In this document: piece after piece, positions 1-64,000 of the stretch
How positions within the stretch are numbered: position 1 is the first letter of the stretch
Layout: each line of letters begins with the position of its first letter
Source of the DNA: Anaerolineae bacterium
GTDB lineage: Bacteria > Chloroflexota > Anaerolineae > JAADDB01
Direction of reading: 5' to 3'
Assembly: GCA_015486845.1 (NCBI GenBank)
Contig: WFQU01000160.1
Span: forward strand, 3,313 to 67,312
DNA length: 64,000 bases
The notes under the pieces: generated by a model
What the model saw: only the letters and a program-made list of their open reading frames with translations
What the model was told of the DNA's origin: nothing
The model's database searches: none
Made by a program: the position numbers and the translations under genes

Positions 1-1116
1 GAATTTGTTGATGGAGGATTTTCTGCCAGCAGGGCGCAACGCAATCCAAGCGATGCCATGAGCACCATACTGTTGGACAAAATGGCTCAGATCATCTAAC
101 TGTTTGCGGGAATAGCCCGCCATTTCTGGCCCTCGCAGCGCTTTGATCTCTCCGCCGGATGCAATGACGTTCTGAAACGCTCGGAAACTACTCTCTCTAA
201 ACAGATCTGTGCTATTCACCAACGGCAACCCGAAGCGCAAATCCGGTTTGTCGCTGCCGTAGCGGTCTATTGCGTCGGTGTAGGTCAGATGGGGAAATGG
301 TTTGTGTAGCAGGCGTTTGCCAGGTGTAAGCTGTTCTACCATTTGCGTTAGCATTGTTTCGATGAGGCGCAGGACGTCTTCCTGTTCCACAAAAGACATT
401 TCCAGGTCTAATTGGGTGAACTCTGGTTGCCGATCAGCGCGTAGATCTTCGTCGCGAAAACAGCGGGCGATCTGGAAATAGCGTTCGAAGCCGGCAACCA
501 TCAGCAATTGCTTGAGCTGCTGCGGTGATTGGGGCAATGCGTAGAATTTGCCGGGGTGTACACGGCTGGGCACCACGTAATCACGAGCTCCTTCCGGTGT
601 GCTTTTCAGCAAAATTGGTGTTTCGATTTCCAAAAAATCTTCCCGATCCAAAAAATCGCGGATGAATTTGATGATTTTGTGGCGCAAAATAATGTTCTTT
701 TGCATCTTTTCCCTGCGCAGGTCGAGATAGCGGTATTTCAAGCGTAATGTCTCGTCGACATTGCTCTCGGTGTTGATGTAAAACGGTGGCGTTTTGGCCG
801 GATTGAGAATGCGCACACTCTGGATGCTGACTTCGACATCGCCGGTGGCTAAATTAGGATTGCGCAGCGCTTCGGGGCGGGCTACTACCTCGCCCGTCAT
901 TTGTACGACATATTCGTTGCGCAGTTGGCTGGCGATTTTGTGCGCTTCAGGTTGTTCCGCCGAGTTGATGACCACTTGCACGATCCCGGAGCGATCGCGC
1001 AAATCGATGAAAATGAGTCCACCGTGATCCCGGCGGCGGTGTACCCAACCCGCCAAAGTGACTGCCTCTCCAACGTCTTCTAACCGTAAATATCCGCAAT
1101 ATTCTGATTTCAACAT
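1..1116 (-). CDS. aspS: aspartyl-tRNA synthetase, partial (C-terminus lies beyond the window start)
   Basis: The minus-strand translation from ATG at comp(1114..1116) reads [44 protein letters not shown], followed by a GAD-insertion-like segment [24 protein letters not shown]. This is class IIb AspRS architecture. The ORF runs off the window edge, so it is absent from the supplied ORF track. Confidence 0.85.
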
Positions 1117-1442
1117 GGTAGGTATCAATCCTCTTCTCTGCTGCCTTATTGGTCGAGGCGCGCTGTTATTGCTTCTCTCCTGGAGCGTGATTATACAATG
1201 TGCTAAAAGTGGAAAGCAAACAAAGACGGGTGCGACATGTGCACCGTTCGGGTATAGATGCTACGAGGCAGGCCTGGCATAATACGCGCAATAGTGTTTC
1301 GTGCTGCGGCGTGTTACCTGTGCCATTGGTGTGGGTGTTGCCGCTTTCGCAAATAGCACATTTTGGTTGGGGAACTATTACATTGTGTTGGAGCAGGCCG
1401 AAGTGACGCTGGCGCTATTATATGTCCTCCTTTCAGGAAGAG

Positions 1443-1471
1443 CTGGCTGTTCTGGATAAAGGACGACAAAT
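1443..1471 (+). promoter_or_regulatory. candidate sigma70-type promoter for the AIM24-family gene (TGGATA-17 bp-TATAAT)
   Basis: TGGATA at 1443-1448, a 17-bp spacer, and TATAAT at 1466-1471. This lies about 85 bp upstream of the 1558 start, which has an AAAGGAAA ribosome-binding site. Confidence 0.4.
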
Positions 1472-1557
1472 TTGCTATAATTGGAGTTAGCTCCCTCGTT
1501 GTTCTGTTCACGGTTACTCGTTGGTGGACATGCGTTCTTGCAGAAAGGAAATGAAAA

Positions 1558-2244
1558 ATGGCTTTGGAATACAAGATTTCGGATAGTATTTTGCCTATTG
1601 TCACTATTAGCTTGAAACCGGGAGAAGTGGTTTATTCGGAATCTGGTGGCATGAGCTGGATGTCGGCCAACGTCGAGATGAAGACGCACTCTGGAGGTGG
1701 CTTGGGCAAAATGCTGAAGCGCAAATTGAGCGGTGAGTCTTTATTTATCACGGATTATTTCGTGTCGAGGGATGACGGAAGTGTGGCCTTTGCCAGCGAG
1801 TTTCCGGGGCGCATCTTGGCGATGCCGTTGGAAACCGGCGAGGTGCTCATTGCCCAGAAAGATGCTTTCATGTGCGCTGAGAAGAGCGTCGATTTAGATT
1901 TGCATCTTAATCGGAGAATTGGTGCCGGTTTTTTCGGTGGTGAGGGTTTCATCATGGAGAAAATCACGGGCCCCGGTCTTGTTTTCTTCGAGTTCGATGG
2001 TGATATTGTGGAGATGACGCTGGCAAAAGGGGAAAGCCTGCGGGTAGATGCCGGCCATATTGCTATGTTCCAACCGTCCGTGCAATATGATGTCAAAATG
2101 GTCAAAGGGGTTGGCAATATGTTGTTTGGCGGTGAAGGATTGTTCCTGGCGACTTTGCGTGGTCCGGGGAAAATCTGGTTACAGACAATGCCTCTCGTCA
2201 AATTGGCAGGTAGGATGATCCCCTTTTTCCCGACCAAAAGTTAA
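1558..2244 (+). CDS. AIM24/DUF124 (TIGR00266) family protein
   Basis: 228 aa. It carries glycine-rich repeats GGEGFIMEKITGPGLVFFEFDG and GGEGLFLATLRGPGKIWLQT typical of the AIM24 family, and a good ribosome-binding site. Confidence 0.75.
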   Translation: MALEYKISDSILPIVTISLKPGEVVYSESGGMSWMSANVEMKTHSGGGLGKMLKRKLSGESLFITDYFVSRDDGSVAFASEFPGRILAMPLETGEVLIAQKDAFMCAEKSVDLDLHLNRRIGAGFFGGEGFIMEKITGPGLVFFEFDGDIVEMTLAKGESLRVDAGHIAMFQPSVQYDVKMVKGVGNMLFGGEGLFLATLRGPGKIWLQTMPLVKLAGRMIPFFPTKS

Positions 2245-2262
2245 GCGGATCGTTTGTAGTGC

Positions 2263-2309
2263 GGCTATAAGGCTGAACGCAAATGAAGGTCATGTTCAGC
2301 CTTATAGCC
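2263..2309. repeat. perfect 16-bp inverted repeat (stem-loop) between the AIM24-family gene and the FAD oxidoreductase gene
   Basis: ggctataaggctgaac (2263-2278) and gttcagccttatagcc (2294-2309) flank a 15-nt loop. No U-tract follows. Confidence 0.6.
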
Positions 2310-2327
2310 ATTTCAGGAAGGGCTGGC

Positions 2328-3500
2328 ATGGCAAAGACAGCGGATGTTATTATTATTGGTGGGGGCGTGCATGGCGCCAGTATGGCTTTTCATTTAGCCC
2401 GGCGGGGCGTGAAGCCATTGGTGTTGGAGCGAAAGTTTGTGGCCGCGGGCGCGACGGGACGTTCCAGTGGCTTGGTGCGGATGCATTATGATTTACGTGA
2501 GGAAGCGGAACTGGTCTGGCGTTCCTTCGCTTATTTTCGCAACTGGGATGAAATGGTGGGCGGCGACAGCGGTTTTGTGCGCACGGGTTTTATTCGTATT
2601 GTACAGCCGGAGTACGAAGCAGCACTGCGGGCGAATGTGAAAATGCAGCAGGAAGTAGGGATTCCCACGTTGTTGGTGACTGGAGGCGATATCAAGCGGT
2701 TGGCGCCTTACATGGTGACCGACGATTTTTCGGTGGCGGCGTACGAGCCGGAGTCGGGGTATGCAGACCCGTCGGGCACAGCCATGAGCCTGATGACGGC
2801 GGCTCGTCGGCTGGGCGCGACTTTGAAGTCAGGCACGGCTGTGGCCGAAGTGTTGGCGAATGATAGCAAAGTGATCGGCGTGAAAAGCGCAGATGGCACG
2901 GAATACCACGCGCCGGCGGTGGTGGACGCGGCGGGAGCCTGGGCGGACCGCATCGCTGCCATGGTGGGTTTGACCTTGCCGTTGACGACTTGGAGCCACG
3001 ATGTGATGTTCATCCGCCGGCCCAAATCGGTCGGGCTTTCGCATCCCACGGTGATCGACGACCAGCAGGAGATGTATTTCCGTCCCGAGCGGGGCGGGCT
3101 GACGCTGGTGGGGCTGGAGTGCGACAATCCGCTGGGCGAAGACCCGGATGGAGATACGGATCACGCCCATCCCGGCTACGTCGAACGCGCCGTAGATCAT
3201 ATCTGCCACCGCATTCCGGTGATGGAAGAGGGCTCGTTGCATAGCGCTTACAAAGGCTATGATGGCCTTTCCAGCGACCAACGTGCCATTTTGGGCCCGG
3301 CGGGGCCGGAAGGCTTCTGGCTGAACTGTGGGCACAGCGGTACCGGTTTTAAGATCGCGCCGGCCACGGGCGAAAGTTTGACGGAGTGGATGCTGGACGG
3401 CGTGCCGCACACGGTAGACATCCGGCCGTTTACTTTCGACCGGTTTGCCGCTGGCCGGCCGCTGCGGGGCGAACACCCGTACGCCGATATCTGGCGGTAA
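2328..3500 (+). CDS. FAD-dependent oxidoreductase (DAO family; glycine/sarcosine oxidase beta-like)
   Basis: An N-terminal dinucleotide-binding motif ADVIIIGGGVHGASMAFHLA. The ORF track starts at 2283, but the ATG at 2328 has an AGGAAGGG ribosome-binding site. The C-terminal part reads GHSGTGFKIAPATGE. Confidence 0.8.
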   Translation: MAKTADVIIIGGGVHGASMAFHLARRGVKPLVLERKFVAAGATGRSSGLVRMHYDLREEAELVWRSFAYFRNWDEMVGGDSGFVRTGFIRIVQPEYEAALRANVKMQQEVGIPTLLVTGGDIKRLAPYMVTDDFSVAAYEPESGYADPSGTAMSLMTAARRLGATLKSGTAVAEVLANDSKVIGVKSADGTEYHAPAVVDAAGAWADRIAAMVGLTLPLTTWSHDVMFIRRPKSVGLSHPTVIDDQQEMYFRPERGGLTLVGLECDNPLGEDPDGDTDHAHPGYVERAVDHICHRIPVMEEGSLHSAYKGYDGLSSDQRAILGPAGPEGFWLNCGHSGTGFKIAPATGESLTEWMLDGVPHTVDIRPFTFDRFAAGRPLRGEHPYADIWR

Positions 3501-3504
3501 ATAA

Positions 3505-3582
3505 AGGACGTTGATGACGCAGATTTCATGTTGACAAAACAAAGAGACCAGTGCAGTCAGCGCGTGTCAGCGGCATCTGCGT
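3505..3582 (+). repeat. module C copy C1
   Basis: ggacgttgatgacgcagatttca...tcagcgcgtgtcagcg. Similar to 12184-12276. Confidence 0.5.
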
Positions 3583-3628
3583 CTGATTCAACGCTTAACG
3601 CAAATGCGAGACATTTCGGGACGACTTC

Positions 3629-4114
3629 CTACCGCAAACTCGTGAGCGCCAGCAGGCCGCCGAACCCGACGATGACGGCGCCGGAGATCCGGTTGACCCA
3701 TTGCAAGCCGCTGGCGTTGAATTTGCCGCGGGAAAGGCCGACCCCCGTGCTCAAATAGCTTCCCCGCGCGCCGGCGAGACCTAACCCGGCAAATATTGCC
3801 GCAAAGGAAATGATAGTCATTGGGTTGGTGAGGGTTAGAAAAAACATGGAAGCGTAAGCGATCTGTAGGCCGTCGCTGGGGGCCTGGGCGGCTTCTTCTA
3901 CCGGTTTGGCCAATAGCGTCTTGAGCCCCAAATAGCAAAGAAACAGGCCGCCGATCAGTCGCAGCCAGGTTTGTTGGCCGACTAAGAGGTCGGAGATGAA
4001 GGTCAGGCCGAACCCGGCAATGCAGCCGTAGACTGCGTCGGCGGTGGCGGCCCCTAATCCGGAGACCAGCCCGGCGGCCCGTCCCTGGGCCAGGGTACGG
4101 CGTATGGCCAGCAC
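3629..4114 (-). CDS. LysE/ArgO-family amino-acid exporter; the N-terminus is uncertain or possibly truncated
   Basis: LAIRRTLAQGRAAGLVSGLGAATADA plus multiple transmembrane segments. The conserved N-terminal helix is missing: an in-frame stop lies only 13 codons upstream of the GTG at 4114. Confidence 0.6.
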   Translation of the reverse strand: MLAIRRTLAQGRAAGLVSGLGAATADAVYGCIAGFGLTFISDLLVGQQTWLRLIGGLFLCYLGLKTLLAKPVEEAAQAPSDGLQIAYASMFFLTLTNPMTIISFAAIFAGLGLAGARGSYLSTGVGLSRGKFNASGLQWVNRISGAVIVGFGGLLALTSLR

Positions 4115-4215
4115 GCCGATTCCGGGATGCGCTGCTTTCTTTATTATTGTCTATAACGTAATGTGTACCCGGACGACGATATTGGCCTTGATACCGGTGT
4201 GTGCCCAGCACTTGG

Positions 4216-5445
4216 CTAATCAACGACCTCCCGGCGTAGCAATGGCGATTCCGGTAGTCTCATACAGAGCAATAAGCCCACGACGAGTAGCCCGATGAGC
4301 AGTTCTAAGGGAAGTGTCATGGAACCACTGCTAGGCGCTTTGAGGCTGTCCATGCCAAAGATAAAAGCGATGCCGGCGATTTGTCCCATCAGCAGGAGAA
4401 AACCATTGGAAGTGCCTTCCGGGGCCGGGAATGTGATCTCGGCACCATATTGAAAGCCGATGGGGCCGCTGCTGAGCAGGAAAAAGCCCAACGTAAACGC
4501 CGAAATGAGCAACAGCGGGTAGCGGTCGGCGAAAGTGATGCCGATTAAGCCGATGGTGGCTCCTGTTAACGATATGACCATGAAAGGCACTCGGCGCTGG
4601 GCGCGGTCGGAAATCGAGGGTAAGATGGCTGCCCCGATGACGCCGCCGACAACCATTAAACCGCCTATCGTGCCGGCCTGGGTGATGGTGAAGCCTCTCG
4701 GCCGCACGATTTCTTCTATCCATGTCGTCACGCCGTTGAAGATGCCTAATCCTACGAAGAAGATTAGCATCAGCCAGAGGAACGTTTTGTTGCGCAAAAT
4801 GTCTTTCAGCCCATCGAGCATCAGGGATCGTTCTTCTTGCTCCGGCGGACATGGTGGGGTGGGGGGGCGTTCTTTAGCAACCAGTAAGAATGCGGCCGCG
4901 GCTATGGCTGCAATGATGCCGTAGATGATGAGCATGTTGCCCATGCCGGTGCTGATGACTAAGAAGGGCGTCGCGGCCATGCCGACGATGATGCCGACGT
5001 AAATGGCCAAGGTCCCTAATCCGGCAGCCGTGGCGCGTTCTTGTAATGGAAACCAGCGGGCTGCTACGGCCGTGATGGCGTTGAGAATGAACGGTTGCCC
5101 GATAGCAATACCGATTTGGGCGATGAGCACGAAAGTATAATTCGCCGGGAAGAGGCCGCGCATGAGACCGAAAATGCCGGTCAGCACGGCGCCGATTCCC
5201 ACGCCGACTTTGATGCCGTAGCTGTCGATGACCCAGGAAGCAGGGATCGAGAAGAGGATGAAAACGATCATGAAACTCATGGAGAGTAGGCCGATGGCTA
5301 AGTCCGAGACGCTGTAGAAACGGGTGGCACTGCTGGTAATGGGTGCGAAGGTGATCCAGAGAAGTTGGTTGGCAATTACAATGAGCATGAATGATAGCAA
5401 TACGATCCAGCGATAACGATACGTTTTGAAGCTGTTTTCCGACAT
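4216..5445 (-). CDS. MFS transporter
   Basis: 409 aa with 12 predicted transmembrane helices. An AAAGGAGG ribosome-binding site lies 8 nt upstream of ATG at comp(5443..5445). Confidence 0.8.
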   Translation of the reverse strand: MSENSFKTYRYRWIVLLSFMLIVIANQLLWITFAPITSSATRFYSVSDLAIGLLSMSFMIVFILFSIPASWVIDSYGIKVGVGIGAVLTGIFGLMRGLFPANYTFVLIAQIGIAIGQPFILNAITAVAARWFPLQERATAAGLGTLAIYVGIIVGMAATPFLVISTGMGNMLIIYGIIAAIAAAAFLLVAKERPPTPPCPPEQEERSLMLDGLKDILRNKTFLWLMLIFFVGLGIFNGVTTWIEEIVRPRGFTITQAGTIGGLMVVGGVIGAAILPSISDRAQRRVPFMVISLTGATIGLIGITFADRYPLLLISAFTLGFFLLSSGPIGFQYGAEITFPAPEGTSNGFLLLMGQIAGIAFIFGMDSLKAPSSGSMTLPLELLIGLLVVGLLLCMRLPESPLLRREVVD

Positions 5446-5468
5446 GTGGTGTGCCTCCTTTGAAAATA

Positions 5469-5700
5469 AAATGGGACGGAGATCAACGCGGGCTGCGCAC
5501 GCAGATAAAAAATCAAGCCTTCTTTAAAGAAGTTCAACTTCTTCGAGAAGTTGAACTTCTAATTGACGGGGTTGGCCGACTTAGCGCACGGAGCTCAAAG
5601 CTCTGTGCTACGTAAATGATAAGCCTCTTAGAAAGGGGCTGGTGTTAAGCGGCCTCTTTACAGAGGACGTTACCTTGACGTACCCCGCTGCCGTACCGGA
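5469..5700 (+). repeat. intergenic mosaic repeat, family A copy A1 (contains the 15-bp inverted repeat AGAAGTTCAACTTCT-N5-AGAAGTTGAACTTCT)
   Basis: Near-identical to 20349-20575. It is the reverse complement of 52600-52822 and 54808-55048. The hairpin is at 5528-5560. The terminal module abuts the MFS start codon. Confidence 0.8.
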
Positions 5701-5840
5701 ATTAAGGCTTTAGCCGGTGGTAGATCCACTAACCCGCCTAAAGGCTCGACGTCAGCCGCATCATTTTCATCCGTTGTGGTAGGCCTGTCTGCGTGCCCGC
5801 ACAGGCAGGCCACAGGCCCATCTGAAAATAAACTTCTCTG

Positions 5841-5953
5841 GAGGGTAGCCGAGGGCATTGCCCTCGGCTACCCTCTCCTCCGAAAAATAGAACGCCGACT
5901 AATCGCCCTACGGCGATTTGGCAGACGTTGCCGTGACTTTCAGTCGCTGGGCC
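5841..5953. repeat. 36-bp palindrome plus a partial family B module (B8, no core palindrome)
   Basis: A perfect palindrome gagggtagccgagggca/tgccctcggctaccctc lies at 5841-5876. The segment ccgactaatcgccctacggcgatttggcagacgttgccgtgact matches B-element arms at 12090, 34430 and 54700. Confidence 0.6.
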
Positions 5954-6084
5954 ATCTTTTTCTTTCGAGAGCACTGCCCTCGAGCTCCCCGCAGGGGAAC
6001 CGTATGGTTTCCTTCCAACCCTTCTGAAAAGCGTTCCCCCAGCTAAGGTGGTCAAACGAATTAAATAGGTCGTTGCTATTCATG

Positions 6085-7119
6085 TTAGATAACTTTGCCG
6101 CCGGAATTGCCGCGAGCGGGGTGGGGAAGGGCTTGCCGCCAGTGTACTGCCTGCCGGCGCCGGTTCCGCCAGCGCCAATAGCATCCGACAGGATAGCCGA
6201 TCATTTTCGCAATATCACCGCTCAGCCGGATTGCCGGTACCCAGCAGGCAGCGATCATCCGTTGAGTTTGGCTGTACGCTTGCCACAGGCGTTGTAAGCG
6301 CAACCACGGCCGGCGCAGGTAGAGCAATCCGCTTAGCAAGAGCAATAGCACTGTGAATTTAGTGCGGCTGGCGACCAGGGTTAGCGCTGGTAATACAATG
6401 AGGTATGTTAGATAACGCAGACCGTGGCGTGTGCGCCAAAGATCGGCTTTGCCGTCCCCGCGGGCGTAGCGGTAATATTGCTGGGCGAATTGTCGTAAGT
6501 TCTTCCGTGGACGGAAATGAACGACGGCGTTGGGTGCCCAGTGGATCTTGTCACATCTGGCCCGAAGCTGAAAATCGAAGAGCAGGTCTTCGCAATAGTC
6601 AAGCCAGGTTGGGTAACCGCCGCTGGCCTTCCAGGCTCTTCTCGTGAAAGCTACTGATCGGCTGGAGGGAAGAAATGTTGCCGGGTTGATCTCCTCTTTT
6701 AAGGGCAATGTGGTAGCGCCTAAAGCTAGTTCGAATACGTTGGCCGGGTCGGCCTGGAAGAAGCCAGCCACGGCTTCTATCTTCTCTTCTCGGCCTCGTA
6801 ATGGCTTGGTGATCTGTTCTAACCAGTCTGGCTCTAAGCGCACACCGGCATCTGTGACAGCTATGATCTGGCCTTTCGTCGCGTTGATGGCAGCGTTACG
6901 TCCGGTGCTGATATTGGCCTGAGGAATGACGAGCACCCGCACCGGCAAATGGTTACTAAAAGCATTGATGCGGTCTACCGTTCCATCGGTCGAACCGCCA
7001 TCGACAAAAAGAATTTCGTCCGGCTGTACAGTTTGAGCCACTAACGAATCCAGCAAAACATTAATGCTGTTGCTTTCGTTATAGACTGTGATGGCTATCG
7101 AAATAATTTCTGTTTTATC
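6085..7119 (-). CDS. family 2 glycosyltransferase (GT-A fold) with a C-terminal membrane segment
   Basis: ISIAITVYNESNSINVLLDSL...DEILFVDGGSTDGT. The preferred start is the TTG at comp(7117..7119), which has an AGGGAGG ribosome-binding site. The ORF track starts at 7158. Confidence 0.75.
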   Translation of the reverse strand, partial: DKTEIISIAITVYNESNSINVLLDSLVAQTVQPDEILFVDGGSTDGTVDRINAFSNHLPVRVLVIPQANISTGRNAAINATKGQIIAVTDAGVRLEPDWLEQITKPLRGREEKIEAVAGFFQADPANVFELALGATTLPLKEEINPATFLPSSRSVAFTRRAWKASGGYPTWLDYCEDLLFDFQLRARCDKIHWAPNAVVHFRPRKNLRQFAQQYYRYARGDGKADLWRTRHGLRYLTYLIVLPALTLVASRTKFTVLLLLLSGLLYLRRPWLRLQRLWQAYSQTQRMIAACWVPAIRLSGDIAKMIGYPVGCYWRWRNRRRQAVHWRQALPHPARGNSGGKVI

Positions 7120-7180
7120 AGTCAAAGTAATTGCCTCCCTGGGGCTTCGTATAGTCAATCACTATGTATTACGCGTTTTA

Positions 7181-7852
7181 CTATACGTAAGCGCATTTAC
7201 GAGTTATTATGGCAAGGCTGGTTAGGATTAATAACGCCAAGAGTAGCCACAACGGCCCCCACCCAATTCGAAAGCTGTGTGCGTACAGGTGTCGTAGCTC
7301 TGGAAGCAAACGTGCGAATTGCCAAAGCGCACCAATGGTTGCGATACCATTGACAATAGACAACGCTAACCAGGAGACGTATCGGTGCCAATAGGGTGTG
7401 GTGAACCAGATCAGCACGGATAATACCAGCCAGCCGGTAAATAATCTGTTAGCTGGTCGTAATAGTATTGCTGGAGTCCAGGTTGGGGGTAGTAACGGAT
7501 AGCTTTGGCTGCCGGCCAACAGCCAAAGCACTCCACGCCAGATACGCAGGTTGGTGCCGGGGAACGCTCGCCAGGCAATATATCCGATTGTCAAGGTGGT
7601 AGTGATGATCGGCGCAGCCAGCCAAAACCGCTGTAAAGCGTGTTGTCCGGCACGTGTGGCAGGCAGTAGTTCGATGAAGTTTGGCAACAGAAAAAGATTA
7701 AAGCGCAGGCTCATGGCGCCTTGATTGCTGGTTAGCCAGGCTGACCAGGCTGATAGCGCGTTACAGACAATCAAGCAGAGTAGGAGGATAGAGAGTAGAG
7801 GGTTTCCGTTTGAAGTAGTTCGTGTTTTTCGTGTAGTCATTATACTATCCAA
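7181..7852 (-). CDS. hypothetical polytopic membrane protein
   Basis: 223 aa with multiple hydrophobic helices. It sits between two glycosyltransferase genes. Confidence 0.5.
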   Translation of the reverse strand: MDSIMTTRKTRTTSNGNPLLSILLLCLIVCNALSAWSAWLTSNQGAMSLRFNLFLLPNFIELLPATRAGQHALQRFWLAAPIITTTLTIGYIAWRAFPGTNLRIWRGVLWLLAGSQSYPLLPPTWTPAILLRPANRLFTGWLVLSVLIWFTTPYWHRYVSWLALSIVNGIATIGALWQFARLLPELRHLYAHSFRIGWGPLWLLLALLILTSLAIITRKCAYV

Positions 7853-7879
7853 TCATCACACTCCACTAAATTCACCAAA

Positions 7880-9031
7880 TCACCCACCCAAGCCACCCAA
7901 GACCGACCAATAAACCATCAATAACGCACCTGCCGCAGCTTCCCAAGTAAAACGTTTCGCCCGGGTTAGTCCACGTCGGGCATATGCTGCTCTCGTTTCT
8001 TCACTTTCAGCCAAAGCCAGCAAAGCGGTCAACCAAGACTGTTCTTCCTCCAAAGGCAAAACATAGCCGGCGTCTCCGACTACTTCGGGCAGGGAAGCCC
8101 GATCACTGACCACAACAGGCGTACCGCACGCCATCGCTTCCAGTGGCGGTAGCCCAAAGCCTTCATAGTGTGATGGGTAAACTAAGGCGTCGGCGCAACT
8201 CAAGAGCGCCGGCAAATCCGCATCATCGACGAAGCCGACAAAATGGATACGCGCACGCGCCGGGCTGGCTGCCGCCGCGGCGAAGACAGGCTCGTAGTCC
8301 CATCCTTTTCCCCCGGCGATGACTAAATGCTGCCGCAGCCCGGGATGCGCCTCCACCAGCCGCGTGAAGATGCGAATGAGGCCGGTCAGGTTCTTGCGCG
8401 GTTCTATCTTCCCCACGAACAGGAAGAAACGTTCCGGCAGCGCGTATTTGTCGCGCACGCGGTCCAACGCTTCATTGTCGTTGATGGGCCGGAAGCGTCG
8501 GTCGACACCGCAATAAACCACGCTGACGCGCTCTTCCGGAATCCCCCAAATGCGCACGATGTCCCGGCGCGTCGATTCCGAATCGGCAATGAGATGATTT
8601 GCCCGGCGCGCGGAGCGGGGCACCGCTTTTGCCAGGAACTGTTGCAATTTGCGGTGGGCGAATTGCGGCATGACCAGGAACGAAAGATCGTGAATGGTTA
8701 GAATGGTGCGGCCCGAGAGGGTGGGGAGGAGCAAATAATCCGGGAAGTGCCACAAGTCCGCTTTGCCCACGAATGGCTCTATTGGCCACGGCACTCGCAC
8801 TCGCTGCCAGAAGATGATCCCCTGGCGCTCTGTCAACGGTAAATGGCGCACTGGGAAAGGCGTGCGCTTTCCGCCGATCACCGCGTTCTTGTTCGCGAAA
8901 AGCTCGACCCGTACGTCCGCCGGCAAAATAGATCTCAGCGCGGTGAACAACTCGCGCGTGCAGCGGCCAATGCCGGCCGACTGCGTCAACGCTGACGTGT
9001 AATCTGCTCGAATGGTGGTTGCCATACTCAT
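7880..9031 (-). CDS. family 4 glycosyltransferase (GT-B, GT4)
   Basis: A C-terminal EGFGLPPLEAMACGTPVVVSD motif. ATGA start/stop overlap with gtrA. Confidence 0.85.
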   Translation of the reverse strand: MSMATTIRADYTSALTQSAGIGRCTRELFTALRSILPADVRVELFANKNAVIGGKRTPFPVRHLPLTERQGIIFWQRVRVPWPIEPFVGKADLWHFPDYLLLPTLSGRTILTIHDLSFLVMPQFAHRKLQQFLAKAVPRSARRANHLIADSESTRRDIVRIWGIPEERVSVVYCGVDRRFRPINDNEALDRVRDKYALPERFFLFVGKIEPRKNLTGLIRIFTRLVEAHPGLRQHLVIAGGKGWDYEPVFAAAAASPARARIHFVGFVDDADLPALLSCADALVYPSHYEGFGLPPLEAMACGTPVVVSDRASLPEVVGDAGYVLPLEEEQSWLTALLALAESEETRAAYARRGLTRAKRFTWEAAAGALLMVYWSVLGGLGG

Positions 9032-9495
9032 AATCCCCGGTAGGTCCAGAGGCGATTAGCGCCAAAGTTCCAGAACATAGCCACAAAACTGGCAGTCACT
9101 TTAGCGAAGTTCAAGCTCCAGACTGTTGCAAAGTAATGCGAGTAAATGAAATGGTCACTGCCTAAGAACACAGTCTGGTTGATGGTCCAGCCGACGAAAT
9201 AGACCATCATGAACTGGGCTAATTGGCCGTGCACGGCCCTTTCCCTGGATTCCGGGAAAGTCCAGAGCCGGTTCCAGGTGAAATTGTTGAGCACGGACAG
9301 GGAAAACGAAGCCGTGTTAGCCCAGAATTTCGGCCAGCCCAACACGAAGAAAAAGAAATTCAACAAGCCGAAATCGACAGCCGCTCCGCTGAAGCCGATG
9401 GTGCCGAATTTCAAGAACCGCTTTATCTCTTTCCGATGTCCCGGCGGCACGACTTCACGGTAGTGTGCCAACAACGATCCTAATCCGGTGATCAC
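9028..9495 (-). CDS. GtrA-family membrane protein (polysaccharide synthesis/translocation)
   Basis: 155 aa, with FGTIGFSGAAVDFGLLNFFFFVLGW...NFTWNRLWTF typical of GtrA. GTGA overlap with the upstream ORF. Confidence 0.75.
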   Translation of the reverse strand: MITGLGSLLAHYREVVPPGHRKEIKRFLKFGTIGFSGAAVDFGLLNFFFFVLGWPKFWANTASFSLSVLNNFTWNRLWTFPESRERAVHGQLAQFMMVYFVGWTINQTVFLGSDHFIYSHYFATVWSLNFAKVTASFVAMFWNFGANRLWTYRGL

Positions 9496-11012
9496 TCTGT
9501 GATTTCCTCCTGATCAAGTTGTGATGGCAGGGATGATACCATAAAGGCGAGGATACCTAAAACAAGGCCCAGGAAAAGTTGCAAGCCGTGGACATACAGG
9601 TTGTCGAACAGGTTGTGAACGGACAGATGAACCAGGAAACCGAGTGCGCCTAAGGTGATTGCGCGATCGACGCCGTTCGTGCTGGCCAACAAACGCAGCG
9701 CGACAACTGTCGCCCAAACAAAGAGCAGCAGATACGCGCCAAAGCCGATGACGCCGCTCTCGGCCAAGAAATTCAGGTAGATATTGTGGGCATGGCCCAG
9801 CGCTTGTCGCCACAACGAAATCTGAAAAACGGGGTAGGCGACCGGGTAGTTACCGATGCCGACGCCGTGCCACGGGTGGGCCAGCCACATGTTCCAGGCT
9901 GAAAGCCAGTGCGCGGTGCGTTCCAGGATGGCGAAATTCGTGCCGCTGATGGGGGTTGCCCGGAATCGCACCGGATGCATAAAAAGTAACCAATCTTGAA
10001 ATGATCCTAAGCGAGCCAATAGCACAGCGGGGATCAAATGCAATTGCTCGATCCAGTTGAGCAGCAGAAGTAAGCTGCCACCGCCGAGGGCCAGCCAGAA
10101 CGTGGTCCGGCTGAAGAAGAGCAGCACGACCAGTGACGATGCCGCTGCGCCCATCCAGCCGCCTCGGGACCAGCTGGTTAACAGGCCGGCGGCAATGAGG
10201 GCCGTCAAGAGCCAAACGATCAGCCCCTGGCCCAGCGCGCTGAGCGGGCGCCGGGCATTCCTGTTGTGACGCCACGCCCGGCTAAAACGTACAGCCTCCC
10301 AAAGCGACAAGCTCACGCCGAACGGCAGCATCAACCCCAAATAGCCGCCGAAAGGGTTCGGTTGGGCAAAATCGCCGAAAGCGCGCTTGAAACGGCCGCC
10401 GAGAACTAAGAAAGCATCCGGGCCCAGGCGCAAGTAGAACTGCCGCAGGCCGACCAGCGCCTCTAAAGCGCCCGCCACGAGCATGGCTGCCACGAGCCAG
10501 GGCAGCCAACGCTCGGACAACAAATTCAGGGCGGCCAAGTAAATGGCTAACACTTCGCCCCATTTGAACCATTCCGGCAGCGCCTGGGCCGGGGAAAGCG
10601 CGTACCAGAACGAGACACCCACGGCCACAAACAGGAGCAGCAATGGCCAGAACAGGTCGCCCAGTCGCCAGGACAGCTTTCTCCTCCCCAAATCGCGCAG
10701 GAGCCAGAGAGCCAGCAGGAGCATGACCAGCAAGTCCGGCAAGTGGAACGGCAGCCCTCGCCAGGCCCAGAAGCCGAACGGGATGGCGAAAGGGAGCAAG
10801 AAAAGGCCGTAAACCGGGTTGACGAGCAGGAGGAAGAGAATTACTCCGCCGGCCAGCACAATAGCTGCCAGCGGCCAGGGCAAAAGAACGACAATGAGCC
10901 ATGCGAACAGCGTGAGCAACACAGGTGCGATGAGAGTGCTGCGCGGGGTGGGGGATGTCAGCCTGATTTGCAACATTTGCCTGAAATTTGCGCTCCGATT
11001 CGATTTAGCCAT
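9492..11012 (-). CDS. O-antigen ligase-like (Wzy_C) polytopic membrane protein
   Basis: HNIYLNFLAESGVIGFGAYLLLFV matches the Wzy_C motif. There are more than 10 transmembrane helices. The start was chosen at MAKSNRS (comp 11010..11012). The ORF track extends to 11129. Confidence 0.65.
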   Translation of the reverse strand: MAKSNRSANFRQMLQIRLTSPTPRSTLIAPVLLTLFAWLIVVLLPWPLAAIVLAGGVILFLLLVNPVYGLFLLPFAIPFGFWAWRGLPFHLPDLLVMLLLALWLLRDLGRRKLSWRLGDLFWPLLLLFVAVGVSFWYALSPAQALPEWFKWGEVLAIYLAALNLLSERWLPWLVAAMLVAGALEALVGLRQFYLRLGPDAFLVLGGRFKRAFGDFAQPNPFGGYLGLMLPFGVSLSLWEAVRFSRAWRHNRNARRPLSALGQGLIVWLLTALIAAGLLTSWSRGGWMGAAASSLVVLLFFSRTTFWLALGGGSLLLLLNWIEQLHLIPAVLLARLGSFQDWLLFMHPVRFRATPISGTNFAILERTAHWLSAWNMWLAHPWHGVGIGNYPVAYPVFQISLWRQALGHAHNIYLNFLAESGVIGFGAYLLLFVWATVVALRLLASTNGVDRAITLGALGFLVHLSVHNLFDNLYVHGLQLFLGLVLGILAFMVSSLPSQLDQEEITE

Positions 11013-11125
11013 GATGCATGCCTGTGTTGCATTGTACATGGCTGGCGTGCATTGTGCAAGAGGAATCTGGCAGCTCCGATCAATAGTACAACTCAATAGT
11101 ACAACTGCCGTGACAAATAGTATAC

Positions 11126-11446
11126 TCACCGTTGTCGATTAAAAATGCTCTGGCAGGAGAAACAACCACCCAACCAAACCCAACAACGAGCAATAATACT
11201 AAACCGGGAAACAAAAATCGGCGCATACTCTTTGAGTATGGCAAACGGGTAGGGACGTGTCAAGTTGAATGGTAACTCTACCCAGCTTTCTTTGGCCAAA
11301 GCGGGCACTTGCTCGGCCAATTTCGATCCCGGCGCAATGGTCAGCATCTCCCGTTTCAAGCCAACGATGCGGGGGATGCTGATCCCCACACTGGTTTCTT
11401 TGTTGTGATAAACAAACTCACCTTGAGGATTTTGTTGCACTTTCAC
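11126..11446 (-). CDS. hypothetical protein
   Basis: 106-aa ORF with a GTG start and an AGAGGTGA ribosome-binding site. No recognised domain. Confidence 0.35.
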   Translation of the reverse strand: MKVQQNPQGEFVYHNKETSVGISIPRIVGLKREMLTIAPGSKLAEQVPALAKESWVELPFNLTRPYPFAILKEYAPIFVSRFSIIARCWVWLGGCFSCQSIFNRQR

Positions 11447-11527
11447 CTCTGGCGTCGGTGTGGGTGGCAGCTGAGCAGCTGAATAGTATCATAGTTGTTT
11501 GGAATGCGTCAAGTGGTAGGGCGCGAG

Positions 11528-11558
11528 ACGTTCAACTTCTCTCAGAAGTTGAACGTCT
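11528..11558. repeat. family A hairpin-only copy (A5): gacgttcaacttct-ctcag-agaagttgaacgtc
   Basis: A 13-bp perfect inverted repeat related to the AGAAGTTCAACTTCT hairpin of family A. Confidence 0.6.
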
Positions 11559-12065
11559 TCAGCTGTGCGGGCTCAACCGCAATTGTGGCCGGCGGTAAGA
11601 TATTGGCTCGGGGCGACTGAAGTCACGCCGGGGGGGGCAGTTCGCTGCGCTCACCGCCGGGCGACCACCTGTCAGGGACGATTTTTGCCCTCGTTTATTA
11701 CTTTACACTAGGGTAGTTATGTAAAGTAACGGAAGAAAAGCAAGGAGTCTGTCCGGCTCCAATGGTTGGCAGCGCATATAAAGGCGATTCTGCCCTCTTT
11801 ATGCCTCGGTTCGCTGCAATGCTGTTTCATGATCAGGTGTGTGCTGTTCCACCACACGCAATCGATGATCTATTGTGGCGCAGACCGATCACGATCCGCC
11901 GCGATGGGTTATGCCGGGCAACATGGGCGTTGTCACCTGGCCTTCCCTCGTTTCGCGCTTAACGTGCGGACTAAGGCGGTAAATTGTCATACTTTTCTTC
12001 CCGGTTGTTTCTTTCCCAAATCCCCCCACCCTGCTAAAATAAGGGAAGGGTCGGTGTTTTATGCC

Positions 12066-12178
12066 TGGCGACTGGAAGTCGCGGGCTACATTTGCGAAAT
12101 CGCCCTACGGCGATTAAATAGATAACCTGCGCAGGCGGGTTTCGCAATCGTAGGTGCGGTTTTAATAGCCGGTCAAAC
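12066..12178 (+). repeat. intergenic repeat, family B copy B1 (core palindrome AACCTGC-GCAG-GCGGGTT)
   Basis: The motif ttgcgaaatcgccctacggcgatta ... aacctgcgcaggcgggtt ... gcggttttaatagccggtcaaa is shared with copies at 12281, 14098(rc), 17764(rc), 20581(rc), 34345(rc) and 54695. Confidence 0.8.
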
Positions 12179-12180
12179 TA

Positions 12181-12276
12181 AGCGGACGTGGATGACGCAG
12201 GTTTCACACTGATGCACGTAGATAAAACAGAAAAAGATCAGCGTAAATCAGCGTGCATCAGCAATATCAGCGTTCA
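12181..12276 (+). repeat. module C copy C2 (GGACGTGGATGACGCAGGTTTCA followed by tandem ATCAGCGT-like octamers)
   Basis: Similar to 3505-3582 and partly to 52540-52600. Confidence 0.55.
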
Positions 12277-12280
12277 ATTG

Positions 12281-12384
12281 AAGGTCACGGGCAACATCTG
12301 CGAAATCGTCCTGCGGCGATTAGCATGCAACCTGCACAGGCAGGTTTCACAATCATAGCAGCGATTTTAATCGCCGGTCAAAAC
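12281..12384 (+). repeat. family B copy B2 (core aacctgcacaggcaggtt at 12329-12346)
   Basis: A tandem second copy 100 bp after B1. It ends 10 nt before the smpB ATG. Confidence 0.8.
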
Positions 12385-12394
12385 AGGCAGGTTA

Positions 12395-12871
12395 ATGGGA
12401 AAATTAGATCAGGAAGAGAGCTTCCGGGTGGTGGCCAGAAACCGGAAAGCTTATCACGATTATCATATCGAGGAAACGGTCGAGGCAGGCATTGCGCTCA
12501 CTGGCACGGAGATCAAGTCGGTGCGCGCCGGCCAGGTCAATCTGCGCGATAGTTACGCTGAGATTCGCAATGGCGAGATCTGGCTGGTGGACGCTCACAT
12601 CTCGCCGTATCGCCACGGCAACCGGCAAAACCACGAGCCCCGCCGCCCGCGCAAACTGCTTCTACATCGGCGAGAGATCAACCGGCTGATGGGCAAAGTG
12701 CAGGAAAAAGGGTGGACGCTTGTCCCGCTGCGGATGTATTTGGCGCACAACAAAGCCAAAGTGGAACTGGCACTGGCCCACGGCAAGCGGCTTTACGACA
12801 AGCGCGCGGCCATCGCCAAGCGAGAATCGAACCGAGAGATGCGCCGGGCGCTGAAGAATAGCCGCTATTGA
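12395..12871 (+). CDS. smpB: SsrA-binding protein SmpB
   Basis: VVARNRKAYHDYHIEETVEAGIALTGTEIKSVR...LLLHRREINRL. Confidence 0.85.
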   Translation: MGKLDQEESFRVVARNRKAYHDYHIEETVEAGIALTGTEIKSVRAGQVNLRDSYAEIRNGEIWLVDAHISPYRHGNRQNHEPRRPRKLLLHRREINRLMGKVQEKGWTLVPLRMYLAHNKAKVELALAHGKRLYDKRAAIAKRESNREMRRALKNSRY

Positions 12872-14073
12872 GGCGCGATGAACCACGCGTCGACAATGCT
12901 GCCGGCGGGTAATGGCTGCTCTGCATCGGGCGGCACCCGCAGCACGGCGTTGGCGCCTACTAAGGAAAGGAGCCGGGCCGAGCCTTGGTAGCCAGTCGTA
13001 TTGGCGATGTATCCCCCACCCTGCCAGCGTAGCTTCGCTCGCACGAATTCGATACGGTCCGGTGCGTGTTTCAACGGCGCTGCAATTGTCGCCTGGACGA
13101 CTTGACGCTGGAACGTGTAGCCTTGCAATTTGAGCAGGAACGGCCGCACGTAGAGCTCGAAAGAGACCAGCGCCGAGACCGGGTTGCCCGGCAGGGTGAA
13201 AATCGCTGTGTCTTCGACTGTGGAAAATGTCATCGGCTTGCCCGGCTTCTGGAAGACACGACCAAAGTGTATCGTGCCATGTGCCGCCAACCAGTCTTTC
13301 AACAAATCACGTTTGCCTAAAGAAGCGCCACCGCTGGTAATCACCACGTTAGCCTGTTTGACAGCCTGTGTTAGACGGGCATCCAATACCTTTTCGCGAT
13401 CAGGGACAATGCCTATATCTACGACAGTCGCGCCGGCCTGGACTGTCGCAGTCTGCAACGCGTACCGATTGGCATCCCAGAGCTGTCCCGGCGCCAATGG
13501 CTCACCGAGCTCCCGCACTTCATCCCCGGTAGAAAGGAGCGCCACCCGGGGGGCGCCGTACACCGTCACTTGCTGCTGGTCCAGCATGGCCAGCAAGCCG
13601 ATCTCCGCCGGGCCTAAACGGCTCCCAGCGGGCAGAACCAACGACCCGGCGGCGATGTCCACACCCGAGGGACGCACGTTTTCCCCCACCGCGACCGCTT
13701 TCTGCAGGGTGATGGAATCCTCTTTCTCGACCACATCTTCCCACATGACCACGGCATCGGCACCGGCCGGCAGATGGGCGCCGGTAGTGATGCGTGCCGC
13801 TTCGCCGGGGTGCACCTGCAGCTTGGCATCGTAATGGCCGGCCAACTGTTCACCGACCAGTTGACGCCGGGGCGAATCATCAGCGGCAATCACGGCAAAC
13901 CCGTCCACCGTGGTGGTAGGCAGTGCCGGGTAATCGAACGGCGCGTAGAGATCCGCGGCCAACACTTTGCCGGTCACGGCAGTCAATGGCAAAGTCAAAG
14001 ATCGTAGAGGTTGTGCCTGATCAAGGACAATCTCTAAAGCTTCTTCTGGCATAATGGTTGGATATACTTTCAT
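12865..14073 (-). CDS. moeA: molybdopterin molybdenumtransferase MoeA
   Basis: MoeA N-terminal, MoCF-binding and C-terminal domains (GDEV...GGVSVG-like ITSGGASLGKRD). The true start is MKVYPTIMPEE at comp(14071..14073). The ORF track over-extends through a repeat to 14271. Confidence 0.8.
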   Translation of the reverse strand: MKVYPTIMPEEALEIVLDQAQPLRSLTLPLTAVTGKVLAADLYAPFDYPALPTTTVDGFAVIAADDSPRRQLVGEQLAGHYDAKLQVHPGEAARITTGAHLPAGADAVVMWEDVVEKEDSITLQKAVAVGENVRPSGVDIAAGSLVLPAGSRLGPAEIGLLAMLDQQQVTVYGAPRVALLSTGDEVRELGEPLAPGQLWDANRYALQTATVQAGATVVDIGIVPDREKVLDARLTQAVKQANVVITSGGASLGKRDLLKDWLAAHGTIHFGRVFQKPGKPMTFSTVEDTAIFTLPGNPVSALVSFELYVRPFLLKLQGYTFQRQVVQATIAAPLKHAPDRIEFVRAKLRWQGGGYIANTTGYQGSARLLSLVGANAVLRVPPDAEQPLPAGSIVDAWFIAPQ

Positions 14074-14097
14074 TTTTGTCCCTCGTTTATGAATTAT

Positions 14098-14211
14098 TTG
14101 ACCGGCGATTAAAATCGCTGCTACGATTGCAAAACCTGCCTGCGCAGGTTGCATGCTAATCGCCGCAGGACGATTTCGCAAATGTTGCCCGCGACTTCTA
14201 GTCGCCGGGCC
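14098..14211 (-). repeat. family B copy B3 (reverse orientation; core aacctgcctgcgcaggtt at 14133-14150)
   Basis: The reverse complement of B1/B2. It lies about 25 bp upstream of the moeA start. Confidence 0.8.
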
Positions 14212-14308
14212 TAAAAAAGCGGGCGGATCATAATCCATCCCTATGCACCAACAACCATCCATGCGGCACAACGCTTGAGCCCCCTTTTAGGGGGCTTCCC
14301 AAATTGTA

Positions 14309-14331
14309 GCTCGAGGCTTTGAGCCTCGAGC
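14309..14331 (-). terminator. GC-rich hairpin(s) immediately after the lepB stop (candidate terminator)
   Basis: gctcgaggc-ttt-gagcctcgagc abuts the stop codon, with a second hairpin gcccccttttagggggc at 14279-14295. The U-tract is weak. Confidence 0.35.
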
Positions 14332-14332
14332 C

Positions 14333-14962
14333 CTATTTTTGCGTGTATTTCCAGTGGTGGATGATGCCCATGCGGGACGGCGGCCAATAGGTCAGGAAAG
14401 CCCTCCCGATAATGTATTTCTCGTCCAGTGGCCCCCAGCTGCGCGAGTCGTTGGAGTGATTGCGGTTGTCACCCATGACGAAAAGCTGCCCGGCGCGCAC
14501 TTTGACCGGCCCCATATCGCGGTTCATGGGGCCGTTGATGTACGGCTCGACCAGCGGTTTGCCGTTGATGAGCACATGGCCGTCGCGCACGCTGATGGTA
14601 TCGCCGGGCAGCCCGATGACCCGCTTGACGAAACGCACTTTCGGGTCCAGCGGGTAATCGAAAATAATGATATCGCCCCGCTGCGGAGGATGAAGTCGAT
14701 AGGAAACCCGATCTACGAACACAAGCTGCCCGTTGTGCAACGTCGGGTACATACTGCTGCCTTCGATGCGATAGTTAACGGCGACTTGACGAATAGCCAC
14801 GAAGATAATAAGCGTGATGATAACAGTTTGCAGAAATTCCCAGAAGATGGAGGCCAATGTGCTCTGCTGGCGTGGTGGTTGCTCTGCCATGGTCGTATCG
14901 TTTGTTTCATTCTCGTCATCTGTGAATGGGGAGGATTGTTCCTGTTCTATGAAATCATTCAT
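14333..14962 (-). CDS. lepB: signal peptidase I
   Basis: GSSMYPTL (Ser box) ... KRVIGLPGD (Lys box) ... GDNRNHSNDSR. Confidence 0.85.
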   Translation of the reverse strand: MNDFIEQEQSSPFTDDENETNDTTMAEQPPRQQSTLASIFWEFLQTVIITLIIFVAIRQVAVNYRIEGSSMYPTLHNGQLVFVDRVSYRLHPPQRGDIIIFDYPLDPKVRFVKRVIGLPGDTISVRDGHVLINGKPLVEPYINGPMNRDMGPVKVRAGQLFVMGDNRNHSNDSRSWGPLDEKYIIGRAFLTYWPPSRMGIIHHWKYTQK

Positions 14963-15201
14963 GCTGAAAACACGCTCCGGGTGTTGAATTGTCCGTCGCC
15001 ACGGCCGGTTGCTGCACCGCGTGACGGTCTGTCAAGATGGCGTTATCATAGCACTGAGCCGGGAATGTGGCAAAAAGATTACGCTGTGGGTTGTTTGTGG
15101 CGGAAAACATAAAGGAAAAGCCGATGCCCACAACGAAAAGTCCTCAGGTCGCCGGCCAGGTTGTCGGCAGCGTTCTCGATGTTCTTTCCCGTCTGTAAGG
15201 C

Positions 15202-15744
15202 GTGAAAAACGCTGCGGAGTTGGTCAAATATTTCAAAGAGCATCAAGAGGCCCGCGCAGCGCTGGCGCACGCGGTAGCCGAGGCCGAAAACGCGTTCATC
15301 GCCGCGGCCGCCCGGCAAGGGTTACACGATGTTGCCGACGCGGTGCAGCAGTTGCCGCTGGCCGACACGAAAACTTTCCGACAGGCGCTGGCGCTGATGC
15401 TGGTTACTAGGGATAACGAAGCGATGCAACAAGCGCTCGCGAAGCTGCTGGGCGACGTCAAAAGCCTGCCGGAGCGGGAACGGGCGCGAGGGGCGGCGCT
15501 TTATTTGGCAGAGCTGCGCGCTGCGCTTTGGGCGGAACCCCACTTCCACGACGTGGCGGACGCGCTGTTGCAACTGGATCAGTCCCGACGGTTGCAGCAA
15601 GTCCAAGACGCGATTGCCGCCATTGGATGGCGATTGCCGCACATACACGAACGTTGTAATCGCTGTCGGCCAATGGTTACCGGCTACCGGCTATCTCAGC
15701 GTATACCCGGCTGGACAACGCCTGGAAGGTCCGGCCCACGGTGA
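15202..15744 (+). CDS. hypothetical Ala/Leu-rich protein
   Basis: 180-aa ORF with high GC3 bias. It has a convergent 68-bp overlap with the GT4 gene. No recognised domain. Confidence 0.35.
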   Translation: MKNAAELVKYFKEHQEARAALAHAVAEAENAFIAAAARQGLHDVADAVQQLPLADTKTFRQALALMLVTRDNEAMQQALAKLLGDVKSLPERERARGAALYLAELRAALWAEPHFHDVADALLQLDQSRRLQQVQDAIAAIGWRLPHIHERCNRCRPMVTGYRLSQRIPGWTTPGRSGPR

Positions 15745-16858
15745 AATGGCGGGCAACCCGCTGCTGCCCGGCCAGCCCCATGGTTCGCCGCCGTGCCGGG
15801 TCGTTCCAAAGGGCAACCAGCGCTGCCGCCACGCCGTCCAGGTCGCCCGGCGGCAGCAAAAGCCCGGTTTCCCCGTCCATCACAATCTCCGGCAGCGCGC
15901 CGTGGGCGAAAGCCATCAACGGCAGGCCGGCGGCCATCGCTTCGATATTGACCAGCCCGAACGGCTCCGGATCGCCCACATGGACGAAAAGATCCATGGC
16001 AGCCAACGCTGGCCGCACGTCCTCCAACTGGCCGGTGAAAATGACTTTGTCGATCAGCGACGGCTCTTCCGCCAGCGCGTGCAGCGCTGCCACATAATCG
16101 TCGTCCGCTTGCAGCGGGGCGCCGCCCACAATTAAAAACCGCGCCGTCGGGAGGCTGGCGGCAACGCGGGCCGCCGCTTGCAGGAAACGTTTTTGTCCTT
16201 TCCACGGCCGCAGCCGGCCCACAGTGCCGATGACCGGCACGCCGGCGGGGATAGCATGCGCCCGGCGGAACTTCTCTCCGTCCGGCAGCGTGGCCAGCCA
16301 GTTTTCCGGCAGGCCGTTGTAAACCACCGCGGTTTTCGCACCGCAGGGCAGATGAGCCGCCACGGCGCGGGAATTGGCTACCACAGCCGCGGCGCGACGG
16401 CAAAGCCACCGTTTCAGCATGGCATCCATCCAGGGCCAGCGCGGCTTGCTTTCGCTCAGCCAGAAATCGCGCATGTGCCAGATCCAGCGCATCGCGCCGC
16501 TGCTCGCCACCGCGCCGTAAAACGCGGTGCGGACCGTGTTGCTGTGCAGGAAGTCGGCGTGGATAGACCGCGCCAACACGTCGAGGGCGTTCCCTTGTCG
16601 GCGCAGGGTAAGCCAGAAGTCGGCCGAGCGGCGCAACGGCGGAAAGGCAAACCGGTGCCAGGTCACGCCGATTTGCGTTGCTCGGTCCGCCAGCGGCCCG
16701 GCCGGCGTGGCCAAATGGATGTCATGGCCCGCCGCAACCAGCGCCTCCATCAGCCAAAGCAAGCTGTACTCGGCGCCGCCCATGCCCGGGGCGTGGTCGG
16801 CGAATAGGATCGTCCAGCGTCGTTCCGGCGGCACGGCACGGCTCTCCGCCGTGGTCAT
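15677..16858 (-). CDS. family 4 glycosyltransferase (GT4)
   Basis: [20 protein letters not shown]...GETGLL motif. Confidence 0.85.
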
Positions 16859-17667
16859 TGGCCGCTGTCGGCGCCGATGATCTTCAGCCCGGCGCTGGCA
16901 CCTAAGCGGGACGCGCCGGCTTGCACCATCGCCTTTGCTTTGGCGAAATCACGGATGCCACCGGCCGCTTTGACGCCCATATCGTAGCCGACCACAGCGC
17001 GCATCAGCGCGACATCTTCCACCGTGGCGCCGCCGGGGCCGAAACCGGTGGAGGTCTTGACGAACTCGGCGCACGCCGCGTCGGCCAAAACGCACGCCGC
17101 GATCTTCTCTTCGTCGGTCAGCAGCGCCGCTTCGATGATCACTTTGACGTGCGCCCCTTTTTCGTGTGCCGCGACGACCACTGCCCGGATGTCCTCGAAC
17201 ACGGCAGCGTACTGGGCTGCTTTGAGCCGGCCGACGTTGATCACCATGTCCACTTCATCAGCACCGGCGGCCACGGCCGCCTCGGTTTCCACTGCTTTGA
17301 CGCCGGTGAGGGTGGCGCCCAACGGGAAACCGACTACCGCGGCGATGGAGACATCGGTCCCTTGCAATAATTCGGTTGCATAAGGCACCCAGTACGGGTT
17401 GACGCAGACCGCCGCGAAATGGTGGTCCGCGGCTTCCCGGCAAAGGGCCGCGATGCTGCTTTCCGTGGCGTCCGGTTTCAGCAGCGTGTGGTCGATCAAT
17501 GGGGCCAAATCAGCCGGGGACGTGATGCTTAGTCCCCTATCTTGCAACTGCCGGCTGGTCGGGTCTTCTGCCCGTTGGCATTCCTCCGGGACGGTATGTT
17601 GGATTGTGGCGAGAACTTTTTGCCGCATTGCTTTGATTTGGGCGAGGCTGGTTTTTGTTTTTAGCAT
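16855..17667 (-). CDS. deoC: deoxyribose-phosphate aldolase
   Basis: [10 protein letters not shown]...VCVNP...KVIIEAALL...VKTSTGF...GVKAAGGIR. The start is taken at MLKTKT, which has an AAAGGAAAA ribosome-binding site. 4-bp overlap with the GT4 gene. Confidence 0.8.
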
Positions 17668-17763
17668 GGTTTTTCCTTTTTGAGTGGATAGCCTTATGAC
17701 TACACGAAATATAAAATTAAACATTGATAATGATAATGCTAATTTGCACCGATTTTTTCCTGT

Positions 17764-17818
17764 TTGACCGGCGATTAAAATCGCTGCTACGATTGCGAAA
17801 CTTGCCTGCGCAGGTTAT
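17764..17818 (-). repeat. family B partial copy B4
   Basis: tgaccggcgattaaaatcgctgctacgattgcgaaacttgcctgcgcaggtt. About 95 bp upstream of the deoC start. Confidence 0.7.
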
Positions 17819-19362
17819 CTTTCAAGCATCACGCCCAAACGCCCAATTAGCTCGTCGGCCGGCACATCAAAACGCTCGCCGCCCCGGCTATGCACCTCCA
17901 CCAAATCGGTTTCCCCCCATTTTCGGCCGGCCACAACCTGCCACGGCACGCCCAGCAAGTCAGCATCGTTGAATTTGACGCCGGCCCGTGCCGGTCGATC
18001 ATCGTAAAGGACAGCCAGCCCGGCATTGGAGAGCACTTCCGCCAAGTTGTCCGTCCGACGGGTCAAATCGGCGTCTTTGCCGGCCAGTGCCAGCAAATAC
18101 ACGTCGTACGGTGCCACCGCCGGCGGCCAGCGCAACCCGTCCTCGCCATGATGGCAGGCCACCACGGCCGTTGCCAGCGCGGCCAACGAAAGCAATCCGG
18201 TCCGCTGCACTGCCGCTTCCGGCCGGCCGGCCCGGTTCAGATACGAAGGCCCGGCAAACCGCGCCCATGCCCCCACCCGGTAGCCGCGAACGATTACGAG
18301 GCGACCTTCCTCGCAGGCTGGGCAGCGATCTCCCGGCCCAGCCTGTCTCAAATTGGCTACCAGATCGGCGCTGTAGTCGCGGTCGAAATTGCTGTTCAGG
18401 ATGTGATACCCTTCTTTATTGGCTCCGGCGACGAGGTTGGGTGATTTTGCCACGAGATAGTCAATGACTACACGAAAGGCGCCGGGCTCCAGGCCGAGGG
18501 GCGACGCATAGCCGGGGACGGTGCCACCGGCGCGGATTTCTTCCTCTGTGGCCTGCCGGAACGAATCCGCGCCGGTGGCACGCTTCAGCTTGACCTCGTT
18601 CAACTTCGTATCGCCCCGCACAACAACCAAATAGCGTTGGCCGTCACCCACCAGGAAGAGCGCTTTGGCGGTACGGCTGGCCGGAATACCCAAGAAATCC
18701 GCCAGCTCGACGATGGTGCCGCAGTGCGGCGTCTCGATCTCCTCGGCCGGCAACATCGTTTCCTCGGACAACGGCGGATTGCCGCTCAGCGCGGCCGCTT
18801 CGCTGGCCGCGTAATCGCACCGGTCGCAAGCCAGCCACCGCGCCGGCCCATTCTCGGCGGGAACGACCAGCGCGACGGCGTCATCCCCTGCCGGCTGCAG
18901 ATCCGGCAGCAAAAGAAGCGGTACATCCAACGCAGCGGCGATCTCCTCCACCGCTTTCGCCCGTCTGCCCACAACATCCTCTCCGGCATTGCCATCGCGC
19001 CAGGAGGAAAATTGCCGCCACGATTGCGCTCCCCGGCCCCACCGCTGCGTGATAGCCAGCGGCAACTGCTTATACGAAAGGAGAAGCGGCTCGGCTAACG
19101 TCCCCGTCTGCGCCGCCAAAGCGGCCAACGAAACGTCCTCTACGGGCCAGGCAACCTCATCAGCGCCTGGCGACAGCGCCGAGCGCACGATTTCGTCAAT
19201 CCGGTCATACAAGCGGACGCCCAAAGGGGAAAGTGCAGCCGAGGATTCAGCGCCGGCCCAGTAGCCGGCCCGCCAGAGCCATTTCTCGGCCACGGTTGCC
19301 CCCGCCGCCGGCATTTCCCTCCAGGTACGATGGAAAAGGCCTTGCATCCGTGTGATCATCAC
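17815..19362 (-). CDS. prolyl-tRNA synthetase paralogue: INS (editing-like) and anticodon-binding domains are conserved, class II catalytic motifs are degenerate
   Basis: The N-terminus ([19 protein letters not shown]), SYKQLP, the INS segment ([17 protein letters not shown]) and the C-terminal anticodon-binding domain ([28 protein letters not shown]) match bacterial ProRS. The motif-2 FRDE..RxREF and motif-3 GxGxGxxR positions are replaced ([13 protein letters not shown]; [12 protein letters not shown]). The segment containing GPTHEE is deleted. Confidence 0.7.
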
Positions 19363-20327
19363 CCCACCAGTTTTCTCTGTGTGTCGCCATCAAAACCCAC
19401 CGCATCCGAAACGATATACAACGGCCGGCCTTTGACTTCATCATAAATGCGCCCCAAATACTCGCCGATCACGCCCAGGAAAATGAGCTGCACACCGCCC
19501 AAGAAAAGCACCATGACCAACGTCGTCGCCTGGCCGTAGAGCGCCTGGTGGCCGTAAAGACGCAGGAAAATGACCAGCAAAATGCCAAACAGGCTCAGCC
19601 CGGCGGTGATGAAACCCAAATAGGTGGCCAATTGCAGCGGGAAATAGGAAAACGAGGTGATGCCGTCCAGCGCTAAGCGCAGCATTTTGCGGAACGGGTA
19701 GTGCGTCGCCCCGGCAAACCGTTCCTCTCGCACGTATTCCACGCCGGTTTGCTTGAAGCCGACCCAACTGGAAAGCCCTCGCATAAAGCGATGTTTTTCC
19801 CGCATGGTGCGCATAGTCTCCACCACTTTGCGATCCATGAGGCGGAAATCGCCGGCGTCCACCGGCATGTCCACATCGGTAATGCGATAAATGATGCGGT
19901 AAAACAAACTGGCCGTGAAGGACTTGAAGAAGGACTCCCCTTTCCGCTTGGCTCGCACCGCGTAAACGACTTCGTAACCCTCTTTCCACTTGGCGATCAA
20001 ATCGAGAATCACTTCCGGCGGATCCTGCAAATCGGCGTCAATGATCACCACCGCATCGCCGCTGGCGTAATCCATGCCGGCAGAAATGGCCACCTGGTGG
20101 CCGAAATTGCGCGAGAAATTCACCAGTTTATAACGAGGATCCTTACGGTGTAAATCTCGCATGATCTCCGGCGAGCGGTCTTTACTGCCATCATTAACCA
20201 ACACGACCTCATACGGTTCATCTAACTTATCCATTGCACCGGTCAAACGACGATACAATTCCGGCAAGACGCCCTCTTCATTGTAAACCGGCACAATAAT
20301 AGAATATCGCGGTTTCTCTATGACCAA
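19359..20327 (-). CDS. polyprenol-phosphate glycosyltransferase (GT2; GtrB/ArnC/DPM1-like)
   Basis: [11 protein letters not shown]...[10 protein letters not shown]...DADLQDPPE plus two C-terminal transmembrane helices. The TTG start has a GAGGAGG ribosome-binding site. ATGA-type 4-bp overlap with the ProRS-like gene. Confidence 0.85.
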
Positions 20328-20348
20328 AAATACCCTCCTCTAAAACTT

Positions 20349-20575
20349 AAATGGGACGCAGATCAACGCAGGCTGCGCACACAGATAAAAAATCAGGCCC
20401 TCTTTAAAGAAGTTCAACTTCTCGAAGAAGTTGAACTTCTAATAAGCCCCTTAGAAAGGGGCTGGTGTTAAGCAGCCTCTTGACAGAGGACCCTACCTTG
20501 ACGTACCCCGCCGCGGAAGCAAGGGGCCGGCGCACCGGAATGGGACGCAGGTCAACGCAGGCTGCACACGCCCGA
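20349..20575 (+). repeat. family A copy A2 (hairpin 20408-20440)
   Basis: About 90% identical to A1 over shared modules. It lacks one 57-bp internal module. The terminal module abuts the GtrB-like gene start. Confidence 0.8.
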
Positions 20576-20580
20576 CGATT

Positions 20581-20640
20581 AGAAGTCGCTGCTACAACTG
20601 CGAAACCTGCCTGCGCAGGTTGCACGCTAATCGCCGAGCG
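20581..20640 (-). repeat. family B partial copy B5 (adjacent to A2)
   Basis: gctgctacaactgcgaaacctgcctgcgcaggttgcacgctaatcgcc. Confidence 0.7.
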
Positions 20641-20805
20641 TTCCCCCGGCTAAGCTGATCAATTGATTATAATCCCACTCGGCACAAAATGAAAGACAAA
20701 ATGAAAGCCTTTTGGCCCAGCAACAACTATTCTAAATCCGACACGGCTCGCAGAAACATCTCTGAGAATAAGCAAAATTAACCGATTAATACAACTATGC
20801 AAAAC

Positions 20806-20834
20806 TTGACACCCATTCTACACCGACCTATAAT
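20806..20834 (+). promoter_or_regulatory. consensus sigma70 promoter TTGACA-17-TATAAT upstream of the amino-acid ABC transporter operon
   Basis: Perfect -35 and -10 hexamers with a 17-bp spacer. It is followed by a roughly 280-nt leader before the 21120 start. Confidence 0.55.
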
Positions 20835-21119
20835 GGCAGGCAAGCTTCTTTCCGTGGTGTAAATATCATGATCGCTAACCAAAAAACAGGCGATTGTGGC
20901 AACCATAAATACAAAAGATTTTCAATACATTGCTGTGGAATACCAAAAAATAGCTCACGGTAATTTACCAGGTATTTTCCCCCTCAATCGTAGTGATGCC
21001 GATGTCACTCACACGCAGCAAAAGGAGGTGTAGTCTAACCCAAACAGAGATAATTAAGTGTAAGCGCGGTTCGTGTTCAGTAGAAGCATTTGCTCATTTT
21101 CGGGAAGGAGAAAGCGAAC

Positions 21120-22304
21120 ATGTCACGGAAGCATTTTATTCTGTTAACAGTCGTGCTGGTATTGGCTATAGCCGCTTTAGCAGCTTGCAGCGGAGGCGGA
21201 GCTAAGGTCATTAAAGTAGGAATCAACGCTCCTCTTACCGGCAGTATCCCCAAAGTAGGCGAAGGGACCAAATATTCTGCCCAAATGTGGTTGGCAGACA
21301 TCAACAAGGCCGGCGGCCTGCAAGTCGGCAACAAGAAATACAAAGTCGAATTGGTCATCGAAGATAACGAATCGAAAGCAGATTCCGCTGTCAAGGCAAA
21401 TACCAAGATGATCACCCAGGACAATGTGCTTGTTATTATCGGCCCACAGTCATCCAAACAGGCTGTTCCCGCCGGCGAAGTCGCAAATAACTACAAAACA
21501 CCGATGATCAGTCCATGGTCGACGAATCCCAAGACAACACTCAACCGTCCATGGGTTTTCCGTGGTTGTTTCTTAGACCCGTTCCAGGGCCCAGTGATTG
21601 CCAATTTCGTTACAAATCAATTTGGTTTCACCAAAGCAGCCGTGCTTTACGATATTGCCAGCGATTACCCCAAAGGGTTAGCTGAGTATTTCAAGAAGGC
21701 ATGGGAAAAGCTACACGGCGCAGGTTCTGTTGTCGCTTACGAAAGCTTCACCCACGGCGATACAGATTTCAGTGCCCAGCTTACCGCCATCAATAAATCC
21801 GGTGCTCAATTCCTGTTTACCCCGCAGTATTACAGCGAGGTGGCGCTCATCGTCAAGCAAGCTCACCAATTAGGCTGGAACAAGCCCATTGTGGGGAGCG
21901 ACAGTTGGGGTTCCGCTGAGCTCATCAAGCTGTGCGGCTCCGATTGCTATGGTGATTACTTCAGCACCCATTACGCAGCCGCCGGTGCCAAAGGCGCGAC
22001 GAAAGCATTCATCGATCGCTACAATGCTAAATACGGTTATGTGCCGGATGACGTAGCCGCTTTGACCTGGGACTCTCTGAACATTGCCAAAACAGCTATT
22101 CAAAACTGCGGCAAACTTACCGGGAAAATCGCGACCGATCGTAAGTGCGTACGCGATGCCATGGCCAATATCAAGAACTTCGACGGTATCACCGGCAAGA
22201 TGACTTTCAACGAGTCAGGGGATCCATCTAAATGCGCCGTCATCGTCAAGATCAGCGACAAAGGTGAATTCAAGTTCTTCAAGCAAGTTTGTCCCACCAA
22301 GTAA
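21120..22304 (+). CDS. ABC transporter substrate-binding lipoprotein, branched-chain amino-acid (LivJ/LivK, HAAT) family
   Basis: Lipoprotein signal MSRKHFILLTVVLVLAIAALAACSG. Periplasmic binding protein type I fold motifs. A GGAAGGAG ribosome-binding site. Confidence 0.8.
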   Translation: MSRKHFILLTVVLVLAIAALAACSGGGAKVIKVGINAPLTGSIPKVGEGTKYSAQMWLADINKAGGLQVGNKKYKVELVIEDNESKADSAVKANTKMITQDNVLVIIGPQSSKQAVPAGEVANNYKTPMISPWSTNPKTTLNRPWVFRGCFLDPFQGPVIANFVTNQFGFTKAAVLYDIASDYPKGLAEYFKKAWEKLHGAGSVVAYESFTHGDTDFSAQLTAINKSGAQFLFTPQYYSEVALIVKQAHQLGWNKPIVGSDSWGSAELIKLCGSDCYGDYFSTHYAAAGAKGATKAFIDRYNAKYGYVPDDVAALTWDSLNIAKTAIQNCGKLTGKIATDRKCVRDAMANIKNFDGITGKMTFNESGDPSKCAVIVKISDKGEFKFFKQVCPTK

Positions 22305-22383
22305 GGAATCACCTTAAGGCGTTAACGGCCCCAATCAACACAGACTGAGTCTTATCGATAGTGGATAAGTAATCAGCAAACGA

Positions 22384-22420
22384 AGGGCGATGCCTAAAAC
22401 ACCAGACATCGCCCTTTTAT
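22384..22420 (+). terminator. intrinsic terminator/attenuator between the binding-protein gene and the permease genes
   Basis: agggcgatg-(15 nt loop)-catcgccct followed by TTTTAT. Confidence 0.6.
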
Positions 22421-22440
22421 AGGAACGAGGTGTAATCGGA

Positions 22441-23364
22441 ATGGGATATTTCTTGCAAAACATTGTCAATGCGCTGCAATGGGGTAGTTTTTACGCCCTT
22501 GTAGCCATAGGATACTCCATGGTGTATGGTGTCCTCATGCTTTTCAACTTTGCTCACGGAGATGTCTTCATGGTCGGCGCCTACATTGGCTTCTTTACAG
22601 CGTCGGGGCTAATGGCTTTAGCTGCCATGGGGAGTATCGCCATACCGGGATGGCTTATTCTTATATTAACACTCATTATTGCCATGTTCTTGAATTCCTT
22701 TGTCGGCATGGCTGTGGAGCGCATCGGTTATCGCCCATTGAGAGACGCTCCCCGAGCATCGGCTGCCATCACTGGACTCATGATTGGTATCATCTTAGAA
22801 ACAGGTAACTTAGCTTTATTAGGTGCTCAGCGCAGAGCATTTCCACCGCTTATCCCACCAACCGTATACAAAGTAGGCGGCGTCTATATCACAAATCAAA
22901 AAATCGTCATCATCGTCGTCGCGTTAGCTCTCACCCTTGCCCTACACCAATTCGTACAACATACCAAATGGGGCATGGCCATGCGGGCCATGGCGTATGA
23001 CTTCCTCGTTGTCCCCCTCATGGGTATACCCATAAACACCATTGCGGCGCTTACCTTCGCACTGGGCTCTGCACTAGCCGCTGCCGCCGGCGTGCTTTAC
23101 GGTGTGGCTTATCCTGTTTTAGGCCCTTACATGGGCATTATTATTGGGTGGAAGGCTTTTGTGGCCGCCATTTTAGGAGGACGCGGCTCCATCTTAGGCG
23201 CTGCTTCAGCCGGTTTCCTCTTAGGATTCATTGAAATCTTCGTCACCATGATTTTCCCGTCTACGATGCGGGATTTCATTGCTTATACGATTATCCTTTT
23301 GATCCTAACCTTCCTTCCCAACGGTTTCTTTGGTGAGCCTTACAGCGCTAAGCTAAGACTGTGA
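22441..23364 (+). CDS. livH: branched-chain amino-acid ABC transporter permease
   Basis: 307-aa LivH-type permease. Confidence 0.8.
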   Translation: MGYFLQNIVNALQWGSFYALVAIGYSMVYGVLMLFNFAHGDVFMVGAYIGFFTASGLMALAAMGSIAIPGWLILILTLIIAMFLNSFVGMAVERIGYRPLRDAPRASAAITGLMIGIILETGNLALLGAQRRAFPPLIPPTVYKVGGVYITNQKIVIIVVALALTLALHQFVQHTKWGMAMRAMAYDFLVVPLMGIPINTIAALTFALGSALAAAAGVLYGVAYPVLGPYMGIIIGWKAFVAAILGGRGSILGAASAGFLLGFIEIFVTMIFPSTMRDFIAYTIILLILTFLPNGFFGEPYSAKLRL

Positions 23365-23408
23365 CGGATAACATGTCACCACACATAGAAGATATAAAGG
23401 GCTGATTT

Positions 23409-24722
23409 ATGGAAGCAACAAGTAGCGTACCCACTAAACGAAATGCTTTTAATGCATGGCTAAGCAAACAATGGATGCCTTATCGACAAGTGTCACTATT
23501 AGGTTGGCTGCTTGGTTCCTTGGTAGCTGTTCTCTTAGAGACCTTCATCGGGACATCGTTAGCCTGGGCCTTAGGCATGAGCGACGTGCCAGCACTGTTT
23601 GGATTCGTTGTCATGCTCAAACAACCTGAGCTGCTACCATCCATCATTTTGTATTTGCTGCTCATTTATTTTATCCCCATCGCGATTGTCGTCCGTTTAA
23701 CAAAATCCATTGCCAATAAAATTGCTGGATTATTATTCCGATACCCCCTTTGGATCACGGCACTGTTCCACATTGTCTTGCTTTATGCCGTCATTGACGT
23801 TTGGGCCGTCATGAATGACTACCGGGTTTTGCTGGCTAAATTGATGATGATTGCGATCATCACCACGCTAAGTCTCAATGTCGTCAACGGCTACATGGGT
23901 GAGTTTTCCTGTTCGCATCCCGGCTTTCTGGCCGTAGGCGCTTATACAGCCTCCATTATCATGGTACTCTTCTTCGTCAATGACAAAGTGATGGGGCCAG
24001 CGCTCCTGCCGCCGGCATTAGGACCGTTTTTCTTCCCCATTGTTCTCATTTTAGGCGGCGTGGTAGCTGCATTCAGCGCACTGATCGTGGCTATTCCATC
24101 ATTCCATACCAGGGGCGATTATTTGGCCATTATTTCATTAGCCTTCATGTTCATCATCAAGAGCCTCATCGAAAACTTACAAGTATTCGGTGGCGCACGC
24201 GGTTTCATGGGCCAGCCGAATTTGGCATCACTACCCGTTGTGTTCGTGTGGACCATTATTGCCATCTGGACCATCAATAATTTCGTTCGCTCTACTTTGG
24301 GCAAAGCCATGAATGCCGTACGGGATGATGAAACCGCCGCCGACGCCATGACTGTCAATACCAGAAACACTAAAATGACAGCCTTTTTGTTCGCTGCTTT
24401 TTGGGCCGGCATTGCCGGTGGCCTTTTCGCCCATGTCATGCGTTATGTCAACCCTGGCAGCTTTGGCATCAAAAAATTAGCCGAAGTGCTGGCTATGGTT
24501 TATTTCGGCGGCTTGAATTCTGTTGTTGGTTCTATCGTCGGTGCTATCGGGTTCAATTTTCTCAGCGAAATGTTACGCCCGTTAGAAATCCTCAAGTGGG
24601 TCATCATCCCCGTTTTGCTAATCTTAGTGATGATTTTCCGGCCTACCGGACTCATCGCGTTCAAAGATTTTGACCCGGAAGAATTGCTAAGACCGAAAAA
24701 CCAAACAGAAGAAGAGGTATAA
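23409..24722 (+). CDS. livM: branched-chain amino-acid ABC transporter permease (LivM type, with an N-terminal extension)
   Basis: 437 aa. LivM core with extra N-terminal transmembrane helices. Confidence 0.75.
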   Translation: MEATSSVPTKRNAFNAWLSKQWMPYRQVSLLGWLLGSLVAVLLETFIGTSLAWALGMSDVPALFGFVVMLKQPELLPSIILYLLLIYFIPIAIVVRLTKSIANKIAGLLFRYPLWITALFHIVLLYAVIDVWAVMNDYRVLLAKLMMIAIITTLSLNVVNGYMGEFSCSHPGFLAVGAYTASIIMVLFFVNDKVMGPALLPPALGPFFFPIVLILGGVVAAFSALIVAIPSFHTRGDYLAIISLAFMFIIKSLIENLQVFGGARGFMGQPNLASLPVVFVWTIIAIWTINNFVRSTLGKAMNAVRDDETAADAMTVNTRNTKMTAFLFAAFWAGIAGGLFAHVMRYVNPGSFGIKKLAEVLAMVYFGGLNSVVGSIVGAIGFNFLSEMLRPLEILKWVIIPVLLILVMIFRPTGLIAFKDFDPEELLRPKNQTEEEV

Positions 24723-24724
24723 AG

Positions 24725-25495
24725 ATGCCATTACTTCAGGTTGAACACATGACGCACTTCTTCGGCGGATTACGGGCCGTGCATGACTATAATTTGTCCA
24801 TCGAACAAGGACAAATCCGTGGGCTCATCGGGCCCAATGGCGCCGGTAAGTCAACTATCTTTAATCTCATCACTGGCGTCTATCGTCCGTCCGAAGGAAA
24901 AGTAACCTTTCGTGGCGAAAGCATCGTAGGACTCCCTTCCCACGAAATCGCAGCCTTGGGCATGGGCCGCACTTTTCAAAATCTGCGACTATGGCGGCAC
25001 ATGAGCGTTTTGGATCATGTCAAGATGTCCCAGTATTCACAAATCGATTACGGCCTCATCGGCGCCTTTTTCGGCACTAAAAGACGTAACCAACAAGAAA
25101 AAGAAAATACCGAAAAAGCTTTACAGCTCTTAGACTTAGTCGGCATTCGCCATTTAGCCGACAGCATGGTCACGAACCTGCCTTATGGCGTACAACGCCG
25201 GGTGGAAATGGCCCGCGCTTTAGCCATCAATCCCAAATTACTGTTATTAGATGAACCGACAGCTGGCATGAATCCAGATGAACTGATGGACTTGATGCAG
25301 GTCATTCGCCAGGTTCATAACACGTTTGGGCTTTCCATTTTTCTCATCGAACACAGAATGAAGTTTGTCATGGAACTTTGTGAGCGCATCCAGACTTTAG
25401 TCTTCGGGGAAGTCATCGCCGAGGGCACCCCAAAAGAGATCCAAAATAATCCCAAAGTCATCGAAGCATATTTGGGCAAGGAGGTCGAAACCTGA
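24725..25495 (+). CDS. livG: ABC transporter ATP-binding protein (LivG type)
   Basis: Walker A GPNGAGKST and signature LPYGVQRRVEMARAL. Confidence 0.85.
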   Translation: MPLLQVEHMTHFFGGLRAVHDYNLSIEQGQIRGLIGPNGAGKSTIFNLITGVYRPSEGKVTFRGESIVGLPSHEIAALGMGRTFQNLRLWRHMSVLDHVKMSQYSQIDYGLIGAFFGTKRRNQQEKENTEKALQLLDLVGIRHLADSMVTNLPYGVQRRVEMARALAINPKLLLLDEPTAGMNPDELMDLMQVIRQVHNTFGLSIFLIEHRMKFVMELCERIQTLVFGEVIAEGTPKEIQNNPKVIEAYLGKEVET

Positions 25496-26208
25496 TGTTG
25501 CTATCAGTCGAGAACCTACAGGTTTCCTACGGAAAAATTAAAGCGTTGCACGGCATCAATTTTCACATTGACGAAGGCGAGATTGTCTGCATTATCGGCG
25601 CCAACGGCGCCGGTAAGAGCACGACATTGCGGGCCATTTCTCGCATGGTGCCGGCCAGCCCGGGTAGCAAAATGACCTATGCAGGGAAGGACTTGCTGGA
25701 ATATTCTGCCGACAAAGTTGTCAGCCAATTGGGTATTTCCCATGTTCCGGAAGGCAGACGCCTGTTCGGGAACTTAACCGTCATGGAGAACCTCATTCTT
25801 TCCGCGTTCGCCCGCAAGGATAAGAAAGCCATTGACAGGGATATTGAGCGCGTGTTCGGTATTTTCCCGCGGCTGGAAGAGCGGAAAAGGCAGAAAGCAG
25901 GCACCCTCAGCGGCGGCGAACAACAAATGTTGGCCGTCGGACGAGCTTTTGTCAGTGCTCGTAAATTAATGCTCTTAGACGAACCATCCATGGGCTTAGC
26001 ACCTTTGCTCATGCTCTCGGTTTTCGACGCGTTGAAGGCAATCAACCAGGAAGGCACAACAATTTTGTTGGTGGAACAGAACGCCCGCATGGCGCTAAAA
26101 TTCTCGCAGCGTGGCTACGTCATCGAAACCGGCAATATCGTCATGGAAGGCAAATCGGAAGACCTCCTCAACAATCCTGACGTGAAAAAAGCGTATTTAG
26201 GTGCCTGA
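25495..26208 (+). CDS. livF: ABC transporter ATP-binding protein (LivF type)
   Basis: GANGAGKSTTL and LSGGEQQMLAVGRAF. ATGA overlap with livG. Confidence 0.85.
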   Translation: MLLSVENLQVSYGKIKALHGINFHIDEGEIVCIIGANGAGKSTTLRAISRMVPASPGSKMTYAGKDLLEYSADKVVSQLGISHVPEGRRLFGNLTVMENLILSAFARKDKKAIDRDIERVFGIFPRLEERKRQKAGTLSGGEQQMLAVGRAFVSARKLMLLDEPSMGLAPLLMLSVFDALKAINQEGTTILLVEQNARMALKFSQRGYVIETGNIVMEGKSEDLLNNPDVKKAYLGA

Positions 26209-27377
26209 TGACTGTGCCTGAGACAGCATTGACTTGGGCTGAAATAGATTTAGACGCCTTAGCGTCTAACTTGACAGCTTTTCGCCAACATTTGAAGCAA
26301 CAGATCATGATCATGGCGGTGGTTAAAGCCAACGCCTATGGTCATGGAGCCATTCCCATAGCGCGAGCCGCTTTAGCCAGCGGCGCCGACCGGTTAGCTG
26401 TGAACAGGGCTATCGAAGGGGTGGCCCTGAGAGAAGCAGGTATCAGAGCACCCATTCTCATTTTAGGCTACTTACCGCCCGGGCAAGCCAAGATGGTCGT
26501 GCAAAACCAGCTTACGCCGACCGTTACCAGCCTGCCGACAGCACAAGCGCTGTCGGCAGCGCTGCCCCCGGGAAAAACATTGCCGGCACATATTAAAATT
26601 GACACCGGCATGGGCCGGTTAGGCCTGTTACCAGATGAAGCCGTTACTTTCGTCCGCCAAGTGACACATCTGAAGAACATTAAGATCGAAGGCTTATTCA
26701 CACATTTTGCCGTCGCCGACGCAGAAGACAAAACCTACACATGGCAACAATTCCGCCTTTTCCAGACCTGCGTCGAAGCAATAAGCCAGGTCGTCCGTCC
26801 CCCAATTTTACACGTGGCGAATAGTGCCGCCACCCTTACTTTGCCGGCCATGCATTTAGACATGGTGCGCGTGGGCATTGCCATGTATGGCTTGCGCCCC
26901 GACGCCAACATTCCCCCACCCTACCCACTGCACCCTGTGCTCAGCTTGAAAAGCCGATTAGGCCGAGTGCGCACATTGCCGGCCGGAGCCAGCATTAGCT
27001 ACGGTCGCACCTACGTCACACCGCGGGCAATGCCAGTGGGTCTGGTACCGGTGGGCTACGGCGATGGCTACCACCGGCTCATTTCCAATCGCGGCGCCGT
27101 GCTTGTCAACGGTGTACGGGCGCCTATCGTCGGCCGGGTGTGCATGGACCAATTCGTCGTCGATTTGACCAATGTGCCCAATCCTCATGAAAACGACGAA
27201 ATTGTGCTCATTGGCCAGCAAGGCAACGAAACAATCAGCGCCGACGAAGTAGCTCGCTGGGCCGAAACCATCAACTACGAAGTCACCACCTCCCTATTAC
27301 CTCGCGTGCAACGCTTCTACTTTCGAGACAGCCACATCGTCCAACACAAATCATTAACCAAATTAGCCAAGGCTTAA
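26208..27377 (+). CDS. alr: alanine racemase
   Basis: AVVKANAYGHG (PLP lysine motif) and a C-terminal beta domain. ATGA overlap with livF. Confidence 0.85.
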   Translation: MTVPETALTWAEIDLDALASNLTAFRQHLKQQIMIMAVVKANAYGHGAIPIARAALASGADRLAVNRAIEGVALREAGIRAPILILGYLPPGQAKMVVQNQLTPTVTSLPTAQALSAALPPGKTLPAHIKIDTGMGRLGLLPDEAVTFVRQVTHLKNIKIEGLFTHFAVADAEDKTYTWQQFRLFQTCVEAISQVVRPPILHVANSAATLTLPAMHLDMVRVGIAMYGLRPDANIPPPYPLHPVLSLKSRLGRVRTLPAGASISYGRTYVTPRAMPVGLVPVGYGDGYHRLISNRGAVLVNGVRAPIVGRVCMDQFVVDLTNVPNPHENDEIVLIGQQGNETISADEVARWAETINYEVTTSLLPRVQRFYFRDSHIVQHKSLTKLAKA

Positions 27378-27476
27378 CGAAAAACATAGTGCAGCAAGAC
27401 CTTTCCACAAACGTCGCGAAGCGCAAGGTCTGAAGGACAACACAAACATTCTGTTTCCAACAACGAGGAGAACGAC

Positions 27477-28469
27477 ATGGAATATCGCTATCTCGGCACA
27501 TCCGGATTACAAGTATCAGCACTCGCCTTGGGCTCCTGGGTCACATTCGGGCCGCAAACAAACGAGGACACAGCCCAGGAAATGGTTGAGGTCGCTTATA
27601 ACGGCGGCGTAAACTTCTTCGACACGGCAGAAGTGTACGCCGCTGGGGAAGCAGAAACTATTTTAGGGCATATCGTCAAACGTGCCAGATGGAAACGCTC
27701 GGACCTGGTTATCTCTACAAAAATCTTTTGGGGCGGTCAAGGGCCTAACGACCGCGGACTTTCCCGCAAACATCTCGTCGAAGGATTGAACGCGTCGCTG
27801 GCCAGACTGCAATTGGAGTACATCGACTTGCTGTTTGCCCATCGGCCCGATATTCACACGCCTATTGAAGAAACTGTAAGAGCCATGACTTATCTCATCG
27901 ACCAGGGCAAGGCGTTTTATTGGGGAACCAGCGAATGGAGCGCCCAACAGATCATGGAAGCTTACGCCGTGGCCCGGCGAGAACACCTTATTCCCCCCAC
28001 CATGGAGCAGCCGCAGTACAATATGTTTCACCGCGAGCGTTTCGAAGTGGAGTATGCCCGTTTGTACAAAGAAATCGGCTTAGGCACCACCATCTGGAGC
28101 CCATTGGCCGGCGGACTGCTCACCGGCAAATACAACCAGGGCATCCCCAAAGGAACACGCGCCAGCCTGCCAGGATTCGAGTGGCTGCGGGAACGCTACA
28201 CCGGGCCGGAAGCAGAGCGCAGAATTGCGAAAGTGAAGCAACTCCTGCCCCTCGCGGCTGCGTTAGATTGCAGCATGGCTCAACTCGCTTTAGCCTGGAC
28301 GCTGAAAAACGAGCATGTCAGCAGCGTCATCACCGGCGCCTCCCGGCCCGCCCAAATAGAAGATAATCTGGGTGCGCTGGCCGTGGCAGAAAAGCTCGAC
28401 GACAACATGATGACGCAAATTGAGGAGATTCTGGACAACAAGCCGCAAGCCCCAATCGATTTCCGCTAA
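27477..28469 (+). CDS. aldo/keto reductase (Kv-beta/Tas-like)
   Basis: MEYRYLGTSGLQVSALALGSW...FDTAEVYAAGEAE... Confidence 0.85.
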   Translation: MEYRYLGTSGLQVSALALGSWVTFGPQTNEDTAQEMVEVAYNGGVNFFDTAEVYAAGEAETILGHIVKRARWKRSDLVISTKIFWGGQGPNDRGLSRKHLVEGLNASLARLQLEYIDLLFAHRPDIHTPIEETVRAMTYLIDQGKAFYWGTSEWSAQQIMEAYAVARREHLIPPTMEQPQYNMFHRERFEVEYARLYKEIGLGTTIWSPLAGGLLTGKYNQGIPKGTRASLPGFEWLRERYTGPEAERRIAKVKQLLPLAAALDCSMAQLALAWTLKNEHVSSVITGASRPAQIEDNLGALAVAEKLDDNMMTQIEEILDNKPQAPIDFR

Positions 28470-28541
28470 CGACAGGGGGAGGATCCAGTAACCAAAGCGT
28501 GTTCCCCCCCCCATGCGAACAACACGAAAGCGCTTCACACC

Positions 28542-30794
28542 TCACGGAGCAGCGGGCGGCCAGAGTGTGTATTTCCGCAGCGCCGGCGGATCGGACTCGG
28601 CAACCCAGAGGGTTCCCCCCTCCGCCGCCATCAATCCAGGTTGGACGGCACCCTCTCCGTCCAGCGGCAACTTGCCCAACCAACGCAGGTCGCGCCCGTA
28701 GAAAAAGTCAATTCCCTTGCCGGAAGCACTCAGGACAGCCACATTTCCGGTTGCCGCCGCAAAGATTATCGCATCGGGGCGGGCAGGTAACGCTGCTTCT
28801 GATAGCAACGCACCGTCTCGCAGACGATAAGCGCGCAACCGGCGAGCCGCCCGGTCAACGACGTACACCACGCCGGCGGAACGATCCAAAGCCAGCAGTG
28901 CGGGGGCGCCCTGTACCCGCAACGTCGCCGTGATTACACCGTTGACAACGTGCAGCAAACGTCCTCCGGCAGTGTCAGCCCCCCAGACGCCCGCACCTCC
29001 AGCATCGGAGCACAAAGAGAGCAAGGAAGTCGACAAAATCCGGGTGTAGTCGATCCGACCGTCACGGTCGTAATGATACAGCGACGGCGGCCACCAACTA
29101 CCGGCATACCAACCATCCTGGACAGCCGCCGCGGCCAGCGGCATTCCCGGCAAGGGATCAGCTCTCCGCCAGGAAAAAGTATTCTCCTGGCGAGACAACA
29201 AGCGCGTCCGGCCGCCGTCGGCGGCTAAAAGTAAAGCCCGATCCCCCGCGCCGGCCAACATGCCGCTCACGCCGGGATCACCTTGCCAGATTTGTGCCAA
29301 ATCAGCGCCGCTGAACGCATGCAGTTTGCCGGTACCATCGTTCAGCAACAGCACATTAGTCAATAACGACAGGGCCACCGGCTGCGCCGACAAGGCGACA
29401 CTTTTCGCCAAAACCGGCCTGGCCCAAACCGCGGTAGGCGATGCCGTCGGAGTAATCGTTGACGTCGGCGTCGGCGTGGCAGTCGGTGGCGACGTGTAAC
29501 GGTGCCAGAGCAACGGCAGCCATTGCCACGAAGCGCCGGTGCGCAAAATGCGGTAACTGTGACAGTACGTTGGGCGGTTCAATGGCCGTATCTGGATGTA
29601 ATAGCGGCGTTCCGGCTGCCCTTGCCAGCGCAACAGCAAAGGGGTCTGGCCGCTAACGCCGGCTAACGGGCACATATTCATTCCCTGGTAAAGAGAAACG
29701 GAGGCTAAAAGGCCGGGCCCCAAGCCGGATATAGTCAACTGACACGATGAAGGGAAATGACTATCGAAATAAAGCCAATCCTGATCGGTCAAAGAGGAAA
29801 ACGTGTGTTGCTGGGAAACACCTTCGTCCAAAGGATGTGCCAACGTTCTGCGATCGTCCGGCTCAAAATAATCACTGGGACAAGTTGGCGTCACCGTCGG
29901 CGTAAAAGTTGGCGAGGCCGTTGGAGTAGCCGTCGGTGTTGGCGTAGATGTTGTCGTCGGCGTCCAGGTTGGCGTCGCTGTGGCCGTGGCTGTGGGTGTC
30001 AATGTTGGCGTCGGCGTGGGCGTGCAGGTAGGTGTGCTTGTCGCCGTCGCCGTGGGCGTAGCAGTCGGCGTGGGCGTGGGTGGACATTCCGAAGAAGGCA
30101 GTTGCGCTGCCAATGTTTCGACTTGTCGTGACGTCAAAGCACCGCCGTAAAGATGAATTTCATCTAACTCGCCGGCGTACGCAAATTGATACCAACGCCC
30201 CATGACCACGTTTCCATGACCGACCAAACCGGCAGCCTCTTTTTGGCCCACCAAAGCGCCGTTCAAATAAAGCTGCAACGACGTGCCGTCATAAACGGTT
30301 GCCACGTGTTGCCAGGTATCTATTACAGCCGGTAGCGTGCTCGTCACGGTTTGCCAGCCATTCTGCCACCCTTCCCAGACAAGTTTCTGAGTCGTCGGTT
30401 CCATATAAAGCCAAAACGTATCGTCATGCCAAAGTGTGGCATAATCCGAAGCCCGCCTGGAATCTATCCAAAAAGATAGTGCGAAAGCAGAACGGCTGTG
30501 CCAACCGGCCATAGGCAATGTCAAAGCGCTACTCCGGCCATCAAAAGCAATGCCCCAACAACGGTACCCGGGCCGAAAAGTCAACGCATTGCCGGAGGCA
30601 TCTCGCCCGGCAGGGCTACTATCGGCTAACGTGGCAAAAGAAAAGTTCCATTCGCCCTGCAACAGCGGCCAAGGCGCCGGCGTGGGCGTAGGCGTACGCG
30701 GCGCTTCCGGGGCAGGCACAGATATCACCGATAGTGCGACGCTCGGCATCACGACAAAGCTCATCAGAAGAAACCGCCAGAAAGAAGCTAACAA
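28542..30794 (-). CDS. secreted multidomain protein: LamG/concanavalin-like domain, Thr-Pro linker, pre-peptidase C-terminal-like domain, Thr-Pro linker, C-terminal beta-propeller-like region
   Basis: An N-terminal signal peptide. LamG-like segment LTLPMAGW...SFWI...LYLNGALVG. Long (TP)n linkers. The C-terminal 300 aa are repetitive and beta-rich. Confidence 0.6.
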
Positions 30795-30959
30795 AGCGTT
30801 ACCCGCCCATCACGAAACAAATGGTTGTCAACCTGAGAATAGTGCTATTTCTCCCAAAAAACAGGACAATACGTGACGCGTACTACATACTACGTATTGC
30901 GTGTCACGCACCATTTTCAGGCACTGTTCTTTACCGCAGGCTCATGGTCATGCCTTTAC

Positions 30960-31979
30960 TCACAAATAAGCCGAAAGGTCCCACAGGTGCAAGCGAGGAT
31001 TCGGCGTGATGCCGGGAATGCGTCCCCGTTTCGCCACCGGCACGCCATCCACCTCTTTGATGTCCGCGGTAAAATCGTTGGGCGCTGCACCAGAAATAGC
31101 GCTGCCGATGCCAAAAGCGTCCACCGGCGCCGCGGCTGCGCGGAAATAACGAATCCGCTCCGGCGTGATGCCGCCGCTAACCACAATATGCACGAAATCG
31201 AAGCCAGCTTGATCGAGCCGCGCCCGGACTTCTTTAACCAGGGCAGCGGTGACCCGGCCCCGCTCCGATGGCGTATCCAGCCGCACGCCCCACAACCGTC
31301 GGCCCAACGCTTTTGCCACCCGTAACGATTCTTCCGCCTCATCTTTGAAAGTGTCCACCAAAGCAATACGCTTCACGTCTGGCGGCATAAGCCGGTCGAA
31401 TGCTTCCATAGTGCGCACAGTATCCCCCACACAAAGAATCAAAGCGTGCGGAATCGTGCCCGACGCCGTCACACCGGCCAACGCGGCGCCGGCCGTAGTG
31501 GCGCAACCAGAACAACCACCAACCATTGCAGCATACTCCAGCCGAGCTGCCACATCGGGATGCACATGCCGGGCGCCGAAATGAAGCACAGGAAGGCCGT
31601 CAGCCGCGTCAACACACGCTCTGGATGCCGTCGCCCAACCGGTTTCATGGGCCAAAATGCCCAACATGGCGGTTTCATAAAGGCCAAACGTCCTATACGG
31701 CGCCTGAATGCGCAAAACCACTTCTTTGGCATCTACTTGCATGCCCTCTTCCAGACCAAAAACGCGCCCTTCTGGCGGTAAAACGCGCGCCAATAACGCT
31801 TTCACTTCCTCCACACCGCATAACAGACCGGCCCGCGCTGGGAATAATTCCATCGCCACATGGGGCGACAAGTTTTCTGCTGCTAAAATCTGCATAGCTC
31901 GCGGAAAATAAACATCTGCCGTCTCACCGCTTAGCAGCGCCGGCAATGGTGCGAACCGTGTTTTCTCCCCCCCCATCAT
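30960..31979 (-). CDS. nicotinate phosphoribosyltransferase family protein (type II PRTase)
   Basis: 339 aa with the NAPRTase/QAPRTase fold (LHFGARHVHPD..., GVRLDTPSERG). Adjacent to pncA. Confidence 0.65.
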   Translation of the reverse strand: MMGGEKTRFAPLPALLSGETADVYFPRAMQILAAENLSPHVAMELFPARAGLLCGVEEVKALLARVLPPEGRVFGLEEGMQVDAKEVVLRIQAPYRTFGLYETAMLGILAHETGWATASRACVDAADGLPVLHFGARHVHPDVAARLEYAAMVGGCSGCATTAGAALAGVTASGTIPHALILCVGDTVRTMEAFDRLMPPDVKRIALVDTFKDEAEESLRVAKALGRRLWGVRLDTPSERGRVTAALVKEVRARLDQAGFDFVHIVVSGGITPERIRYFRAAAAPVDAFGIGSAISGAAPNDFTADIKEVDGVPVAKRGRIPGITPNPRLHLWDLSAYL

Positions 31980-32014
31980 AACCTCCTATTTACAAGATAC
32001 ACCGGGCCACAATC

Positions 32015-32539
32015 CTAACGCAGGATCGTCGCACCGAGAATTTTTTCCATGTGTTGCAAAGCAAAAACATGCGCTTCCGGATCAAAAGAGGCAACACAAT
32101 CAGCAGGAACCAAAACCGGATAGTCACGATTACGAGCATCGGCCACCGTGTGCAAAACGCAAATATCAGTACAAACGCCACAAATAGTGATTTGCTCCGG
32201 CTGTAAGGCAGCTAAACGCATCGCCAGATCGGTATCAAAGAAAGCACTATAACGCCGCTTTTCAATCAACGTTCCCCGGGCCAGAAAAGGCGCTAATTCC
32301 GGAATAATCTCCGCCTCCACGCTGCCACGAATGCAGTGCGGCGGCCACATCTGGAACTCTTTATCATCTGGATCGTGGGTATCCGCCGTGAAAAAGAGCT
32401 GGGCGGAACGCGCCATGGCAGCTTCTAAACAAAGCTGGATTGGCTCGATCACTCTTCTGACCTCAGCACCACAATAAAGAGGATAGCCTTCTTCCAAAAA
32501 ACCTCGCTGCATATCAACAACTATCACGGCTTCTCGCAT
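32015..32539 (-). CDS. pncA: nicotinamidase/pyrazinamidase (isochorismatase-like cysteine hydrolase)
   Basis: MREAVIVVDMQRGF...TADTHDPDD...ICGVCTDICV catalytic triad context. Confidence 0.8.
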   Translation of the reverse strand: MREAVIVVDMQRGFLEEGYPLYCGAEVRRVIEPIQLCLEAAMARSAQLFFTADTHDPDDKEFQMWPPHCIRGSVEAEIIPELAPFLARGTLIEKRRYSAFFDTDLAMRLAALQPEQITICGVCTDICVLHTVADARNRDYPVLVPADCVASFDPEAHVFALQHMEKILGATILR

Positions 32540-32854
32540 CGTCAGCCTCCTTCAGTAAAGCCATAAATGATAAAATCAGAAGATTTATTGATTCGTATGA
32601 GAACCATTCAGCGCGTACTTTATCGATAAGATGCTTGTATGTTTGCTATCCGGTACCTACCAACGCACGGCGACAACACGATGTAAGCGCTCAATGGTGT
32701 GACAACCAATTGTTGTAACAATGGGGGGGAGTAGAACGTTTAATGTCCGCTTTCGCCGACGCGCAACCGCCTTGACAGATGTCAGTTCCGCAAAATTTGC
32801 TGCGAATTCATTGGTCAGGCGCTTGCTTAACCTTTTAGTTTCGGTATGTCCGCG

Positions 32855-33970
32855 TCAGGAAGAAACATTACGGGAACGACGCAGCCAAGCAGGAATGTCT
32901 AAATCATCACTCGGCACATTCTCTTCTTCATCTTGATGTAAAGAAAGATACTCTGGCTGGTTAGATGTCGGCGCTTGATTGTCTATCACGGCCTTGTTCT
33001 TATTCTGGTCGCGTTTGAAGCCAGTCGCAATGACCGTAATGGAAATTTCATCCCGCATATCAGGATTTATCACAGCGCCAAAGATGATATTAGCATCCTG
33101 ATGCGCCGTTCGCCGAATGAGTTCGGCCGCTTCGTTAATTTCGTACAAACTCATGTCTTCGCCACCGGTCACGTTAAAGAGGATGCCGCGAGCCCCCTCA
33201 ATGCTAACATCCAACAAATGACTGTGAATGGCCTGTTCGGCTGCTTCCACAGCCCGGTTATCGCCTTTCGCCCGTCCAATGGACATCAGCGCCGCACCAC
33301 CTTCGTTCATAATGGAACGGACATCAGCAAAATCCAGGTTGATCAATCCTGGCACTGTAATCAACTCCGAAATACCCTGGATGCCCTGCCGTAACACATC
33401 ATCAGCCACCATGAAAGCAGACTGGATAGAGGCTTTCTTGTCCACAATTTGCAACAAACGATCATTAGGAATCACAATCAGGGTATCCACTTCCTCCTGC
33501 AATTGATCAATCCCTTTTTCGGCAACCGTGCGCCGGCGAGAACCTTCGAAAGTAAACGGCTTGGTCACTACACCGATAGTCAAAGCTCCCGCAGCTTTAG
33601 CCATTTTCGCTAAAATAGGTGAGGCACCCGTGCCGGTGCCGCCACCAATACCGGCGGTAATAAATACCATATCAGAGTCTTCAACCACAGCCTTCAATTC
33701 ATCCATAGACTCTTCTGCAGCTTTGCGGCCGATTTCGGGATCACCACCGGAGCCCAAACCTTTAGTCAACTTGTCGCCTATGCGAACACGCACAGGGGAC
33801 TGAGAAAGAAGCAAAGCCTGGCTATCAGTATTCACGACCACGAACTCAACACCCCGAATACCCGCTTCGATCATTCGGTCTACCGCATTCGAGCCGCCGC
33901 CCCCTACACCAACCACCTTAATATTTGCCGTGCTATCTGCGAACCGTTGTTGCTTGCCTTTAGAAGCCAT
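32855..33970 (-). CDS. ftsZ: cell division GTPase FtsZ
   Basis: [10 protein letters not shown] and [10 protein letters not shown] tubulin motifs. The true start [10 protein letters not shown] has a GGAAAGGAG ribosome-binding site. The ORF track extends spuriously upstream to 34177. Confidence 0.9.
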
Positions 33971-34344
33971 TGTTTCTTTGCTCCTTTCCATTGATTCCTC
34001 CCCTGGTCCCGCCTTTTCAGCCTTGACTTCAGCGCCATGCACTACTGCTTCTGCTCTAATATTACCATCCATTGAAAAATTCTCGGCCCTTTCTAACTTC
34101 TCCTGCGAGAGAGGCTGCTTGCCATCCGTATCCATATTAAATGAATACATCAACATGACCTCCGGTAATTTCTGCATTATCGTTTTCCTCCCTCGCCATT
34201 ACTGGATTCCGAACCTCGTTAAAATCACTCGACGGAACCAGTACTAATTTCAATTCCCTCCGGTAGCCATGTCTACAACTAATCTACCCACCAAATTTAT
34301 CCCAGAGCACAGAAAATAGATTCGGGAATCAGAAATCAGGCGGC

Positions 34345-34468
34345 TGGAAAACGTCCGATGATTCTCAACCGCTGCAACAGCTACGAAACCTGCCTGTGCA
34401 GGTTGAACGCCCATCGCCACGGAATAACATGGCAGACGTTGCCATGACTTATAGCCGCTGGGCCGCGT
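34345..34468 (-). repeat. family B copy B6 (core aacctgcctgtgcaggtt at 34387-34404)
   Basis: Lies in the ftsA-ftsZ intergenic region. Shares the arms ggcagacgttgccatgactt and agccgctgggcc with B8 and B7. Confidence 0.75.
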
Positions 34469-34503
34469 AGTTACCCGAACTAATACCTTAAGAACGCCTG
34501 CTA

Positions 34504-35754
34504 TCAACTTTCCCCACTCGGAAGCAACCGCTTCAACCAAGCCGTAAATCGAGAGCCCACACCGCTTGGTGAAAAATTCATAGTCGTCCGATCGGCCAAC
34601 AAAAAAGAAGGACGCCGATCGGCTAACAATAACAGGCCCAAAGCGGTAGCATAAGCCGGTGAACGCAACGAATCCGGCAAATTAATGAAATCCTCGACTT
34701 CTTCCGGTCGCCCCACCCGTACCGGCACATCAAGCATCGTCCGGGCAATCTCGGCAAATCCATCCAACTGAACTGTGCCTCCAGTCAAAACCACGCCGGC
34801 AGTAAGAATTCCATCGTACCCCATCTGTTTGACCTGTTTCCAGATAAATTCCAATATCTCCTCAGCGCGGGCTTGCAAAATAATTGCCAAATTCTGACGA
34901 TTGACAACGTATTCTCCCCCGTCACCAAATCCCTGCACACTAACCCGTTCCGTCGGCGAAACCCTATTTACCAAAGCGCTGCCATATTGAATTTTTAACT
35001 GTTCCGCCGTTTCGATAGGGGCCCGCAATCCCAAAGCGACATCATGCGTAAGGTATTCCCCACCCATGGGCACAACAGCAGTGTGCCAAGCTGTACCATC
35101 CAAATAAATGGCCAAATCAGATGTGCCGCCGCCAATATCGACAGCCAGAACCCCCAATTTGCGTTCTTGCGGCCGCAAAACAGCTTCCCCAGAAGCAAGG
35201 GAACTCAATACCAGCTTCTCCACGCGGATACCGGAGACCTCGATACAACGGAACAGATTCTGCAAGGCCAGTGCATTCGACGCGACCAAATGCGCATTGA
35301 CCTGCAAACGGAACCCGCTCATTCCCACGGGATGATGTACGCCTTCTTGCCCATCGACCACAAAAGCACGCGGCAAGCTAGCGATAATTTCCCAATTTTG
35401 CTCGATCTTTGTCGTCCGGGCACTAGCCAAGACACGACGGACATCGTCCTCCGTAATAATACGATCGTTATTGAAAATGGATATAATCCCAACATTGTCA
35501 AATGAGTGCAAATGACGACCAGAAATGGAAACATAAGCATTTCCCATGCGTGTGCCCGCCTGGCGCTCCACAGTGCTGATGGCCTCTTGTAGCTCCGCCG
35601 TGACTTCCTCGACGTCCACAATGGCACCTTCCCGTACGCCACTCGTTGCAATCATCGCTGCGCCTAATACGTGAATACCATCATCCGTAATCTCAGCGAT
35701 CAAAGTGGTTATTTTCGTCGAACCTATGTCAATGGCAGAAACAATGCTTACCAT
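34504..35754 (-). CDS. ftsA: cell division protein FtsA
   Basis: Actin-like ATPase with IDIGSTKI and VDIGGGTSD. Confidence 0.9.
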   Translation of the reverse strand: MVSIVSAIDIGSTKITTLIAEITDDGIHVLGAAMIATSGVREGAIVDVEEVTAELQEAISTVERQAGTRMGNAYVSISGRHLHSFDNVGIISIFNNDRIITEDDVRRVLASARTTKIEQNWEIIASLPRAFVVDGQEGVHHPVGMSGFRLQVNAHLVASNALALQNLFRCIEVSGIRVEKLVLSSLASGEAVLRPQERKLGVLAVDIGGGTSDLAIYLDGTAWHTAVVPMGGEYLTHDVALGLRAPIETAEQLKIQYGSALVNRVSPTERVSVQGFGDGGEYVVNRQNLAIILQARAEEILEFIWKQVKQMGYDGILTAGVVLTGGTVQLDGFAEIARTMLDVPVRVGRPEEVEDFINLPDSLRSPAYATALGLLLLADRRPSFLLADRTTMNFSPSGVGSRFTAWLKRLLPSGES

Positions 35755-35786
35755 ACGTCCTCCTTCCAGACCGACGCGCCATCGTC

Positions 35787-36614
35787 TTAAGGTGTAACAA
35801 TAGCACTATCAGGGCGTGAAACATCAACGGCAGAGGGCAAAGTTCCCCCATGTTGATTCGAGAAACTATTCAACGCCCCCTGTAAAAGTCGCCATTGCTG
35901 GGATAAATTGTCTGCCTCGCCCAAATAAACGGTTGTCTGATGCCTCCAGCGGAAAGAAAAACCGTCCGGAACACGATAATTGAGCACTTGCAACGCCGGA
36001 TTCAAGGCCAAGAGATGGGAAATTCGGCCGGCATACACAGCGGATAAACGCTTTTCGCCGGTCATCGACACCACTAAGGCGCTTTCGTTATCGATCAATA
36101 CGGGCAGCCGCAAATGAGCACTGGGCAACGCCGGCAACAAAACGCCCTCACCGTCAACCCAAAGGGAGCTTCCTGCTCCTTGCCAAACGAAAACCGGCTG
36201 GCGTTCCACGACACGGATGCGCAGAACAGGTGCCGGAAAAACAGAAACCTGCGCCCGGCGCACAAAAGGCAGTTGTTCCACCCGTTTCTGTAATCGGTCC
36301 GGATCCAGGCCAAATACGTGATAGCCGCCCACATCAGCTTGCCGAACAACAGTCGCCAAGTTAGTATAGTGCAAGCCAGTCACATGCACTTGTGACACAA
36401 AGAGCATATTCCAATTCCAGGCGAAAAGTAACGCTGCAACAGTCAAGAGAGCCAGGAGAGCAGCTAATAACTGCGCTTTAGCCAAGCGCTCGCGCCGGGC
36501 AGTCCGTCGTTGTGCAAACTTGAAATTGTCGACAACAGCCGCCAAAGAGAAACGAGAGCGACGCTTGCGTTTATTGTTATGATAACGTGATGACCGTGAT
36601 GACATCATTCTCAC
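35787..36614 (-). CDS. ftsQ: cell division protein FtsQ/DivIB-like (POTRA)
   Basis: Basic N-terminus, a single transmembrane helix, then POTRA-like VTGLHYTNLATVVR. Confidence 0.7.
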   Translation of the reverse strand: MRMMSSRSSRYHNNKRKRRSRFSLAAVVDNFKFAQRRTARRERLAKAQLLAALLALLTVAALLFAWNWNMLFVSQVHVTGLHYTNLATVVRQADVGGYHVFGLDPDRLQKRVEQLPFVRRAQVSVFPAPVLRIRVVERQPVFVWQGAGSSLWVDGEGVLLPALPSAHLRLPVLIDNESALVVSMTGEKRLSAVYAGRISHLLALNPALQVLNYRVPDGFSFRWRHQTTVYLGEADNLSQQWRLLQGALNSFSNQHGGTLPSAVDVSRPDSAIVTP

Positions 36615-36626
36615 TCGCTTAGCAGG

Positions 36627-37667
36627 CTATCGGGGCTCTAACGCCAAGGATAACAGCTTATCCAACAAAGCCCCGTACGAAAGGCCAGTAGCTTCCCATA
36701 ATTTTGGGTACATGCTGATTTCGGTAAAGCCAGGAAATGTGTTTAGCTCATTCAAATATAAAGTGCCACTCCCTTTATCCAGCAAGAAATCGACCCGGGC
36801 TAACCCACTCCCGTCGATGGCACGAAACGCCCGCAAAGCAATATCCCGCACTTGCTCCGTCAGCGCCGGCGACAACGCGGCCGGAACGACAGTCTGTGAA
36901 CCCGCATTCTGGTATTTCGCCTCATAATCGTACCACGCTTTGCCCGGGATTACTTCCCCCGGCAAAGAGGCCGTGGGGTAATCGTTTCCCAAAACACTGA
37001 CTTCAATCTCGCGAGCTGCAATGCCTTGCTCCACGATCAACCGGCGATCGAAACGAGCGGCCTCTTGCAGCCCAGCCCACAGCGCTGATCGATTATCCGC
37101 TTTAGTGATGCCCACGCTGGAACCCAAATTAGCTGGCTTGACGAAAATAGGATAAGCAAACTGAGATTCCAACTCCGTCAACAACAGTTCACGATCCTCC
37201 GCCAGCACACGGCGCTGCAGGATACGAAAAGGCAAAACCGGCAAACCCTCAGCTTGAAAAAGGCGCTTGCTCAAGCCCTTATCCATGGCCACAGCCGAAG
37301 CCAGCACGCCACATCCAACATAAGGCAAGTCGGCGAGATCAAGGAAACCTTGTAATTTGCCGTCTTCACCGTAAGGGCCGTGCAAAACGGGCAGAATGAC
37401 GTCCACTTCGGATAGCCGTTCAACGACTGGCAGAAGATCAGCCGAGGTTAGTCTATCAACCGGTGCAGAAGGGACAGTACCTTTCAATAACGCTTCTGCA
37501 TCTTTAGCATAATACCATCGTCCGAATTTGTCAATTGCAAGAAAGTATAGCATGTAACGTGAAGCATCCAAGTGGTTGATAATAGAACGAGCAGAAGCCA
37601 AGCTCACCTCATACTCAGCAGAACGGCCACCGAAAATGATACCTACCCGCAACTTCTCTTTACGCAT
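36627..37667 (-). CDS. ddl: D-alanine--D-alanine ligase
   Basis: RVGIIFGGRSAEYEVSL...ATP-grasp...NELNTFPGFT. Start at MRKEKL, with a GAGGAT ribosome-binding site. Confidence 0.85.
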   Translation of the reverse strand: MRKEKLRVGIIFGGRSAEYEVSLASARSIINHLDASRYMLYFLAIDKFGRWYYAKDAEALLKGTVPSAPVDRLTSADLLPVVERLSEVDVILPVLHGPYGEDGKLQGFLDLADLPYVGCGVLASAVAMDKGLSKRLFQAEGLPVLPFRILQRRVLAEDRELLLTELESQFAYPIFVKPANLGSSVGITKADNRSALWAGLQEAARFDRRLIVEQGIAAREIEVSVLGNDYPTASLPGEVIPGKAWYDYEAKYQNAGSQTVVPAALSPALTEQVRDIALRAFRAIDGSGLARVDFLLDKGSGTLYLNELNTFPGFTEISMYPKLWEATGLSYGALLDKLLSLALEPR

Positions 37668-37686
37668 AGTCAAATATCCTCGTTTT

Positions 37687-38625
37687 CTATTCCGCTTCAA
37701 ACTGACTACCTACCAGCATCACTTCAGGTTCCAAGGCTACGCGAAAATGCCTTTTCACTTGCCGCCGGGCCATTTCCATCAGTGCCAAAACATTAGCTGC
37801 CGAGGCATCTCCCAGATTGACAATGAAATTAGCATGAAGCGATGAAATAGCCGCACCGCCAACCCGATAACCTTTCAATCCCACCGCTTCAATCAAACGG
37901 CCGGCATAATCCCCCGGCGGATTTTTGAATACAGAGCCCATACTGGGCGCTTTAGGCTGTGTCAAACGCCGTCGTGCTAAATAGTCCTCCGCCTGCGAAC
38001 GCATAGTAGCCGTGTCGCCCGGCTGCAATTGAAACTGGGCAGCAATCAGCAACGGGACCCAAGCACTTTTGCGCAGACGCTGTTTCAACGCACTATCCCG
38101 ATAAGAAAGCTGCAAGCGCCGAGCCGGCCAGGTGACAAGCGTGCCATCCTGTTGCAAAAGCATCACCCGACGTAGGCTTGCCGCCACGTCCGAGCCGTAA
38201 GCGCCGGCATTGCCGATCACAGCGCCCCCCACGCTGCCCGGAATACTCACCGCCCAGGTTAAGCCAGTCAAGCCCTGGTTTATCGCCTGACGAGCCAAAC
38301 CTGCCAAAGGCGCACCACTTTCTGCCCAAACCAGGCCGTCGGATCTGAACACAACCTTGCGGCAACGGTTGACAACGACTAAGCCAGGAATTCCCGCATC
38401 CCCAACCAAGACATTGCTGCCGCCGCCGAGAAACGTCAGCGGCATCGAGCGCCGCCCAGCATAAGCCACTAACGCCGATAATTGGTCTACATGCCGCACG
38501 ATAGCCATCAGCGCAGCGGGGCCGCCAATGCGAATCATTGTATAAGACGCCAACGGCTCGTTTTCCAACCAGGTCGCGCCGGGGGCCCACTCTCGTAACG
38601 CTTGCCGGTCTGCAGCATCAATCAA
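37687..38625 (-). CDS. murB: UDP-N-acetylenolpyruvoylglucosamine reductase
   Basis: FAD-binding MIRIGGPA...GGGSNVLV and C-terminal MurB domain. Confidence 0.85.
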   Translation of the reverse strand: MIDAADRQALREWAPGATWLENEPLASYTMIRIGGPAALMAIVRHVDQLSALVAYAGRRSMPLTFLGGGSNVLVGDAGIPGLVVVNRCRKVVFRSDGLVWAESGAPLAGLARQAINQGLTGLTWAVSIPGSVGGAVIGNAGAYGSDVAASLRRVMLLQQDGTLVTWPARRLQLSYRDSALKQRLRKSAWVPLLIAAQFQLQPGDTATMRSQAEDYLARRRLTQPKAPSMGSVFKNPPGDYAGRLIEAVGLKGYRVGGAAISSLHANFIVNLGDASAANVLALMEMARRQVKRHFRVALEPEVMLVGSQFEAE

Positions 38626-40027
38626 AACGGTTCGCCTCCTGCGCCCGCAACCGCCGCAAAACCATCTCGCCCACCTGTCCGCTGGTGCCGGCTCCCATAG
38701 TTATCAGCACCGCCCCGGGCTGCAACCAATGTGAAAGTTTCTCCGCCGCCTGCTCGACATCGCCCACGAAACGGACATCCGGATGGTTCAACGTTGCTGC
38801 GACTTTTTCACCGGTCAATCCCAATGTATCCTTTTCCCGGGCCGCGTAAATATCCGTGACTAACACATGGTCGGCGAGAGCAAAGGCATTGCGCCAGCGC
38901 GACAAAAAGGCCGCAGTCCGGCTATACGTGTGCGGCTGGAACAGCACCCACAGCGATGCGTCCTGGTAAAGATCACGAGCAGCCAGTAACGTCGCTTGTA
39001 CTTCCGTGGGATGATGACCATAATCATCGTAAACCTGAATACCATTAACCTCGCCTTTGCGCTCAAAACGCCGCGCGGCGCCGTGATAAGAAGACACATA
39101 AGGCAACAAAGAAATCACATCCATGCCCCAAGCATCCAAAGCGGCCAAAGCCACCAATGCGTTGCTCACGTTATGCCGTCCCAGTACAGCAAGCTGTGCT
39201 GGGCCCAAATTAACACCAGCTCGCCAAACCTGGAACAAGGGATAAGCACCTCGATGCCAATCCCGCGCTTGCCAAGTGGCATTGCGTTGATAAATACTGC
39301 AACCAATGCCCGACAATTGCACTGGACGCTGCGACATGATCAATGCCGCCCCCACATCATCAATCGATGCAATCAATCGCCCATTCGTCAGCGGCAACCG
39401 CTCCACAAAGTGCCGGAAAGCAGCCCGATACACTTCCAACGTTGGAAAACAATCCACGTGATCCCAATCCACCGTCGTCAACGCAATCACATGGGGCTGC
39501 AATCCCAAAAACATGTTGTCGTATTCGTCAGCCTCGATGATGAAATAGTGGCCGTCCCCGGCATCAGCGTTACCCCACACCGGCAAATCGGCACCAATGA
39601 TATAGCCAGCCTGGCGTCCGCCTAAACGCGCCCACTGGATCGCCATGCCGGTGGTAGTCGTTTTGCCGTGTGTGCCAGCTACGGCCAAAACATCCCGTCC
39701 CGCCAAAAGGCGCGCCAGGAAATCCGCCCGTTTCAAGACAGGAACACCTTGCCGCCGGGCAGCCTGGACTTCCGGGTTATCAGGAGGAATAGCCGAAGAA
39801 ATCAATAACAAGTCTGCGCCGGCTATCTGCGACGCCCTGTGCCCAACATCAACGCGGGCGCCCATAGCCCGCAAACGCCGCAAGGTCGGCATATCGGCCC
39901 GATCCGAACCGGAAACAGCAAACCCTTCTTGACAAAGGACCCGCGCGATAGCAGACAGGCCGGTACCGCCAATTCCGACCAAATGAACATGTTCCCGCTT
40001 CGTAAAGGGCATGATTTCTTCTGACAT
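38618..40027 (-). CDS. murC: UDP-N-acetylmuramate--L-alanine ligase
   Basis: HLVGIGGTGLSAIA...VAGTHGKTTTT. Confidence 0.9.
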   Translation of the reverse strand: MSEEIMPFTKREHVHLVGIGGTGLSAIARVLCQEGFAVSGSDRADMPTLRRLRAMGARVDVGHRASQIAGADLLLISSAIPPDNPEVQAARRQGVPVLKRADFLARLLAGRDVLAVAGTHGKTTTTGMAIQWARLGGRQAGYIIGADLPVWGNADAGDGHYFIIEADEYDNMFLGLQPHVIALTTVDWDHVDCFPTLEVYRAAFRHFVERLPLTNGRLIASIDDVGAALIMSQRPVQLSGIGCSIYQRNATWQARDWHRGAYPLFQVWRAGVNLGPAQLAVLGRHNVSNALVALAALDAWGMDVISLLPYVSSYHGAARRFERKGEVNGIQVYDDYGHHPTEVQATLLAARDLYQDASLWVLFQPHTYSRTAAFLSRWRNAFALADHVLVTDIYAAREKDTLGLTGEKVAATLNHPDVRFVGDVEQAAEKLSHWLQPGAVLITMGAGTSGQVGEMVLRRLRAQEANRFD

Positions 40028-40309
40028 TTTTACCTACCTAACCTGGACAAGCCAGAACCAAAAAACTCAACGCAGAAACGCCAAGAGGCAAAGACATAAA
40101 GATTTTTTGATTCTCTTTTTGCTCGTTTTCTCCGTTTTATTCCGTCGCTTTTGCTAACCCTATTCAAGGACCAAGGAACAAAGATTTTATATTTTTCTTA
40201 GCACCTTGGCACCTTTTGCGTCTTAGCGTTAAGTTTTTGCACTATGTACAAGAATTTCGCTGGTAAGGTATTAATGCGATACACCATCATGATCAAAACC
40301 GACACTTGC

Positions 40310-40882
40310 TTATTTTCTGATCACTATGAATAGTAACAAAAGTGCAGCCACGACGCCAACGTAAGTCACATCGGTGCCCAATAACACGTCCAAATGCGTC
40401 GATAGGGCATGAACAATAGATCGTGCAAAACCGCTCATCGTCTCCGGGAAAAAAAGCCTGGCCTGTTTCGTGTATGGATAATGGTAATAATCGAAATAAA
40501 ACCACACCACCGAGACCGTTAGAATGCCATTGACCGCCCCGACGGCAACATTCAAGAAAAAGCGATTGATACCTTTGGCTGTCGGCACACCGCCAGCCGA
40601 AATACCAAACCCGATGTAATTTCCCATCAAAGTAACCAGAAAGAAGGTCAAGAAAAACAATAGCTCTATTGCCTCTACGGTTTCGCTTTTCGCGTCCACC
40701 CGGAAATAAGGTGCCATCGTAGTACTCACAAAGTGATCCACCTTCTCAGTTAAGGCAAACATTATAAAAGCAGCGAGCAAGATGATAATAGTTGTCCCCA
40801 ATTCTCTATGATATCCCCTCGCTAAGGCAACTAAAACAAATACAAAAACCACCACGAACCACACTACTTCAATGGAACTCAT
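40310..40882 (-). CDS. CvpA-family membrane protein
   Basis: The N-terminus VWFVVVFVFVLVALARGYHRELGTTIIILLAAF aligns with CvpA (LVSLIRGFVREALSLVTW). 4-5 transmembrane helices. Confidence 0.55.
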   Translation of the reverse strand: MSSIEVVWFVVVFVFVLVALARGYHRELGTTIIILLAAFIMFALTEKVDHFVSTTMAPYFRVDAKSETVEAIELLFFLTFFLVTLMGNYIGFGISAGGVPTAKGINRFFLNVAVGAVNGILTVSVVWFYFDYYHYPYTKQARLFFPETMSGFARSIVHALSTHLDVLLGTDVTYVGVVAALLLLFIVIRK

Positions 40883-40887
40883 AATCC

Positions 40888-41544
40888 CTATCCTATTTCA
40901 CGCATGGCCCAAATAACAACAGCAACGCAGACAACGACTATCAAGTAAAATGGATCCAGCCCCAAAATGGATTGTGTTTTCGATAAGCCTTGCGCCAACA
41001 ACTGGCCGGCCTGATTATTCGCAGCGTCACTGACACCACCACTGATAACTTGGGGTGTCGGCAAGGCATGCGGCAACGCCGGCAGCAACCAAGAGCCCAA
41101 CAGATAGCCGTTCAACGCGCCTAAAAGAGCGCCGAAGCCGGGCAACTTCCTTTTGAATAACCCGCTTACCACATAAATCAACACAATTGTGGCCAATAAC
41201 AAGCCAAGCAAGACCGTCGTCGTCTCCGCATTATTCGCTGAGCCAGAGGCGACTGTCGCCTTATACACGTTCGATGCGTTGCCAAACACAGCAGATGCAC
41301 CTTTATGCCTATTGCGAAACAAGAGGGCTGCAAGCTGAAGGGTAAAACGGAACCAGTTAAACAAAGAAATTAAAATATGACCTTGATCCACCCTCAAAAA
41401 GATCAAGCCAACGAACACAACCAGTTCCCGGATAAAGCCACGGTGAATGCCCCACCAACCAAAGAGCAATAAGAAAAATAGTAACGTTATGGATGCTTGA
41501 ACATCTGGCGGTGCCCCGATTGTATTCATGCCGTCACTCCCCAC
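40888..41544 (-). CDS. CvpA-like membrane protein (second paralogue)
   Basis: WWGIHRGFIRELVVFVGLIF and multiple transmembrane helices. Confidence 0.45.
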   Translation of the reverse strand: MGSDGMNTIGAPPDVQASITLLFFLLLFGWWGIHRGFIRELVVFVGLIFLRVDQGHILISLFNWFRFTLQLAALLFRNRHKGASAVFGNASNVYKATVASGSANNAETTTVLLGLLLATIVLIYVVSGLFKRKLPGFGALLGALNGYLLGSWLLPALPHALPTPQVISGGVSDAANNQAGQLLAQGLSKTQSILGLDPFYLIVVVCVAVVIWAMREIG

Positions 41545-42625
41545 TCGATTCCACCACCAAAGCGGCTAACCGTTCGGCGGCATCCCAACGCGCCATGTCA
41601 TGTAAAACAGTCCGCATCTTCTGCCGGCGCTGGTCATCCTCTAAAAGAGCGTGCAACGTAGGCCACAAATCTCGTTGCAATTGTGCGTCCGGCACGATCA
41701 CCGCCCCGCCAGCTCGTTGCAAATACTCGGCGTTCAAGCGCTGATGTTGCCCGGCATAAGGATAGGGCACCAACACGGTGGGTAGTCCCGCAACAGGTAA
41801 TTCACCCAACACTGAAGCCCCGGCCCGGCTCACAGCCAAGTCCGCGGCATGCAAAGCCGCCGCCATCTCATCGTATAAATACGCGTAATGATGATAATCT
41901 TGCCGTAACGCGGACGGTAAATTTTCCGCCATCCGGGTCACCCAAGCACTATCCAAAGGGCCGCTCACATGAAGTACTTGCGCTAACGGCAGAATATTCG
42001 GTAAAGCAGTCACCAGCGCCCGGTTGATACTCCTGGCACCGCGACTACCACCGAACACCAACAACACTGGCTTCTCGGCCGCCAAACCTAAGGCCGCCCT
42101 TGCCTCCGCCCGCTGCCAATGGCTAAAATCCTCACGAACCGGATAACCGGTCACCACCGCTTTAGCCCCAAAATAGGAAGCTGCCTCCGGCAACGAAACA
42201 GCCACCTTTGTGGCCCAGCGTTGCAAGAACCGGATCGCCAGACCGGGACGCAAATCGGGTAAATAAATGAGCACCGACACGTTAAGCCGCCGCGCTGCCA
42301 GCGCCACTGGCACGGAAGCAAACCCTCCCGTGATAAGGCAAACCGTCGGCCGCCAGCGGCGCAACAAAGCCACTGATTGCCGATATCCACGCCACAAGTG
42401 ATACGAATTAGCGGCGGCCATCCAAGGCGCTTTGCCCAACAACTGCCCCGAGGCTACCGCGTCAAAAGGCAAGCCAGCACGCTGCACCAACTTCGCCTCA
42501 ATGCTGTCCGGCGAGCCGATATATAAGAATTCAGCGGCGGGCGTGCTTTTTTGCAAGCGGCCAATAACGGCGAAAAGGGGATAGACATGACCAGCAGTCC
42601 CTCCCCCAGAAAGCAGCACTCGCAT
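41534..42625 (-). CDS. murG: undecaprenyldiphospho-muramoylpentapeptide beta-N-acetylglucosaminyltransferase
   Basis: MRVLLSGGGTAGHVYP. C-terminal GT28 domain. Confidence 0.9.
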   Translation of the reverse strand: MRVLLSGGGTAGHVYPLFAVIGRLQKSTPAAEFLYIGSPDSIEAKLVQRAGLPFDAVASGQLLGKAPWMAAANSYHLWRGYRQSVALLRRWRPTVCLITGGFASVPVALAARRLNVSVLIYLPDLRPGLAIRFLQRWATKVAVSLPEAASYFGAKAVVTGYPVREDFSHWQRAEARAALGLAAEKPVLLVFGGSRGARSINRALVTALPNILPLAQVLHVSGPLDSAWVTRMAENLPSALRQDYHHYAYLYDEMAAALHAADLAVSRAGASVLGELPVAGLPTVLVPYPYAGQHQRLNAEYLQRAGGAVIVPDAQLQRDLWPTLHALLEDDQRRQKMRTVLHDMARWDAAERLAALVVESSGE

Positions 42626-43742
42626 GTTCTGTGACATTTCTTCCTCGATGCATGGAAACGCTCAACAAAAGTCCTGTTGCTGCTAAACAGCTTAACATAG
42701 AAGCACCGCCAAGACTAAAAAAGGGCAAGGTCATGCCGGTCGGAGGTAGCATAGCCACCATTACACCTAAATGAATAGCCGTTTGCCAACTCCACCACAG
42801 GCCAATCCCCGCTGCTAACAAAGACCCAAAAAGGTCTGGCGTCGTAACAACCAGATCAAACACCCGCCAAAAAAGCAAGAAATAGAGAGAGATCAAACCC
42901 AACAGGCCGAAAATACCGAATTGAATGACAACGGCCGCACCGGCAGCATCGCTTTTCAACAAGATGAACTCCGACGAACCCCGGCGCCCGGCGCCATGCC
43001 CCAGCCACGAATTGCTAATACTCGACAATAAGCCGTTGATCTGGGCATTCTGAACAGCAAATGGATGTTGCCACTCCTGCACATAAATATCTAAGCGATG
43101 AAAAACATGACTGGCCGTCAAATAAACCAACAGTAATCCCAATAAAAGGACTGGGATGAGATAAATCAAACCTCGCCTCAGGCTACCGCCAGCCAAAAGA
43201 AACATGAGAACAGCTACTGTGCCAATGAGTAACGATGTAGAAATATCCGGCTCCAAGACAATCAGGAAAAGCGAAAGGACGACCAAAACCATGTATGGCA
43301 ACAATCCCGTGTTCATCTCCTGAAGCTCTGTTTTACGGCTAGTCAACCAGGCCGCAAAGTAAATGATCAACCCCAATTTGGCCAATTCCGAAGCCTGAAT
43401 GCTATTACCGTGCAAGTAACGATGAGATTGATTGACCGCCGGCTGCAAGAAAACAGCACCTAACAAAAGCAGAGAAAAGAGAAGAATCGGCACGGCCCAT
43501 CGTTTCCAATAATGATAATCCACCAACGCCAAAACAACCATCAAGACCAAGCCCAAGATGACGGCACGCGCTTGCTGTCGCACGGATTCCAAAGGGGAAG
43601 CACCCTGCTGAATCAAATTTCCGTACGTCGAGCTGTAAAGGAATATCAACCCCATCGACACCAGCACTAAAACGGTGACGAGTAAAAAGACATCCAATCC
43701 CCACAGGTTGAAAACAAATGGATTGCGAGATGATTGCCGCAT
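42531..43742 (-). CDS. ftsW: SEDS-family peptidoglycan polymerase FtsW
   Basis: 10 transmembrane helices and a SEDS motif region. The 3' end overlaps the murG start by about 95 bp. Confidence 0.8.
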   Translation of the reverse strand: MRQSSRNPFVFNLWGLDVFLLVTVLVLVSMGLIFLYSSTYGNLIQQGASPLESVRQQARAVILGLVLMVVLALVDYHYWKRWAVPILLFSLLLLGAVFLQPAVNQSHRYLHGNSIQASELAKLGLIIYFAAWLTSRKTELQEMNTGLLPYMVLVVLSLFLIVLEPDISTSLLIGTVAVLMFLLAGGSLRRGLIYLIPVLLLGLLLVYLTASHVFHRLDIYVQEWQHPFAVQNAQINGLLSSISNSWLGHGAGRRGSSEFILLKSDAAGAAVVIQFGIFGLLGLISLYFLLFWRVFDLVVTTPDLFGSLLAAGIGLWWSWQTAIHLGVMVAMLPPTGMTLPFFSLGGASMLSCLAATGLLLSVSMHRGRNVTEHASAAFWGRDCWSCLSPFRRYWPLAKKHARR

Positions 43743-43769
43743 CGAACTGTCTCTTTCATTCTCTCTGTA

Positions 43770-45155
43770 TCAGAGCATGTCCACCAATTGCCGAAAGTGT
43801 TCTCCCCGAGCCACGAAATCTTTGTAAGTATCGTAACTGGTACCGCCCGGCGAAAGCAACACAACATCCCCAGCCCGGCTGACCGCGTCGGCAGCGGCCA
43901 CAGCCGCCGGCAAATCGTCCACCAGGCGCACGCTTGCTAACATTTCGCCAGGCTGAGCCGGCTGCTCAGCAACTTTACGAGCGATCATGGGCGCCGCTTC
44001 ACCAAAAAGCAATAAATGGCGCACTCGTTGGTGTACCAACCGAGCAAATTCATCCCAAGGCAGTTTCTTGTCCCGCCCGCCGGCCAGCAAAATAAGCGGT
44101 TCGTCAAAAGAACGCAGTGCCGCCACAGCGCGTTCCGGTGCCGTAGCGATGGAATCATTCACCCAGATCACGCCTTGGCGCCGGCGAATCACTTCCAGGC
44201 GATGCGCCACGCCTGTAAACGTCGTAGCCACTTTCTGCACGCCGGCCACCGACCCGCCGGCAGCCAACGCCAAAACGGACGCTGCCAGCATGTTCAGCAC
44301 GTTATGCTCGCCACGTAAACGAATCACCGAGCGAGGGAACAACGGCACGACATCAGAATGCCGACGATAAACCAGCCTGTCACCGGCTAACCACGCGCCG
44401 GCCGGCACTTCTTCCCGTAGGCTGAACGCCAATCGCTCCACACCGGCGGGTAATTGATCATACCAGCGCCGTGTCCAATCGTTGTCCCAGCCCAGCAAAG
44501 CCAAATCGCCCGGTCCCTGATAGCGCCAAAGGTTCTGTTTCGCTGCTGCGTAAGCAGCCATGGACGGATGACGATCCAAATGGTTCGGCGTCACGTTCAG
44601 AACAGCTGCCGCCCACGGACTTTGGCGCCACAATTCCAGTTGAAAACTGGAAAGTTCCAACACGACGCGGTCATCCGGCGCGATTTCCGCTAAACGATCA
44701 ATAAGCGGCGTGCCGATATTACCTCCGACATGCGTGCGTAACCCGGCAGCCACCAGCATTTTACCCACCAACGTCGTCGTTGTAGTTTTGCCACTGGAAC
44801 CGGTAATGCCGATCAGGGGCGCCGGGGAAAACTGCAAGGTCAACAAAGAATCGTTGCTTAATGCAATGCCCCGCGCCTGGGCCTCCCGCACAATAGGAAT
44901 CGTCGGCGGCACGCCTCCACTCAAACAGAGCAAGTCCACGCCATTCAGTAGCGATAATGGGTGTCCGCCCAAAGCAAAACGCACGTTGCTATACCCTTGC
45001 AACGCCGCCATTTCAGATTGCAACTCGGCAGCCGGCCGGCGGTCGCTCAACACAACTGAACTGCCCGCTGCTGCAAAGAAATGGGCCAAAGCGATACCTT
45101 GGCGCGCCAGGCCCAAGATTAGCACCTTGGCGCCGGAAAATCGTTGTCCTATCAT
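43770..45155 (-). CDS. murD: UDP-N-acetylmuramoylalanine--D-glutamate ligase
   Basis: [17 protein letters not shown]...[12 protein letters not shown]. Confidence 0.9.
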
Positions 45156-45156
45156 C

Positions 45157-46200
45157 TTAGATCAACGCCAGTGCGATGCCTAACATCGCGCTAAGAATGC
45201 CGATCAGCCAAAAACGCTGGGTTACTTGCGTTTCAGACCAGCCCAACAGTTCGAAATGGTGATGCAACGGGCTCATGCGGAAGAGACGGCGCCCTTCACC
45301 ATACAGCCGGCGCGTCAGTTTGAACCACCCCACTTGCAAAATGACTGAGAGCGCTTCCGCCACAAAAATAGCCCCAACCACCGGTAAAAGGAGCCATTGT
45401 CCGGTGAGGAGCGCCACAACGCCCAAAGTGGCCCCTAAAGATTGCGAGCCAGTATCTCCCATAAAGAGATCGGCCGGATAAGCATTGTACCAAAGAAATG
45501 CCATCACAGCGCCCACAACAGTGAAACAGAAAGCCACCAACCAAACTTGTCCTTGTAAATAAGCAATCACGCCATAGGCGGTAAAAGCAATGGCAGCGTT
45601 ACTGCCGGCTAATCCGTCCAGCCCATCCGTGAGATTAACAGCATTGGACGTGCCCAAGATTATAAAAATAGCAACCGGCAGATAGAAAATGCCAATATTA
45701 AATTTGGACGGGATCCCCGGCACAGCCAAACTATGTAAATTTGCCATCCAGTAAAGAGCACCTGCCGCCACAAATGCGATAACACACTGCAAAGCAAATT
45801 TCGTGCGGGGAGAAAGTCCCTCTCCTCGGGAAGCATTTTTTCCCAAAATACCTTCCCAATCGTCCAACATGCCCAAAATGCCAAAGCCAACCATAACAAA
45901 AAGCGGCACTAAAACGGATTGACCAATATATGTGTGGCCCAAAAAATTAGCAATATTCAGAATGATCGTTATCAAGAGTACAGGAATGATGATCATCAAA
46001 CCACCCATCGTCGGCGTGCCCATTTTAACTTGATGCGCTTTGGGGCCGTCAATGCGGATGCGCTTACCCAAATGTGCCCGACGCAAATATTTAATCAACG
46101 GCGTCCCCCACCCCACCGCTAACAAAAAAGCAACCGTTCCCAACGTCAATGAGTAAGACACAGGCTCAATACGCCTCCACCCCGGACAGATCATCGACAA
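45157..46200 (-). CDS. mraY: phospho-N-acetylmuramoyl-pentapeptide transferase
   Basis: [17 protein letters not shown]...[13 protein letters not shown]. Confidence 0.9.
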
Positions 46201-47593
46201 CTCGCTCTAAGGCCATAGCCCGAGAGCCTTTCACCAAAAGCACATCCCCCGGCCGCAACCGTTCTCGCAAGAATTCGCTTGCCTCCATCGCTGCATTCAG
46301 GAGCACAACTCGGTCCTCAGGCATGCCCTGTGCCATCGCTTCTTCAGCAATCCATCGCGCCCGCTGACCAACCGCTACCAATAATTGTGTAACAGCCGCC
46401 GCCCTGGCACCCACTAAACGATGTCCTTTTTCCTCATAATCGCCCAATTCTAACATGTCTCCCAAAACAGCAATATGCCGGCCATCCAGCTCGGCCAGCA
46501 AGTTCAGCGCCGCCAGCACCGAAGCGGGACTCGCGTTGTACGTGTCGTCTATGATAGTGCTGCCGCCGATACCCGGCACTGCGACTAAACGCAATTGCGC
46601 CGTTGTATCCTGCAATCCGGCCGCAATCTCGCCCCAATCCAAGCCATAGGATAACCCCACCGCTGCCGAGCGCAGCGCCGTATGCACGCTGTGCTGTCCC
46701 AACAGAGGAATCCGTACCGGAATAACCTCGTCCTGGTAATGAAATGTAAAACGAATGCCTTCCAAGCCAGCGCTTGCGATTTCATCCGCCCACAAATCAT
46801 TCTCCGCCGCCAAACCATAAGTCATTACCGGCGCAGCACTTTGGGCCGCCATTGCCGCCACCAAAGGGTCATCCCCGTTCAAAATGGCTAAGCCATTAGC
46901 AGGCAAAGCGCGCACCAATTCCGCTTTGGCCGCTGCAATCCGATCTAAACTCCCCATCCGCTCTAAATGTGTGGGGCCGACATTGGTTACAATCCCAACC
47001 TGGGGTGAAGCCATGGCGGCAAGCGAAGTAATCTCGCCGGGGCCATAAGTCCCCATCTCTAAAACCGCCACCTGGTGTTCCTCCGCCAGTTGCAGCAACG
47101 TCAGAGGCAGGCCAATCTCGTTATTGTAGTTTTGCTCGCTTTTCAACACCCGAAAGCGTTGACGCAGAACAGCCGCCGTCAATTCCTTCGTGGTCGTCTT
47201 GCCAACACTACCAGTAATTGCCACAACGCGCAGTTCGAATTGGCGTCGCCAAAATGCTGCTAATTTCTGCAAAGCAGCTAAGCTGTCTTCCACTAAGAAG
47301 ATATACGGTCGCGCCAAAGCGCCAATAGGTAATGGTTTGTCCAACTGTAAACGGGAGCCAGGCAGTTCCGGCAGGTCCGCATAGGTCAGAATGGTCGTGG
47401 CACCGTGCCGGCGAGCATCTTCCATAAAAAGATAGCCCTCAGTCCGCGTCCCCGGCAAAGCCACGAACATACCCCCCGGCTCCACTTGCCGGGAATCGAC
47501 GGCAAAAGAGGACAACGGTTGCGGGTTCAGCCGTTCGCTGCCCACAATCTCACCCCCTAAAGCCAACCAGATTTGTCGTGCACTCGGTGGCAC
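46166..47593 (-). CDS. murF: UDP-MurNAc-tripeptide--D-alanyl-D-alanine ligase
   Basis: ITGSVGKTTTKE...DTYNASPASV. It is not MurE, because it lacks the MurE N-terminal and DNPR features. Confidence 0.85.
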   Translation of the reverse strand: MPPSARQIWLALGGEIVGSERLNPQPLSSFAVDSRQVEPGGMFVALPGTRTEGYLFMEDARRHGATTILTYADLPELPGSRLQLDKPLPIGALARPYIFLVEDSLAALQKLAAFWRRQFELRVVAITGSVGKTTTKELTAAVLRQRFRVLKSEQNYNNEIGLPLTLLQLAEEHQVAVLEMGTYGPGEITSLAAMASPQVGIVTNVGPTHLERMGSLDRIAAAKAELVRALPANGLAILNGDDPLVAAMAAQSAAPVMTYGLAAENDLWADEIASAGLEGIRFTFHYQDEVIPVRIPLLGQHSVHTALRSAAVGLSYGLDWGEIAAGLQDTTAQLRLVAVPGIGGSTIIDDTYNASPASVLAALNLLAELDGRHIAVLGDMLELGDYEEKGHRLVGARAAAVTQLLVAVGQRARWIAEEAMAQGMPEDRVVLLNAAMEASEFLRERLRPGDVLLVKGSRAMALERVVDDLSGVEAY

Positions 47594-47693
47594 TTTCCAC
47601 CCCTTTCAACCTTTTATAAGACAGCACACCAACCAGTCAAAGTTCCCCAACGCGGACCCGTGAGGCCCTTTCCCCCTACCCATGTAGATACTG

Positions 47694-49610
47694 TTATTGT
47701 GCCTTCGATGGAGGCACATTCAAAATCGTTGTCAATCGCTTTGCTGCCTCCATAAAAGTTGGCAGGGCCGAATTGTAAGCCCAAAATCCCTTTGCAGGTT
47801 GATGCAATTTCACCAAAATCACGAGTTGCGGATTATCAGCCGGTAAGTAGCCAATAAAAGTAACGTCAGGCAATCGCTGATTGTACCCTTTCCCGATCTG
47901 GGCGATCTCGGCCGTGCCTGTCTTGCCAGCCACACGGTACCCGGGCACGGGATTGTCACCGGCCCACCGGTGTACGACACCCTCTAACATAGTCGTTACC
48001 TGGTGCGCCGTCTCAGGACGAATCACGCGGCGTCGTTCTTTTGGTAAAACCTGATACCATTTGCCATCTTGCACAAATGCCAGCACAGCGTGCGGCCTCA
48101 TCAACACGCCATTATTGGCCAAGGCACCGTAAGCGGCCACAAGCTGCACCGGCGTTGCTTGTAAAGCCTGTCCAAACGATTGGGCAGCCAAATCTGAATT
48201 ACTCCAGATAGGATTGCCCGGCTGGCGCACCATCCCGGGATTATCCGGGCCGAAATCTTCACCGGTAGGAGCGTCAAAGCCAAAATCCAACACATATTTG
48301 TAAAACCGCTGGGGCCCCAACGCGATGGCCATTTGCACCATATCCACGTTGAGTGATTCAGCTAATACTTTAGCTACGGTGACATCACCATAAGCTTTAC
48401 GCTCCGCATTACGAAAAGTATGCCCGCCATAAGTAATGCTGCCGCTATCATGGTAGATAGTATCCGGCGTCACGCCCAATGATTCCATCGCCGCCGCAAC
48501 CACGAATGGCTTGAAAACAGAGCCCGGTTCATAAGGGTAGAGCGCTAACTCTCGAAAAACTAATTGATCCGTGTTTCCAGTATGATTCGGATCGAACGTC
48601 GGCCAGTTAGCATAAGAAATGATCTCACCGTTGCGCGGATCCATGGCCAGGATAAGGCCGCTATCGCTATGGTAACGCTTAATGGCCTGCCGCAACACAT
48701 CTTCCGTGGCCAATTGCGCATCACGACGCACTGTCAAGACCAAGTCATGCCCACATTGCGATGGCAAATAAGGCATCAACGCTTTGGGAACGAAAGGCTT
48801 AACCGCCACATTCCGACCTTGAAAATCTCTTTCGCCCCGCAAGTACTGCTGATAATAATATAGTACCCCCAGTGCGCCAGCCCATTCCTTTTTTTTAGAA
48901 TTGTAATATGAAAAGCCCAACAAATGGGCCGCCAAGGACTTCTCTGGATAAAAGAAATAAGGATCCTTTTTTACCGTCACGCCACGCACGGCAAATAGGA
49001 CTGGATTCCATTCCCCCTCGATTTTCTTTGCTTCCCCCTCGGAAATGCCCGCACAATGATACGAAGCCAGGTCCATTGCCTCAGGCAACGAAAAGCCCGC
49101 TGCGAAATCCTTTTGTCGCGCTCGCAAAGCTTGTAAGAGACAAATGCGGTTGGGCGGAGAATTGGCAGTAACCACCCGGGTGTAAGACGTGTCGCTACCA
49201 TACTTTTGTTGGAAGGACTTGTAACCCTGATCCAGCTCCGAACGGGCAGGAAAATCATTTTCCGGCCATAACGCGGTAATAGCTTGCCACGTTTTTTCCT
49301 CAAGCTGATTTCGTTTGACAACATCTTCCTGAGATTCGTTGCGCCTGATCCAAGAACGCGCCACCCCCCAGTCGTATAAGACCTTGAACCGAAAATTAGG
49401 GATCGCCAACGCGGATTGTTGGCGATCCACAATAATGCCGAAGCCATCACAAGCTGGTGCCTGGTACGAATCGCTTAGGGCCGCCTTTTCGTGGGAAGCC
49501 ATGACCAACAAGCGGAGGTAAAAGAAAATAGAGAGGAAAATAACCCCCACCGGCAACATCAACAAACAATAGCGGCAACCGAAAAAAGGATGCCTACCCC
49601 CTCGCACCAT
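47694..49610 (-). CDS. ftsI: class B penicillin-binding protein (FtsI/PBP2-like transpeptidase)
   Basis: PBP dimerisation domain plus transpeptidase domain (SVFKP, SxN, KTG). Confidence 0.85.
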   Translation of the reverse strand: MVRGGRHPFFGCRYCLLMLPVGVIFLSIFFYLRLLVMASHEKAALSDSYQAPACDGFGIIVDRQQSALAIPNFRFKVLYDWGVARSWIRRNESQEDVVKRNQLEEKTWQAITALWPENDFPARSELDQGYKSFQQKYGSDTSYTRVVTANSPPNRICLLQALRARQKDFAAGFSLPEAMDLASYHCAGISEGEAKKIEGEWNPVLFAVRGVTVKKDPYFFYPEKSLAAHLLGFSYYNSKKKEWAGALGVLYYYQQYLRGERDFQGRNVAVKPFVPKALMPYLPSQCGHDLVLTVRRDAQLATEDVLRQAIKRYHSDSGLILAMDPRNGEIISYANWPTFDPNHTGNTDQLVFRELALYPYEPGSVFKPFVVAAAMESLGVTPDTIYHDSGSITYGGHTFRNAERKAYGDVTVAKVLAESLNVDMVQMAIALGPQRFYKYVLDFGFDAPTGEDFGPDNPGMVRQPGNPIWSNSDLAAQSFGQALQATPVQLVAAYGALANNGVLMRPHAVLAFVQDGKWYQVLPKERRRVIRPETAHQVTTMLEGVVHRWAGDNPVPGYRVAGKTGTAEIAQIGKGYNQRLPDVTFIGYLPADNPQLVILVKLHQPAKGFWAYNSALPTFMEAAKRLTTILNVPPSKAQ

Positions 49611-49628
49611 ATCCCCCTCTCAACAATG

Positions 49629-50153
49629 TCATGGAGTTGTACGCAGAGCATGTGCGAAACCCGGAACGAGCCATGACGTCCAACTCTTCCAAGCTGTATC
49701 GTTGGGAATCGCCCCACCACGAGCGAAAGAAGTCATTTGTTCAGGCTGGGGATATGCTATGGTCGAAACCTGCTGTTCGTTCACTAACGTCAAGTGGTAA
49801 AGCTTAGCTATCTGTTCCAGCCGTTCAGTACTGTATAAATGCGCTACATGGTCTTGCAAAACAGGTAGATCCTGTTGCTGCAAACGCAGGCGTTTGGTAT
49901 GTAAAGTTGTATATTGCTTTTGCAACACGCGTACTGTCGTCTGCTGCTGCAAAGCTATCGCGAAAAATAACATGGTGGCCAAAACCAACAGGAAACTAGC
50001 CATAAACCACCCTAATAACGACCGGTAACGCTGTATGACATCGAACCGTTGCCAAAAGGGCGCATTATCATGTAACGGCATTGCTAATGATTTCACAGCC
50101 ATCAAGCCACCTCCGCCCGGCAATTCCAGTCTGAGTGTAGTATTATTCTCCAT
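49629..50153 (-). CDS. ftsL: FtsL-like cell division protein
   Basis: Short cytoplasmic N-terminus, one transmembrane helix, then a coiled-coil (QQQTTVRVLQKQYTTLHTKRLRLQQQ). Start at MENNTT, with a GAAGGAGAGG ribosome-binding site. Confidence 0.6.
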   Translation of the reverse strand: MENNTTLRLELPGGGGLMAVKSLAMPLHDNAPFWQRFDVIQRYRSLLGWFMASFLLVLATMLFFAIALQQQTTVRVLQKQYTTLHTKRLRLQQQDLPVLQDHVAHLYSTERLEQIAKLYHLTLVNEQQVSTIAYPQPEQMTSFARGGAIPNDTAWKSWTSWLVPGFAHALRTTP

Positions 50154-50284
50154 AATTGAACCTCTCCTTCTTGCGATGTAAGATTGTAATGTCATATCCA
50201 AAAGAGTAAATCGGCCAACATCTATAACTAAAAACAAGATTCCCGCCCCTAAAAACCGGGCGAAGCCACTGTTTCTTGATCGTA

Positions 50285-51217
50285 TTAAAGCCGTTCGGAA
50301 ACTCTAAGCTTGGCGCTGCGACTACGTGGGTTCAGGGCGATTTCCGCTGCCTTTGCGATAATCGGTTTCTTGGTCAGAATACGCAATCGCATCGGCGTGT
50401 TCATGGCCAAATTATCGTCCTGCCCCGCCTCCCGGCGGAAAAACCATTTCACAATACGATCCTCCAAGGAGTGAAACGAGATGACTACTAACCGCCCGCC
50501 TGGCTTCAATAAATCTACAGCCTGCGGTAAAACGGCCTCCAGCGCACCCAATTCGTCATTCACGGCAATGCGCAGCGCTTGAAAAGTACGCGTTGCCGGA
50601 TGAATGCGCTGCTTCGGCGAACGCCCCACAGCCTTGAGCACGACTTGCGCCAATTCGTCCGCCCGGTGTAATGGGCGATTCTGCACAATAGCTTTCGCAA
50701 TACGCCGGGAACGCCGTTCTTCACCATAGCGATAAATCAGATCAGCCAGCTCTTTTTCCGGCAAATTGTTCACCAAATCAGCGGCACTGACCGGCTGCGT
50801 CGGATCAAAACGCATATCCAGTAAAGCATCCCCTTGAAACGAAAACCCCCGCCTGGCAGAAAGCTGAAAAGAAGAAAGCCCCAAATCTAACAAGATGCCA
50901 TCGACCTTGCTAATGTCAACCTTTTCAGCAACAGCGGCCAAATAGCGAAAATTGCTATGCACTAAAACAGCCCGATTCCCAAAAGAACGTAACCGTCCTG
51001 AAACCCAGGCTATGGCAGCCGGATCAGCATCTAATCCCAACAAACGACCAGTCGGTGACGATGCCGATAATATCGCCTCAGCGTGCCCGCCGCCGCCCAA
51101 AGTTCCGTCGATATAAACGCCGCGATCCTTTGGCTCCAACCAAGCCAAAACCTCGTTCGCCAAAACAGGAACATGTATTTCAGACTCGACCACCAGCCCC
51201 TCCAGGCTAAAAACCAC
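50285..51217 (-). CDS. rsmH: 16S rRNA (cytosine1402-N4)-methyltransferase
   Basis: HVPVL...[14 protein letters not shown]...DLGLSS. Confidence 0.9.
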
Positions 51218-51270
51218 GTATCAACCCGCGTCATCCATCCAACATCCGCTAACCACAAAATAGCCCGGCC

Positions 51271-51696
51271 TCAAATCCCTAACGAGGACCAATCAGGAGC
51301 AGGCAAATCGTCATCATCCGTACCTTCTACTTGCCGCAATATTTCTGGCGCCCATAATTCAATGTACGTAGAAAGGCCTAAGCCAACGACCTCCTTTTCG
51401 ATGTGAGCAAAACGCCGCAATTCTTGTGGAATCATAATTCTGCTGTGCGTATCTAACATTTGGGCGGAAGCGTTCCCAAAAAACGTCCGGCGCATACTGC
51501 GGGCTTCCGCCGAAGTCAGAATCGGCAATTGATCCATCTTAGTCTGCAGTGCGTCCCACGCCTTCTTGGGAAAAAGAAAAAGGCAGCGATCCGCTCCTTT
51601 CGTCATAACCAAGCCGTCCTCTAAAAAAGGTCGGAAACGAGATGGCAAAGCCAAACGCCCTTTGGTATCTACGGAATGCGTAAACCGACCTAACAC
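51271..51696 (-). CDS. mraZ: transcriptional regulator MraZ
   Basis: Two SpoVT/AbrB-like halves: MLGRFTHSVDTKGRLALP and MLDTHSRIMIPQELR. Confidence 0.9.
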   Translation of the reverse strand: MLGRFTHSVDTKGRLALPSRFRPFLEDGLVMTKGADRCLFLFPKKAWDALQTKMDQLPILTSAEARSMRRTFFGNASAQMLDTHSRIMIPQELRRFAHIEKEVVGLGLSTYIELWAPEILRQVEGTDDDDLPAPDWSSLGI

Positions 51697-51740
51697 ATCG
51701 CACCACCTTCTCCTCGAACGGCAACGAAGAAAATATCACT

Positions 51741-51777
51741 GCCCACTTTGTCCCACTTCATCCCACTTTATCCCATT
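51741..51777 (-). promoter_or_regulatory. MraZ operator: four direct GTGGGA repeats at 10-bp spacing, directly upstream of mraZ
   Basis: The minus-strand sequence reads aatGGGAtaaagTGGGAtgaagTGGGAcaaagTGGGC. This fits the known TGGGN-N5 direct-repeat architecture of MraZ binding sites. Confidence 0.7.
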
Positions 51778-52110
51778 ATAGCAGGGATTTGGGAAAAATC
51801 AAGCCCATTCTTGCCACTTGGGATTTACTTGGGATAAAAATTAAGGTTCCAGCCCTCGTGAGGACGATGTGATATACGCTGTTAATCAGGGGATTTAAAC
51901 CAGCAAACTAGTTTTAGCCGGCCCTGAACCTTTTTCATTTATGATTATTCAATTGTTAAGGTTCTTTGGCTACACGAAATTCGCCTTATCCCTTACTCTT
52001 TGACGGTGCTTGCGCTTAACTTGTCACAAATTCAGTATATCACAAATATCCCAAGTTGTCAACGCCTAATCAGCACCCAAGAATAGGTAATTAGTACCAT
52101 TATCACTATA

Positions 52111-52148
52111 CGAACCACCCTGATATCGGGGTGGTTCGACCTATTTTA
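52111..52148 (+). terminator. strong hairpin plus U-tract (orphan terminator-like element)
   Basis: cgaaccaccc-tgatatc-ggggtggttcg followed by acctatttta. No obvious upstream plus-strand gene. Confidence 0.4.
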
Positions 52149-52331
52149 TGGCTATTGCACGCAACATTTCGAGGCTGGCTTGCCAGGTAAACCACTTTCT
52201 CCTACAATAATGATATCGTTGGTCTACGAGTAGAATTCACCTTAAGCCCGCAAGGCATAGATAGGGCCACAACAGCGAACGAAAATCTCTTGACAAGATT
52301 GGGGGATCGCAGGCTTGAGAAGTAATGCTAC

Positions 52332-52446
52332 GGGGAGACCTCTCCCCCAAGCTTCGCTGCGCTTAGCTTTTCCCCCTCCCCGTGTCGGGGAGGGGGCGAC
52401 TTACCGCCCAAAGGGGCAGTAAGTCAGGAGAGAGGTCTTATTTTCA
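52332..52446 (+). other. compact nested-hairpin element ending in a U-tract (candidate small structured RNA or repeat module)
   Basis: ggggaga-cc-tctcccc; ccccctccccg-tgt-cggggaggggg (11-bp stem); gacttaccgccc-aaa-ggggcagtaagtc; then aggagagaggtcttattttc. The tail motif recurs at 55187-55215. Confidence 0.35.
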
Positions 52447-52539
52447 AAGAGGAGCTATTCCGTAATTTTTGAATACAAAATTATTCGTTTAGGAAGAAAC
52501 AGGCGTGTTTCTTGGTAGTTATCATGAGCCTGCGGCACA

Positions 52540-52600
52540 CCACAGCGGATGAAATTTAAGATCAGCGTGTATCAGCGTTAATCAGCGTTCTATTTTTGCG
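52540..52600 (+). repeat. module C partial copy C3 (tandem gatcagcgtgtatcagcgttaatcagcgtt)
   Basis: Shares the ATCAGCGT octamer tandems with 12230-12280. Confidence 0.5.
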
Positions 52601-52822
52601 TCCGCTGCCAAAAGGCTGCTCAACACCAGCCCCCTTTCAGGGAGCTTCTTGGCGACGTAGCACGAGGATTTGCCCCCCGTGCGCTCGGGCGGAGAACGCT
52701 TGTCGATTAGAAGTTCAACTTCTTAAAGAAGTTGAACTTCTAAAAGGGGGCCTGATTTTTTAGACGCTCTGCGCCTTTGCGCCGCTGCGTCAACTGATTT
52801 TCAGAGGAGAAAGAGCTTCTAC
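52600..52822 (-). repeat. family A copy A3 (reverse orientation; hairpin 52709-52741). The terminal module supplies the leader and Shine-Dalgarno of the downstream gene
   Basis: The reverse complement of A1/A2 modules. It ends ...gcgtcaactgattttcagaggagaaagagcttctacATG (the 52823 start). Confidence 0.8.
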
Positions 52823-53722
52823 ATGGAACAAGCAAAGAAAGAACCATTGCAAGCATTACTGCATAAATACGGTGTCATCCTCGGCGATGGCGCCATGGGC
52901 ACTATGTTGCAGTCACTCGGCCTGGAACAAGGCGAATGTCCGGAATTATGGAACATAACACAACCGGAAAAAGTGCAAAGCGTACAAAGAGGCTACATCG
53001 AAGCCGGCTCCATGGTGATCGAGACCAACACTTTTGGCGGCACGCGTTTTCGCTTAGCCATGCACGGGCTGGAAGATCAAGTCTCGGCTTTGAACAAAGC
53101 CGGGGTCGAGATAGCTAAAGAAATGGCCGACACAAAAGCCTTAGTTGCCGGTTCCGTAGGCCCCTCGGGAGAACTCCTTTTTCCATTAGGCACGCTATCC
53201 TACGAAGAAGTGCGCGACGGTTTTACCGAACAAGCGCAAGCTATGATCGAAGGGGGCGTAGATCTTTTCATCGTGGAAACCATGAGCGACTTGCAGGAAA
53301 TCAAGGCTGCCATCGAAGGTATCCGCGCTGTAAGCGGCGACGAGCGTCCCATCATTACTACGATGACTTTCGAGACACGCGGGCATACGATGATGGGCGT
53401 CAGCCCAGAGCAAGCATTAACAGAACTTTACGCTGCTAGCAGCCGCTACATCGGCGCCAACTGCGGCAACGGCCCAGAAGAGACCGGTGCGGCTATCAAA
53501 GCAATGGCCCCCCACCGGCCGGAGGACGTTGTCCTGGTCGTACAGTCCAATGCAGGATTACCACATTGGCAAAACGGGGACATTATATACGACGGCACAC
53601 CGGATATCATGGCCAAGCACGCCGTGGCCATGTACGAAGCTGGCGCCCGCTACATTGGCGCTTGCTGCGGCAGCACACCGGCTCACATCAGGGCCATGGC
53701 AACAGCGTTAGGCTTACGTTGA
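52823..53722 (+). CDS. homocysteine S-methyltransferase-domain protein (MmuM/BHMT/MetH N-terminal-like, Zn-binding TIM barrel)
   Basis: LGDGAMGTMLQ...ETNTF...ANCGNGPE...GACCGSTPAHI (a Cys-triad Zn site typical of Pfam S-methyl_trans). Confidence 0.75.
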   Translation: MEQAKKEPLQALLHKYGVILGDGAMGTMLQSLGLEQGECPELWNITQPEKVQSVQRGYIEAGSMVIETNTFGGTRFRLAMHGLEDQVSALNKAGVEIAKEMADTKALVAGSVGPSGELLFPLGTLSYEEVRDGFTEQAQAMIEGGVDLFIVETMSDLQEIKAAIEGIRAVSGDERPIITTMTFETRGHTMMGVSPEQALTELYAASSRYIGANCGNGPEETGAAIKAMAPHRPEDVVLVVQSNAGLPHWQNGDIIYDGTPDIMAKHAVAMYEAGARYIGACCGSTPAHIRAMATALGLR

Positions 53723-53724
53723 AC

Positions 53725-54393
53725 ATGTCCCGGCTAAATTCCACCCGCGAACAGAGTCAAGCACCGCAAGCTATCCTGGCTTGCGGCGCCTTAGCCAAAG
53801 AAATCAACCTACTCAGAGCAGAAAGAGGCTGGCCGGTTGATCTTTATGCGCTGCCAGCCATTTTGCACAACACGCCAGCGAAAATTGTCACTGCGGTGGC
53901 CGAACGTTTGGGGAAACTTTGCCAGCGCTACCAACAAGTGATCATCGGCTATGGAGACTGTGGCACAGGCGGTGCGTTAGACCGGCTTCTGGAAAGCCAT
54001 CCCCGAGCCCGGCGCATTCCGGGACCACATTGCTACGAAATTTTCAGCGGCCAACGCTTTTGGCAACAAATGGAGAGAGAACCGGGAACATATTTCCTGA
54101 CAGATTACCTGGCTCATAACTTCCAAAAACTTGTAGTCGCCGGCAATGGGTTAGACCGCGACCCGGCTATGCGCGATTTTCTCTTCGCCAATTACCAGCG
54201 TTTGGTTTGGATAGCGCAGAGCGATGCCCCCGAAATTGCGCAGCAAGCTGCCGCTGCCGCCAAGACATTACAACTGCCCCTAACGATTTGGCACACAGGG
54301 TTGGACGAACTGACGCGACGGATCGAAGTATTACTTTCGTTTCCGGTTAAAGCAAACAATATATCAATAGGATCATCACATGTAAAGGTCTGA
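53725..54393 (+). CDS. hypothetical protein translationally coupled to the homocysteine methyltransferase gene (possibly DUF1638-like; low certainty)
   Basis: 222 aa starting 2 bp after the upstream stop. It is Cys-containing (ILACGAL, GYGDCGTGG, PHCYEIF). The family assignment is from memory of DUF1638-type partners of methyltransferases, not from a search. Confidence 0.4.
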   Translation: MSRLNSTREQSQAPQAILACGALAKEINLLRAERGWPVDLYALPAILHNTPAKIVTAVAERLGKLCQRYQQVIIGYGDCGTGGALDRLLESHPRARRIPGPHCYEIFSGQRFWQQMEREPGTYFLTDYLAHNFQKLVVAGNGLDRDPAMRDFLFANYQRLVWIAQSDAPEIAQQAAAAAKTLQLPLTIWHTGLDELTRRIEVLLSFPVKANNISIGSSHVKV

Positions 54394-54397
54394 GAAC

Positions 54398-54637
54398 GTG
54401 CCTATTTTCTTCGTAGGAACCATCGCTTTAGGAAATGTAATCGGCTGGCTGGCTGCAGAAACGATGTGCAAAGCAGCCGCGGGCTGGAAGAAAAGCATTG
54501 GCTTACTGCAAATGGGCATCGCGGCGGTAACCATGGCACTTATTGTCAATCAGGTCGGTTTCGCATTGTTTTTGGCCAGCACATTCGCCACTTTTGCCAT
54601 GTATTTCATCCTGCATAAATGGGTATGGCATCAGTGA
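54398..54637 (+). CDS. small membrane protein (two transmembrane helices)
   Basis: 79-aa ORF with a GTG start. Confidence 0.35.
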   Translation: MPIFFVGTIALGNVIGWLAAETMCKAAAGWKKSIGLLQMGIAAVTMALIVNQVGFALFLASTFATFAMYFILHKWVWHQ

Positions 54638-54694
54638 CAGTCCATTGGGCCCGGCACAAGTAAAACGACGACGGAGGCCGTCCAGAGCGACTAA

Positions 54695-54795
54695 AAGTCA
54701 CGGCAACGTCTGCAAAATCGCCCTACGGTGATTAGCCTGCAACCTGCGCAGGCAGGTTTTGCAGCTGTGGCAGAGCGATTTGCAATCGCCGGACG
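54695..54795 (+). repeat. family B copy B7 (core aacctgcgcaggcaggtt at 54741-54758)
   Basis: agtcacggcaacgtctgcaaaatcgccctacggtgattagcctgcaacctgcgcaggcaggtttt...ttgcaatcgccgg. Directly abuts A4. Confidence 0.8.
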
Positions 54796-54807
54796 AGGCA
54801 GATCTCA

Positions 54808-55048
54808 ATTCCGGTACGGCGGCGGGGTACGTCAAGGTAGCGCCCGCTGCCAAGGGGTTGCTCAACACCAGTCCCTTTCTAAGGGGCTTATCATTTACGT
54901 AGCACGGGGATTTGCCCCCCGTGCGATCGGGCGGCCAACCCCGTTGATTAGAAATTCAACTTCTCGTAGAAGTTGAATTTCTTAAAGAGAGCCTGATTTT
55001 TTAGGCGCAGAGCGCCTTTATGCCGCTGCGTCAACTATTTTCAGAGAA
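54808..55048 (-). repeat. family A copy A4 (reverse orientation; hairpin 54949-54981)
   Basis: The reverse complement of A1, including the module ccggtacggcggcggggtacgtcaaggta. Confidence 0.8.
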
Positions 55049-55269
55049 GTTTGTCATTGCGAGGCCCTGCCGGGCCGTCGCAATCTCTCTCACTGGCGTT
55101 GGAGATTGCTTGACCAAAACGAGGATCACACTGTCGCTTCGCTCGCAACGACATGACTGATTTGAAGGCGTTGCGTCAGCTATATTTAGGGGAGAAGTCT
55201 TATTTTCAGAGACGGTAAAGATTACTGCGGTCGTAACGCCGTAACAAAACAAGTTTTTTTACCATTGTT

Positions 55270-55334
55270 TTTTTATCTACGTGCGCAGCCTGCGTTAATC
55301 TGCGTCCCATTTTTATTTTCAAGAGGAGAAAGTA
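55270..55334 (-). repeat. family A terminal-module-only copy (A6) forming the 5' leader and Shine-Dalgarno of the 55335 gene
   Basis: tttttatctacgtgcgcagcctgcgttaatctgcgtcccatttttattttcaagaggagaaagtaATG. This is the same module that abuts the starts at 5445, 20327 and 52823. Confidence 0.75.
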
Positions 55335-55712
55335 ATGGAACAGACACATGCATCTTTGTTACAATTATTAGGCGCCTTCAGTTTCGGTGCCGTCGTCGGT
55401 TGGTTTACCTACTTCACCAATCGCTACCGACGTGAGGTTTCCCTATCCGATATAGCCACAATCATCGGCGCATTGGGCGGCGCTGTAATCCTAGCCCTTT
55501 TCCGGCCTCGCACAGACCTTTTCGGCGCTTATGGATTCGGCTTAGCGGTGGGTTTCTTTGGCTATTTTGTCGTCCTGATGCTCATGGTAGCCCAAAGCGA
55601 AACGCACAACGTAGATTGGTTTCTGGATCCCACAGCAACCGGCATCATTCCCCAACATCCAATGGATATGGAGCCAGAAAAGAAAAACGTGACTACTAAG
55701 CCATCCCAATAA
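55335..55712 (+). CDS. small membrane protein (three transmembrane helices)
   Basis: 125 aa. A GGAGAAAG ribosome-binding site is provided by the repeat module. Confidence 0.5.
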   Translation: MEQTHASLLQLLGAFSFGAVVGWFTYFTNRYRREVSLSDIATIIGALGGAVILALFRPRTDLFGAYGFGLAVGFFGYFVVLMLMVAQSETHNVDWFLDPTATGIIPQHPMDMEPEKKNVTTKPSQ

Positions 55713-55836
55713 TCTGATGCGGATGAACGTTAAATCTTTTCTAATTTATCTGCGCACATCGGCGTGAAATCTGCATACGCAACGTTCTATCGCCACATTG
55801 GGGACCACTAACCTCTGCGCTGTGACACCAGCACGA

Positions 55837-57069
55837 TCAGCGAATGAAAATGCCCACCTCTGAAACCATGGATTGATAGTTGTGGCCGGAGGCGTAAATA
55901 CGCAAACTCCGCAAAGTGGCTGGCTGGGCGCCTTGCGCTTTCAGCGTCCCCAGCAAGTTCTTTGTTTCAAAAGGATACCAGATAAACGGCGGAATCTTCT
56001 CCCCATTCACCGTGGGCCAGGCGCGGTTCTCTGGCGGACGAAAGTAAAAACCGTGCACCCATTCTCTATCCCTGCCATTGACATCAGTATACGAAAGGCG
56101 AATCATCAATGGATACTCCGACCCTAAATAGCCACCACCAGACAAGCTTTGATAGAGCAGCCGCACATCTAAGCGAATAACTAAAGACTCGATATCGCGC
56201 ACATCCTGATTCAGCTTTTGCTCGATCCACACCTCGGTATGAACACCCTCTTGTGTAGAGCGCCGGCTGAGCAAAGCAGCGTACCGCCCCCCAACATTAA
56301 CAATGGAAACTGTACCAGGATCAACTTTGGAATCGTTTGGCGCCCACCCCACCTGCCAAGTAGAAGCCAGCGGCTGCAAAAAATTGCCGTTTTGGACCAA
56401 GTTATACTCTGCTGGTTCCGGTTTCTGCGGAGGGCCACCCAAAGCGACAAAAACCCGCTTACCACTCCCTACGTGACGCGTCATCCCCATCGCAGTGACA
56501 TCGGCCTCTCCCGTACGCACCGTTATCTCGGTGCCGGCGTTGCTAACAAAAAGAGAATAGGAGCCGCCGGCTAACACGATCTGCCCATGTGGTGTGGTCA
56601 CATGAATATGAATAGGGCGATCCCCCTCCTGGTTACTGGTCACCCGAATGCGTCCGGCATCCAAGCGCAAGGTCAAACGAATTGGGTCTTTGCTAGAACC
56701 AAAAAGCGGAACACGGCTATCCGACAAACGGAGTCGTGTTTGATTGAACACCTGGACCGTAGCCAATTCAACATTCTTCTCCCCGCCGCTCAACAAGCTT
56801 AAAATAGCGCCAGATGTTGCATCGGTACGAATCAGCGTTTGCGGCGCCAGCGAACGTTCCTTCGTAACGGGAATTAATTCGCCATGGCCGGGGACTTCGA
56901 GAAGCAAAGTGCCGCGCAAAACATGCAACAAAGGTGGCCGGTAGACAGTAGCATGCTCAACCCACGAATGTACTGACATTGGAATGCCAATAGCCAAAGT
57001 AAGGAAAAAAACGAAAGAGAGCAACAGCACCATCCAGGCCACGCGCTGTGGATTCCGATGGCGATACAT
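55837..57069 (-). CDS. hypothetical membrane-anchored extracytoplasmic protein
   Basis: 410 aa. An N-terminal transmembrane helix then a beta-rich ectodomain. No confident family. Confidence 0.5.
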   Translation of the reverse strand: MYRHRNPQRVAWMVLLLSFVFFLTLAIGIPMSVHSWVEHATVYRPPLLHVLRGTLLLEVPGHGELIPVTKERSLAPQTLIRTDATSGAILSLLSGGEKNVELATVQVFNQTRLRLSDSRVPLFGSSKDPIRLTLRLDAGRIRVTSNQEGDRPIHIHVTTPHGQIVLAGGSYSLFVSNAGTEITVRTGEADVTAMGMTRHVGSGKRVFVALGGPPQKPEPAEYNLVQNGNFLQPLASTWQVGWAPNDSKVDPGTVSIVNVGGRYAALLSRRSTQEGVHTEVWIEQKLNQDVRDIESLVIRLDVRLLYQSLSGGGYLGSEYPLMIRLSYTDVNGRDREWVHGFYFRPPENRAWPTVNGEKIPPFIWYPFETKNLLGTLKAQGAQPATLRSLRIYASGHNYQSMVSEVGIFIR

Positions 57070-57356
57070 TAAAAACGGACCTCGTAGCGATCAATTTCGG
57101 TTGAGGGTACATCCCAGTCAATGGTTACACGTTCCACCCAGGCGGCTGACGGGCCAACACGCAACCGCGCAGCAAACTTCTCGATAGTCTCTGTCATCCC
57201 TTCCACCCAAACGGATACCGTGCCGTCCCATTCATTGCGAGCACCGCCGTGCAACCCTAAACGCTGTGCTTCTCGTTGCACGAAATAACGGAAGCCCACA
57301 CCTTGTACACGCCCAAAACAATGCAAATAGCAACTACGGATACGTTGGGTTGGCAT
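57069..57356 (-). CDS. acyP: acylphosphatase
   Basis: VQGVGFRYFVQREAQRLGLHGGARN...G.V. Confidence 0.75.
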   Translation of the reverse strand: MPTQRIRSCYLHCFGRVQGVGFRYFVQREAQRLGLHGGARNEWDGTVSVWVEGMTETIEKFAARLRVGPSAAWVERVTIDWDVPSTEIDRYEVRF

Positions 57357-57360
57357 GGTT

Positions 57361-57861
57361 TTATCCTTGTTCTCCCCCATCTGCACTGTTCAGACGCTTT
57401 AACCAACGCTGCGCATCCCGATCCTCCGGATTAGAGCGCAGCGCTTCCTGAAAATAGAAACGTGCCTGCTCAATATCCCCTTGTTCGTGAAAAATCAAGG
57501 CAATATTATAATGCACGCTGTAAGCACGCGGATTGATCCGCAAAGCTTCTTGAAAAGCGGCAAGTGCCTTTTCCCGCTTCTCTTTCGTAGCAAAGGGGAG
57601 CTTGCCCAAGTAAGCCGCGGCCAAGTTAATCCAAACATTCTCATTGTCCGGTTCCAACGCGGCCGCTTCTTCCAGGATAGGCACCGCCCGGGCATGTTGG
57701 CCGGCCAAAATATAGACGCTGCTCAGGTTAATCTTGACAGCAACATTCTCCGGCGCTAAACGATATGCCTTTAACAATAAGGGCAATGCCTTAGTTAGCT
57801 CTTGTCGCTGCAAATAGTGCGTTCCTGCCCACAACAAAGCCTGAACATCCTTTTCGGGCAT
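57361..57861 (-). CDS. tetratricopeptide-repeat protein
   Basis: Four to five TPR units (AYLGK..., ALRINPRAYSVHYNIALIF...). Confidence 0.7.
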   Translation of the reverse strand: MPEKDVQALLWAGTHYLQRQELTKALPLLLKAYRLAPENVAVKINLSSVYILAGQHARAVPILEEAAALEPDNENVWINLAAAYLGKLPFATKEKREKALAAFQEALRINPRAYSVHYNIALIFHEQGDIEQARFYFQEALRSNPEDRDAQRWLKRLNSADGGEQG

Positions 57862-57864
57862 TAT

Positions 57865-58197
57865 CTAATCACCATTCTCATGCTCGTCGTTTTCCACGTT
57901 GCTAAAATAGCGGTAACTTTCTCGCGAGGCCACAAAATATTCAATGGCGTATTGCTCCGGCATACCAACGGCTGCGGAAAAATCCGCCACCAGCCCCGCC
58001 ACAAACGATTGCAACGCAGTCTGATCCATCTCCAGGAACAGATCGTTCCACACCAAGAAAGTCCCCATAATCAAGGTGTCGGTATAATGCAAATCCAGTT
58101 TACCTACGCTCTCCGGCAGAGCACCTTCATGCAGCGCTTCGATAGCATATTGCTCCGAGGCCGTAGTCCGCACCAGGCGTCGCAATTTAAAGTTCAT
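57865..58197 (-). CDS. hypothetical acidic protein
   Basis: 110 aa. No recognised domain. Confidence 0.4.
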   Translation of the reverse strand: MNFKLRRLVRTTASEQYAIEALHEGALPESVGKLDLHYTDTLIMGTFLVWNDLFLEMDQTALQSFVAGLVADFSAAVGMPEQYAIEYFVASRESYRYFSNVENDEHENGD

Positions 58198-58220
58198 TCC
58201 CTCAACCGCCTTTCAGCCCA

Positions 58221-59255
58221 TCACAGAGGCGACAATGTGTCGTCGGGTGTTTCCCCCAAACTATCGCCTTCACCGAAATCGTAGAAAAAGGAATCATCCT
58301 CTATTTCATCAAGCTCGCCCAAAAATGGAAGCCAAAAATTTATTGATTCTATCGCGTCACTAATTTCATCACTCAATATTTCGTTCAAGCGAGGCTTCAT
58401 TGCCAAACGTTTCAGCGCCTCAAGGGCCGACATAGTGCCCATTTCCCCTAAAGCCCAAATAGCTGCGCCGGCAATGGAGATATCTTCTTCGGCAGCCAAA
58501 CGTTCCAACAAGGGGATTGCTTCCTCTAACTGCAACTCACCCGCAGCAGCAGCAGCTTCGTAACGCATTTTCGGCTCATCGCTCTCTAACTCTTGAAATA
58601 CATAGCGATTCCAGCGGCTAAGTAAACTCCGCCCCATCGCAAAAATGCTGCTAACGCGCATGTCCAAGTCAGGGTGAAAATAGGCACTCTCAATGAGCAT
58701 TGCCACCCGCTCGCCCAAAAAAGCCAATGACTCCAAAGCACGGCGCCGCACCAATAACGGTTCCTGATCGTCAGACCAGACCCCCAGTAGTGCATTTTCG
58801 ACGGCCATGCCCACCACCTGACTTACATCCTCTGTCTCAACCAAATACAAAATATGGCCCAAGGCGATAGCCGCCACAGCCCGCACACCGGTATCAGCGT
58901 CTGTTTGCAATATGTGTACCAGAGGGCCGGCCAGCTCTTCGTCGATATCTTCCATTTCCATTAACCCGTTAATCGCGGCTTGACGTACTTTCGGCAGAGG
59001 ATGTTGCAACAACGCATCGAAAATCGCTCCAAAGTCCAGTAACGGATCCGCTTCGGCTAAATCCGCCAAACCAGATATAAGCAATTCTTTTTGGACATCC
59101 GAAAACTCCGCTAAACCCTGTTCGAAAATGGGGACCTGTTGCGGAGATAATCCAGACAAGAGATACAATCCCTCAAACCCTTCTGATAAATTACTCTCTC
59201 GCAGCGTCGACAAAATAAAACGTATTCGAACGCTATCGTCTTCTTCTCTTGCCAT
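58221..59255 (-). CDS. HEAT-repeat (PBS-lyase-like) protein
   Basis: Repeated ...VRQAAINGL... and ...VRAVAAIALGHI... units. Confidence 0.65.
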   Translation of the reverse strand: MAREEDDSVRIRFILSTLRESNLSEGFEGLYLLSGLSPQQVPIFEQGLAEFSDVQKELLISGLADLAEADPLLDFGAIFDALLQHPLPKVRQAAINGLMEMEDIDEELAGPLVHILQTDADTGVRAVAAIALGHILYLVETEDVSQVVGMAVENALLGVWSDDQEPLLVRRRALESLAFLGERVAMLIESAYFHPDLDMRVSSIFAMGRSLLSRWNRYVFQELESDEPKMRYEAAAAAGELQLEEAIPLLERLAAEEDISIAGAAIWALGEMGTMSALEALKRLAMKPRLNEILSDEISDAIESINFWLPFLGELDEIEDDSFFYDFGEGDSLGETPDDTLSPL

Positions 59256-59270
59256 CGTATCAAACTCCTC

Positions 59271-60002
59271 TTAAGGTGTTACAATTACTGTCGGTGACGG
59301 GATCGATGTTAGATTAGCTGCCGGCGACGGCGTAATCGTAGGTGATGGCGTGGCCGTTGGCGTGGCCGTTGGCAACGGCACGACCAGTTTATCCCCTACA
59401 TGAATGACTGCGTCGGCCTTCAGCCCGTTCGCCGCCAACAAAGCCGCAAGCGATGTTTCCCACTGACGGGCGATATTTTCCGGCGTATCCCCCTTTTGCA
59501 CCACATAGGGAATCGTGTGCTGTAGCGGTGTCGGCCGGGGAACCTGCGTGGGCGGGCTATATGGTGTAATCGTCACAGAAGGCACTGGTAAAGCCGTCGG
59601 CGCTACTGGCGTCGGTGTTGCCGAAGGGAGCAGAAGCATCACCACCGGCGATCCAGACAGTTCCACGGCTTGCCGATCCACGTGCAACGGCCACGATGGC
59701 AACGAAGTAGCCATAAGAAAAGATTGTCCCCGCCAAAAGAAAATAGCCAGCAACACAGCCAACAGCACCACTACGGCTGACCGCCAATCGACGCGCCAAG
59801 GAAGCCTTCTTCTTTGCAAAGAATGGCCGCAAACAGGACAAATTAGCAAATGTGCCGGCACGCTGGCTCCGCAATGGCGACAATGTATACGTTTTCGGTT
59901 GTCAGAAAGCGTATACCCACATTTAGGGCAAATCGTTGCCCCCGCTGGCATATCTGCCCCGCAACGTGGACAATGTTTCATCATACTATTATCCCGCATC
60001 AT
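59271..60002 (-). CDS. double zinc-ribbon / transmembrane helix / LysM-domain protein with a Thr-Pro-rich tail
   Basis: CPRCGADMPAGATICPKCGY and CRHCGASVPAHLLICPVCGH, then a transmembrane helix, then a LysM segment (YVVQKGDTPENIARQW...LLAANGL). Confidence 0.7.
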   Translation of the reverse strand: MMRDNSMMKHCPRCGADMPAGATICPKCGYTLSDNRKRIHCRHCGASVPAHLLICPVCGHSLQRRRLPWRVDWRSAVVVLLAVLLAIFFWRGQSFLMATSLPSWPLHVDRQAVELSGSPVVMLLLPSATPTPVAPTALPVPSVTITPYSPPTQVPRPTPLQHTIPYVVQKGDTPENIARQWETSLAALLAANGLKADAVIHVGDKLVVPLPTATPTATPSPTITPSPAANLTSIPSPTVIVTP

Positions 60003-60014
60003 CCCTTCATAAGC

Positions 60015-61079
60015 CTATGGCAACGGCATCGTAAAATCATAATAAGTGATGACGACCATGGCAGCCAATAGCAATACCATACCAACAGCGTGCACCAGGC
60101 CCTCTTTTTCCGGTGGTATTCGCTTGCCGCGACGAAGCGCCTCTATAACAATAAAAGCTAACCGTCCCCCATCCAAAGCCGGCAAAGGTAACAAATTCGT
60201 AAGTCCCAAGGCCATGCTAACAATAGACAAAATCCAGGCAATGGCAAACGTTTTATCCTGCGAGGTCGGTTGTGCATTGACAATTCGGTTGGTTACACGG
60301 TAGATACCCACGGGACCGGTAAGCCGAGCATCTTGAGCGGATAAGCTGTGGCGCAATAATTTTGCTGGTAGCGTCACAGTCTCCACGACAAAATTCGTTA
60401 GATCCAGCAAGGCGTGATCCACGGCCTGCAAAACCGGCAAGTGCACGAAATAAGGCGAACCGCCATCTATATACACGCCCAGTTCATATCTGCCATCCCT
60501 CAAAACCGGCTTGATCGGGATGACGATCTTCTGCCCGTCGCGCATCACGACCAAACGAATAGAACCATTCGGAGAGGAAGTCACGATCGACGCCACCACT
60601 TTCGGCAGGCTCGATCGGGGAACAACATGACTGTGCCCATCATAATCAATAATATCAAGAATCACATCGTTCGGCTTCAACCCAGCTTGAGCAGCCGGTG
60701 TATCCGCCACAACACTTTGTATATGAGCGCCCACAGGAAAAGAAATAGTATAAGCGGCCGCCAACAAGATAACAGCAAAAAAGATGTTCATAGCCGGCCC
60801 GGCCAAAAGTGTCAGTGTGCGTCCTTTCATCGAAGCCTGATAAAAACTGCCCTCCCCCTCAGGGCGATCCTCGCCCCGCATGCGAGCAAATCCGCCCAGG
60901 GGCAATAAATTCAGCGTAAATTCAGTACCTTGCCAATCGAAAAGATGAAAGATTTTGGGAGGTAAGCCAATGCCGAATTCTTCGACGACAATACCATTTT
61001 TTCTCGCCACCCAGAAATGACCGAATTCATGCAAGAAAATTAGCAATCCAAGCAAAAGAACAAACATCAAAACATGCAT
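60015..61079 (-). CDS. rseP: site-2 protease (M50 family, RseP-like) with a PDZ domain
   Basis: HEFGHFWVA (HExxH), PDZ, and the C-terminal LDGG motif (LPLPALDGG). Confidence 0.8.
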   Translation of the reverse strand: MHVLMFVLLLGLLIFLHEFGHFWVARKNGIVVEEFGIGLPPKIFHLFDWQGTEFTLNLLPLGGFARMRGEDRPEGEGSFYQASMKGRTLTLLAGPAMNIFFAVILLAAAYTISFPVGAHIQSVVADTPAAQAGLKPNDVILDIIDYDGHSHVVPRSSLPKVVASIVTSSPNGSIRLVVMRDGQKIVIPIKPVLRDGRYELGVYIDGGSPYFVHLPVLQAVDHALLDLTNFVVETVTLPAKLLRHSLSAQDARLTGPVGIYRVTNRIVNAQPTSQDKTFAIAWILSIVSMALGLTNLLPLPALDGGRLAFIVIEALRRGKRIPPEKEGLVHAVGMVLLLAAMVVITYYDFTMPLP

Positions 61080-61458
61080 AACAGGTTTTTCACTTTCTGA
61101 GCGCCCAGGTTAGCAATCACCGTAACGTAATCGCCATGCGCAAATAATTATATTCGATTTCAAGACAACGTTCCCAATAGTGATGCATTATACTTTTCCT
61201 TGTATCTTATAGCAAGCAATTCACGCCGAGGGTAAACGAGAACAAGAGATAGTACTTAGCCCAAATACTATGAACACGGGAATTAGCGCCAAACAAGATA
61301 AATCAGACAAAAGTCCAACAGAAATAAGCCCCTAACAGGAAAAAAGCGTGCTACAATATAATTACGTGGGCGTAATGTGAAAGGTAGATTTTCCAAGGTG
61401 GAAGAGAGCACAGCCCATTCAGTCGACTTAGCGAAGAACAGTCAGCGTAAAGGAGACT

Positions 61459-61665
61459 ATGATGAAACTATTCACCGAAAAGTTCGAGGTTGGTATGCAC
61501 GTACGCATTCAAGAAGGACGCGCATTTGCCGGACAAGAAGCAGAAGTCATTGACGTAATGCCTGCTTATGTAGACATCAAACTTCTATCCAACGGATTGA
61601 CAATGCGGATGTTACCTTACGATCTAAAACCCATCATGGCAAAGACAGAAAAAGCCACCGCATAG
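61459..61665 (+). CDS. hypothetical small protein
   Basis: 68-aa ORF. No family recognised. Confidence 0.35.
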   Translation: MMKLFTEKFEVGMHVRIQEGRAFAGQEAEVIDVMPAYVDIKLLSNGLTMRMLPYDLKPIMAKTEKATA

Positions 61666-61756
61666 CTATTGCAAAGCAAAATGCAGAACAGATTATTTTC
61701 GTCTAATCCTTGGTGTCCTGAGAGCAGTGTGCAAACGAAGCAACACACATCAAATG

Positions 61757-61790
61757 AGCGGCGACTACCACAAATGTAGTGGTCGCCGCT
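61757..61790. terminator. convergent-gene hairpin (candidate bidirectional terminator)
   Basis: agcggcgac...gtcgccgct stem between the 61459(+) and 61798(-) genes. Confidence 0.35.
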
Positions 61791-61797
61791 TGTGTCC

Positions 61798-62001
61798 TCA
61801 ATCGCCGTAACGACGATCCAAAGGAGCAGATTCGACTTCCAACCCATCGGCTCTCCGCTCCCCCACCAAATGCGCCAACATTTCCCAGTCAGGTGGCGCA
61901 TATCCATCATTCAAAAACTCTGGAAACGCCATTTCCCAATCCGGTTTCTCCTCTTCCATCCAGAACGTCTTCTCTGCCATTTTCCTTCTCTCCTCCGTCA
62001 A
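61798..62001 (-). CDS. hypothetical small acidic protein with duplicated PDWEM motif
   Basis: EKPDWEMAFPEF...APPDWEMLAHL. Confidence 0.4.
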   Translation of the reverse strand: MTEERRKMAEKTFWMEEEKPDWEMAFPEFLNDGYAPPDWEMLAHLVGERRADGLEVESAPLDRRYGD

Positions 62002-62046
62002 TAATTATCGCCTGCCCTCAACATCAAAATACGATAGCTAAACCCA

Positions 62047-62080
62047 ACAAAAAAACCTCTTCCTGCTGGAAGAGGTTTTG
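62047..62080. terminator. bidirectional intrinsic terminator (A-run, 10-bp stem, U-run)
   Basis: aaaaaACCTCTTCC-tgct-GGAAGAGGTTttgt. On the minus strand it reads hairpin plus TTTTTT. Confidence 0.7.
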
Positions 62081-62118
62081 TACACTAATATTTTTGATGC
62101 AATAGAACTTGCTTAAGC

Positions 62119-62208
62119 TTATCCCCCTCCAGCAGCTAACTCCTCCCGGCCCAATACGACCAGGAGGCTAATAATGATAAGGCTGCTAAGAACGAGTACA
62201 AAAGACAT
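62119..62208 (-). CDS. possible 29-aa hydrophobic micropeptide
   Basis: MSFVLVLSSLIIISLLVVLGREELAAGGG. A GAGGAG ribosome-binding site lies 7 nt upstream of the ATG, and the bidirectional terminator is immediately downstream. Confidence 0.3.
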   Translation of the reverse strand: MSFVLVLSSLIIISLLVVLGREELAAGGG

Positions 62209-62278
62209 CACAAGCTCCTCAAATCATTCACTTCACTAAGCACTACCATGCGCATCCTACGCAAAAGAAAACAATCTG

Positions 62279-62947
62279 TCAAATTTCCTCTCTTCCGATT
62301 GCAACGCGATAATCCAGGCAACAACGGCCAAAATGTTGATGGCAGACCTCAACAACCTCATATTCCGGCACTACACCAATAGAACACAAAAGTTCCGCCA
62401 CAAGCGATAGCGGCAAGCCCATCACATTCGCGTAGCAGCCATCCACCTCAGCGACAGGTCGGAAGGTACGGCTTTGCACGGCATAAGCACCCGCCTTGTC
62501 CAACGGATCTCCGCTGGCAACATAAGCTGCAACCTCAGCGGCGCTATAATTGCGCAGTAATACCGTGCTGCGTTCCACTTCCACCCGCAGCGGGCCCCGG
62601 CCAGCCAACACTACCGCTGTTATTACTTCATGCCGGCGGCCACGTAATGCTTTCAACATAGCGCTCGCTTCCTGCGGGCTGGCCGGCTTGCCCAAAACTT
62701 TCCCGTCCAGCACGACAATGGTATCGGCTGCCAAGATCGCAGCATCGGGGTAGTGCGCCATGACAAACTGCGCTTTCGCTGCAGCCAAACGTCGTACCAT
62801 CTGTTCAGGATTTTCGCTGGGCACCGGTCGTTCGTCCACATCAGTCGACACAGCGGTGAAAGTAATACCTAAATCGGTTAATAATTGGCGGCGTCTCGGC
62901 GATCCGGAAGCTAACACCAAGCGCGTAGCCCCACAAAGCGAAGTCAA
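62279..62947 (-). CDS. maf: Maf-like nucleoside triphosphate pyrophosphatase
   Basis: LVLASGSPRRRQLLTDLGITF... Confidence 0.85.
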   Translation of the reverse strand: MTSLCGATRLVLASGSPRRRQLLTDLGITFTAVSTDVDERPVPSENPEQMVRRLAAAKAQFVMAHYPDAAILAADTIVVLDGKVLGKPASPQEASAMLKALRGRRHEVITAVVLAGRGPLRVEVERSTVLLRNYSAAEVAAYVASGDPLDKAGAYAVQSRTFRPVAEVDGCYANVMGLPLSLVAELLCSIGVVPEYEVVEVCHQHFGRCCLDYRVAIGREEI

Positions 62948-63040
62948 GTGTTAATTTTCCCCTCACACAAAAAACGGCGAGCCGCCCAGATTACAACCTC
63001 GGCGACCCGCCTTTTTCGCATCACTTACAACGACTCACGC

Positions 63041-64000
63041 TTATCGCAAACCAGCCATTTCTTGCAACATGTGCCAGTTAGCCAACCGATCCTGCATGGA
63101 CACATTAAGTATCTCTTTAGGCGTCCCATCAGGATAAAAATTCTTGGCAAAGCGCCCTTGCGTCCGAGCAAAAGTGATGAAATTCACTTCTTCCTTCGTT
63201 TTCGGATTCACATACCAGTCATCTTTCATGGCCGGATTGCCCTTCAAGCTCAGCCGCTCGCGAATGGTATCACCTTTGCGTGGATCGTACATTACCAGCG
63301 GGTAAGTTCTCGAATCGACAGCCAAACGAGCTGTCATCAAAGCTTCATCATCGCCGATACCGTGCTCCGGCATGCAAGCAGTGTAAACGACTACGACCGC
63401 CGGACCATCGAACGAATTAGCATCCATGATCGCTCTGTAAAAATGATTGATGTGCGCCGGCGTGGTCTGGGCCACAAAAGTGTTCGGATGCATCATAGCA
63501 ATGCGGGCAATCTCTTTCCGCCGTTCTGTTTTGCCGGGAATAGCCTTGCCGACTGCGGACATCTTGGCGTCCTGACCAGTAAAAGACGACGTAGAAGTTT
63601 GACCACCGGTGTTGGAATAAACCTGCGTGTCCAGAATCAACACCTTGATGTCCATCCCCGAGGCTAACATGCGGGAGAGAGCCTGGAAACCAATATCATA
63701 CATGGCGCCATCGCCACCGAATACCCAAAGCCGCTTCTTTCCCCAGCCTAACTGGTTCCAGCGCAACCGAACCCCCATGGCATCGGTCGCTGCGTTCTCG
63801 AACAGCGAATTCGTCCACGGCACCAAGAATGGATTATACGGATAGGTAGAACCATAGACAGTGTTACAGCCGGTGGCTGCCACGATGCCGATATTCTCCC
63901 GGCCGTACACAAAGCCGGTAGCTGCTAACATCATGCGAATGCTCGTCGCCTCGCCGCAACCGGCACACGAACCAGCACCGCCCACGTAAAGCAAAGCATG
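63041..64000 (-). CDS. pyruvate:ferredoxin (flavodoxin) oxidoreductase, partial (C-terminal TPP-binding domain; the N-terminus lies beyond the window end)
   Basis: GGDGAMYDIGFQAL and CAGCGE Fe-S/TPP domain segments. The ORF continues past 64000. Confidence 0.8.
   Translation of the reverse strand, partial: HALLYVGGAGSCAGCGEATSIRMMLAATGFVYGRENIGIVAATGCNTVYGSTYPYNPFLVPWTNSLFENAATDAMGVRLRWNQLGWGKKRLWVFGGDGAMYDIGFQALSRMLASGMDIKVLILDTQVYSNTGGQTSTSSFTGQDAKMSAVGKAIPGKTERRKEIARIAMMHPNTFVAQTTPAHINHFYRAIMDANSFDGPAVVVVYTACMPEHGIGDDEALMTARLAVDSRTYPLVMYDPRKGDTIRERLSLKGNPAMKDDWYVNPKTKEEVNFITFARTQGRFAKNFYPDGTPKEILNVSMQDRLANWHMLQEMAGLR

Follow-up and report, generated by a model that had tools for sequence, protein, structure and literature searches.

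A REPIN-like family of four-hairpin repeats in Chloroflexota and other bacteria, associated with a single-copy IS200-like Y1 transposase gene

Introduction

REPs and REPINs flank single-copy RAYT genes (PMC5581495, PMC3116915), and the resulting REPtrons are known from Pseudomonas fluorescens and E. coli (PMC3116915, PMC2817692, PMC5581495). REP dimers also occur inside longer palindromes, GTAG-15 of Anabaena variabilis being one example, and REPs have been recorded in Cyanobacteria and Chloroflexi (PMC3733652). Among the RAYTs, one group is frequent in Cyanobacteria and Caldilineae, and RAYT-like behaviour is also noted for an IS200 group (PMC5581495). Binding and cleavage of single-stranded REPs by E. 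coli TnpA-REP have been the subject of work cited in PMC3733652. Our literature search on MITEs and REPs in Chloroflexi and Anaerolineae returned general REP/RAYT papers only, and a full-text search with the palindrome treated here gave no match.

This report concerns family B, a repeat found in a 64-kb stretch of DNA (the window, meaning the whole stretch that was analysed), whose central palindrome had been proposed in an initial annotation to be the operator of a dimeric transcription factor. Our analysis points instead to a REPIN-like non-autonomous element linked to a single-copy, RAYT-like Y1 transposase that probably spreads it, a reading to which we give a probability of roughly 0.8. 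Family B resembles the REP/REPIN-RAYT systems in being composed of short extragenic palindromic units that, as inverted doublets, form a single long hairpin when folded, in having many dispersed or clustered copies whose number in arrays varies between strains, in including bare copies without visible target duplication, and in the single-copy, vertically inherited HUH/Y1 gene that the repeats flank. It differs from them in its larger unit, each module having two hairpins and each doublet four, in having GTNG rather than strictly GTAG together with a conserved GNAG loop, in an enzyme that scores as IS200-like and below the NCBIfam RAYT cut-off, and in its hosts, which are Chloroflexota and Cyanobacteria rather than Proteobacteria.

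Results and Discussion

Repeat copies in the window and their anatomy

The palindrome AACCTGCNNNNGCAGGTT, with at most two mismatches, has eight matches in the window where 0.34 would be expected; none of 100 shuffles reached eight. Seven of these eight matches are copies that the initial annotation had named; the other, at 59541, has two mismatches, lies in coding sequence without the module described below and was put down to chance. Repeat finding and alignment recovered the listed copies as well, and family B is thus a real repeat, as had been claimed. A covariance model, R1, was trained on alignment A2, which combines 28 copies of the window and of other genomes, and returned eight sense-strand matches in the window, corresponding to six doublets, one of them truncated, and two half copies. 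A further R1 match at 26538-26669 (19 bits) is coding, contains no module and was treated as false. All eight copies are intergenic in a window of which ORFs cover about 86%, and pairs of copies reach 94% identity. The arms and boundaries given earlier for the copies stood broadly, with small corrections from alignment and R1, while the 3' arm 'gcgattttaatcgccggtcaaa', described as shared, is present in copies 1-4 only and absent from copies 5-7, which form a second subfamily.

The building block of the family is a module of about 50 nt, here called M, consisting of a 7-bp hairpin with a GNAG loop, TTYGCA, a spacer of 3-5 nt, GTNG, a second short hairpin and GCCG. It was searched for with the pattern A-N6-GNAG-N6'-T followed by TYGCR-A-N-GTNG, a short hairpin and GCCG, and its second hairpin takes the form GCGAYT..ARTCGC, GCAGTT..AACTGC or GCGGTT..AACCGC. 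A full copy (about 120 nt) comprises two inverted M modules, the right half and the opposite-strand left half fitting one module definition. This arrangement yields four hairpins, with H2 and H3 at the tips and H1 and H4 outside, and a long-range stem, P1, that joins the halves by pairing the flanks of the central hairpins (TGCRAA with TTYGCA, GCAAC with GTTGC). The hairpins and P1 are predicted both in single copies and in the 28-copy consensus, with single-copy fold z-scores of -2 to -3.9. H3, with which the right-hand module opens, is the 7-4-7 palindrome of the initial annotation. In line with the inverted-doublet structure, R1 scores on the antisense strand are only 25-40 bits below those on the sense strand. 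H1 and H4 are imperfect inverted repeats of about 33 nt, conservation peaks at the centre of the element and not at its ends, and extra H2-like hairpins were seen in L008, L030 and L042. The GTNG tetranucleotide holds a fixed position 5' of the second hairpin and reads GTAG in most window copies, the exceptions being GTTG in the sixth copy (B6), GTGG in the seventh (B7) and ATAG in the second (B2). GTAG also occurs in L004, L035, L139-141 and L149, and the remaining lineages have mostly GTTG or GTCG and occasionally GTGG.

Two tandem copies precede smpB on the forward strand. B1 (12056-12178, R1 103.3 bits) is a full doublet by both sequence and fold, with H1 at 12067-12082, H2 at 12098-12115, H3 at 12124-12141 (the palindrome, with one G.T pair), a linker with GTAG at 12142-12157, and H4 with its tail extending to about 12177. 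B2 (12262-12383, 91.7 bits) is a doublet with a degenerate H1 that is recognisable from about 12281, followed by H2 at 12304-12321, H3 at 12329-12346 and H4 at 12362-12375, and it ends 10 nt from the smpB ATG at 12395. The following four copies lie on the reverse strand. B3 (14096-14217, H3 at 14133-14150) is a full doublet and the best copy, with 116.3 bits and 94% complementarity to B2 over 99 nt, and 23 nt separate its end from the moeA start, which a 402-aa gene call places at 14073. B4 (17762-17830) is a right-hand module alone (H3, linker and H4), whose H3 at 17799-17816 overlaps the proS stop codon (17815-17817) and which lies 37 nt upstream of deoC. B5 (20566-20694) is B-like over about 20566-20640, where the 3' arm of H2, H3 at 20604-20621 and H4 are retained; its 5' half has been swapped for another repeat that occurs a second time at 6030-6066. 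B6 (34349-34470, 74.5 bits, H3 at 34387-34404) is a diverged doublet in the ftsA-ftsZ spacer, 171 nt upstream of ftsZ. B7 (54675-54798, forward strand, 95.2 bits, H3 at 54741-54758) is a doublet of subfamily 2, and B8 (5885-5959, reverse strand) is a left-hand module alone (H1, linker and H2) that lacks H3 and with it the palindrome. Pfam searches identified smpB, moeA, deoC, proS, a GT2 glycosyltransferase gene, ftsA and ftsZ among the neighbours; smpB, moeA, deoC and ftsZ are as claimed, and the window copies lie upstream of start codons.

Covariation and strand preference

Compensatory changes were found in H2, H4 and P1 in the 28-copy alignment, and the stem of H3 varies between lineages. 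It reads AACCTGC/GCAGGTT here and AGTCTGC/GCAGACT, AGTCCGC/GCGGACT, AGTCGGC/GCCGACT, AGACGAC/GTCGTCT or AACCCGC/GTGGGTT in others, and first-hairpin stems of modules from the window and other lineages fall into about 20 distinct sequences, all complementary. Among 55 modules, seven of 13 pairs changed on both sides, two-sided changes filled 135 cells, a count that none of 500 shuffles (41.8 +/- 8.2) reached, and the covariation score was 0.51 compared with at most 0.12 for slid registers. H3 pairing was a selection criterion for most of the 55 rows, which makes the percentage of paired positions circular but not the diversity of complementary stems. The arms of H3 change together and stay complementary, which marks a folded single strand and not a fixed protein-recognition sequence.

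Mismatch types suggest which strand is folded. In the paired columns of 62 distinct copies, G.T pairs outnumbered A.C mismatches on the sense strand by 60 to 24, in an alignment that was fitted to the model and hence leans somewhat towards a G.T excess. The excess is greatest in the left half, read on the sense strand of the doublet, which would not be expected if the doublet were simply two independent modules on opposite strands. In most transposase loci described below, this sense strand is also the coding strand of the Y1 gene. One particular DNA strand folds in IS200/IS605 transposition, and the G.T excess and the strand match fit the folding of one specific DNA strand, without amounting to proof.

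Host range

A scan with AACCTGCRCAGGCAGGTTTYRYA, using one genome per species, gave at least 55 loci. Matches came from Anaerolineales and other Chloroflexota MAGs, on several contigs each, and further from four cyanobacterial MAGs, one Abditibacterium MAG and one Ktedonobacterales MAG; the HyVt-449 and BS750m-G45 MAGs each had at least eight contigs with matches. Five Bacteroidota matches corresponded to a coding motif of ThiF/MoeB type (NLHRQVLY) and were discarded as chance. The cyanobacterial HIP1 octamer occurs at 0.1-2.2 per kb in the cyanobacterial contigs and only twice in about 145 kb of Chloroflexota loci plus the window, indicating that the spread across phyla is not a binning artefact. 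Copies are thus not confined to this region but occur in many Chloroflexota MAGs and in cyanobacterial and Abditibacterium MAGs, and none of the window copies is in coding DNA. Viral contigs scanned with the core pattern gave no matches and thus no sign of a phage vector. Rfam 15 had no match in the window at gathering score, and the only sub-threshold hits were to CRISPR-DR28, covering the palindrome alone at 27 bits against a required 35.

A Y1 transposase gene flanked by family B

A tblastn search with an IS200 TnpA query flagged L015:2169-2588, which was taken as a lead only. The encoded protein is a Y1_Tnp protein (Pfam E 2.8e-21) that scores 60.9 bits with the NCBIfam model transpos_IS200 (cut-off 55) and 18.5 bits with the RAYT model REP_Tyr_transpos (NF047646), below the cut-off of 80. 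Its nearest solved structures are the IS200/IS605 TnpAs (ISHp608, ISDra2 and archaeal homologues); its PDB matches do not include the E. coli RAYT structure. Immediately upstream of the gene is a full B copy, and an H3-linker-H4 module begins at the stop codon of the gene. Homologues of the protein were then chosen by protein similarity alone (1319 at E <=1e-10) and the contigs of a subset were fetched; most homologues are about 140 aa long and are recorded on just one or a few contigs.

In all nine of the lineages fetched, L015 included, B elements abut the Y1 gene on both sides, often as tandem arrays. The other eight are L138 (P0014), L139-141 (P0018), L142 (P0005), L143-148 (P0116), L149 (P0030), L150 (P0003), L151 (P0065) and L152 (P0082). 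H3 begins 0-8 nt past the Y1 stop codon in L015, L138, L139, L142, L149 and L150. The L138 gene has the left half of B (H1, linker and H2) just ahead of its start codon and the right half directly behind its stop codon, and in L145 the left half likewise precedes the start codon, with a full B copy after the stop codon; full doublets flank the gene in the other lineages. The layouts of L138 and L145 suggest that B looks like both ends of a gene-bearing unit joined together.

The genomic position of the Y1 gene is syntenic across lineages that are 71-80% identical. P0116 is represented by 13 contigs from different samples, and the six that were fetched all carry the gene between the E1 alpha and beta genes. 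A gene of the xanthine-dehydrogenase family lies downstream of Y1 in L015, P0007 and P0014, and an FAD-binding subunit gene upstream in L015 and P0007; a Peptidase M16 gene is upstream in L138 and L150, and in L151 as in L152 an aconitase gene precedes Y1 and a CoA-transferase gene follows it. Samples that have an identical protein (L139, L140 and L141) vary in how many B copies flank the gene. With its single locus, its synteny and the variation of its arrays, the Y1 gene behaves like a RAYT gene and not like an active insertion sequence.

IS200/IS605 elements and their derivatives without a gene (PATEs) share with family B a Y1 protein of about 140 aa and end hairpins on the coding strand, and the L138 gene lies exactly between the B halves, so that B has the appearance of the ends with the gene deleted. 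Unlike in those elements, the Y1 gene of family B is single-copy at syntenic loci and not multicopy, the ends are inverted copies of one module that pair with each other, and the gene is flanked by gene-less copies in tandem arrays.

The 64-kb window contains no Y1 transposase gene, and among the fetched loci with the exact AACCTGC stem only L015 has one, so the cognate enzyme of the window's genome was not seen; by extension from the other lineages, that genome would be expected to carry a Y1-like gene. No target tetranucleotide was identified for family B.

Outer shells and composite elements

In some genomes the doublet is embedded in a larger structure. In HyVt-449 it lies inside GGGTGCAAGCAAAT... 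inverted repeats with target duplications of 8-10 bp, in BS750m-G45 inside CAGGGCAATCGCATTT... inverted repeats with duplications of 9-10 bp, and in AS06 it is also enclosed by genome-specific outer inverted repeats. All three are similar to the embedded REP dimers of the GTAG-15 type (PMC3733652), from which the two shells with clear 8-10 bp duplications differ in suggesting a second, DDE-type route of spread, where a DDE-type transposase appears to move the composite with the doublet as cargo.

These shells speak for the first alternative, in which family B is a classical MITE, a deletion derivative of a DDE insertion sequence that spreads by cut-and-paste through its terminal inverted repeats and has only a secondary link to Y1. 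The imperfect H1/H4 inverted repeats would also be compatible with such an origin. However, the outer repeats differ from genome to genome, and no outer shell or target duplication is visible at the window copies; the centre and not the ends is most conserved, no DDE transposase or insertion sequence bounded by such outer inverted repeats was present in the fetched loci, and the Y1 association extends to every lineage with a fetched gene. We therefore consider a classical MITE unlikely, and favour the REPIN-like element with occasional capture by MITE shells.

Family B is also linked to other repeats. Family A (about 250 nt) adjoins the H4 side of B in three of four cases, with constant relative orientation and variable spacers: A2 (20334-20514) adjoins B5, A4 (54804-55048) is inverted and abuts B7, and A1 lies about 180 nt from B8. 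Of these neighbouring pairs, A2-B5 and B7-A4 had been reported earlier, and A1 near B8 is a third. A triple ATCAGCGT motif is found between B1 and B2 and again beside A3, and related motifs accompany the B arrays in L149. The modular nature of B and the constant A-B orientation bear out the earlier proposal of a composite mosaic element, whose organisation resembles that of the BIMEs of enterobacteria and BOX elements of Streptococcus pneumoniae. As in those, few modules occur in variable number, with B4 and B8 as single modules, and are joined to other repeat modules, here family A and the ATCAGCGT triplets; unlike them in sequence, family B shows no similarity to either. BIMEs bind IHF or gyrase.

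Gene context and regulatory readings

Flanking ORFs were used to classify the context of 64 copies, with crude ORF calls made after the elements had been masked. Thirteen copies are in divergent intergenic regions and three in convergent ones, 11 are co-directional in sense and 10 co-directional in antisense orientation, and for 27 no ORF was called within 500 nt on at least one side. Family B copies thus avoid convergent spacers and have no preferred orientation to transcription. An apparent same-strand bias with the downstream gene (34 vs 17) was rejected as a by-product of divergent exceeding convergent sites. The recurrence in operon 5' regions that had been claimed therefore holds for the window, and in the wider set of loci it becomes a preference for divergent and co-directional over convergent spacers, with no preferred orientation.

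The lack of an orientation preference argues against a strand-specific RNA role, the second alternative, in which family B would be a structured cis-acting RNA that works in transcripts as a leader or attenuator or by stabilising or processing mRNA. Such a role would agree with the strong folds, with the excess of G.U pairs over A.C mismatches on the sense strand, with the co-directional window copies, which are all sense to their flanking genes, and with the short distance from B2 to the smpB start codon. Against this, the element matches no Rfam family and has no terminator T-tract, it is not conserved upstream of orthologous genes, and the multicopy arrays and transposase flanks account for its spread, making a primary function as cis-acting RNA very unlikely. 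Secondary effects on RNA, of the kind reported for REP and ERIC elements, may still occur. Three other candidates were set aside. A hammerhead or other three-way-junction ribozyme was rejected on reading the sequence, in which the junction strands measure 0, about 8 and 0 nt and are non-conserved. Integron attC sites do not appear to fit, as the copies are not same-orientation cassettes and the R'/R'' consensus is lacking. A sigma-70-like TTGACC-N18-TAYGAT match is antisense, is directed away from the genes downstream, and is a consensus match only.

Among 80 metagenomic loci with smpB homologues (49-68% identity, 299 kb), no copy of family B was found, indicating that the element is not a conserved feature of smpB upstream regions; with relatives at most 68% identical, this comparison can demonstrate absence but cannot serve as an empty-site comparison. 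The initial proposal, a duplex site through which a dimeric transcription factor co-regulates smpB, moeA, deoC, ftsZ and others, has in its favour the compatible 7-4-7 geometry, the position of every window copy upstream of a start codon and the surplus of divergent over convergent sites, but is hardly credible for a palindrome that is one of four hairpins in a larger covarying structure, exists as at least five different complementary stems, is missing from B8 although a left-hand module is present there, occurs in many copies in several phyla, forms the hairpin at the transposase stop codon in most fetched lineages while its element flanks Y1 in nine of nine, and is absent from the smpB homologue loci; covariation combined with the lack of orientation argues against any fixed duplex operator. 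Effects on neighbouring genes are possible, given that B2 lies 10 nt from the smpB ATG and H3 of B4 overlies the proS stop codon, and changes in the expression of smpB, moeA, deoC and ftsZ, if any, would be by-products.

Conclusions

In summary, the relatives of the window copies flank a single-copy IS200-like Y1 gene, which marks family B as most probably a selfish element of the REP/REPIN type and not an operator. The association with the Y1 gene, the anatomy, the covariation and the distribution were observed directly, and by analogy with REP and IS200 systems the Y1 enzyme would bind, cleave and mobilise the element. It may recognise the hairpins on single-stranded DNA, on one strand, and copy or move gene-less doublets round the genome, as has been proposed for REPs and REPINs with RAYTs and demonstrated for the ends of IS200/IS605; copies would then land in, or persist solely in, intergenic DNA. 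More tentatively, and at somewhat lower than even odds, family B may represent an undescribed REPIN-type system across Chloroflexota, Cyanobacteria and Abditibacteriota, in which a four-hairpin doublet is kept by a domesticated Y1 transposase that is inherited vertically and belongs to the IS200 clade, not to the canonical RAYT clade, through an independent or early-branching domestication, with the doublet also serving as cargo of DDE-type MITEs in some genomes.

Most noteworthy are the range of hosts, an enzyme that is IS200-like and the doublet's capture by MITE shells. For annotation, an operator label should be avoided for the palindrome that precedes smpB, moeA, deoC and ftsZ, and the covariance model together with the module definition provides a usable signature for a repeat family that is absent from Rfam. 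Family B sites also explain assembly breaks in such Anaerolineae-type genomes; B2 is cut by the start of contig L057, and very short contigs carry many of the transposase homologues. If our reading is true, long-term associations of transposase and repeat of the REPIN-RAYT type extend well beyond Proteobacteria, and an enzyme nearer to IS200 would bear on whether RAYTs were domesticated a single time or repeatedly, which PMC5581495 leaves open.

Family B arrays and gene ends at Y1 transposase loci

The number of family B copies located 3' of the Y1 gene, which encodes an IS200-like transposase of about 140 aa, was found to vary among samples at a single locus (L139, L140 and L141) encoding an identical protein (P0018). 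The interval from the Y1 gene to the next gene measured 274 nt in L139 versus 580 nt in L140, and L141, where no downstream gene was called, held more B copies still than L140. These differences in copy number indicate that B arrays change quickly. At another locus (L151:860-1000 and 1421-1540), and likewise in L152, the 5' arm of hairpin H1 (GGCGAATGA or GGCAAATAA) formed the last codons and the stop of two genes, the Y1 gene and the upstream one for the aconitase small subunit. As the same arm ends both genes, a unit comprising B plus the Y1 gene looks to have been duplicated in register with a gene end.

In the window, the H3 hairpin of B4, which is a half-copy, overlaps the stop codon of proS (17799-17817), mirroring the placement of H3 at the Y1 transposase stop codon in related loci. 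A 514-aa ORF in the HyVt-449 genome (L026:921-2465 (-), contig DRKV01000433.1) carries a C-terminal Y1_Tnp (IS200-like) domain and an N-terminal response-regulator receiver domain, the latter a weak match below the Pfam cut-off; this combination is an unusual fusion for the HUH transposase fold.

Sequences associated with family B copies

The second repeat family, family A, is about 250 nt long (5454-5706, 20334-20514, 52598-52800 and 54804-55048) with a core 33-nt palindrome, AGAAGTTCAACTTCT-NNN-AGAAGTTGAACTTCT, and additional hairpins; the palindrome also occurs by itself at 11526-11558. In three of four cases in the window, a B copy lies beside the family A repeat, with H4 on the near side. 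Triplets of a short motif, ATCAGCGT, spaced at 10 nt, were located between the tandem copies B1 and B2 (12237-12273) and beside family A3 (52561-52588); these motifs represent the reverse complement of the family A head. Matches to ATCWGCGT numbered 15 against 3.8 expected, and B arrays from a different organism (L149:2060-2150) come with motifs of a similar kind (ATCTGCGTCCCATTTT, ATCAGCGT).

The antisense strand of B1-B3 contains a sigma-70-like consensus match, TTGACC-N18-TAYGAT (12381-12352 (-), 12176-12147 (-) and 14098-14127 (+)), directed back through the element and away from the downstream gene. Separately, GC-rich repeats of 6- and 12-nt periodicity (GCCGTCGGCGT...) at 29443-30085 lie within a 750-aa ORF (28542-30794 (-)) and probably encode a repetitive protein segment.

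Outer inverted repeats enclosing the B doublet

In two metagenome-assembled genomes, HyVt-449 (L002, L013, L026, L033, L046 and L054) and BS750m-G45 (L010, L025 and L051), the B doublet was enclosed by terminal inverted repeats that are specific to each genome, with target-site duplications of 8-10 bp. The BS750m-G45 shells end in CAGGG..., which is typical of ISAs1-like elements. DDE-type MITEs appear to carry the REPIN-like element as cargo.

What the first reader, a model, noticed from the sequence alone, without database searches (positions are those of the whole stretch)
17815..19362. ProRS paralogue with an eroded aminoacylation core but intact INS and anticodon-binding domains, inside a glycan locus
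The 515-aa product aligns end to end with bacterial-type prolyl-tRNA synthetase. The N-terminal helix, SYKQLP, the INS editing-domain landmarks (GDxxLNEVK, DYAA) and the C-terminal anticodon-binding domain (LxDDRxxRxGVKFxDADLxGVP) are all present. The class II catalytic signatures are replaced: motif 2 FRDE...RxREF becomes [13 protein letters not shown], and motif 3 GCYGIGVTR becomes [12 protein letters not shown]. The segment carrying the GPTHEE loop is deleted. The gene is translationally coupled (4-bp overlap) to a polyprenol-phosphate glycosyltransferase and sits with GT4, DeoC, GtrA and O-antigen-ligase genes. This suggests a repurposed tRNA-binding or deacylating protein used in envelope glycan or lipid modification, rather than a housekeeping synthetase.
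Basis: partly seen in the sequence, partly recalled or inferred. Interest (0 to 1): 0.72.

Follow-up and report, generated by a model that had tools for sequence, protein, structure and literature searches.

The report
Dead ProRS paralogue keeping editing domain
This gene encodes a copy of prolyl-tRNA synthetase that has lost the residues needed to charge tRNA but keeps its proofreading and tRNA-anticodon-binding parts intact, so it most likely works as a stand-alone proofreading enzyme for tRNAPro and not as part of sugar-coat synthesis.

Summary
Window 17815-19359 (minus strand, 514 aa from ATG; 515 aa from GTG at 19362) encodes a full-length bacterial-type ProRS fold (AF2 pLDDT 93.7; TM 0.83 to E. 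faecalis ProRS). Its aminoacylation core is destroyed. Of the positions at least 95% conserved in 107 canonical ProRS, it keeps 16/50 and 3/17 in the two catalytic segments, but 33/35 in the INS editing domain and 20/20 in the anticodon-binding domain. All known INS editing residues (E. coli T257, I263, L266, K279, D350, H369) are intact. The gene is under purifying selection (dN/dS about 0.2, strongest on INS), so it is not a pseudogene. It is one of several core-eroded ProRS paralogue lineages in Chloroflexota, most of them annotated as "proline--tRNA ligase". The best reading is a synthetase-dead, free-standing Ala-tRNAPro deacylase that finds its tRNA through its own anticodon-binding domain. 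This would be a bacterial ProRS counterpart of archaeal ThrRS-ed. The glycan-function idea is weak: the coupled GT2 is a core Anaerolineae gene that elsewhere lacks this partner, other paralogues sit in unrelated contexts, and start/stop overlaps are common in this window. I could not test whether a canonical proS exists in the same genome.

The parts
17815..19359 (-). ProRS-like CDS, 514 aa from ATG 19359 (alternative GTG at 19362 gives 515 aa); stop codon 17815-17817
   Evidence: ORF list and translation. The N-terminus [17 protein letters not shown] aligns with the ProRS N-terminus. Identical copies occur in three independent assemblies.
19255..19359 (-). Conserved N-terminal segment (residues 1-35), also kept in the ~400-aa reduced relatives
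   Evidence: Three-way identity within the clade is 0.63, against 0.23-0.37 for the rest of the N-terminal core. The segment is retained in L050, L076 and L087.
18865..19254 (-). Eroded N-terminal half of the class II catalytic domain (residues 36-165); lacks the TxE-loop segment and the FRDE half of motif 2
   Evidence: Alignment A3. 16/50 conserved canonical positions retained over residues 1-165. pN/pS 0.41-0.60. No PF00587 hit.
19009..19047 (-). Motif 2 remnant [13 protein letters not shown] (residues 105-117)
   Evidence: E. coli R140 and E142 fall in a deletion; SREF has become WRQF.
18340..18864 (-). INS editing domain (residues 166-340) with an intact active site: T210, I216, L219, K232, D300, H319 (E. 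coli T257, I263, L266, K279, D350, H369)
   Evidence: PF04073 91.8 bits. Residue mapping. 33/35 conserved positions retained. Lowest pN/pS in the gene, 0.22-0.36.
18115..18339 (-). Eroded C-terminal part of the catalytic domain (residues 341-415), including the motif 3 remnant at 18178-18204 (RTGLLSLAA; E. coli G445, G447 and R450 become L, S and A)
   Evidence: 3/17 conserved positions retained.
17818..18114 (-). Anticodon-binding domain (residues 416-514)
   Evidence: PF03129 50.3 bits. 20/20 conserved canonical positions retained. The [14 protein letters not shown] signature is invariant.
19359..20327 (-). Upstream polyprenol-phosphate GT2 (PgfS/ArnC-like), whose stop overlaps the start of the ProRS-like gene
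   Evidence: PF00535 123.9 bits; NF047588 291 bits and NF007986 199 bits, both below cutoff. Junction GGGTGATGATC. The overlap is conserved in L003 and L004. Core gene of Anaerolineae.
16855..17724 (-). Downstream DeoC (deoxyribose-phosphate aldolase; probable start at 17667), after a 146-bp AT-rich gap with a promoter-like site
   Evidence: TIGR00126 273 bits, above the 117 cutoff. Gap and promoter-like site. Conserved downstream of the gene in L003 and L004.
15677..16858 (-). GT4 glycosyltransferase, overlapping DeoC by 4 bp
   Evidence: PF00534 and PF13439 hits. Conserved in L003.

Best explanation
The gene encodes a pseudo-synthetase: a ProRS paralogue that can no longer activate proline or charge tRNA. 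It keeps the class II fold as a scaffold holding a fully intact INS editing domain and a fully intact anticodon-binding domain (ABD).

The most likely mechanism has four steps:
1. The ABD docks tRNAPro through anticodon bases G35/G36.
2. The dead core, probably still dimeric, positions the acceptor end.
3. The INS site, with catalytic Lys232 (E. coli K279), hydrolyses mischarged Ala-tRNAPro.
4. Because the protein makes no aminoacyl-tRNA itself, it must act in trans on product released by the genuine ProRS.

Functionally this makes it a 'ProRS-ed', analogous to crenarchaeal ThrRS-ed. It would do the job of ProXp-ala but with anticodon-based tRNA recognition instead of acceptor-stem recognition.

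Shown here: loss of the catalytic motifs, retention of the editing and ABD residues, retention of the fold, purifying selection, and co-transcription geometry with the GT2. Inferred: the deacylase activity, its substrate, its action in trans, and the existence of a canonical ProRS elsewhere in the genome.
For: Catalytic core lost:
- No PF00587 hit; ProRS equivalog scores far below cutoff.
- TxE segment, FRDE, HIFQLGT and the motif 3 Gly/Arg residues deleted or replaced.
- 16/50 and 3/17 conserved core positions retained.

Editing and tRNA-binding modules intact:
- INS 33/35 and ABD 20/20 conserved positions retained.
- E. coli T257, I263, L266, K279, D350 and H369 all present.

Fold intact: AF2 pLDDT 93.7, pTM 0.90; TM 0.83-0.84 to E. 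faecalis ProRS 2j3l.

Real, selected gene:
- Intact ORFs at 100%, 71% and 53% identity.
- dN/dS 0.17-0.20, with INS the most constrained part.
- Within the clade, conservation peaks in the N-terminal 35 aa, INS and ABD.

Family-level pattern:
- In 73 related core-eroded paralogues the editing residues are 99-100% conserved, while T109, F155, G445 and G447 fall to 0-3%.
- The domain conservation ranking flips relative to canonical ProRS.
- Still more reduced ~400-aa forms keep only the N-terminal segment, INS and ABD.

Literature:
- INS has no intrinsic tRNA specificity and depends on the ProRS ABD and G35/G36 (PMC3973320, PMC11295145). INS plus ABD is therefore what a self-sufficient Ala-tRNAPro deacylase would need, going by the reported dependence of INS on the ABD.
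- ThrRS-ed is a precedent for a synthetase-derived trans-editor lacking the catalytic site (PMC9976931, PMC3592468).
Against: - No biochemical data.
- I could not show that the same genome encodes a canonical ProRS, or whether that enzyme has its own INS. All canonical Chloroflexota ProRS sampled keep INS catalytic residues, so a second Ala-tRNAPro editor would look redundant.
- A family-specific Cys at E. coli position 260, next to the substrate pocket (97% in paralogues vs 18% in canonical), could mean a different substrate.
- The eroded core is still under some constraint (pN/pS 0.4-0.6), which would also fit a binding or regulatory role.
- The conserved coupling to a GT2 in three lineages is not explained by an editing role.
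Confidence: 0.5

Rival explanations
1. It is a deacylase with a changed substrate. The INS site is used against a different non-cognate aminoacyl-tRNAPro (for example Cys, 2-aminobutyrate or a proline analogue such as azetidine-2-carboxylate) and not against Ala-tRNAPro.
For: A Cys at E. coli position 260, between pocket residues T257 and I263, is 97% conserved in the paralogue family and present in the query clade (C213), but occurs in only 18% of canonical ProRS. INS-superfamily members are known to differ in amino-acid specificity (PMC11295145). This would remove the redundancy problem with a canonical INS-bearing ProRS.
Against: All pocket residues that I recall as setting alanine specificity in E. 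coli INS (I263, L266, H369, K279) are unchanged. There is no other systematic INS difference between the query clade and canonical enzymes: 33/35 conserved positions are retained.
Confidence: 0.15
2. It is a non-catalytic tRNAPro-binding or ProRS-binding pseudoenzyme: a regulator, tRNA sequestering or sensing factor, or heterodimer partner of the true ProRS, comparable to HisZ with HisG.
For: The class II scaffold, the motif 1 proline (E. coli P72) and the conserved N-terminal segment are kept. The eroded core remains under partial purifying selection. The ABD is 100% retained.
Against: A pure binding role does not explain why every catalytic residue of the editing site is invariant, or why INS is the most constrained part of the gene. 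No partner gene is conserved across the paralogue contexts examined.
Confidence: 0.15
3. One reading: the protein supplies or removes an aminoacyl group from tRNA in a pathway that modifies an envelope glycan or polyprenol-linked sugar, working with the coupled GT2 and the GT4.
For: The GT2 / ProRS-like / DeoC / GT4 order, with an overlapping GT2 stop and ProRS-like start, is conserved in three lineages down to 53% identity while the flanks differ. More glycan genes (GT2, GT4, GtrA, Wzy_C) lie 7-12 kb away.
Against: - The GT2 is a core gene found without this partner in other Anaerolineae.
- No GT, DeoC or GT4 lies near 80 other ProRS-type loci or near the other degraded paralogues.
- The block includes DeoC, a nucleoside-catabolism enzyme.
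- No aa-tRNA transferase domain is present in the neighbours scanned.
- Start/stop overlaps are common in this window.
- The protein has no signal peptide or membrane segment evident by eye in the translation (no prediction tool was run).
Confidence: 0.07
4. It is a functionless relic: a duplicated proS on its way to being lost.
For: It evolves faster than its neighbours (53-71% identity vs 83-94% for the GT2; dN/dS 0.2 vs 0.04-0.10). It carries multiple internal deletions. The clade is rare, known from only a handful of samples.
Against: The roughly 515-codon ORFs are intact in lineages whose synonymous sites are near saturation (dS 1-2.6), with dN/dS about 0.2. INS and ABD are retained 94-100%. 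The fold is predicted confidently. The same retention pattern recurs in several paralogue lineages.
Confidence: 0.08
5. It is an active but highly divergent ProRS.
For: It has an end-to-end ProRS fold. NCBI and JGI name related paralogues 'proline--tRNA ligase'.
Against: The residues that are 98-100% conserved in 107 canonical ProRS (T109, E111, R140, G445, G447, R450) are deleted or replaced. There is no PF00587 hit. HMM scores are well below half the cutoffs.
Confidence: 0.02

Closest known systems
Bacterial-type prolyl-tRNA synthetase with INS domain (e.g. E. faecalis 2J3L, E. coli ProS)
   Same: Same three-part architecture and fold (TM 0.83-0.84). Same INS editing-site residues and the same anticodon-binding domain signature.
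   Different: The aminoacylation site is destroyed: the TxE segment, FRDE and HIFQLGT are deleted and the motif 3 Gly/Arg residues are replaced. The protein fails the ProRS HMM cutoffs and has no class II core Pfam hit.
Crenarchaeal ThrRS-ed (free-standing editing paralogue of ThrRS)
   Same: A synthetase-derived protein that lacks the catalytic site but keeps the editing and anticodon-binding parts, and edits in trans (PMC9976931, PMC3592468, PMC11295145). This is the same logic proposed here.
   Different: It belongs to a different synthetase family and has a different editing fold. ThrRS-ed is paired with a ThrRS-cat that lacks an editing domain; no such division of labour could be shown here, and all sampled canonical Chloroflexota ProRS keep INS.
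ProXp-ala and YbaK (single-domain INS-superfamily trans-editing factors)
   Same: Homologous editing fold (PF04073) and the conserved catalytic Lys. ProXp-ala hydrolyses Ala-tRNAPro in trans (PMC11295145, PMC3973320).
   Different: Those proteins are single-domain, and the review describes all free-standing INS-superfamily members as single-domain (PMC11295145). This protein has 514 aa, its own ABD and a dead core, and is a direct ProRS derivative. It scores 25 vs a 153-bit cutoff on the YbaK model. ProXp-ala reads the acceptor stem; this protein would be expected to read the anticodon.
ProRSx of Streptomyces (the only ProRS paralogue listed in the 2022 review PMC9437257)
   Same: It arose by duplication of a bacterial proS.
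   Different: ProRSx is an active synthetase that charges a dedicated tRNAProA. Here the catalytic motifs are lost and the 64-kb window contains no tRNA gene.
Other catalytically inactive aaRS paralogues (HisZ, SLIMP and similar)
   Same: The class II scaffold is retained after loss of aminoacylation (my own knowledge, and PMC9437257 for SLIMP).
   Different: Those paralogues have no editing domain. Here the best-conserved module is an editing site.

Membership tests
Prolyl-tRNA synthetase, bacterial type (NCBIfam NF006625 / TIGR00409) | Whole-protein score at or above the curated equivalog cutoff | tested here: not met
   NF006625 231.9 vs 558 bits; TIGR00409 148.5 vs 306.7 bits.
Prolyl-tRNA synthetase, bacterial type | Class II motif 2 (fRDE...R.REF) with the invariant Arg (E. 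coli R140) | tested here: not met
   FRDEVRPRF falls in a 9-residue deletion. R140 is 100% conserved in 107 canonical sequences and absent here.
Prolyl-tRNA synthetase, bacterial type | Class II motif 3 (G.YGIG..R) with the invariant Arg (E. coli R450) | tested here: not met
   RTGLLSLAA: G445 to L, G447 to S, R450 to A.
Prolyl-tRNA synthetase, bacterial type | TxE proline-binding loop (GPTHEE) and the GHIFQLGTKYS segment | tested here: not met
   Both lie in deletions.
Prolyl-tRNA synthetase, bacterial type | Class II core Pfam domain PF00587 | tested here: not met
   No hit at E<=0.01. By comparison, E. coli scores 128 bits, Bellilinea 100 bits and the YRL-type paralogues 19-53 bits.
Prolyl-tRNA synthetase, bacterial type | Overall three-domain fold (core, INS insertion, C-terminal ABD) | tested here: met
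   AF2 pLDDT 93.7. Foldseek best hit 2j3l, E 2e-52, TM 0.83-0.84.
Prolyl-tRNA synthetase, bacterial type | Pro-AMP formation and tRNAPro aminoacylation | not testable with these tools
   Needs enzyme assays.
INS / YbaK editing-domain superfamily (PF04073) | Pfam tRNA_edit hit above the gathering score | tested here: met
   91.8 vs 25.5 bits, residues 211-327.
INS / YbaK editing-domain superfamily (PF04073) | Catalytic Lys (E. coli K279) and the pocket residues T257, I263, L266, D350, H369 | tested here: met
   K232, T210, I216, L219, D300 and H319 are present in all three clade members. K279A is described as editing-defective in PMC3973320. The roles of the other residues come from my own recollection of the E. 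coli mutagenesis literature.
INS / YbaK editing-domain superfamily (PF04073) | Aminoacyl-tRNA deacylase activity | not testable with these tools
   Needs deacylation assays.
Single-domain trans-editing factors (YbaK, ProXp-ala and similar) | Free-standing single-domain architecture (~150-170 aa); YbaK equivalog score | tested here: not met
   514 aa with three domains. TIGR00011 scores 25.3 vs 153.25 bits. PMC11295145 states that free-standing members are single-domain.
Synthetase-derived trans-editing paralogue (ThrRS-ed type; functional class, not homology) | Derived from the cognate aaRS, catalytic site lost, editing domain and ABD kept | tested here: met
   Definition from PMC9976931 and PMC11295145.
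Synthetase-derived trans-editing paralogue (ThrRS-ed type) | Partner synthetase in the same genome, in ThrRS-cat lacking the editing domain | not testable with these tools
   - The window has no second proS.
- Accession and sample matching failed.
ProRSx / tRNAProA pair | Active catalytic motifs and a dedicated tRNA gene | tested here: not met
   Motifs lost. No tRNA gene in the 64-kb window; the rest of the genome was not examined.
aa-tRNA-dependent envelope modification systems (MprF or Fem type) | An aminoacyl-tRNA transferase domain in the gene or its operon | tested here: not met
   Pfam scans of the gene and the 18 neighbouring ORFs tested show GT2, GT4, DeoC, LepB, MoeA, GtrA, Wzy_C, MFS and Liv domains only; no DUF2156, FemAB or similar.

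The most novel reading that the evidence does not exclude
Chloroflexota carry a previously undescribed class of multi-domain trans-editing factors. These are ProRS paralogues that have repeatedly lost the aminoacylation site, from YRL-type forms of about 570 aa, through the roughly 515-aa query clade, to forms of about 400 aa. All of them strictly keep INS plus the anticodon-binding domain. They would be the first free-standing INS-superfamily members that recognise tRNAPro through its anticodon, and a bacterial ProRS counterpart of archaeal ThrRS-ed. Many are currently annotated as genuine proline--tRNA ligases.
Probability: 0.45. Interest if true: 0.65.

Novelty: new variant of a known kind. 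Interest (0 to 1): 0.52.

Why it matters
If these proteins are active deacylases, they add a new architecture to the proline-codon quality-control system: an editing domain with its own anticodon-binding module on a dead synthetase scaffold. They would also provide natural "separation-of-function" ProRS variants for studying how anticodon binding about 70 Å away directs INS editing, which the field's own papers describe as an open question (PMC3973320).

There is a practical point too. Many of these paralogues are labelled "proline--tRNA ligase" in public MAG annotations, so genome-completeness and metabolic inferences that count them as the housekeeping ProRS may be wrong.

Tried and rejected
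1. Finding the canonical proS of the same genome. None of these routes worked:
   - tblastn of canonical ProRS against the window finds only this gene.
   - Exact look-ups gave short contigs only.
   - NCBI accession comparison of paralogue and canonical proteins showed no shared MAG.
   - One candidate with a matching source pattern (P0104) came from another sample.
2. A clade-specific DNA probe ([10 protein letters not shown]) against JGI metagenomes returned two contigs. Neither gave any tblastn hit to the six query proteins, and L091's ORFs were read and look unrelated, so I treated both as chance matches.
3. The NJ tree placed the clade inside the YRL-type family. I do not rely on this, because class-specific HMMs score the clade equally against YRL-type and canonical profiles, so long-branch attraction is likely.
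4. Horizontal acquisition of the ProRS-like/DeoC/GT4 trio. These are the three GC-richest genes in the window, but in L003 the excess is smaller and not seen at third codon positions. I left this as a lead.
5. Rfam and tRNA scans of the window found nothing.
6. Antisense ORFs over the gene are not conserved in L003 and were rejected as GC artefacts.
7. Terminator and promoter scans give only weak consensus hits.
Full report
**1. What is there.**
Window 17815..19362 is an intact ORF on the minus strand. The most plausible start is the ATG at 19359, giving 514 aa with N-terminus [17 protein letters not shown], which aligns with the ProRS N-terminus MRxSxLFxQTLRExP. The junction with the upstream gene reads GGG-TGA-TG-ATC, so the overlap is 1 bp (ATG) or 4 bp (GTG). 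Public gene calls start at Met17 (499 aa) and cut off the conserved N-terminus. Identical copies occur in an ENA metagenome assembly, an NCBI MAG (GCA_027008065.1) and a Logan assembly, so this is not an assembly artefact.

**2. The catalytic core is destroyed; editing and anticodon-binding modules are intact.**
Pfam detects only tRNA_edit (91.8 bits) and HGTP_anticodon (50.3 bits) and no class II core. The ProRS equivalog HMMs score 232 against a cutoff of 558, and 148.5 against 306.7. PDB sequence matches cover only residues ~163-512.

Alignment with E. coli ProRS, fetched as a numbering reference, shows four losses:
- Deletion of E. coli ~83-118, including GPTHEE.
- A 9-residue deletion removing FRDEVRPRF; the second half of motif 2, SREF, has become WRQF.
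- A 7-residue deletion removing HIFQLGT.
- Motif 3 GCYGIGVTR replaced by TGLLSLAAL, with R450 changed to Ala.

The table counts positions that are at least 95% conserved in 107 canonical ProRS and how many the protein retains:

| Domain | Retained |
|---|---|
| N-terminal catalytic half | 16 of 50 |
| C-terminal catalytic part | 3 of 17 |
| INS editing domain | 33 of 35 |
| Anticodon-binding domain | 20 of 20 |

The editing residues T257, I263, L266, K279, D350 and H369 (E. coli numbering) are all present, as T210, I216, L219, K232, D300 and H319. K279A is the standard editing-defective mutant (PMC3973320).

Despite the erosion, AlphaFold2 models the whole chain with pLDDT 93.7 and pTM 0.90. 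The best structural match is E. faecalis ProRS 2J3L at TM 0.83-0.84. The dead core therefore persists as a scaffold.

**3. It is a selected gene, not a pseudogene.**
Only two diverged orthologues were found among 5.8 billion clusters: P0002 at 71% and P0003 at 53% identity. Both are intact ORFs. Selection measures:

| Gene or part | Measure | Value |
|---|---|---|
| ProRS-like gene, whole | dN/dS | 0.17-0.20 |
| INS | pN/pS | 0.22-0.36 |
| ABD | pN/pS | 0.31-0.43 |
| Core remnants | pN/pS | 0.41-0.60 |
| GT2 | dN/dS | 0.04-0.10 |
| DeoC | dN/dS | 0.11 |
| GT4 | dN/dS | 0.18 |

Three-way identity within the clade peaks in residues 1-35 (0.63), the INS core (0.60-0.62) and the ABD (0.58-0.70). 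It falls to 0.23-0.37 in residues 36-165. Antisense ORFs are not conserved.

**4. It is part of a wider phenomenon.**
Motif inspection of the 120 best database hits and of 80 GTDB loci shows that Chloroflexota hold canonical ProRS alongside several kinds of core-eroded ProRS-like proteins:
- A large "YRL-type" family. Its motif 3 reads GRYRLYxDR, T109 is never Thr, and motif 2 R140 is kept in only 63% of members.
- Partly deleted forms: P0005, P0044, P0106, L010 and L013.
- Forms of about 400 aa (L050, L076, L087) that keep only the N-terminal ~60-90 residues, INS and ABD.

Across 73 such paralogues the editing residues are 99-100% conserved and the ABD signature 97-100%, while T109, F155, G445 and G447 drop to 0-3%. 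The domain conservation ranking also flips:

| Class | Core N | INS | Core C | ABD |
|---|---|---|---|---|
| Canonical | 0.70 | 0.62 | 0.71 | 0.58 |
| Paralogues | 0.56 | 0.75 | 0.63 | 0.69 |

The Pfam class II core score declines stepwise: E. coli 128 bits, Bellilinea 100, YRL-type 53 to 19, query none.

An NJ tree puts the query clade inside the paralogue clade. However, class-specific HMMs score it equally against both classes (331 vs 335 bits). I therefore treat its origin, within the YRL family or independent, as unresolved. NCBI and JGI label several of these paralogues "proline--tRNA ligase".

**5. Context and the glycan hypothesis.**
The order GT2 / ProRS-like / DeoC / GT4 is conserved in all clade members, with the GT2 stop overlapping the ProRS-like start, while the outer flanks differ in L003. 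That supports co-transcription with the GT2. A 146-bp AT-rich gap with a promoter-like site precedes DeoC.

The functional inference is nevertheless weak:
- The GT2 (PgfS/ArnC-like polyprenol-phosphate glycosyltransferase) is a core gene, 70-76% identical in hundreds of Chloroflexota/Anaerolineae MAGs.
- In three genomes outside the clade it lies in a different conserved context (Lactamase_B, GT2, then opposite-strand Glycos_transf_4/PMT_2 and a class II aaRS), with no ProRS-like gene or DeoC.
- None of 80 other ProRS-type loci has GT2, DeoC or GT4 nearby.
- Other degraded paralogues sit in unrelated contexts: VKOR and thymidine kinase; a ribosomal-protein cluster and DUF5656; a BTAD regulator; ornithine cyclodeaminase and Liv ATPases.
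- DeoC scores above its equivalog cutoff as deoxyribose-phosphate aldolase. In L003 a nucleoside phosphorylase follows the GT4, so the block is functionally mixed.
- 1-bp and 4-bp overlaps are frequent in this window.
- GtrA and the Wzy_C gene exist but lie 7-10 kb away, beyond LepB, MoeA and SmpB.
- No aa-tRNA transferase domain appears in the gene or in the neighbouring ORFs scanned.

The ProRS-like, DeoC and GT4 trio is the GC-richest gene set in the window (0.62-0.67, against 0.537 +/- 0.048; the GT2 is 0.53). This hints at an insertion downstream of the core GT2, but the signal is weaker in L003.

**6. Mechanism.**
Published work shows that INS has no intrinsic tRNA specificity. It edits Ala-tRNAPro only because the ProRS ABD anchors the G35/G36 anticodon, and acceptor-stem changes do not matter (PMC3973320; reviewed in PMC11295145). 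A protein keeping INS, ABD and the scaffold that spaces them therefore has what the published data indicate INS-type editing depends on, and lacks everything needed for synthesis.

I conclude that it most likely hydrolyses mischarged tRNAPro in trans. The precedent is ThrRS-ed, a truncated ThrRS lacking the catalytic site that trans-edits Ser-tRNAThr (PMC9976931, PMC3592468).

Known free-standing INS-superfamily proteins are all single-domain (PMC11295145). The only ProRS paralogue listed in a 2022 review is the catalytically active ProRSx (PMC9437257). Searches for "ProRS-like", "ProRS paralog" and for aaRS paralogues in Chloroflexi found no description of such proteins.

Weak points of this reading:
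- There is no assay.
- I could not show a canonical ProRS in the same genome.
- All sampled canonical Chloroflexota ProRS keep INS, so the role may be redundant or the substrate may differ. A family-specific Cys at E. coli position 260 lies beside the pocket.

**7. Verdict.**
- Observation: confirmed.
- Interpretation: half right. It is a repurposed tRNA-binding deacylase candidate, but the glycan link is not supported.
- Novelty: a new variant of a known kind, namely a synthetase-derived trans-editing paralogue within the INS superfamily.
- Interest: moderate. It would rise if the family-wide pattern is confirmed biochemically.

Noticed in passing
Related proteins P0004, P0006-P0030 and others; loci L019, L092, L094: A large 'YRL-type' ProRS-like family in Chloroflexota MAGs. 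Motif 3 reads GRYRLYxDR, T109 is never Thr, F155, G445 and G447 are lost, and R140 is kept in only 63% of members, yet INS and ABD are 97-100% conserved. NCBI and JGI annotate them as proline--tRNA ligase (e.g. GAB4533396.1, PKO21313.1), which is probably a mis-annotation.
   Followed up: partly
L050:9941-10951, L076:8571-9524, L087:9752-10981: ProRS derivatives of about 400 aa that keep the N-terminal ~60-90 residues, INS (all editing residues) and ABD, but have the catalytic core deleted. They are a more extreme version of the same reduction.
   Followed up: partly
window 18826-18828, 18817-18819, 18322-18324, 18313-18315 (Cys178, 181, 346, 349); Cys213 at 18721-18723: A four-Cys cluster (CxxC...CxxC) at the two hinges of the INS domain is conserved in both canonical and paralogue Chloroflexota ProRS but absent in E. 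coli. It may be a zinc site. A further Cys at E. coli position 260, beside the editing pocket, is 97% conserved in paralogues against 18% in canonical enzymes.
   Followed up: partly
window 15677-19359: The ProRS-like, DeoC and GT4 genes are the three most GC-rich of 49 genes in the window (0.62-0.67, against mean 0.537 and SD 0.048), while the coupled GT2 is average (0.53). This could mark an inserted block. The signal is weaker and not seen at third codon positions in L003.
   Followed up: partly
window 19359-20327; L095, L096, L097: The GT2 is a very slowly evolving core gene of Chloroflexota/Anaerolineae, at least 70% identical in hundreds of MAGs. Its usual context is Lactamase_B, GT2, then opposite-strand Glycos_transf_4/PMT_2 and a class II aaRS, and it lacks the ProRS-like gene.
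   Followed up: yes
window 20328-21089: A non-coding gap of about 760 bp lies between the GT2 and the divergent livJ-like gene. It has a perfect sigma-70 consensus (TTGACA-17-TATAAT) at 20806-20834 (+) and a weaker site on the minus strand at 20843-20815, which would leave a roughly 490-nt leader before the GT2 start. There is no Rfam hit.
   Followed up: no
L100 (P0005 context); window 21090-26208: The partly deleted paralogue P0005 lies next to an ornithine cyclodeaminase-family gene (this enzyme family makes proline from ornithine, from my own knowledge) and LivG/F-like ABC ATPases. The window's operon is divergent from a complete Liv-type amino-acid ABC transporter operon. This may be coincidence.
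   Followed up: no
L001:1169-2668, L002:2746-4245: Public gene calls for this protein start at Met17 (499 aa), removing the conserved ProRS N-terminal segment. P0003 is on record only from ENA, although its GT2 neighbour (P0130) is also in NCBI, so the NCBI annotation may have skipped the gene or flagged it as a pseudogene.
   Followed up: no
L003:5808-7586; L095:11350-12693; L097:6613-7956: A class II Asp/Asn-type aaRS gene recurs a few kb from the core GT2, on the opposite strand, both in the query-clade relative and in outside genomes. This looks like inherited synteny unrelated to the ProRS-like gene.
   Followed up: no

Follow-up and report, generated by a model that had tools for sequence, protein, structure and literature searches.

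A mosaic, REP-like repeat family abuts the ribosome-binding sites of functionally unrelated genes in an Anaerolineae genome

The GT2 gene of this locus is preceded by a repeat that ends in a Shine-Dalgarno (SD) sequence, and the same end of related copies stands before three other genes. The question was whether such an element is a portable 5' region, a promoter or regulatory signal of the genes it faces, or noncoding DNA of another kind. The reading that we favour, with modest confidence, is that this family, designated family A, is a lineage-specific BIME/REP-like noncoding composite, which lies in transcribed leader and spacer DNA, is co-transcribed and abuts ribosome-binding sites. On this view the element serves neither as a promoter cassette nor as the signal of a regulon.

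The window, i.e., the whole 64-kb stretch of DNA that was analysed, holds four mosaic copies of family A (c1 to c4), each 210-260 nt long, together with a solo terminal module (c5) and a solo hairpin (Table 1). The repeat family with several copies and a hairpin-only relic, as described in the initial annotation, is real. The pattern of the 31-nt module A was found four times in the window against 0.00 expected, and that of the hairpin five times against 0.00 expected from shuffles. The copies are mosaic, with modules gained and lost between them. A 58-nt hairpin led by GTAG is present in c1, c3 and c4 and missing from c2, while module A stands at both ends of c2 as a 31-nt direct repeat. This was the only direct repeat flanking family A; with respect to MITE criteria, the two ends of the element (CCGGAAT... 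and ...TTTTCAGAGGAG) are unrelated, and terminal inverted repeats were not found. The central inverted repeat forms a perfect 15-bp stem in c1, c2 and c3, as had been described, but compensated variants are carried by c4 and by the solo hairpin. Its arms are 3 nt apart (AGAAGTTCAACTTCT-N3-AGAAGTTGAACTTCT) and not 5 nt, the N5 pattern having no match in the window. Likewise, the end module beginning with cgtcccattt was recovered before the MFS, GT2 and 125-aa genes, but the copy at the homocysteine S-methyltransferase (HcyMT) gene ends, like c4, in a diverged module of equal length, gctgcgtcaact(g)attttcagag. The DNA between the solo hairpin and the start of its neighbour gene is unrelated to family A and contains TTGACG-18-TACTAT. 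Another family of mosaic repeats, family B, is also represented in the window. No tRNA or tmRNA genes were found in the window.

Table 1. Coordinates of family A copies, their modules and associated features. Positions refer to the window, except those of L027, which are numbered within that locus.
Feature	Position	Strand	Remarks
Family A copy c1	5446..5706 (conserved part from 5454)	-	hairpin 5528-5560; SD AGGAGG 5454-5459; adjoins MFS transporter gene (4216-5445)
Extra T-rich terminal motif	5817..5831	-	TTATTTTCAGATGGG; co-oriented with MFS
Further T-rich motif copy	5875-5889	-	
Family B near c1	5899-5948		
Solo hairpin	11526..11558	.	compensated A-T -> C-G variant; 79 nt from GTG start of 11126-11446(-)
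Family A copy c2	20334-20575	-	upstream of GT2 gene
c2 gene-proximal end	20328..20349	-	T-rich stretch and SD GGAGGG (20333-20338), 5 nt from GT2 TTG start (20327)
c2 module A, proximal	20350..20380	-	AATGGGACGCAGATCAACGCAGGCTGCGCAC on + strand; unstructured as RNA
c2 linker	20381..20407	-	sense TTAAAGAGGGCCTGATTTTTTATCTGT; conserved in 4/4 full copies
c2 core hairpin	20408..20440	.	perfect 15-bp arms, 3-nt loop; REP-type in appearance, common to many Anaerolineales-type metagenome contigs
c2 distal hairpin modules	20441..20538	-	GCCCCTT-AGAA-AGGGGC; CCTCT-TGAC-AGAGG; ...CCTTGACGTACCCCGC...CCGGAAT end
c2 module A, second distal copy	20539..20569	-	direct repeat of 20350-20380
Family B unit (second mosaic repeat family)	20586..20636	.	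adjoins c2
Further T-rich motif copy	20757-20771	-	
Candidate GT2 promoter	20843 to 20815		upstream of c2
Native HcyMT promoter	52180..52208	+	TTGCCA-17-TACAAT; sigma-70-type
Further T-rich motif copy	52438-52452	+	
Family A copy c3	52598..52822	+	within 5'UTR of HcyMT gene (52823-53722); hairpin 52709-52741
c3 terminal module	52795-52809	+	T-rich-GAGGAG, diverged version
Family B flanking c4	54686-54773		
Family A copy c4	54804..55050	+	hairpin variant 54950-54982, compensated G-C -> A-T; end = ATTTTCAGAGAAG
Further T-rich motif copy	55200-55214	+	
Family A copy c5	55266..55334	+	solo module A and T-rich-GAGGAG, 6 nt from ATG of 125-aa membrane protein gene (55335-55712)
L027 hairpins	12587-12620; 13213-13246; 13273-13306		bracket a 188-aa gene

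At the gene-adjacent copies the junction falls at or beside the SD, and the initial view of a terminal module ending in an SD at unrelated starts is borne out. The conserved part stops at the SD, 8, 5, 13 and 6 nt before the start codons of the MFS, GT2, HcyMT and 125-aa genes, respectively, i.e., 5-13 nt instead of the 10-20 nt given earlier, and the SD-to-start spacers are unrelated to each other. The T-rich-CA-GGAG context is confined to these four among the approximately 58 gene starts of the window; it therefore belongs to the repeat and is not the setting in which ribosome-binding sites of this genome usually stand. The same end faces the gene at c1, c2 and c3, as well as at c5, whereas c4 adjoins no gene, being separated from the 125-aa gene by 285 nt that include c5. 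All ten intergenic copies of the T-rich motif point to the downstream gene; with five family A copies in one 64-kb window, such statistics of orientation and position are small and partly non-independent. Replication-strand bias was ruled out as the cause of orientation, since c2 and c3-c5 lie in one GC-skew domain in opposite orientation. In assemblies of the same strain, breaks occur 43-155 nt ahead of the four genes, as multicopy DNA would lead one to expect.

Comparisons with a close strain and with sister lineages bore directly on portability. A strain (L125) with a 98% identical GT2 lacks exactly 189 nt of c2, corresponding to one copy of module A with the intervening DNA. At least two strains of this species are present in the REYS20 and SONG20 samples. 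In sister lineages, where the proteins are 80-94% identical, family A was absent at the orthologs of the MFS, GT2, HcyMT and 125-aa genes. The HcyMT leader has lengths of ~45, 181 and 614 nt in three lineages, and homology ends at the -10 box, to restart 5 nt into the gene. The 79-aa and 125-aa genes are separated by 23 nt in another lineage (L140) and by 697 nt here, where c4 and c5 fill the spacer. Homology of MFS with its sister-lineage ortholog starts exactly at the SD, and GT2 has kept its SD and SD spacing relative to sister lineages. A compact 200-nt divergent promoter region, which lies between GT2 and MFS in the sister lineage, is replaced in the present genome, and no remnants of the ancestral intergenic region were found in the window. 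The lack of the 189 nt in the close strain and the absence of family A from the sister lineages, together with the constant gene-facing end at the SD, upholds the portable 5' region of the initial annotation, while its alternative, a shared regulatory region, finds no counterpart in the orthologous intergenic regions of the four genes.

Outside the window, metagenome loci were scanned with the hairpin pattern allowing an N3-5 loop. This gave 172 copies in 919 kb, from more than 120 loci and at least 20 assemblies; the version with the N5 loop matched one Anaerolineales MAG locus in a scan of genome contigs. The copies are 33-35 nt long, with a 15-bp stem and a loop of 3-5 nt, and ~87% of them are intergenic (outside ORFs of at least 100 aa). 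About half of the variants are compensatory from arm to arm; the 15-mer arms are palindromic in themselves (7-1-7), but compensation occurs between the arms and not within each arm. The stem is AT-rich and has the same sequence across many assemblies with 46-67% GC. The hairpin also forms tandem arrays with identical spacers. In ~45% of the copies it is flanked by AAAT on one side and by TGCG, GGAA or TGCC on the other. A GTAG (or CGTC) tag was not found at the flanks of the hairpin copies, the GTAG-led module of family A being a separate one (GTAGCACGGGG...CCCCGTGC). In WBZL01 contigs the hairpin is surrounded by TTAGG...CCTAA elements with a MITE- or REPIN-like look. Within the window it lies 79-82 nt from four start codons, but the 120 other loci had neither a preferred hairpin-to-start distance nor a promoter-side bias, the distribution being flat, and its gene context in the metagenome loci equals background. 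At the other loci a peak 20-30 nt past stop codons is for the most part due to the stop being provided by the TTAGG/CCTAA ends of the elements around the hairpin. Neither hairpin nor module A was found in viral contigs, and family A was absent from plasmid and phage collections. A full-text literature search for the hairpin sequence gave no relevant paper, and no literature on REPs in Anaerolineae was found. Guilt by association was abandoned, as 552 ORFs near hairpins clustered into generic families only.

In one Anaerolineales contig (locus L027) copies of the hairpin stand on both sides of a 188-aa gene (12630-13196), 10 nt before it and 17 nt after it; the gene carries the annotation of an Anaerolineales transposase. 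Its product, MCA9996714.1, scored 38.5 bits against Pfam Y1_Tnp (PF01797; cut-off 23) and 77.6 bits against NCBIfam REP_Tyr_transpos (NF047646), which is under the cut-off of 80; a PDB sequence search with it gave no match. The association with a RAYT-like gene thus concerns one locus, in a genome other than the source. No RAYT gene was found within the 64-kb window, and a mobilising enzyme is presumably encoded elsewhere in the source genome. Judged by copy number, intergenic placement, compensatory arm changes and the bracketed RAYT-like gene, the core hairpin has the appearance of a REP-type element, around which family A seems to have been built as a BIME-like composite.

REP families occur in Chloroflexi, and RAYT genes are flanked by REPs or other inverted repeats (PMC3733652). 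Similar to REP/REPIN and RAYT systems, the hairpin is a short extragenic palindrome in many copies with stem complementarity kept, and in L027 it brackets a single-copy Y1 (HUH) transposase gene. It differs by the missing GTAG/CGTC tag, by the perfect, AT-rich stem of 15 bp and by not occurring in inverted doublets (REPINs) in the window. Moreover, classical REPs are clade-specific, whereas this stem is common to many assemblies. The palindromic unit combined with short conserved motifs, with modules variably present, is reminiscent of E. coli BIMEs and Neisseria NIMEs, the likeness to the former being one of organisation only, without sequence relation. Placement in transcribed untranslated DNA, operon spacers included, is also common to these elements and family A (PMC3049150). 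Unlike them, family A has one core palindrome per element instead of alternating palindromic units, its terminal module is itself U-rich and SD-like, and it is found at 5' ends abutting the SD and not mainly at 3' ends. Pneumococcal BOX elements consist of modules with extensive base pairing; they are common in 5' untranslated regions, are transcribed together with genes and can extend leaders to near a kilobase (PMC3049150). Family A resembles BOX in its modular (A-B-C-like), highly base-paired structure and its location in 5' untranslated regions, but there is no sequence relation, and BOX has no RAYT link. An SD-bearing end is not known for BOX, nor is a fixed junction at the ribosome-binding site. 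The Correia elements (CREE) of Neisseria are small noncoding repeats near gene starts, which alter the expression of neighbours and whose RNA hairpins are processed (PMC3049150). Family A is likewise small, noncoding and near gene starts. Family A differs in lacking the terminal inverted repeats of 26 bp, the TA duplication and the outward promoters that characterise Correia elements.

A mobile promoter cassette, with an outward promoter driving the adjacent gene as in some Correia elements, had been proposed for family A and is very unlikely. No sigma-70-like -35/-10 pair was found inside any family A copy. A sigma-70-type HcyMT promoter, conserved in two sister lineages, lies ~390 nt upstream of c3, which places c3 in a transcribed leader, and c4 and c5 are situated within an operon spacer. 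What speaks for the cassette is the GT2/MFS pair, whose promoter must be new, since the ancestral 200-nt region is gone; for these two genes a noncanonical promoter within the element may therefore exist. However, a candidate GT2 promoter is located on the upstream side of the element, and MFS could be reached by read-through from the co-directional upstream cluster. The idea of a terminator was discarded, as no T-run adjoins the core hairpin or module A, and module A is unstructured. The least probable reading of all is that of the palindrome as a transcription factor operator co-regulating the MFS, GT2, HcyMT and 125-aa genes. The palindromic arms and the uniform distance from the four start codons of the window would suit an operator, but the orthologs of all four genes lack the hairpin, and neither the distance nor a promoter-side bias recurs in the 120 other loci. 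Tandem arrays with identical spacers, compensation between the arms and not within each, and the RAYT-like gene flanked by the hairpin also argue against a regulon, and with more than 170 unrelated placements, mostly intergenic, the proposal of a shared cis-regulatory region was given up.

Improbable, though less so, is a structured cis-regulatory leader RNA, either an attenuator or an SD-sequestering switch, in which a closing stem with U6 (GGGCCUGAUUUUUU) or a CCUCUG anti-SD would control read-through or translation. RNAalifold predicted a conserved long-range stem, whose end immediately precedes the U6 run, as well as a CCUCUG:CAGAGG pairing that involves the SD, and all copies are co-oriented with transcription. 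Yet the long-range pairs hardly covary (four sequences), the four downstream genes are functionally unrelated and their orthologs are without the element. No Rfam match was obtained in the window at the gathering threshold, and the weak matches at permissive thresholds (CRISPR-DR28, PyrR, miRNA and Whalefall-1) were at chance level. In favour of the BIME/REP-like reading, strong structure was obtained for whole copies (z = -3 to -4.8) but none for their last 80 nt (z = +0.5 to +1.2). Sense and antisense folds were equally stable, with no consistent energy difference, as fits DNA palindromes, and strand-specific RNA structure was rejected. Somewhat better placed, but still unlikely, is SD-anchored integration, in which a REP/RAYT-derived composite would integrate at the SD as a mobile ribosome-binding-site/leader cassette. 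The mechanism, and not selection, would then fix position and orientation, and the native leader would be replaced. Two routes are conceivable, single-strand transposition beside a CTCC/GGAG tetranucleotide target, or recombination via the element's own terminal GGAG. IS200/IS605-type elements insert by 'peel and paste' beside a fixed 4-5-nt target and have subterminal hairpins. Their miniature elements share with family A a hairpin, the lack of terminal inverted repeats and a fixed orientation to a short flank, and insertion of this type would explain the junction at the SD edge if the target were CTCC/GGAG. Consistent with this are the junction itself with its unrelated spacers, a CTCC flank on the template strand in 6 of the 10 T-rich motif copies, the stacking of co-oriented motif copies upstream of one gene, as repeated insertion would give, and a module A that precedes the dapF SD of a sister lineage by 16 nt; native leaders also look replaced, not merely interrupted. 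On the other hand, displaced older copies keep SD-like flanks, something that does not follow from a strict target model, and at HcyMT the GAGGAG of the element is separated from the ATG by 13 nt, which include a possible native AAAGAG. The core hairpin lies ~60 nt from the gene-proximal end, farther than the subterminal hairpins of IS200/IS605, and the sample comprises five copies. Against the reading favoured here, the exact SD junction in every gene-adjacent copy is not easily accounted for by selection alone.

In the BIME/REP-like reading, which we favour, the 33-nt core hairpin would be a REP-type palindrome widespread in Anaerolineales, whose single-stranded DNA form is probably the substrate of a RAYT-like Y1 transposase. 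Within a narrow lineage it would have been joined to other hairpin modules, one of them GTAG-led, and to an unstructured U-rich module ending in GGAG. Copies would have been spread or exchanged via insertion and recombination into 5' leaders and operon spacers, with their ends coming to lie on, or next to, the SD of the gene that follows. Having no promoter of its own, the element would be co-transcribed from an upstream native promoter or a preceding cistron, presumably also at GT2 and MFS. The copies are seen in one orientation only, with the unstructured U-rich-GGAG end, and not the GC-rich hairpins, placed on the ribosome-binding site, and this end may keep, or substitute for, an accessible translation-initiation region. 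If expression is affected, the role of the upstream hairpin stack could be that of a barrier, a stabiliser or an attenuator, comparable to REP/BIME RNA.

The hairpin is an apparently undescribed REP-type element common to many uncultured Anaerolineales and linked, at one locus, to a RAYT-like transposase. Noncoding DNA has here been remodelled fast, with a leader going from ~45 to 614 nt, a spacer from 23 to 697 nt and a divergent promoter region replaced, while the proteins are still 80-94% identical. In practice, family A repeats break metagenome assemblies near gene starts. If integration is indeed SD-anchored, 5'UTRs and operon spacers would be remodelled by it, and genes could be cut from their ancestral promoters. 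Should the fixed junction at the ribosome-binding site reflect mechanism and not survivorship, it would represent a new route for selfish DNA to rewire translation signals.

The repeat claimed by the initial annotation is real, and four mosaic copies of family A (c1 to c4, c2 being the flagged one), a terminal module standing alone (c5) and a solo core hairpin were recovered by repeat finding and alignment. The census comprises five copies, all from one 64-kb window. Family A is a composite assembled around the core hairpin. Followed in the direction of the downstream gene, the element has a CCGGAAT end and then two or three GC-rich hairpins, of which the GTAG-led one is absent from c2. Next come the core hairpin, the conserved linker TTAAAGRGGGCCTGATTTTTTA and either module A or a diverged version of it, and the terminus is TTATTTTCA(G/A)AGGAG. 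The core hairpin, a 33-nt palindrome, gave five matches in the window and the unstructured 31-nt module A gave four, against 0.00 expected from shuffles in both cases. The 15-bp arms described previously were confirmed, while the five-nucleotide loop had no match and the actual loop is 3 nt. Every arm is itself a 7-1-7 palindrome, and in the imperfect hairpins at 11526 and 54950 the changes are compensated arm-to-arm. c2 has two directly repeated copies of module A, one at each end. The terminal module is not common to all copies as had been supposed: c3, next to the homocysteine S-methyltransferase gene (HcyMT), and c4 both terminate in a diverged module, equal in length to module A.

Positions in the window of repeats and genes (family A elements from repeat finding and alignment)
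Feature	Position	Remarks
Family A copy c1	5454-5706	
Family A copy c2	20334-20575	flagged copy
Family A copy c3	52598-52822	
Family A copy c4	54804-55050	
c5	55266-55334	solo terminal module
Solo core hairpin	11526-11558	
MFS transporter gene	4216-5445	minus strand
Family-2 glycosyltransferase gene (GT2)	19359-20327	minus strand; TTG start
HcyMT gene	52823-53722	
125-aa protein gene	55335-55712	no Pfam match
Family B	5899-5948, 12057-12178, 12288-12382, 14097-14216, 17762-17820, 20586-20636, 34370-34410, 54686-54773	
CCCACTTTAT repeats	51742-51775	3.4 units, 10-nt period
mraZ	51271-51696	minus strand
ATCAGCGTNN tandem repeats	52561-52589, 12236-12275	10-nt unit, 3-4 units
GGGGAGACCTCTCCCC...CCCCTCCCCGTGTCGGGGAGGGGG	52330-52440	short, GC-rich
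GTCATTGCGAGG...TCGCAATC	55050-55170	short, GC-rich
Periodic 6-, 12-, 18-, 36-nt repeats	29443-30085	within 750-aa ORF
750-aa ORF	28542-30794	minus strand

Among approximately 58 gene starts in the window, T-rich-CA-GGAG precedes only the MFS, GT2, HcyMT and 125-aa genes, so the shared end belongs to the repeat and not to the usual ribosome-binding context of the genome. This end terminates at the Shine-Dalgarno sequence (SD), as proposed initially, but the distance to the start codon is shorter than the 10-20 nt claimed, with SD-to-start spacers of 5-13 nt that are unrelated between genes. The U-rich motif has ten intergenic copies, every one directed at the downstream gene, and their orientation tracks local transcription, not the GC-skew domain. 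The cumulative GC skew itself peaks at ~14000-16000 and falls steadily thereafter, which could mark either the boundary of a rearrangement or a switch related to replication. The distance from the solo hairpin to a GTG start is 79 nt, similar to the 80-82 nt in c1-c3, with unrelated DNA carrying TTGACG-18-TACTAT in the interval; no fixed hairpin-to-start distance was found in loci of other genomes.

Whole copies of family A fold far more strongly than shuffles (z = -3.0 to -4.8), while their final 80 nt show no such excess (z = +0.5 to +1.2). Folding is equally good for the sense and the antisense strand, which fits DNA palindromes and not evolved strand-specific RNA. Family A in the window had no Rfam match, no sigma-70-like promoter was found inside any copy, and viral contigs, phage records and plasmids gave no match. 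Modules other than the hairpin and module A were confined to contigs from this strain or species, whose assemblies are repeatedly interrupted at 43-155 nt ahead of the four genes, as expected of multicopy DNA.

The names of homologous proteins, together with locus L001, assign the window to Anaerolineae/Chloroflexi. Comparison of related intergenic regions revealed presence and absence differences, as anticipated for a portable region. A strain with 98% identical GT2 has upstream of it only one module A and the U-rich-SD end, and lacks exactly 189 nt of c2, i.e., the core and one module A; this could reflect insertion beside a resident module A or deletion between two direct copies. A sister lineage, with GT2 94% and MFS 84% identical, carries the two genes side by side in divergent orientation, and the compact region of 200 nt between them is free of repeats and has sigma-70-like boxes. 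In the window they share a strand, lie 15 kb from each other and have one family A copy each. Homology on the MFS side starts exactly at the SD, GT2 keeps its SD with the 5-nt spacing, and no remnants of the old intergenic region were found in the window. The synteny of 4216-20327 differs from that of loci L137-L139, L126 and L127: GT2-ProRS and MFS are divergent neighbours in a sister lineage, and a block of ~15 kb, from GT2 to a second GT2 gene, appears inverted in the window, with family A at both gene starts. Upstream of dapF in a sister lineage, module A is situated 16 nt before the SD and the core hairpin 250 nt further upstream.

The HcyMT promoter, CTTG(C/T)CA-N17-CTACAAT, is kept in three lineages. 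Homology between window and sister ends at the last -10 base and restarts 5 nt into the gene, and the leader between these points measures ~45, 181 and 614 nt in the three lineages. As the conserved promoter lies ~390 nt upstream, c3 is inside the transcribed leader. The 125-aa gene follows an 83-aa gene after 23 nt in a relative; in the window the gap is 697 nt and contains family B, c4, another repeat, a further U-rich motif and c5.

The core hairpin with a loop of 3-5 nt was found at no fewer than 120 metagenome loci, from at least 20 assemblies of 46-67% GC, with at least 172 copies in 919 kb among the matches listed. The flanks beyond it show no relation to family A. Some hairpins are bare, many cap palindromic elements of ~100 nt (TTAGG...CCTAA), and others are repeated in tandem with identical spacers of 16 nt. 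Among the matches listed, ~87% were intergenic, and their tandem, convergent and divergent gene contexts (77/29/24; genes called by longest-ORF heuristics) equalled background intergenic gaps (294/102/98). In WBZL01, another Anaerolineales genome (L019-L062 and other loci), hairpins tip the TTAGG...CCTAA palindromes (L008 2030-2120, L014 7000-7095), whose terminal TAA/TAG is often the stop codon of the upstream ORF; arrays with identical spacers were seen in L007 and L039. Across 30 variant hairpins, roughly every second change is matched by a compensating one on the opposite arm, which independent mutation would almost never produce. Such compensation favours a folded single strand or palindrome self-correction, and disfavours two independent protein-binding half-sites.

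At one locus, L027 (WBZL01000115), hairpins 10 nt upstream and 17 nt downstream bracket a gene of 188 aa, annotated as transposase in an Anaerolineales MAG. The protein scored 38.5 bits with Pfam Y1_Tnp (cut-off 23) and 77.6 bits with the NCBIfam model for REP-associated tyrosine transposase (RAYT), slightly below its cut-off of 80. REP/RAYT systems are recognised by a single-copy Y1 transposase with the dispersed palindrome on its flanks (PMC3733652). Since the hairpin lacks the GTAG tag typical of classical REPs, we call it REP-type without assigning it to any described REP family. Another Y1-transposase-like gene, distantly related and 214 aa long, with HVH and Y...NP motifs (L009 3088-3732) lies 1.9 kb from a hairpin copy, without bracketing.

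Family A is organised like the BIMEs of E. coli, the NIMEs of Neisseria and the BOX elements of pneumococci, which are modular, hairpin-rich, co-transcribed and able to lengthen leaders (PMC3049150), and in its core it is similar to RAYT-mobilised REPs (PMC3733652). Unlike those systems, it has an untagged perfect 15-bp stem common to many assemblies, a single core palindrome in each element, and a U-rich, SD-like end that is consistently joined to the ribosome-binding site of genes with no relation to one another. The literature search returned no description of the core hairpin or the composite.

Family B, a second mosaic hairpin repeat (GCGAAACCTGCCTGCGCAGGTT..., GGCGATTAAAATCGC...), often adjoins family A; in databases it gave only a sub-threshold Rfam CRISPR-DR28 match, and no array was present. 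The CCCACTTTAT repeats immediately upstream of mraZ are GTGGG direct repeats on the gene strand, kept in sister-lineage locus L143 (~440-490), and look like the MraZ operator of the dcw cluster. The ATCAGCGTNN repeats, in two intergenic regions, look iteron-like. Of the two short GC-rich repeats, GGGGAGACCTCTCCCC...CCCCTCCCCGTGTCGGGGAGGGGG had a sub-threshold Whalefall-1 match and GTCATTGCGAGG...TCGCAATC is partly common to L137 7579-7614. The periodic repeats in the 750-aa ORF encode a repetitive, probably low-complexity protein segment.

Family A is a modular, lineage-restricted repeat with quick turnover; it occupies the interval from a promoter or a preceding cistron to the SD and brings no recognisable promoter. 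Judged from sequence comparisons, we lean towards a lineage repeat with a RAYT-handled hairpin, spreading into leaders and spacers under limits on orientation. A RAYT-like enzyme would act on the hairpin module, and the composite would enter leaders and spacers via insertion and recombination; the sole orientation surviving, or produced, would be the one in which the U-rich-GGAG end, free of structure, occupies the ribosome-binding site. Once transcribed, the hairpins stacked upstream may act as REPs and BIMEs do, blocking exonucleases or attenuating. Control by a structured attenuator or an anti-SD switch is quite improbable, with almost no covariation in its support. The mobile promoter cassette suggested initially is very unlikely, as relatives show c3 downstream of a conserved promoter and c4/c5 in an operon spacer, and no copy contains a sigma-70-like promoter. 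Comparisons with the genes of relatives also argue against the other initial suggestion, a regulon operator, to which we give the least credence.

The exact SD junction is the feature least well explained by the spreading lineage repeat. Integration anchored at the SD, with the CTCC/GGAG tetranucleotide serving as single-strand transposition target or as recombination microhomology, would cover position, orientation and stacking together, and we regard it as a minority possibility. If SD-anchored integration were demonstrated, the value of family A would rise sharply.
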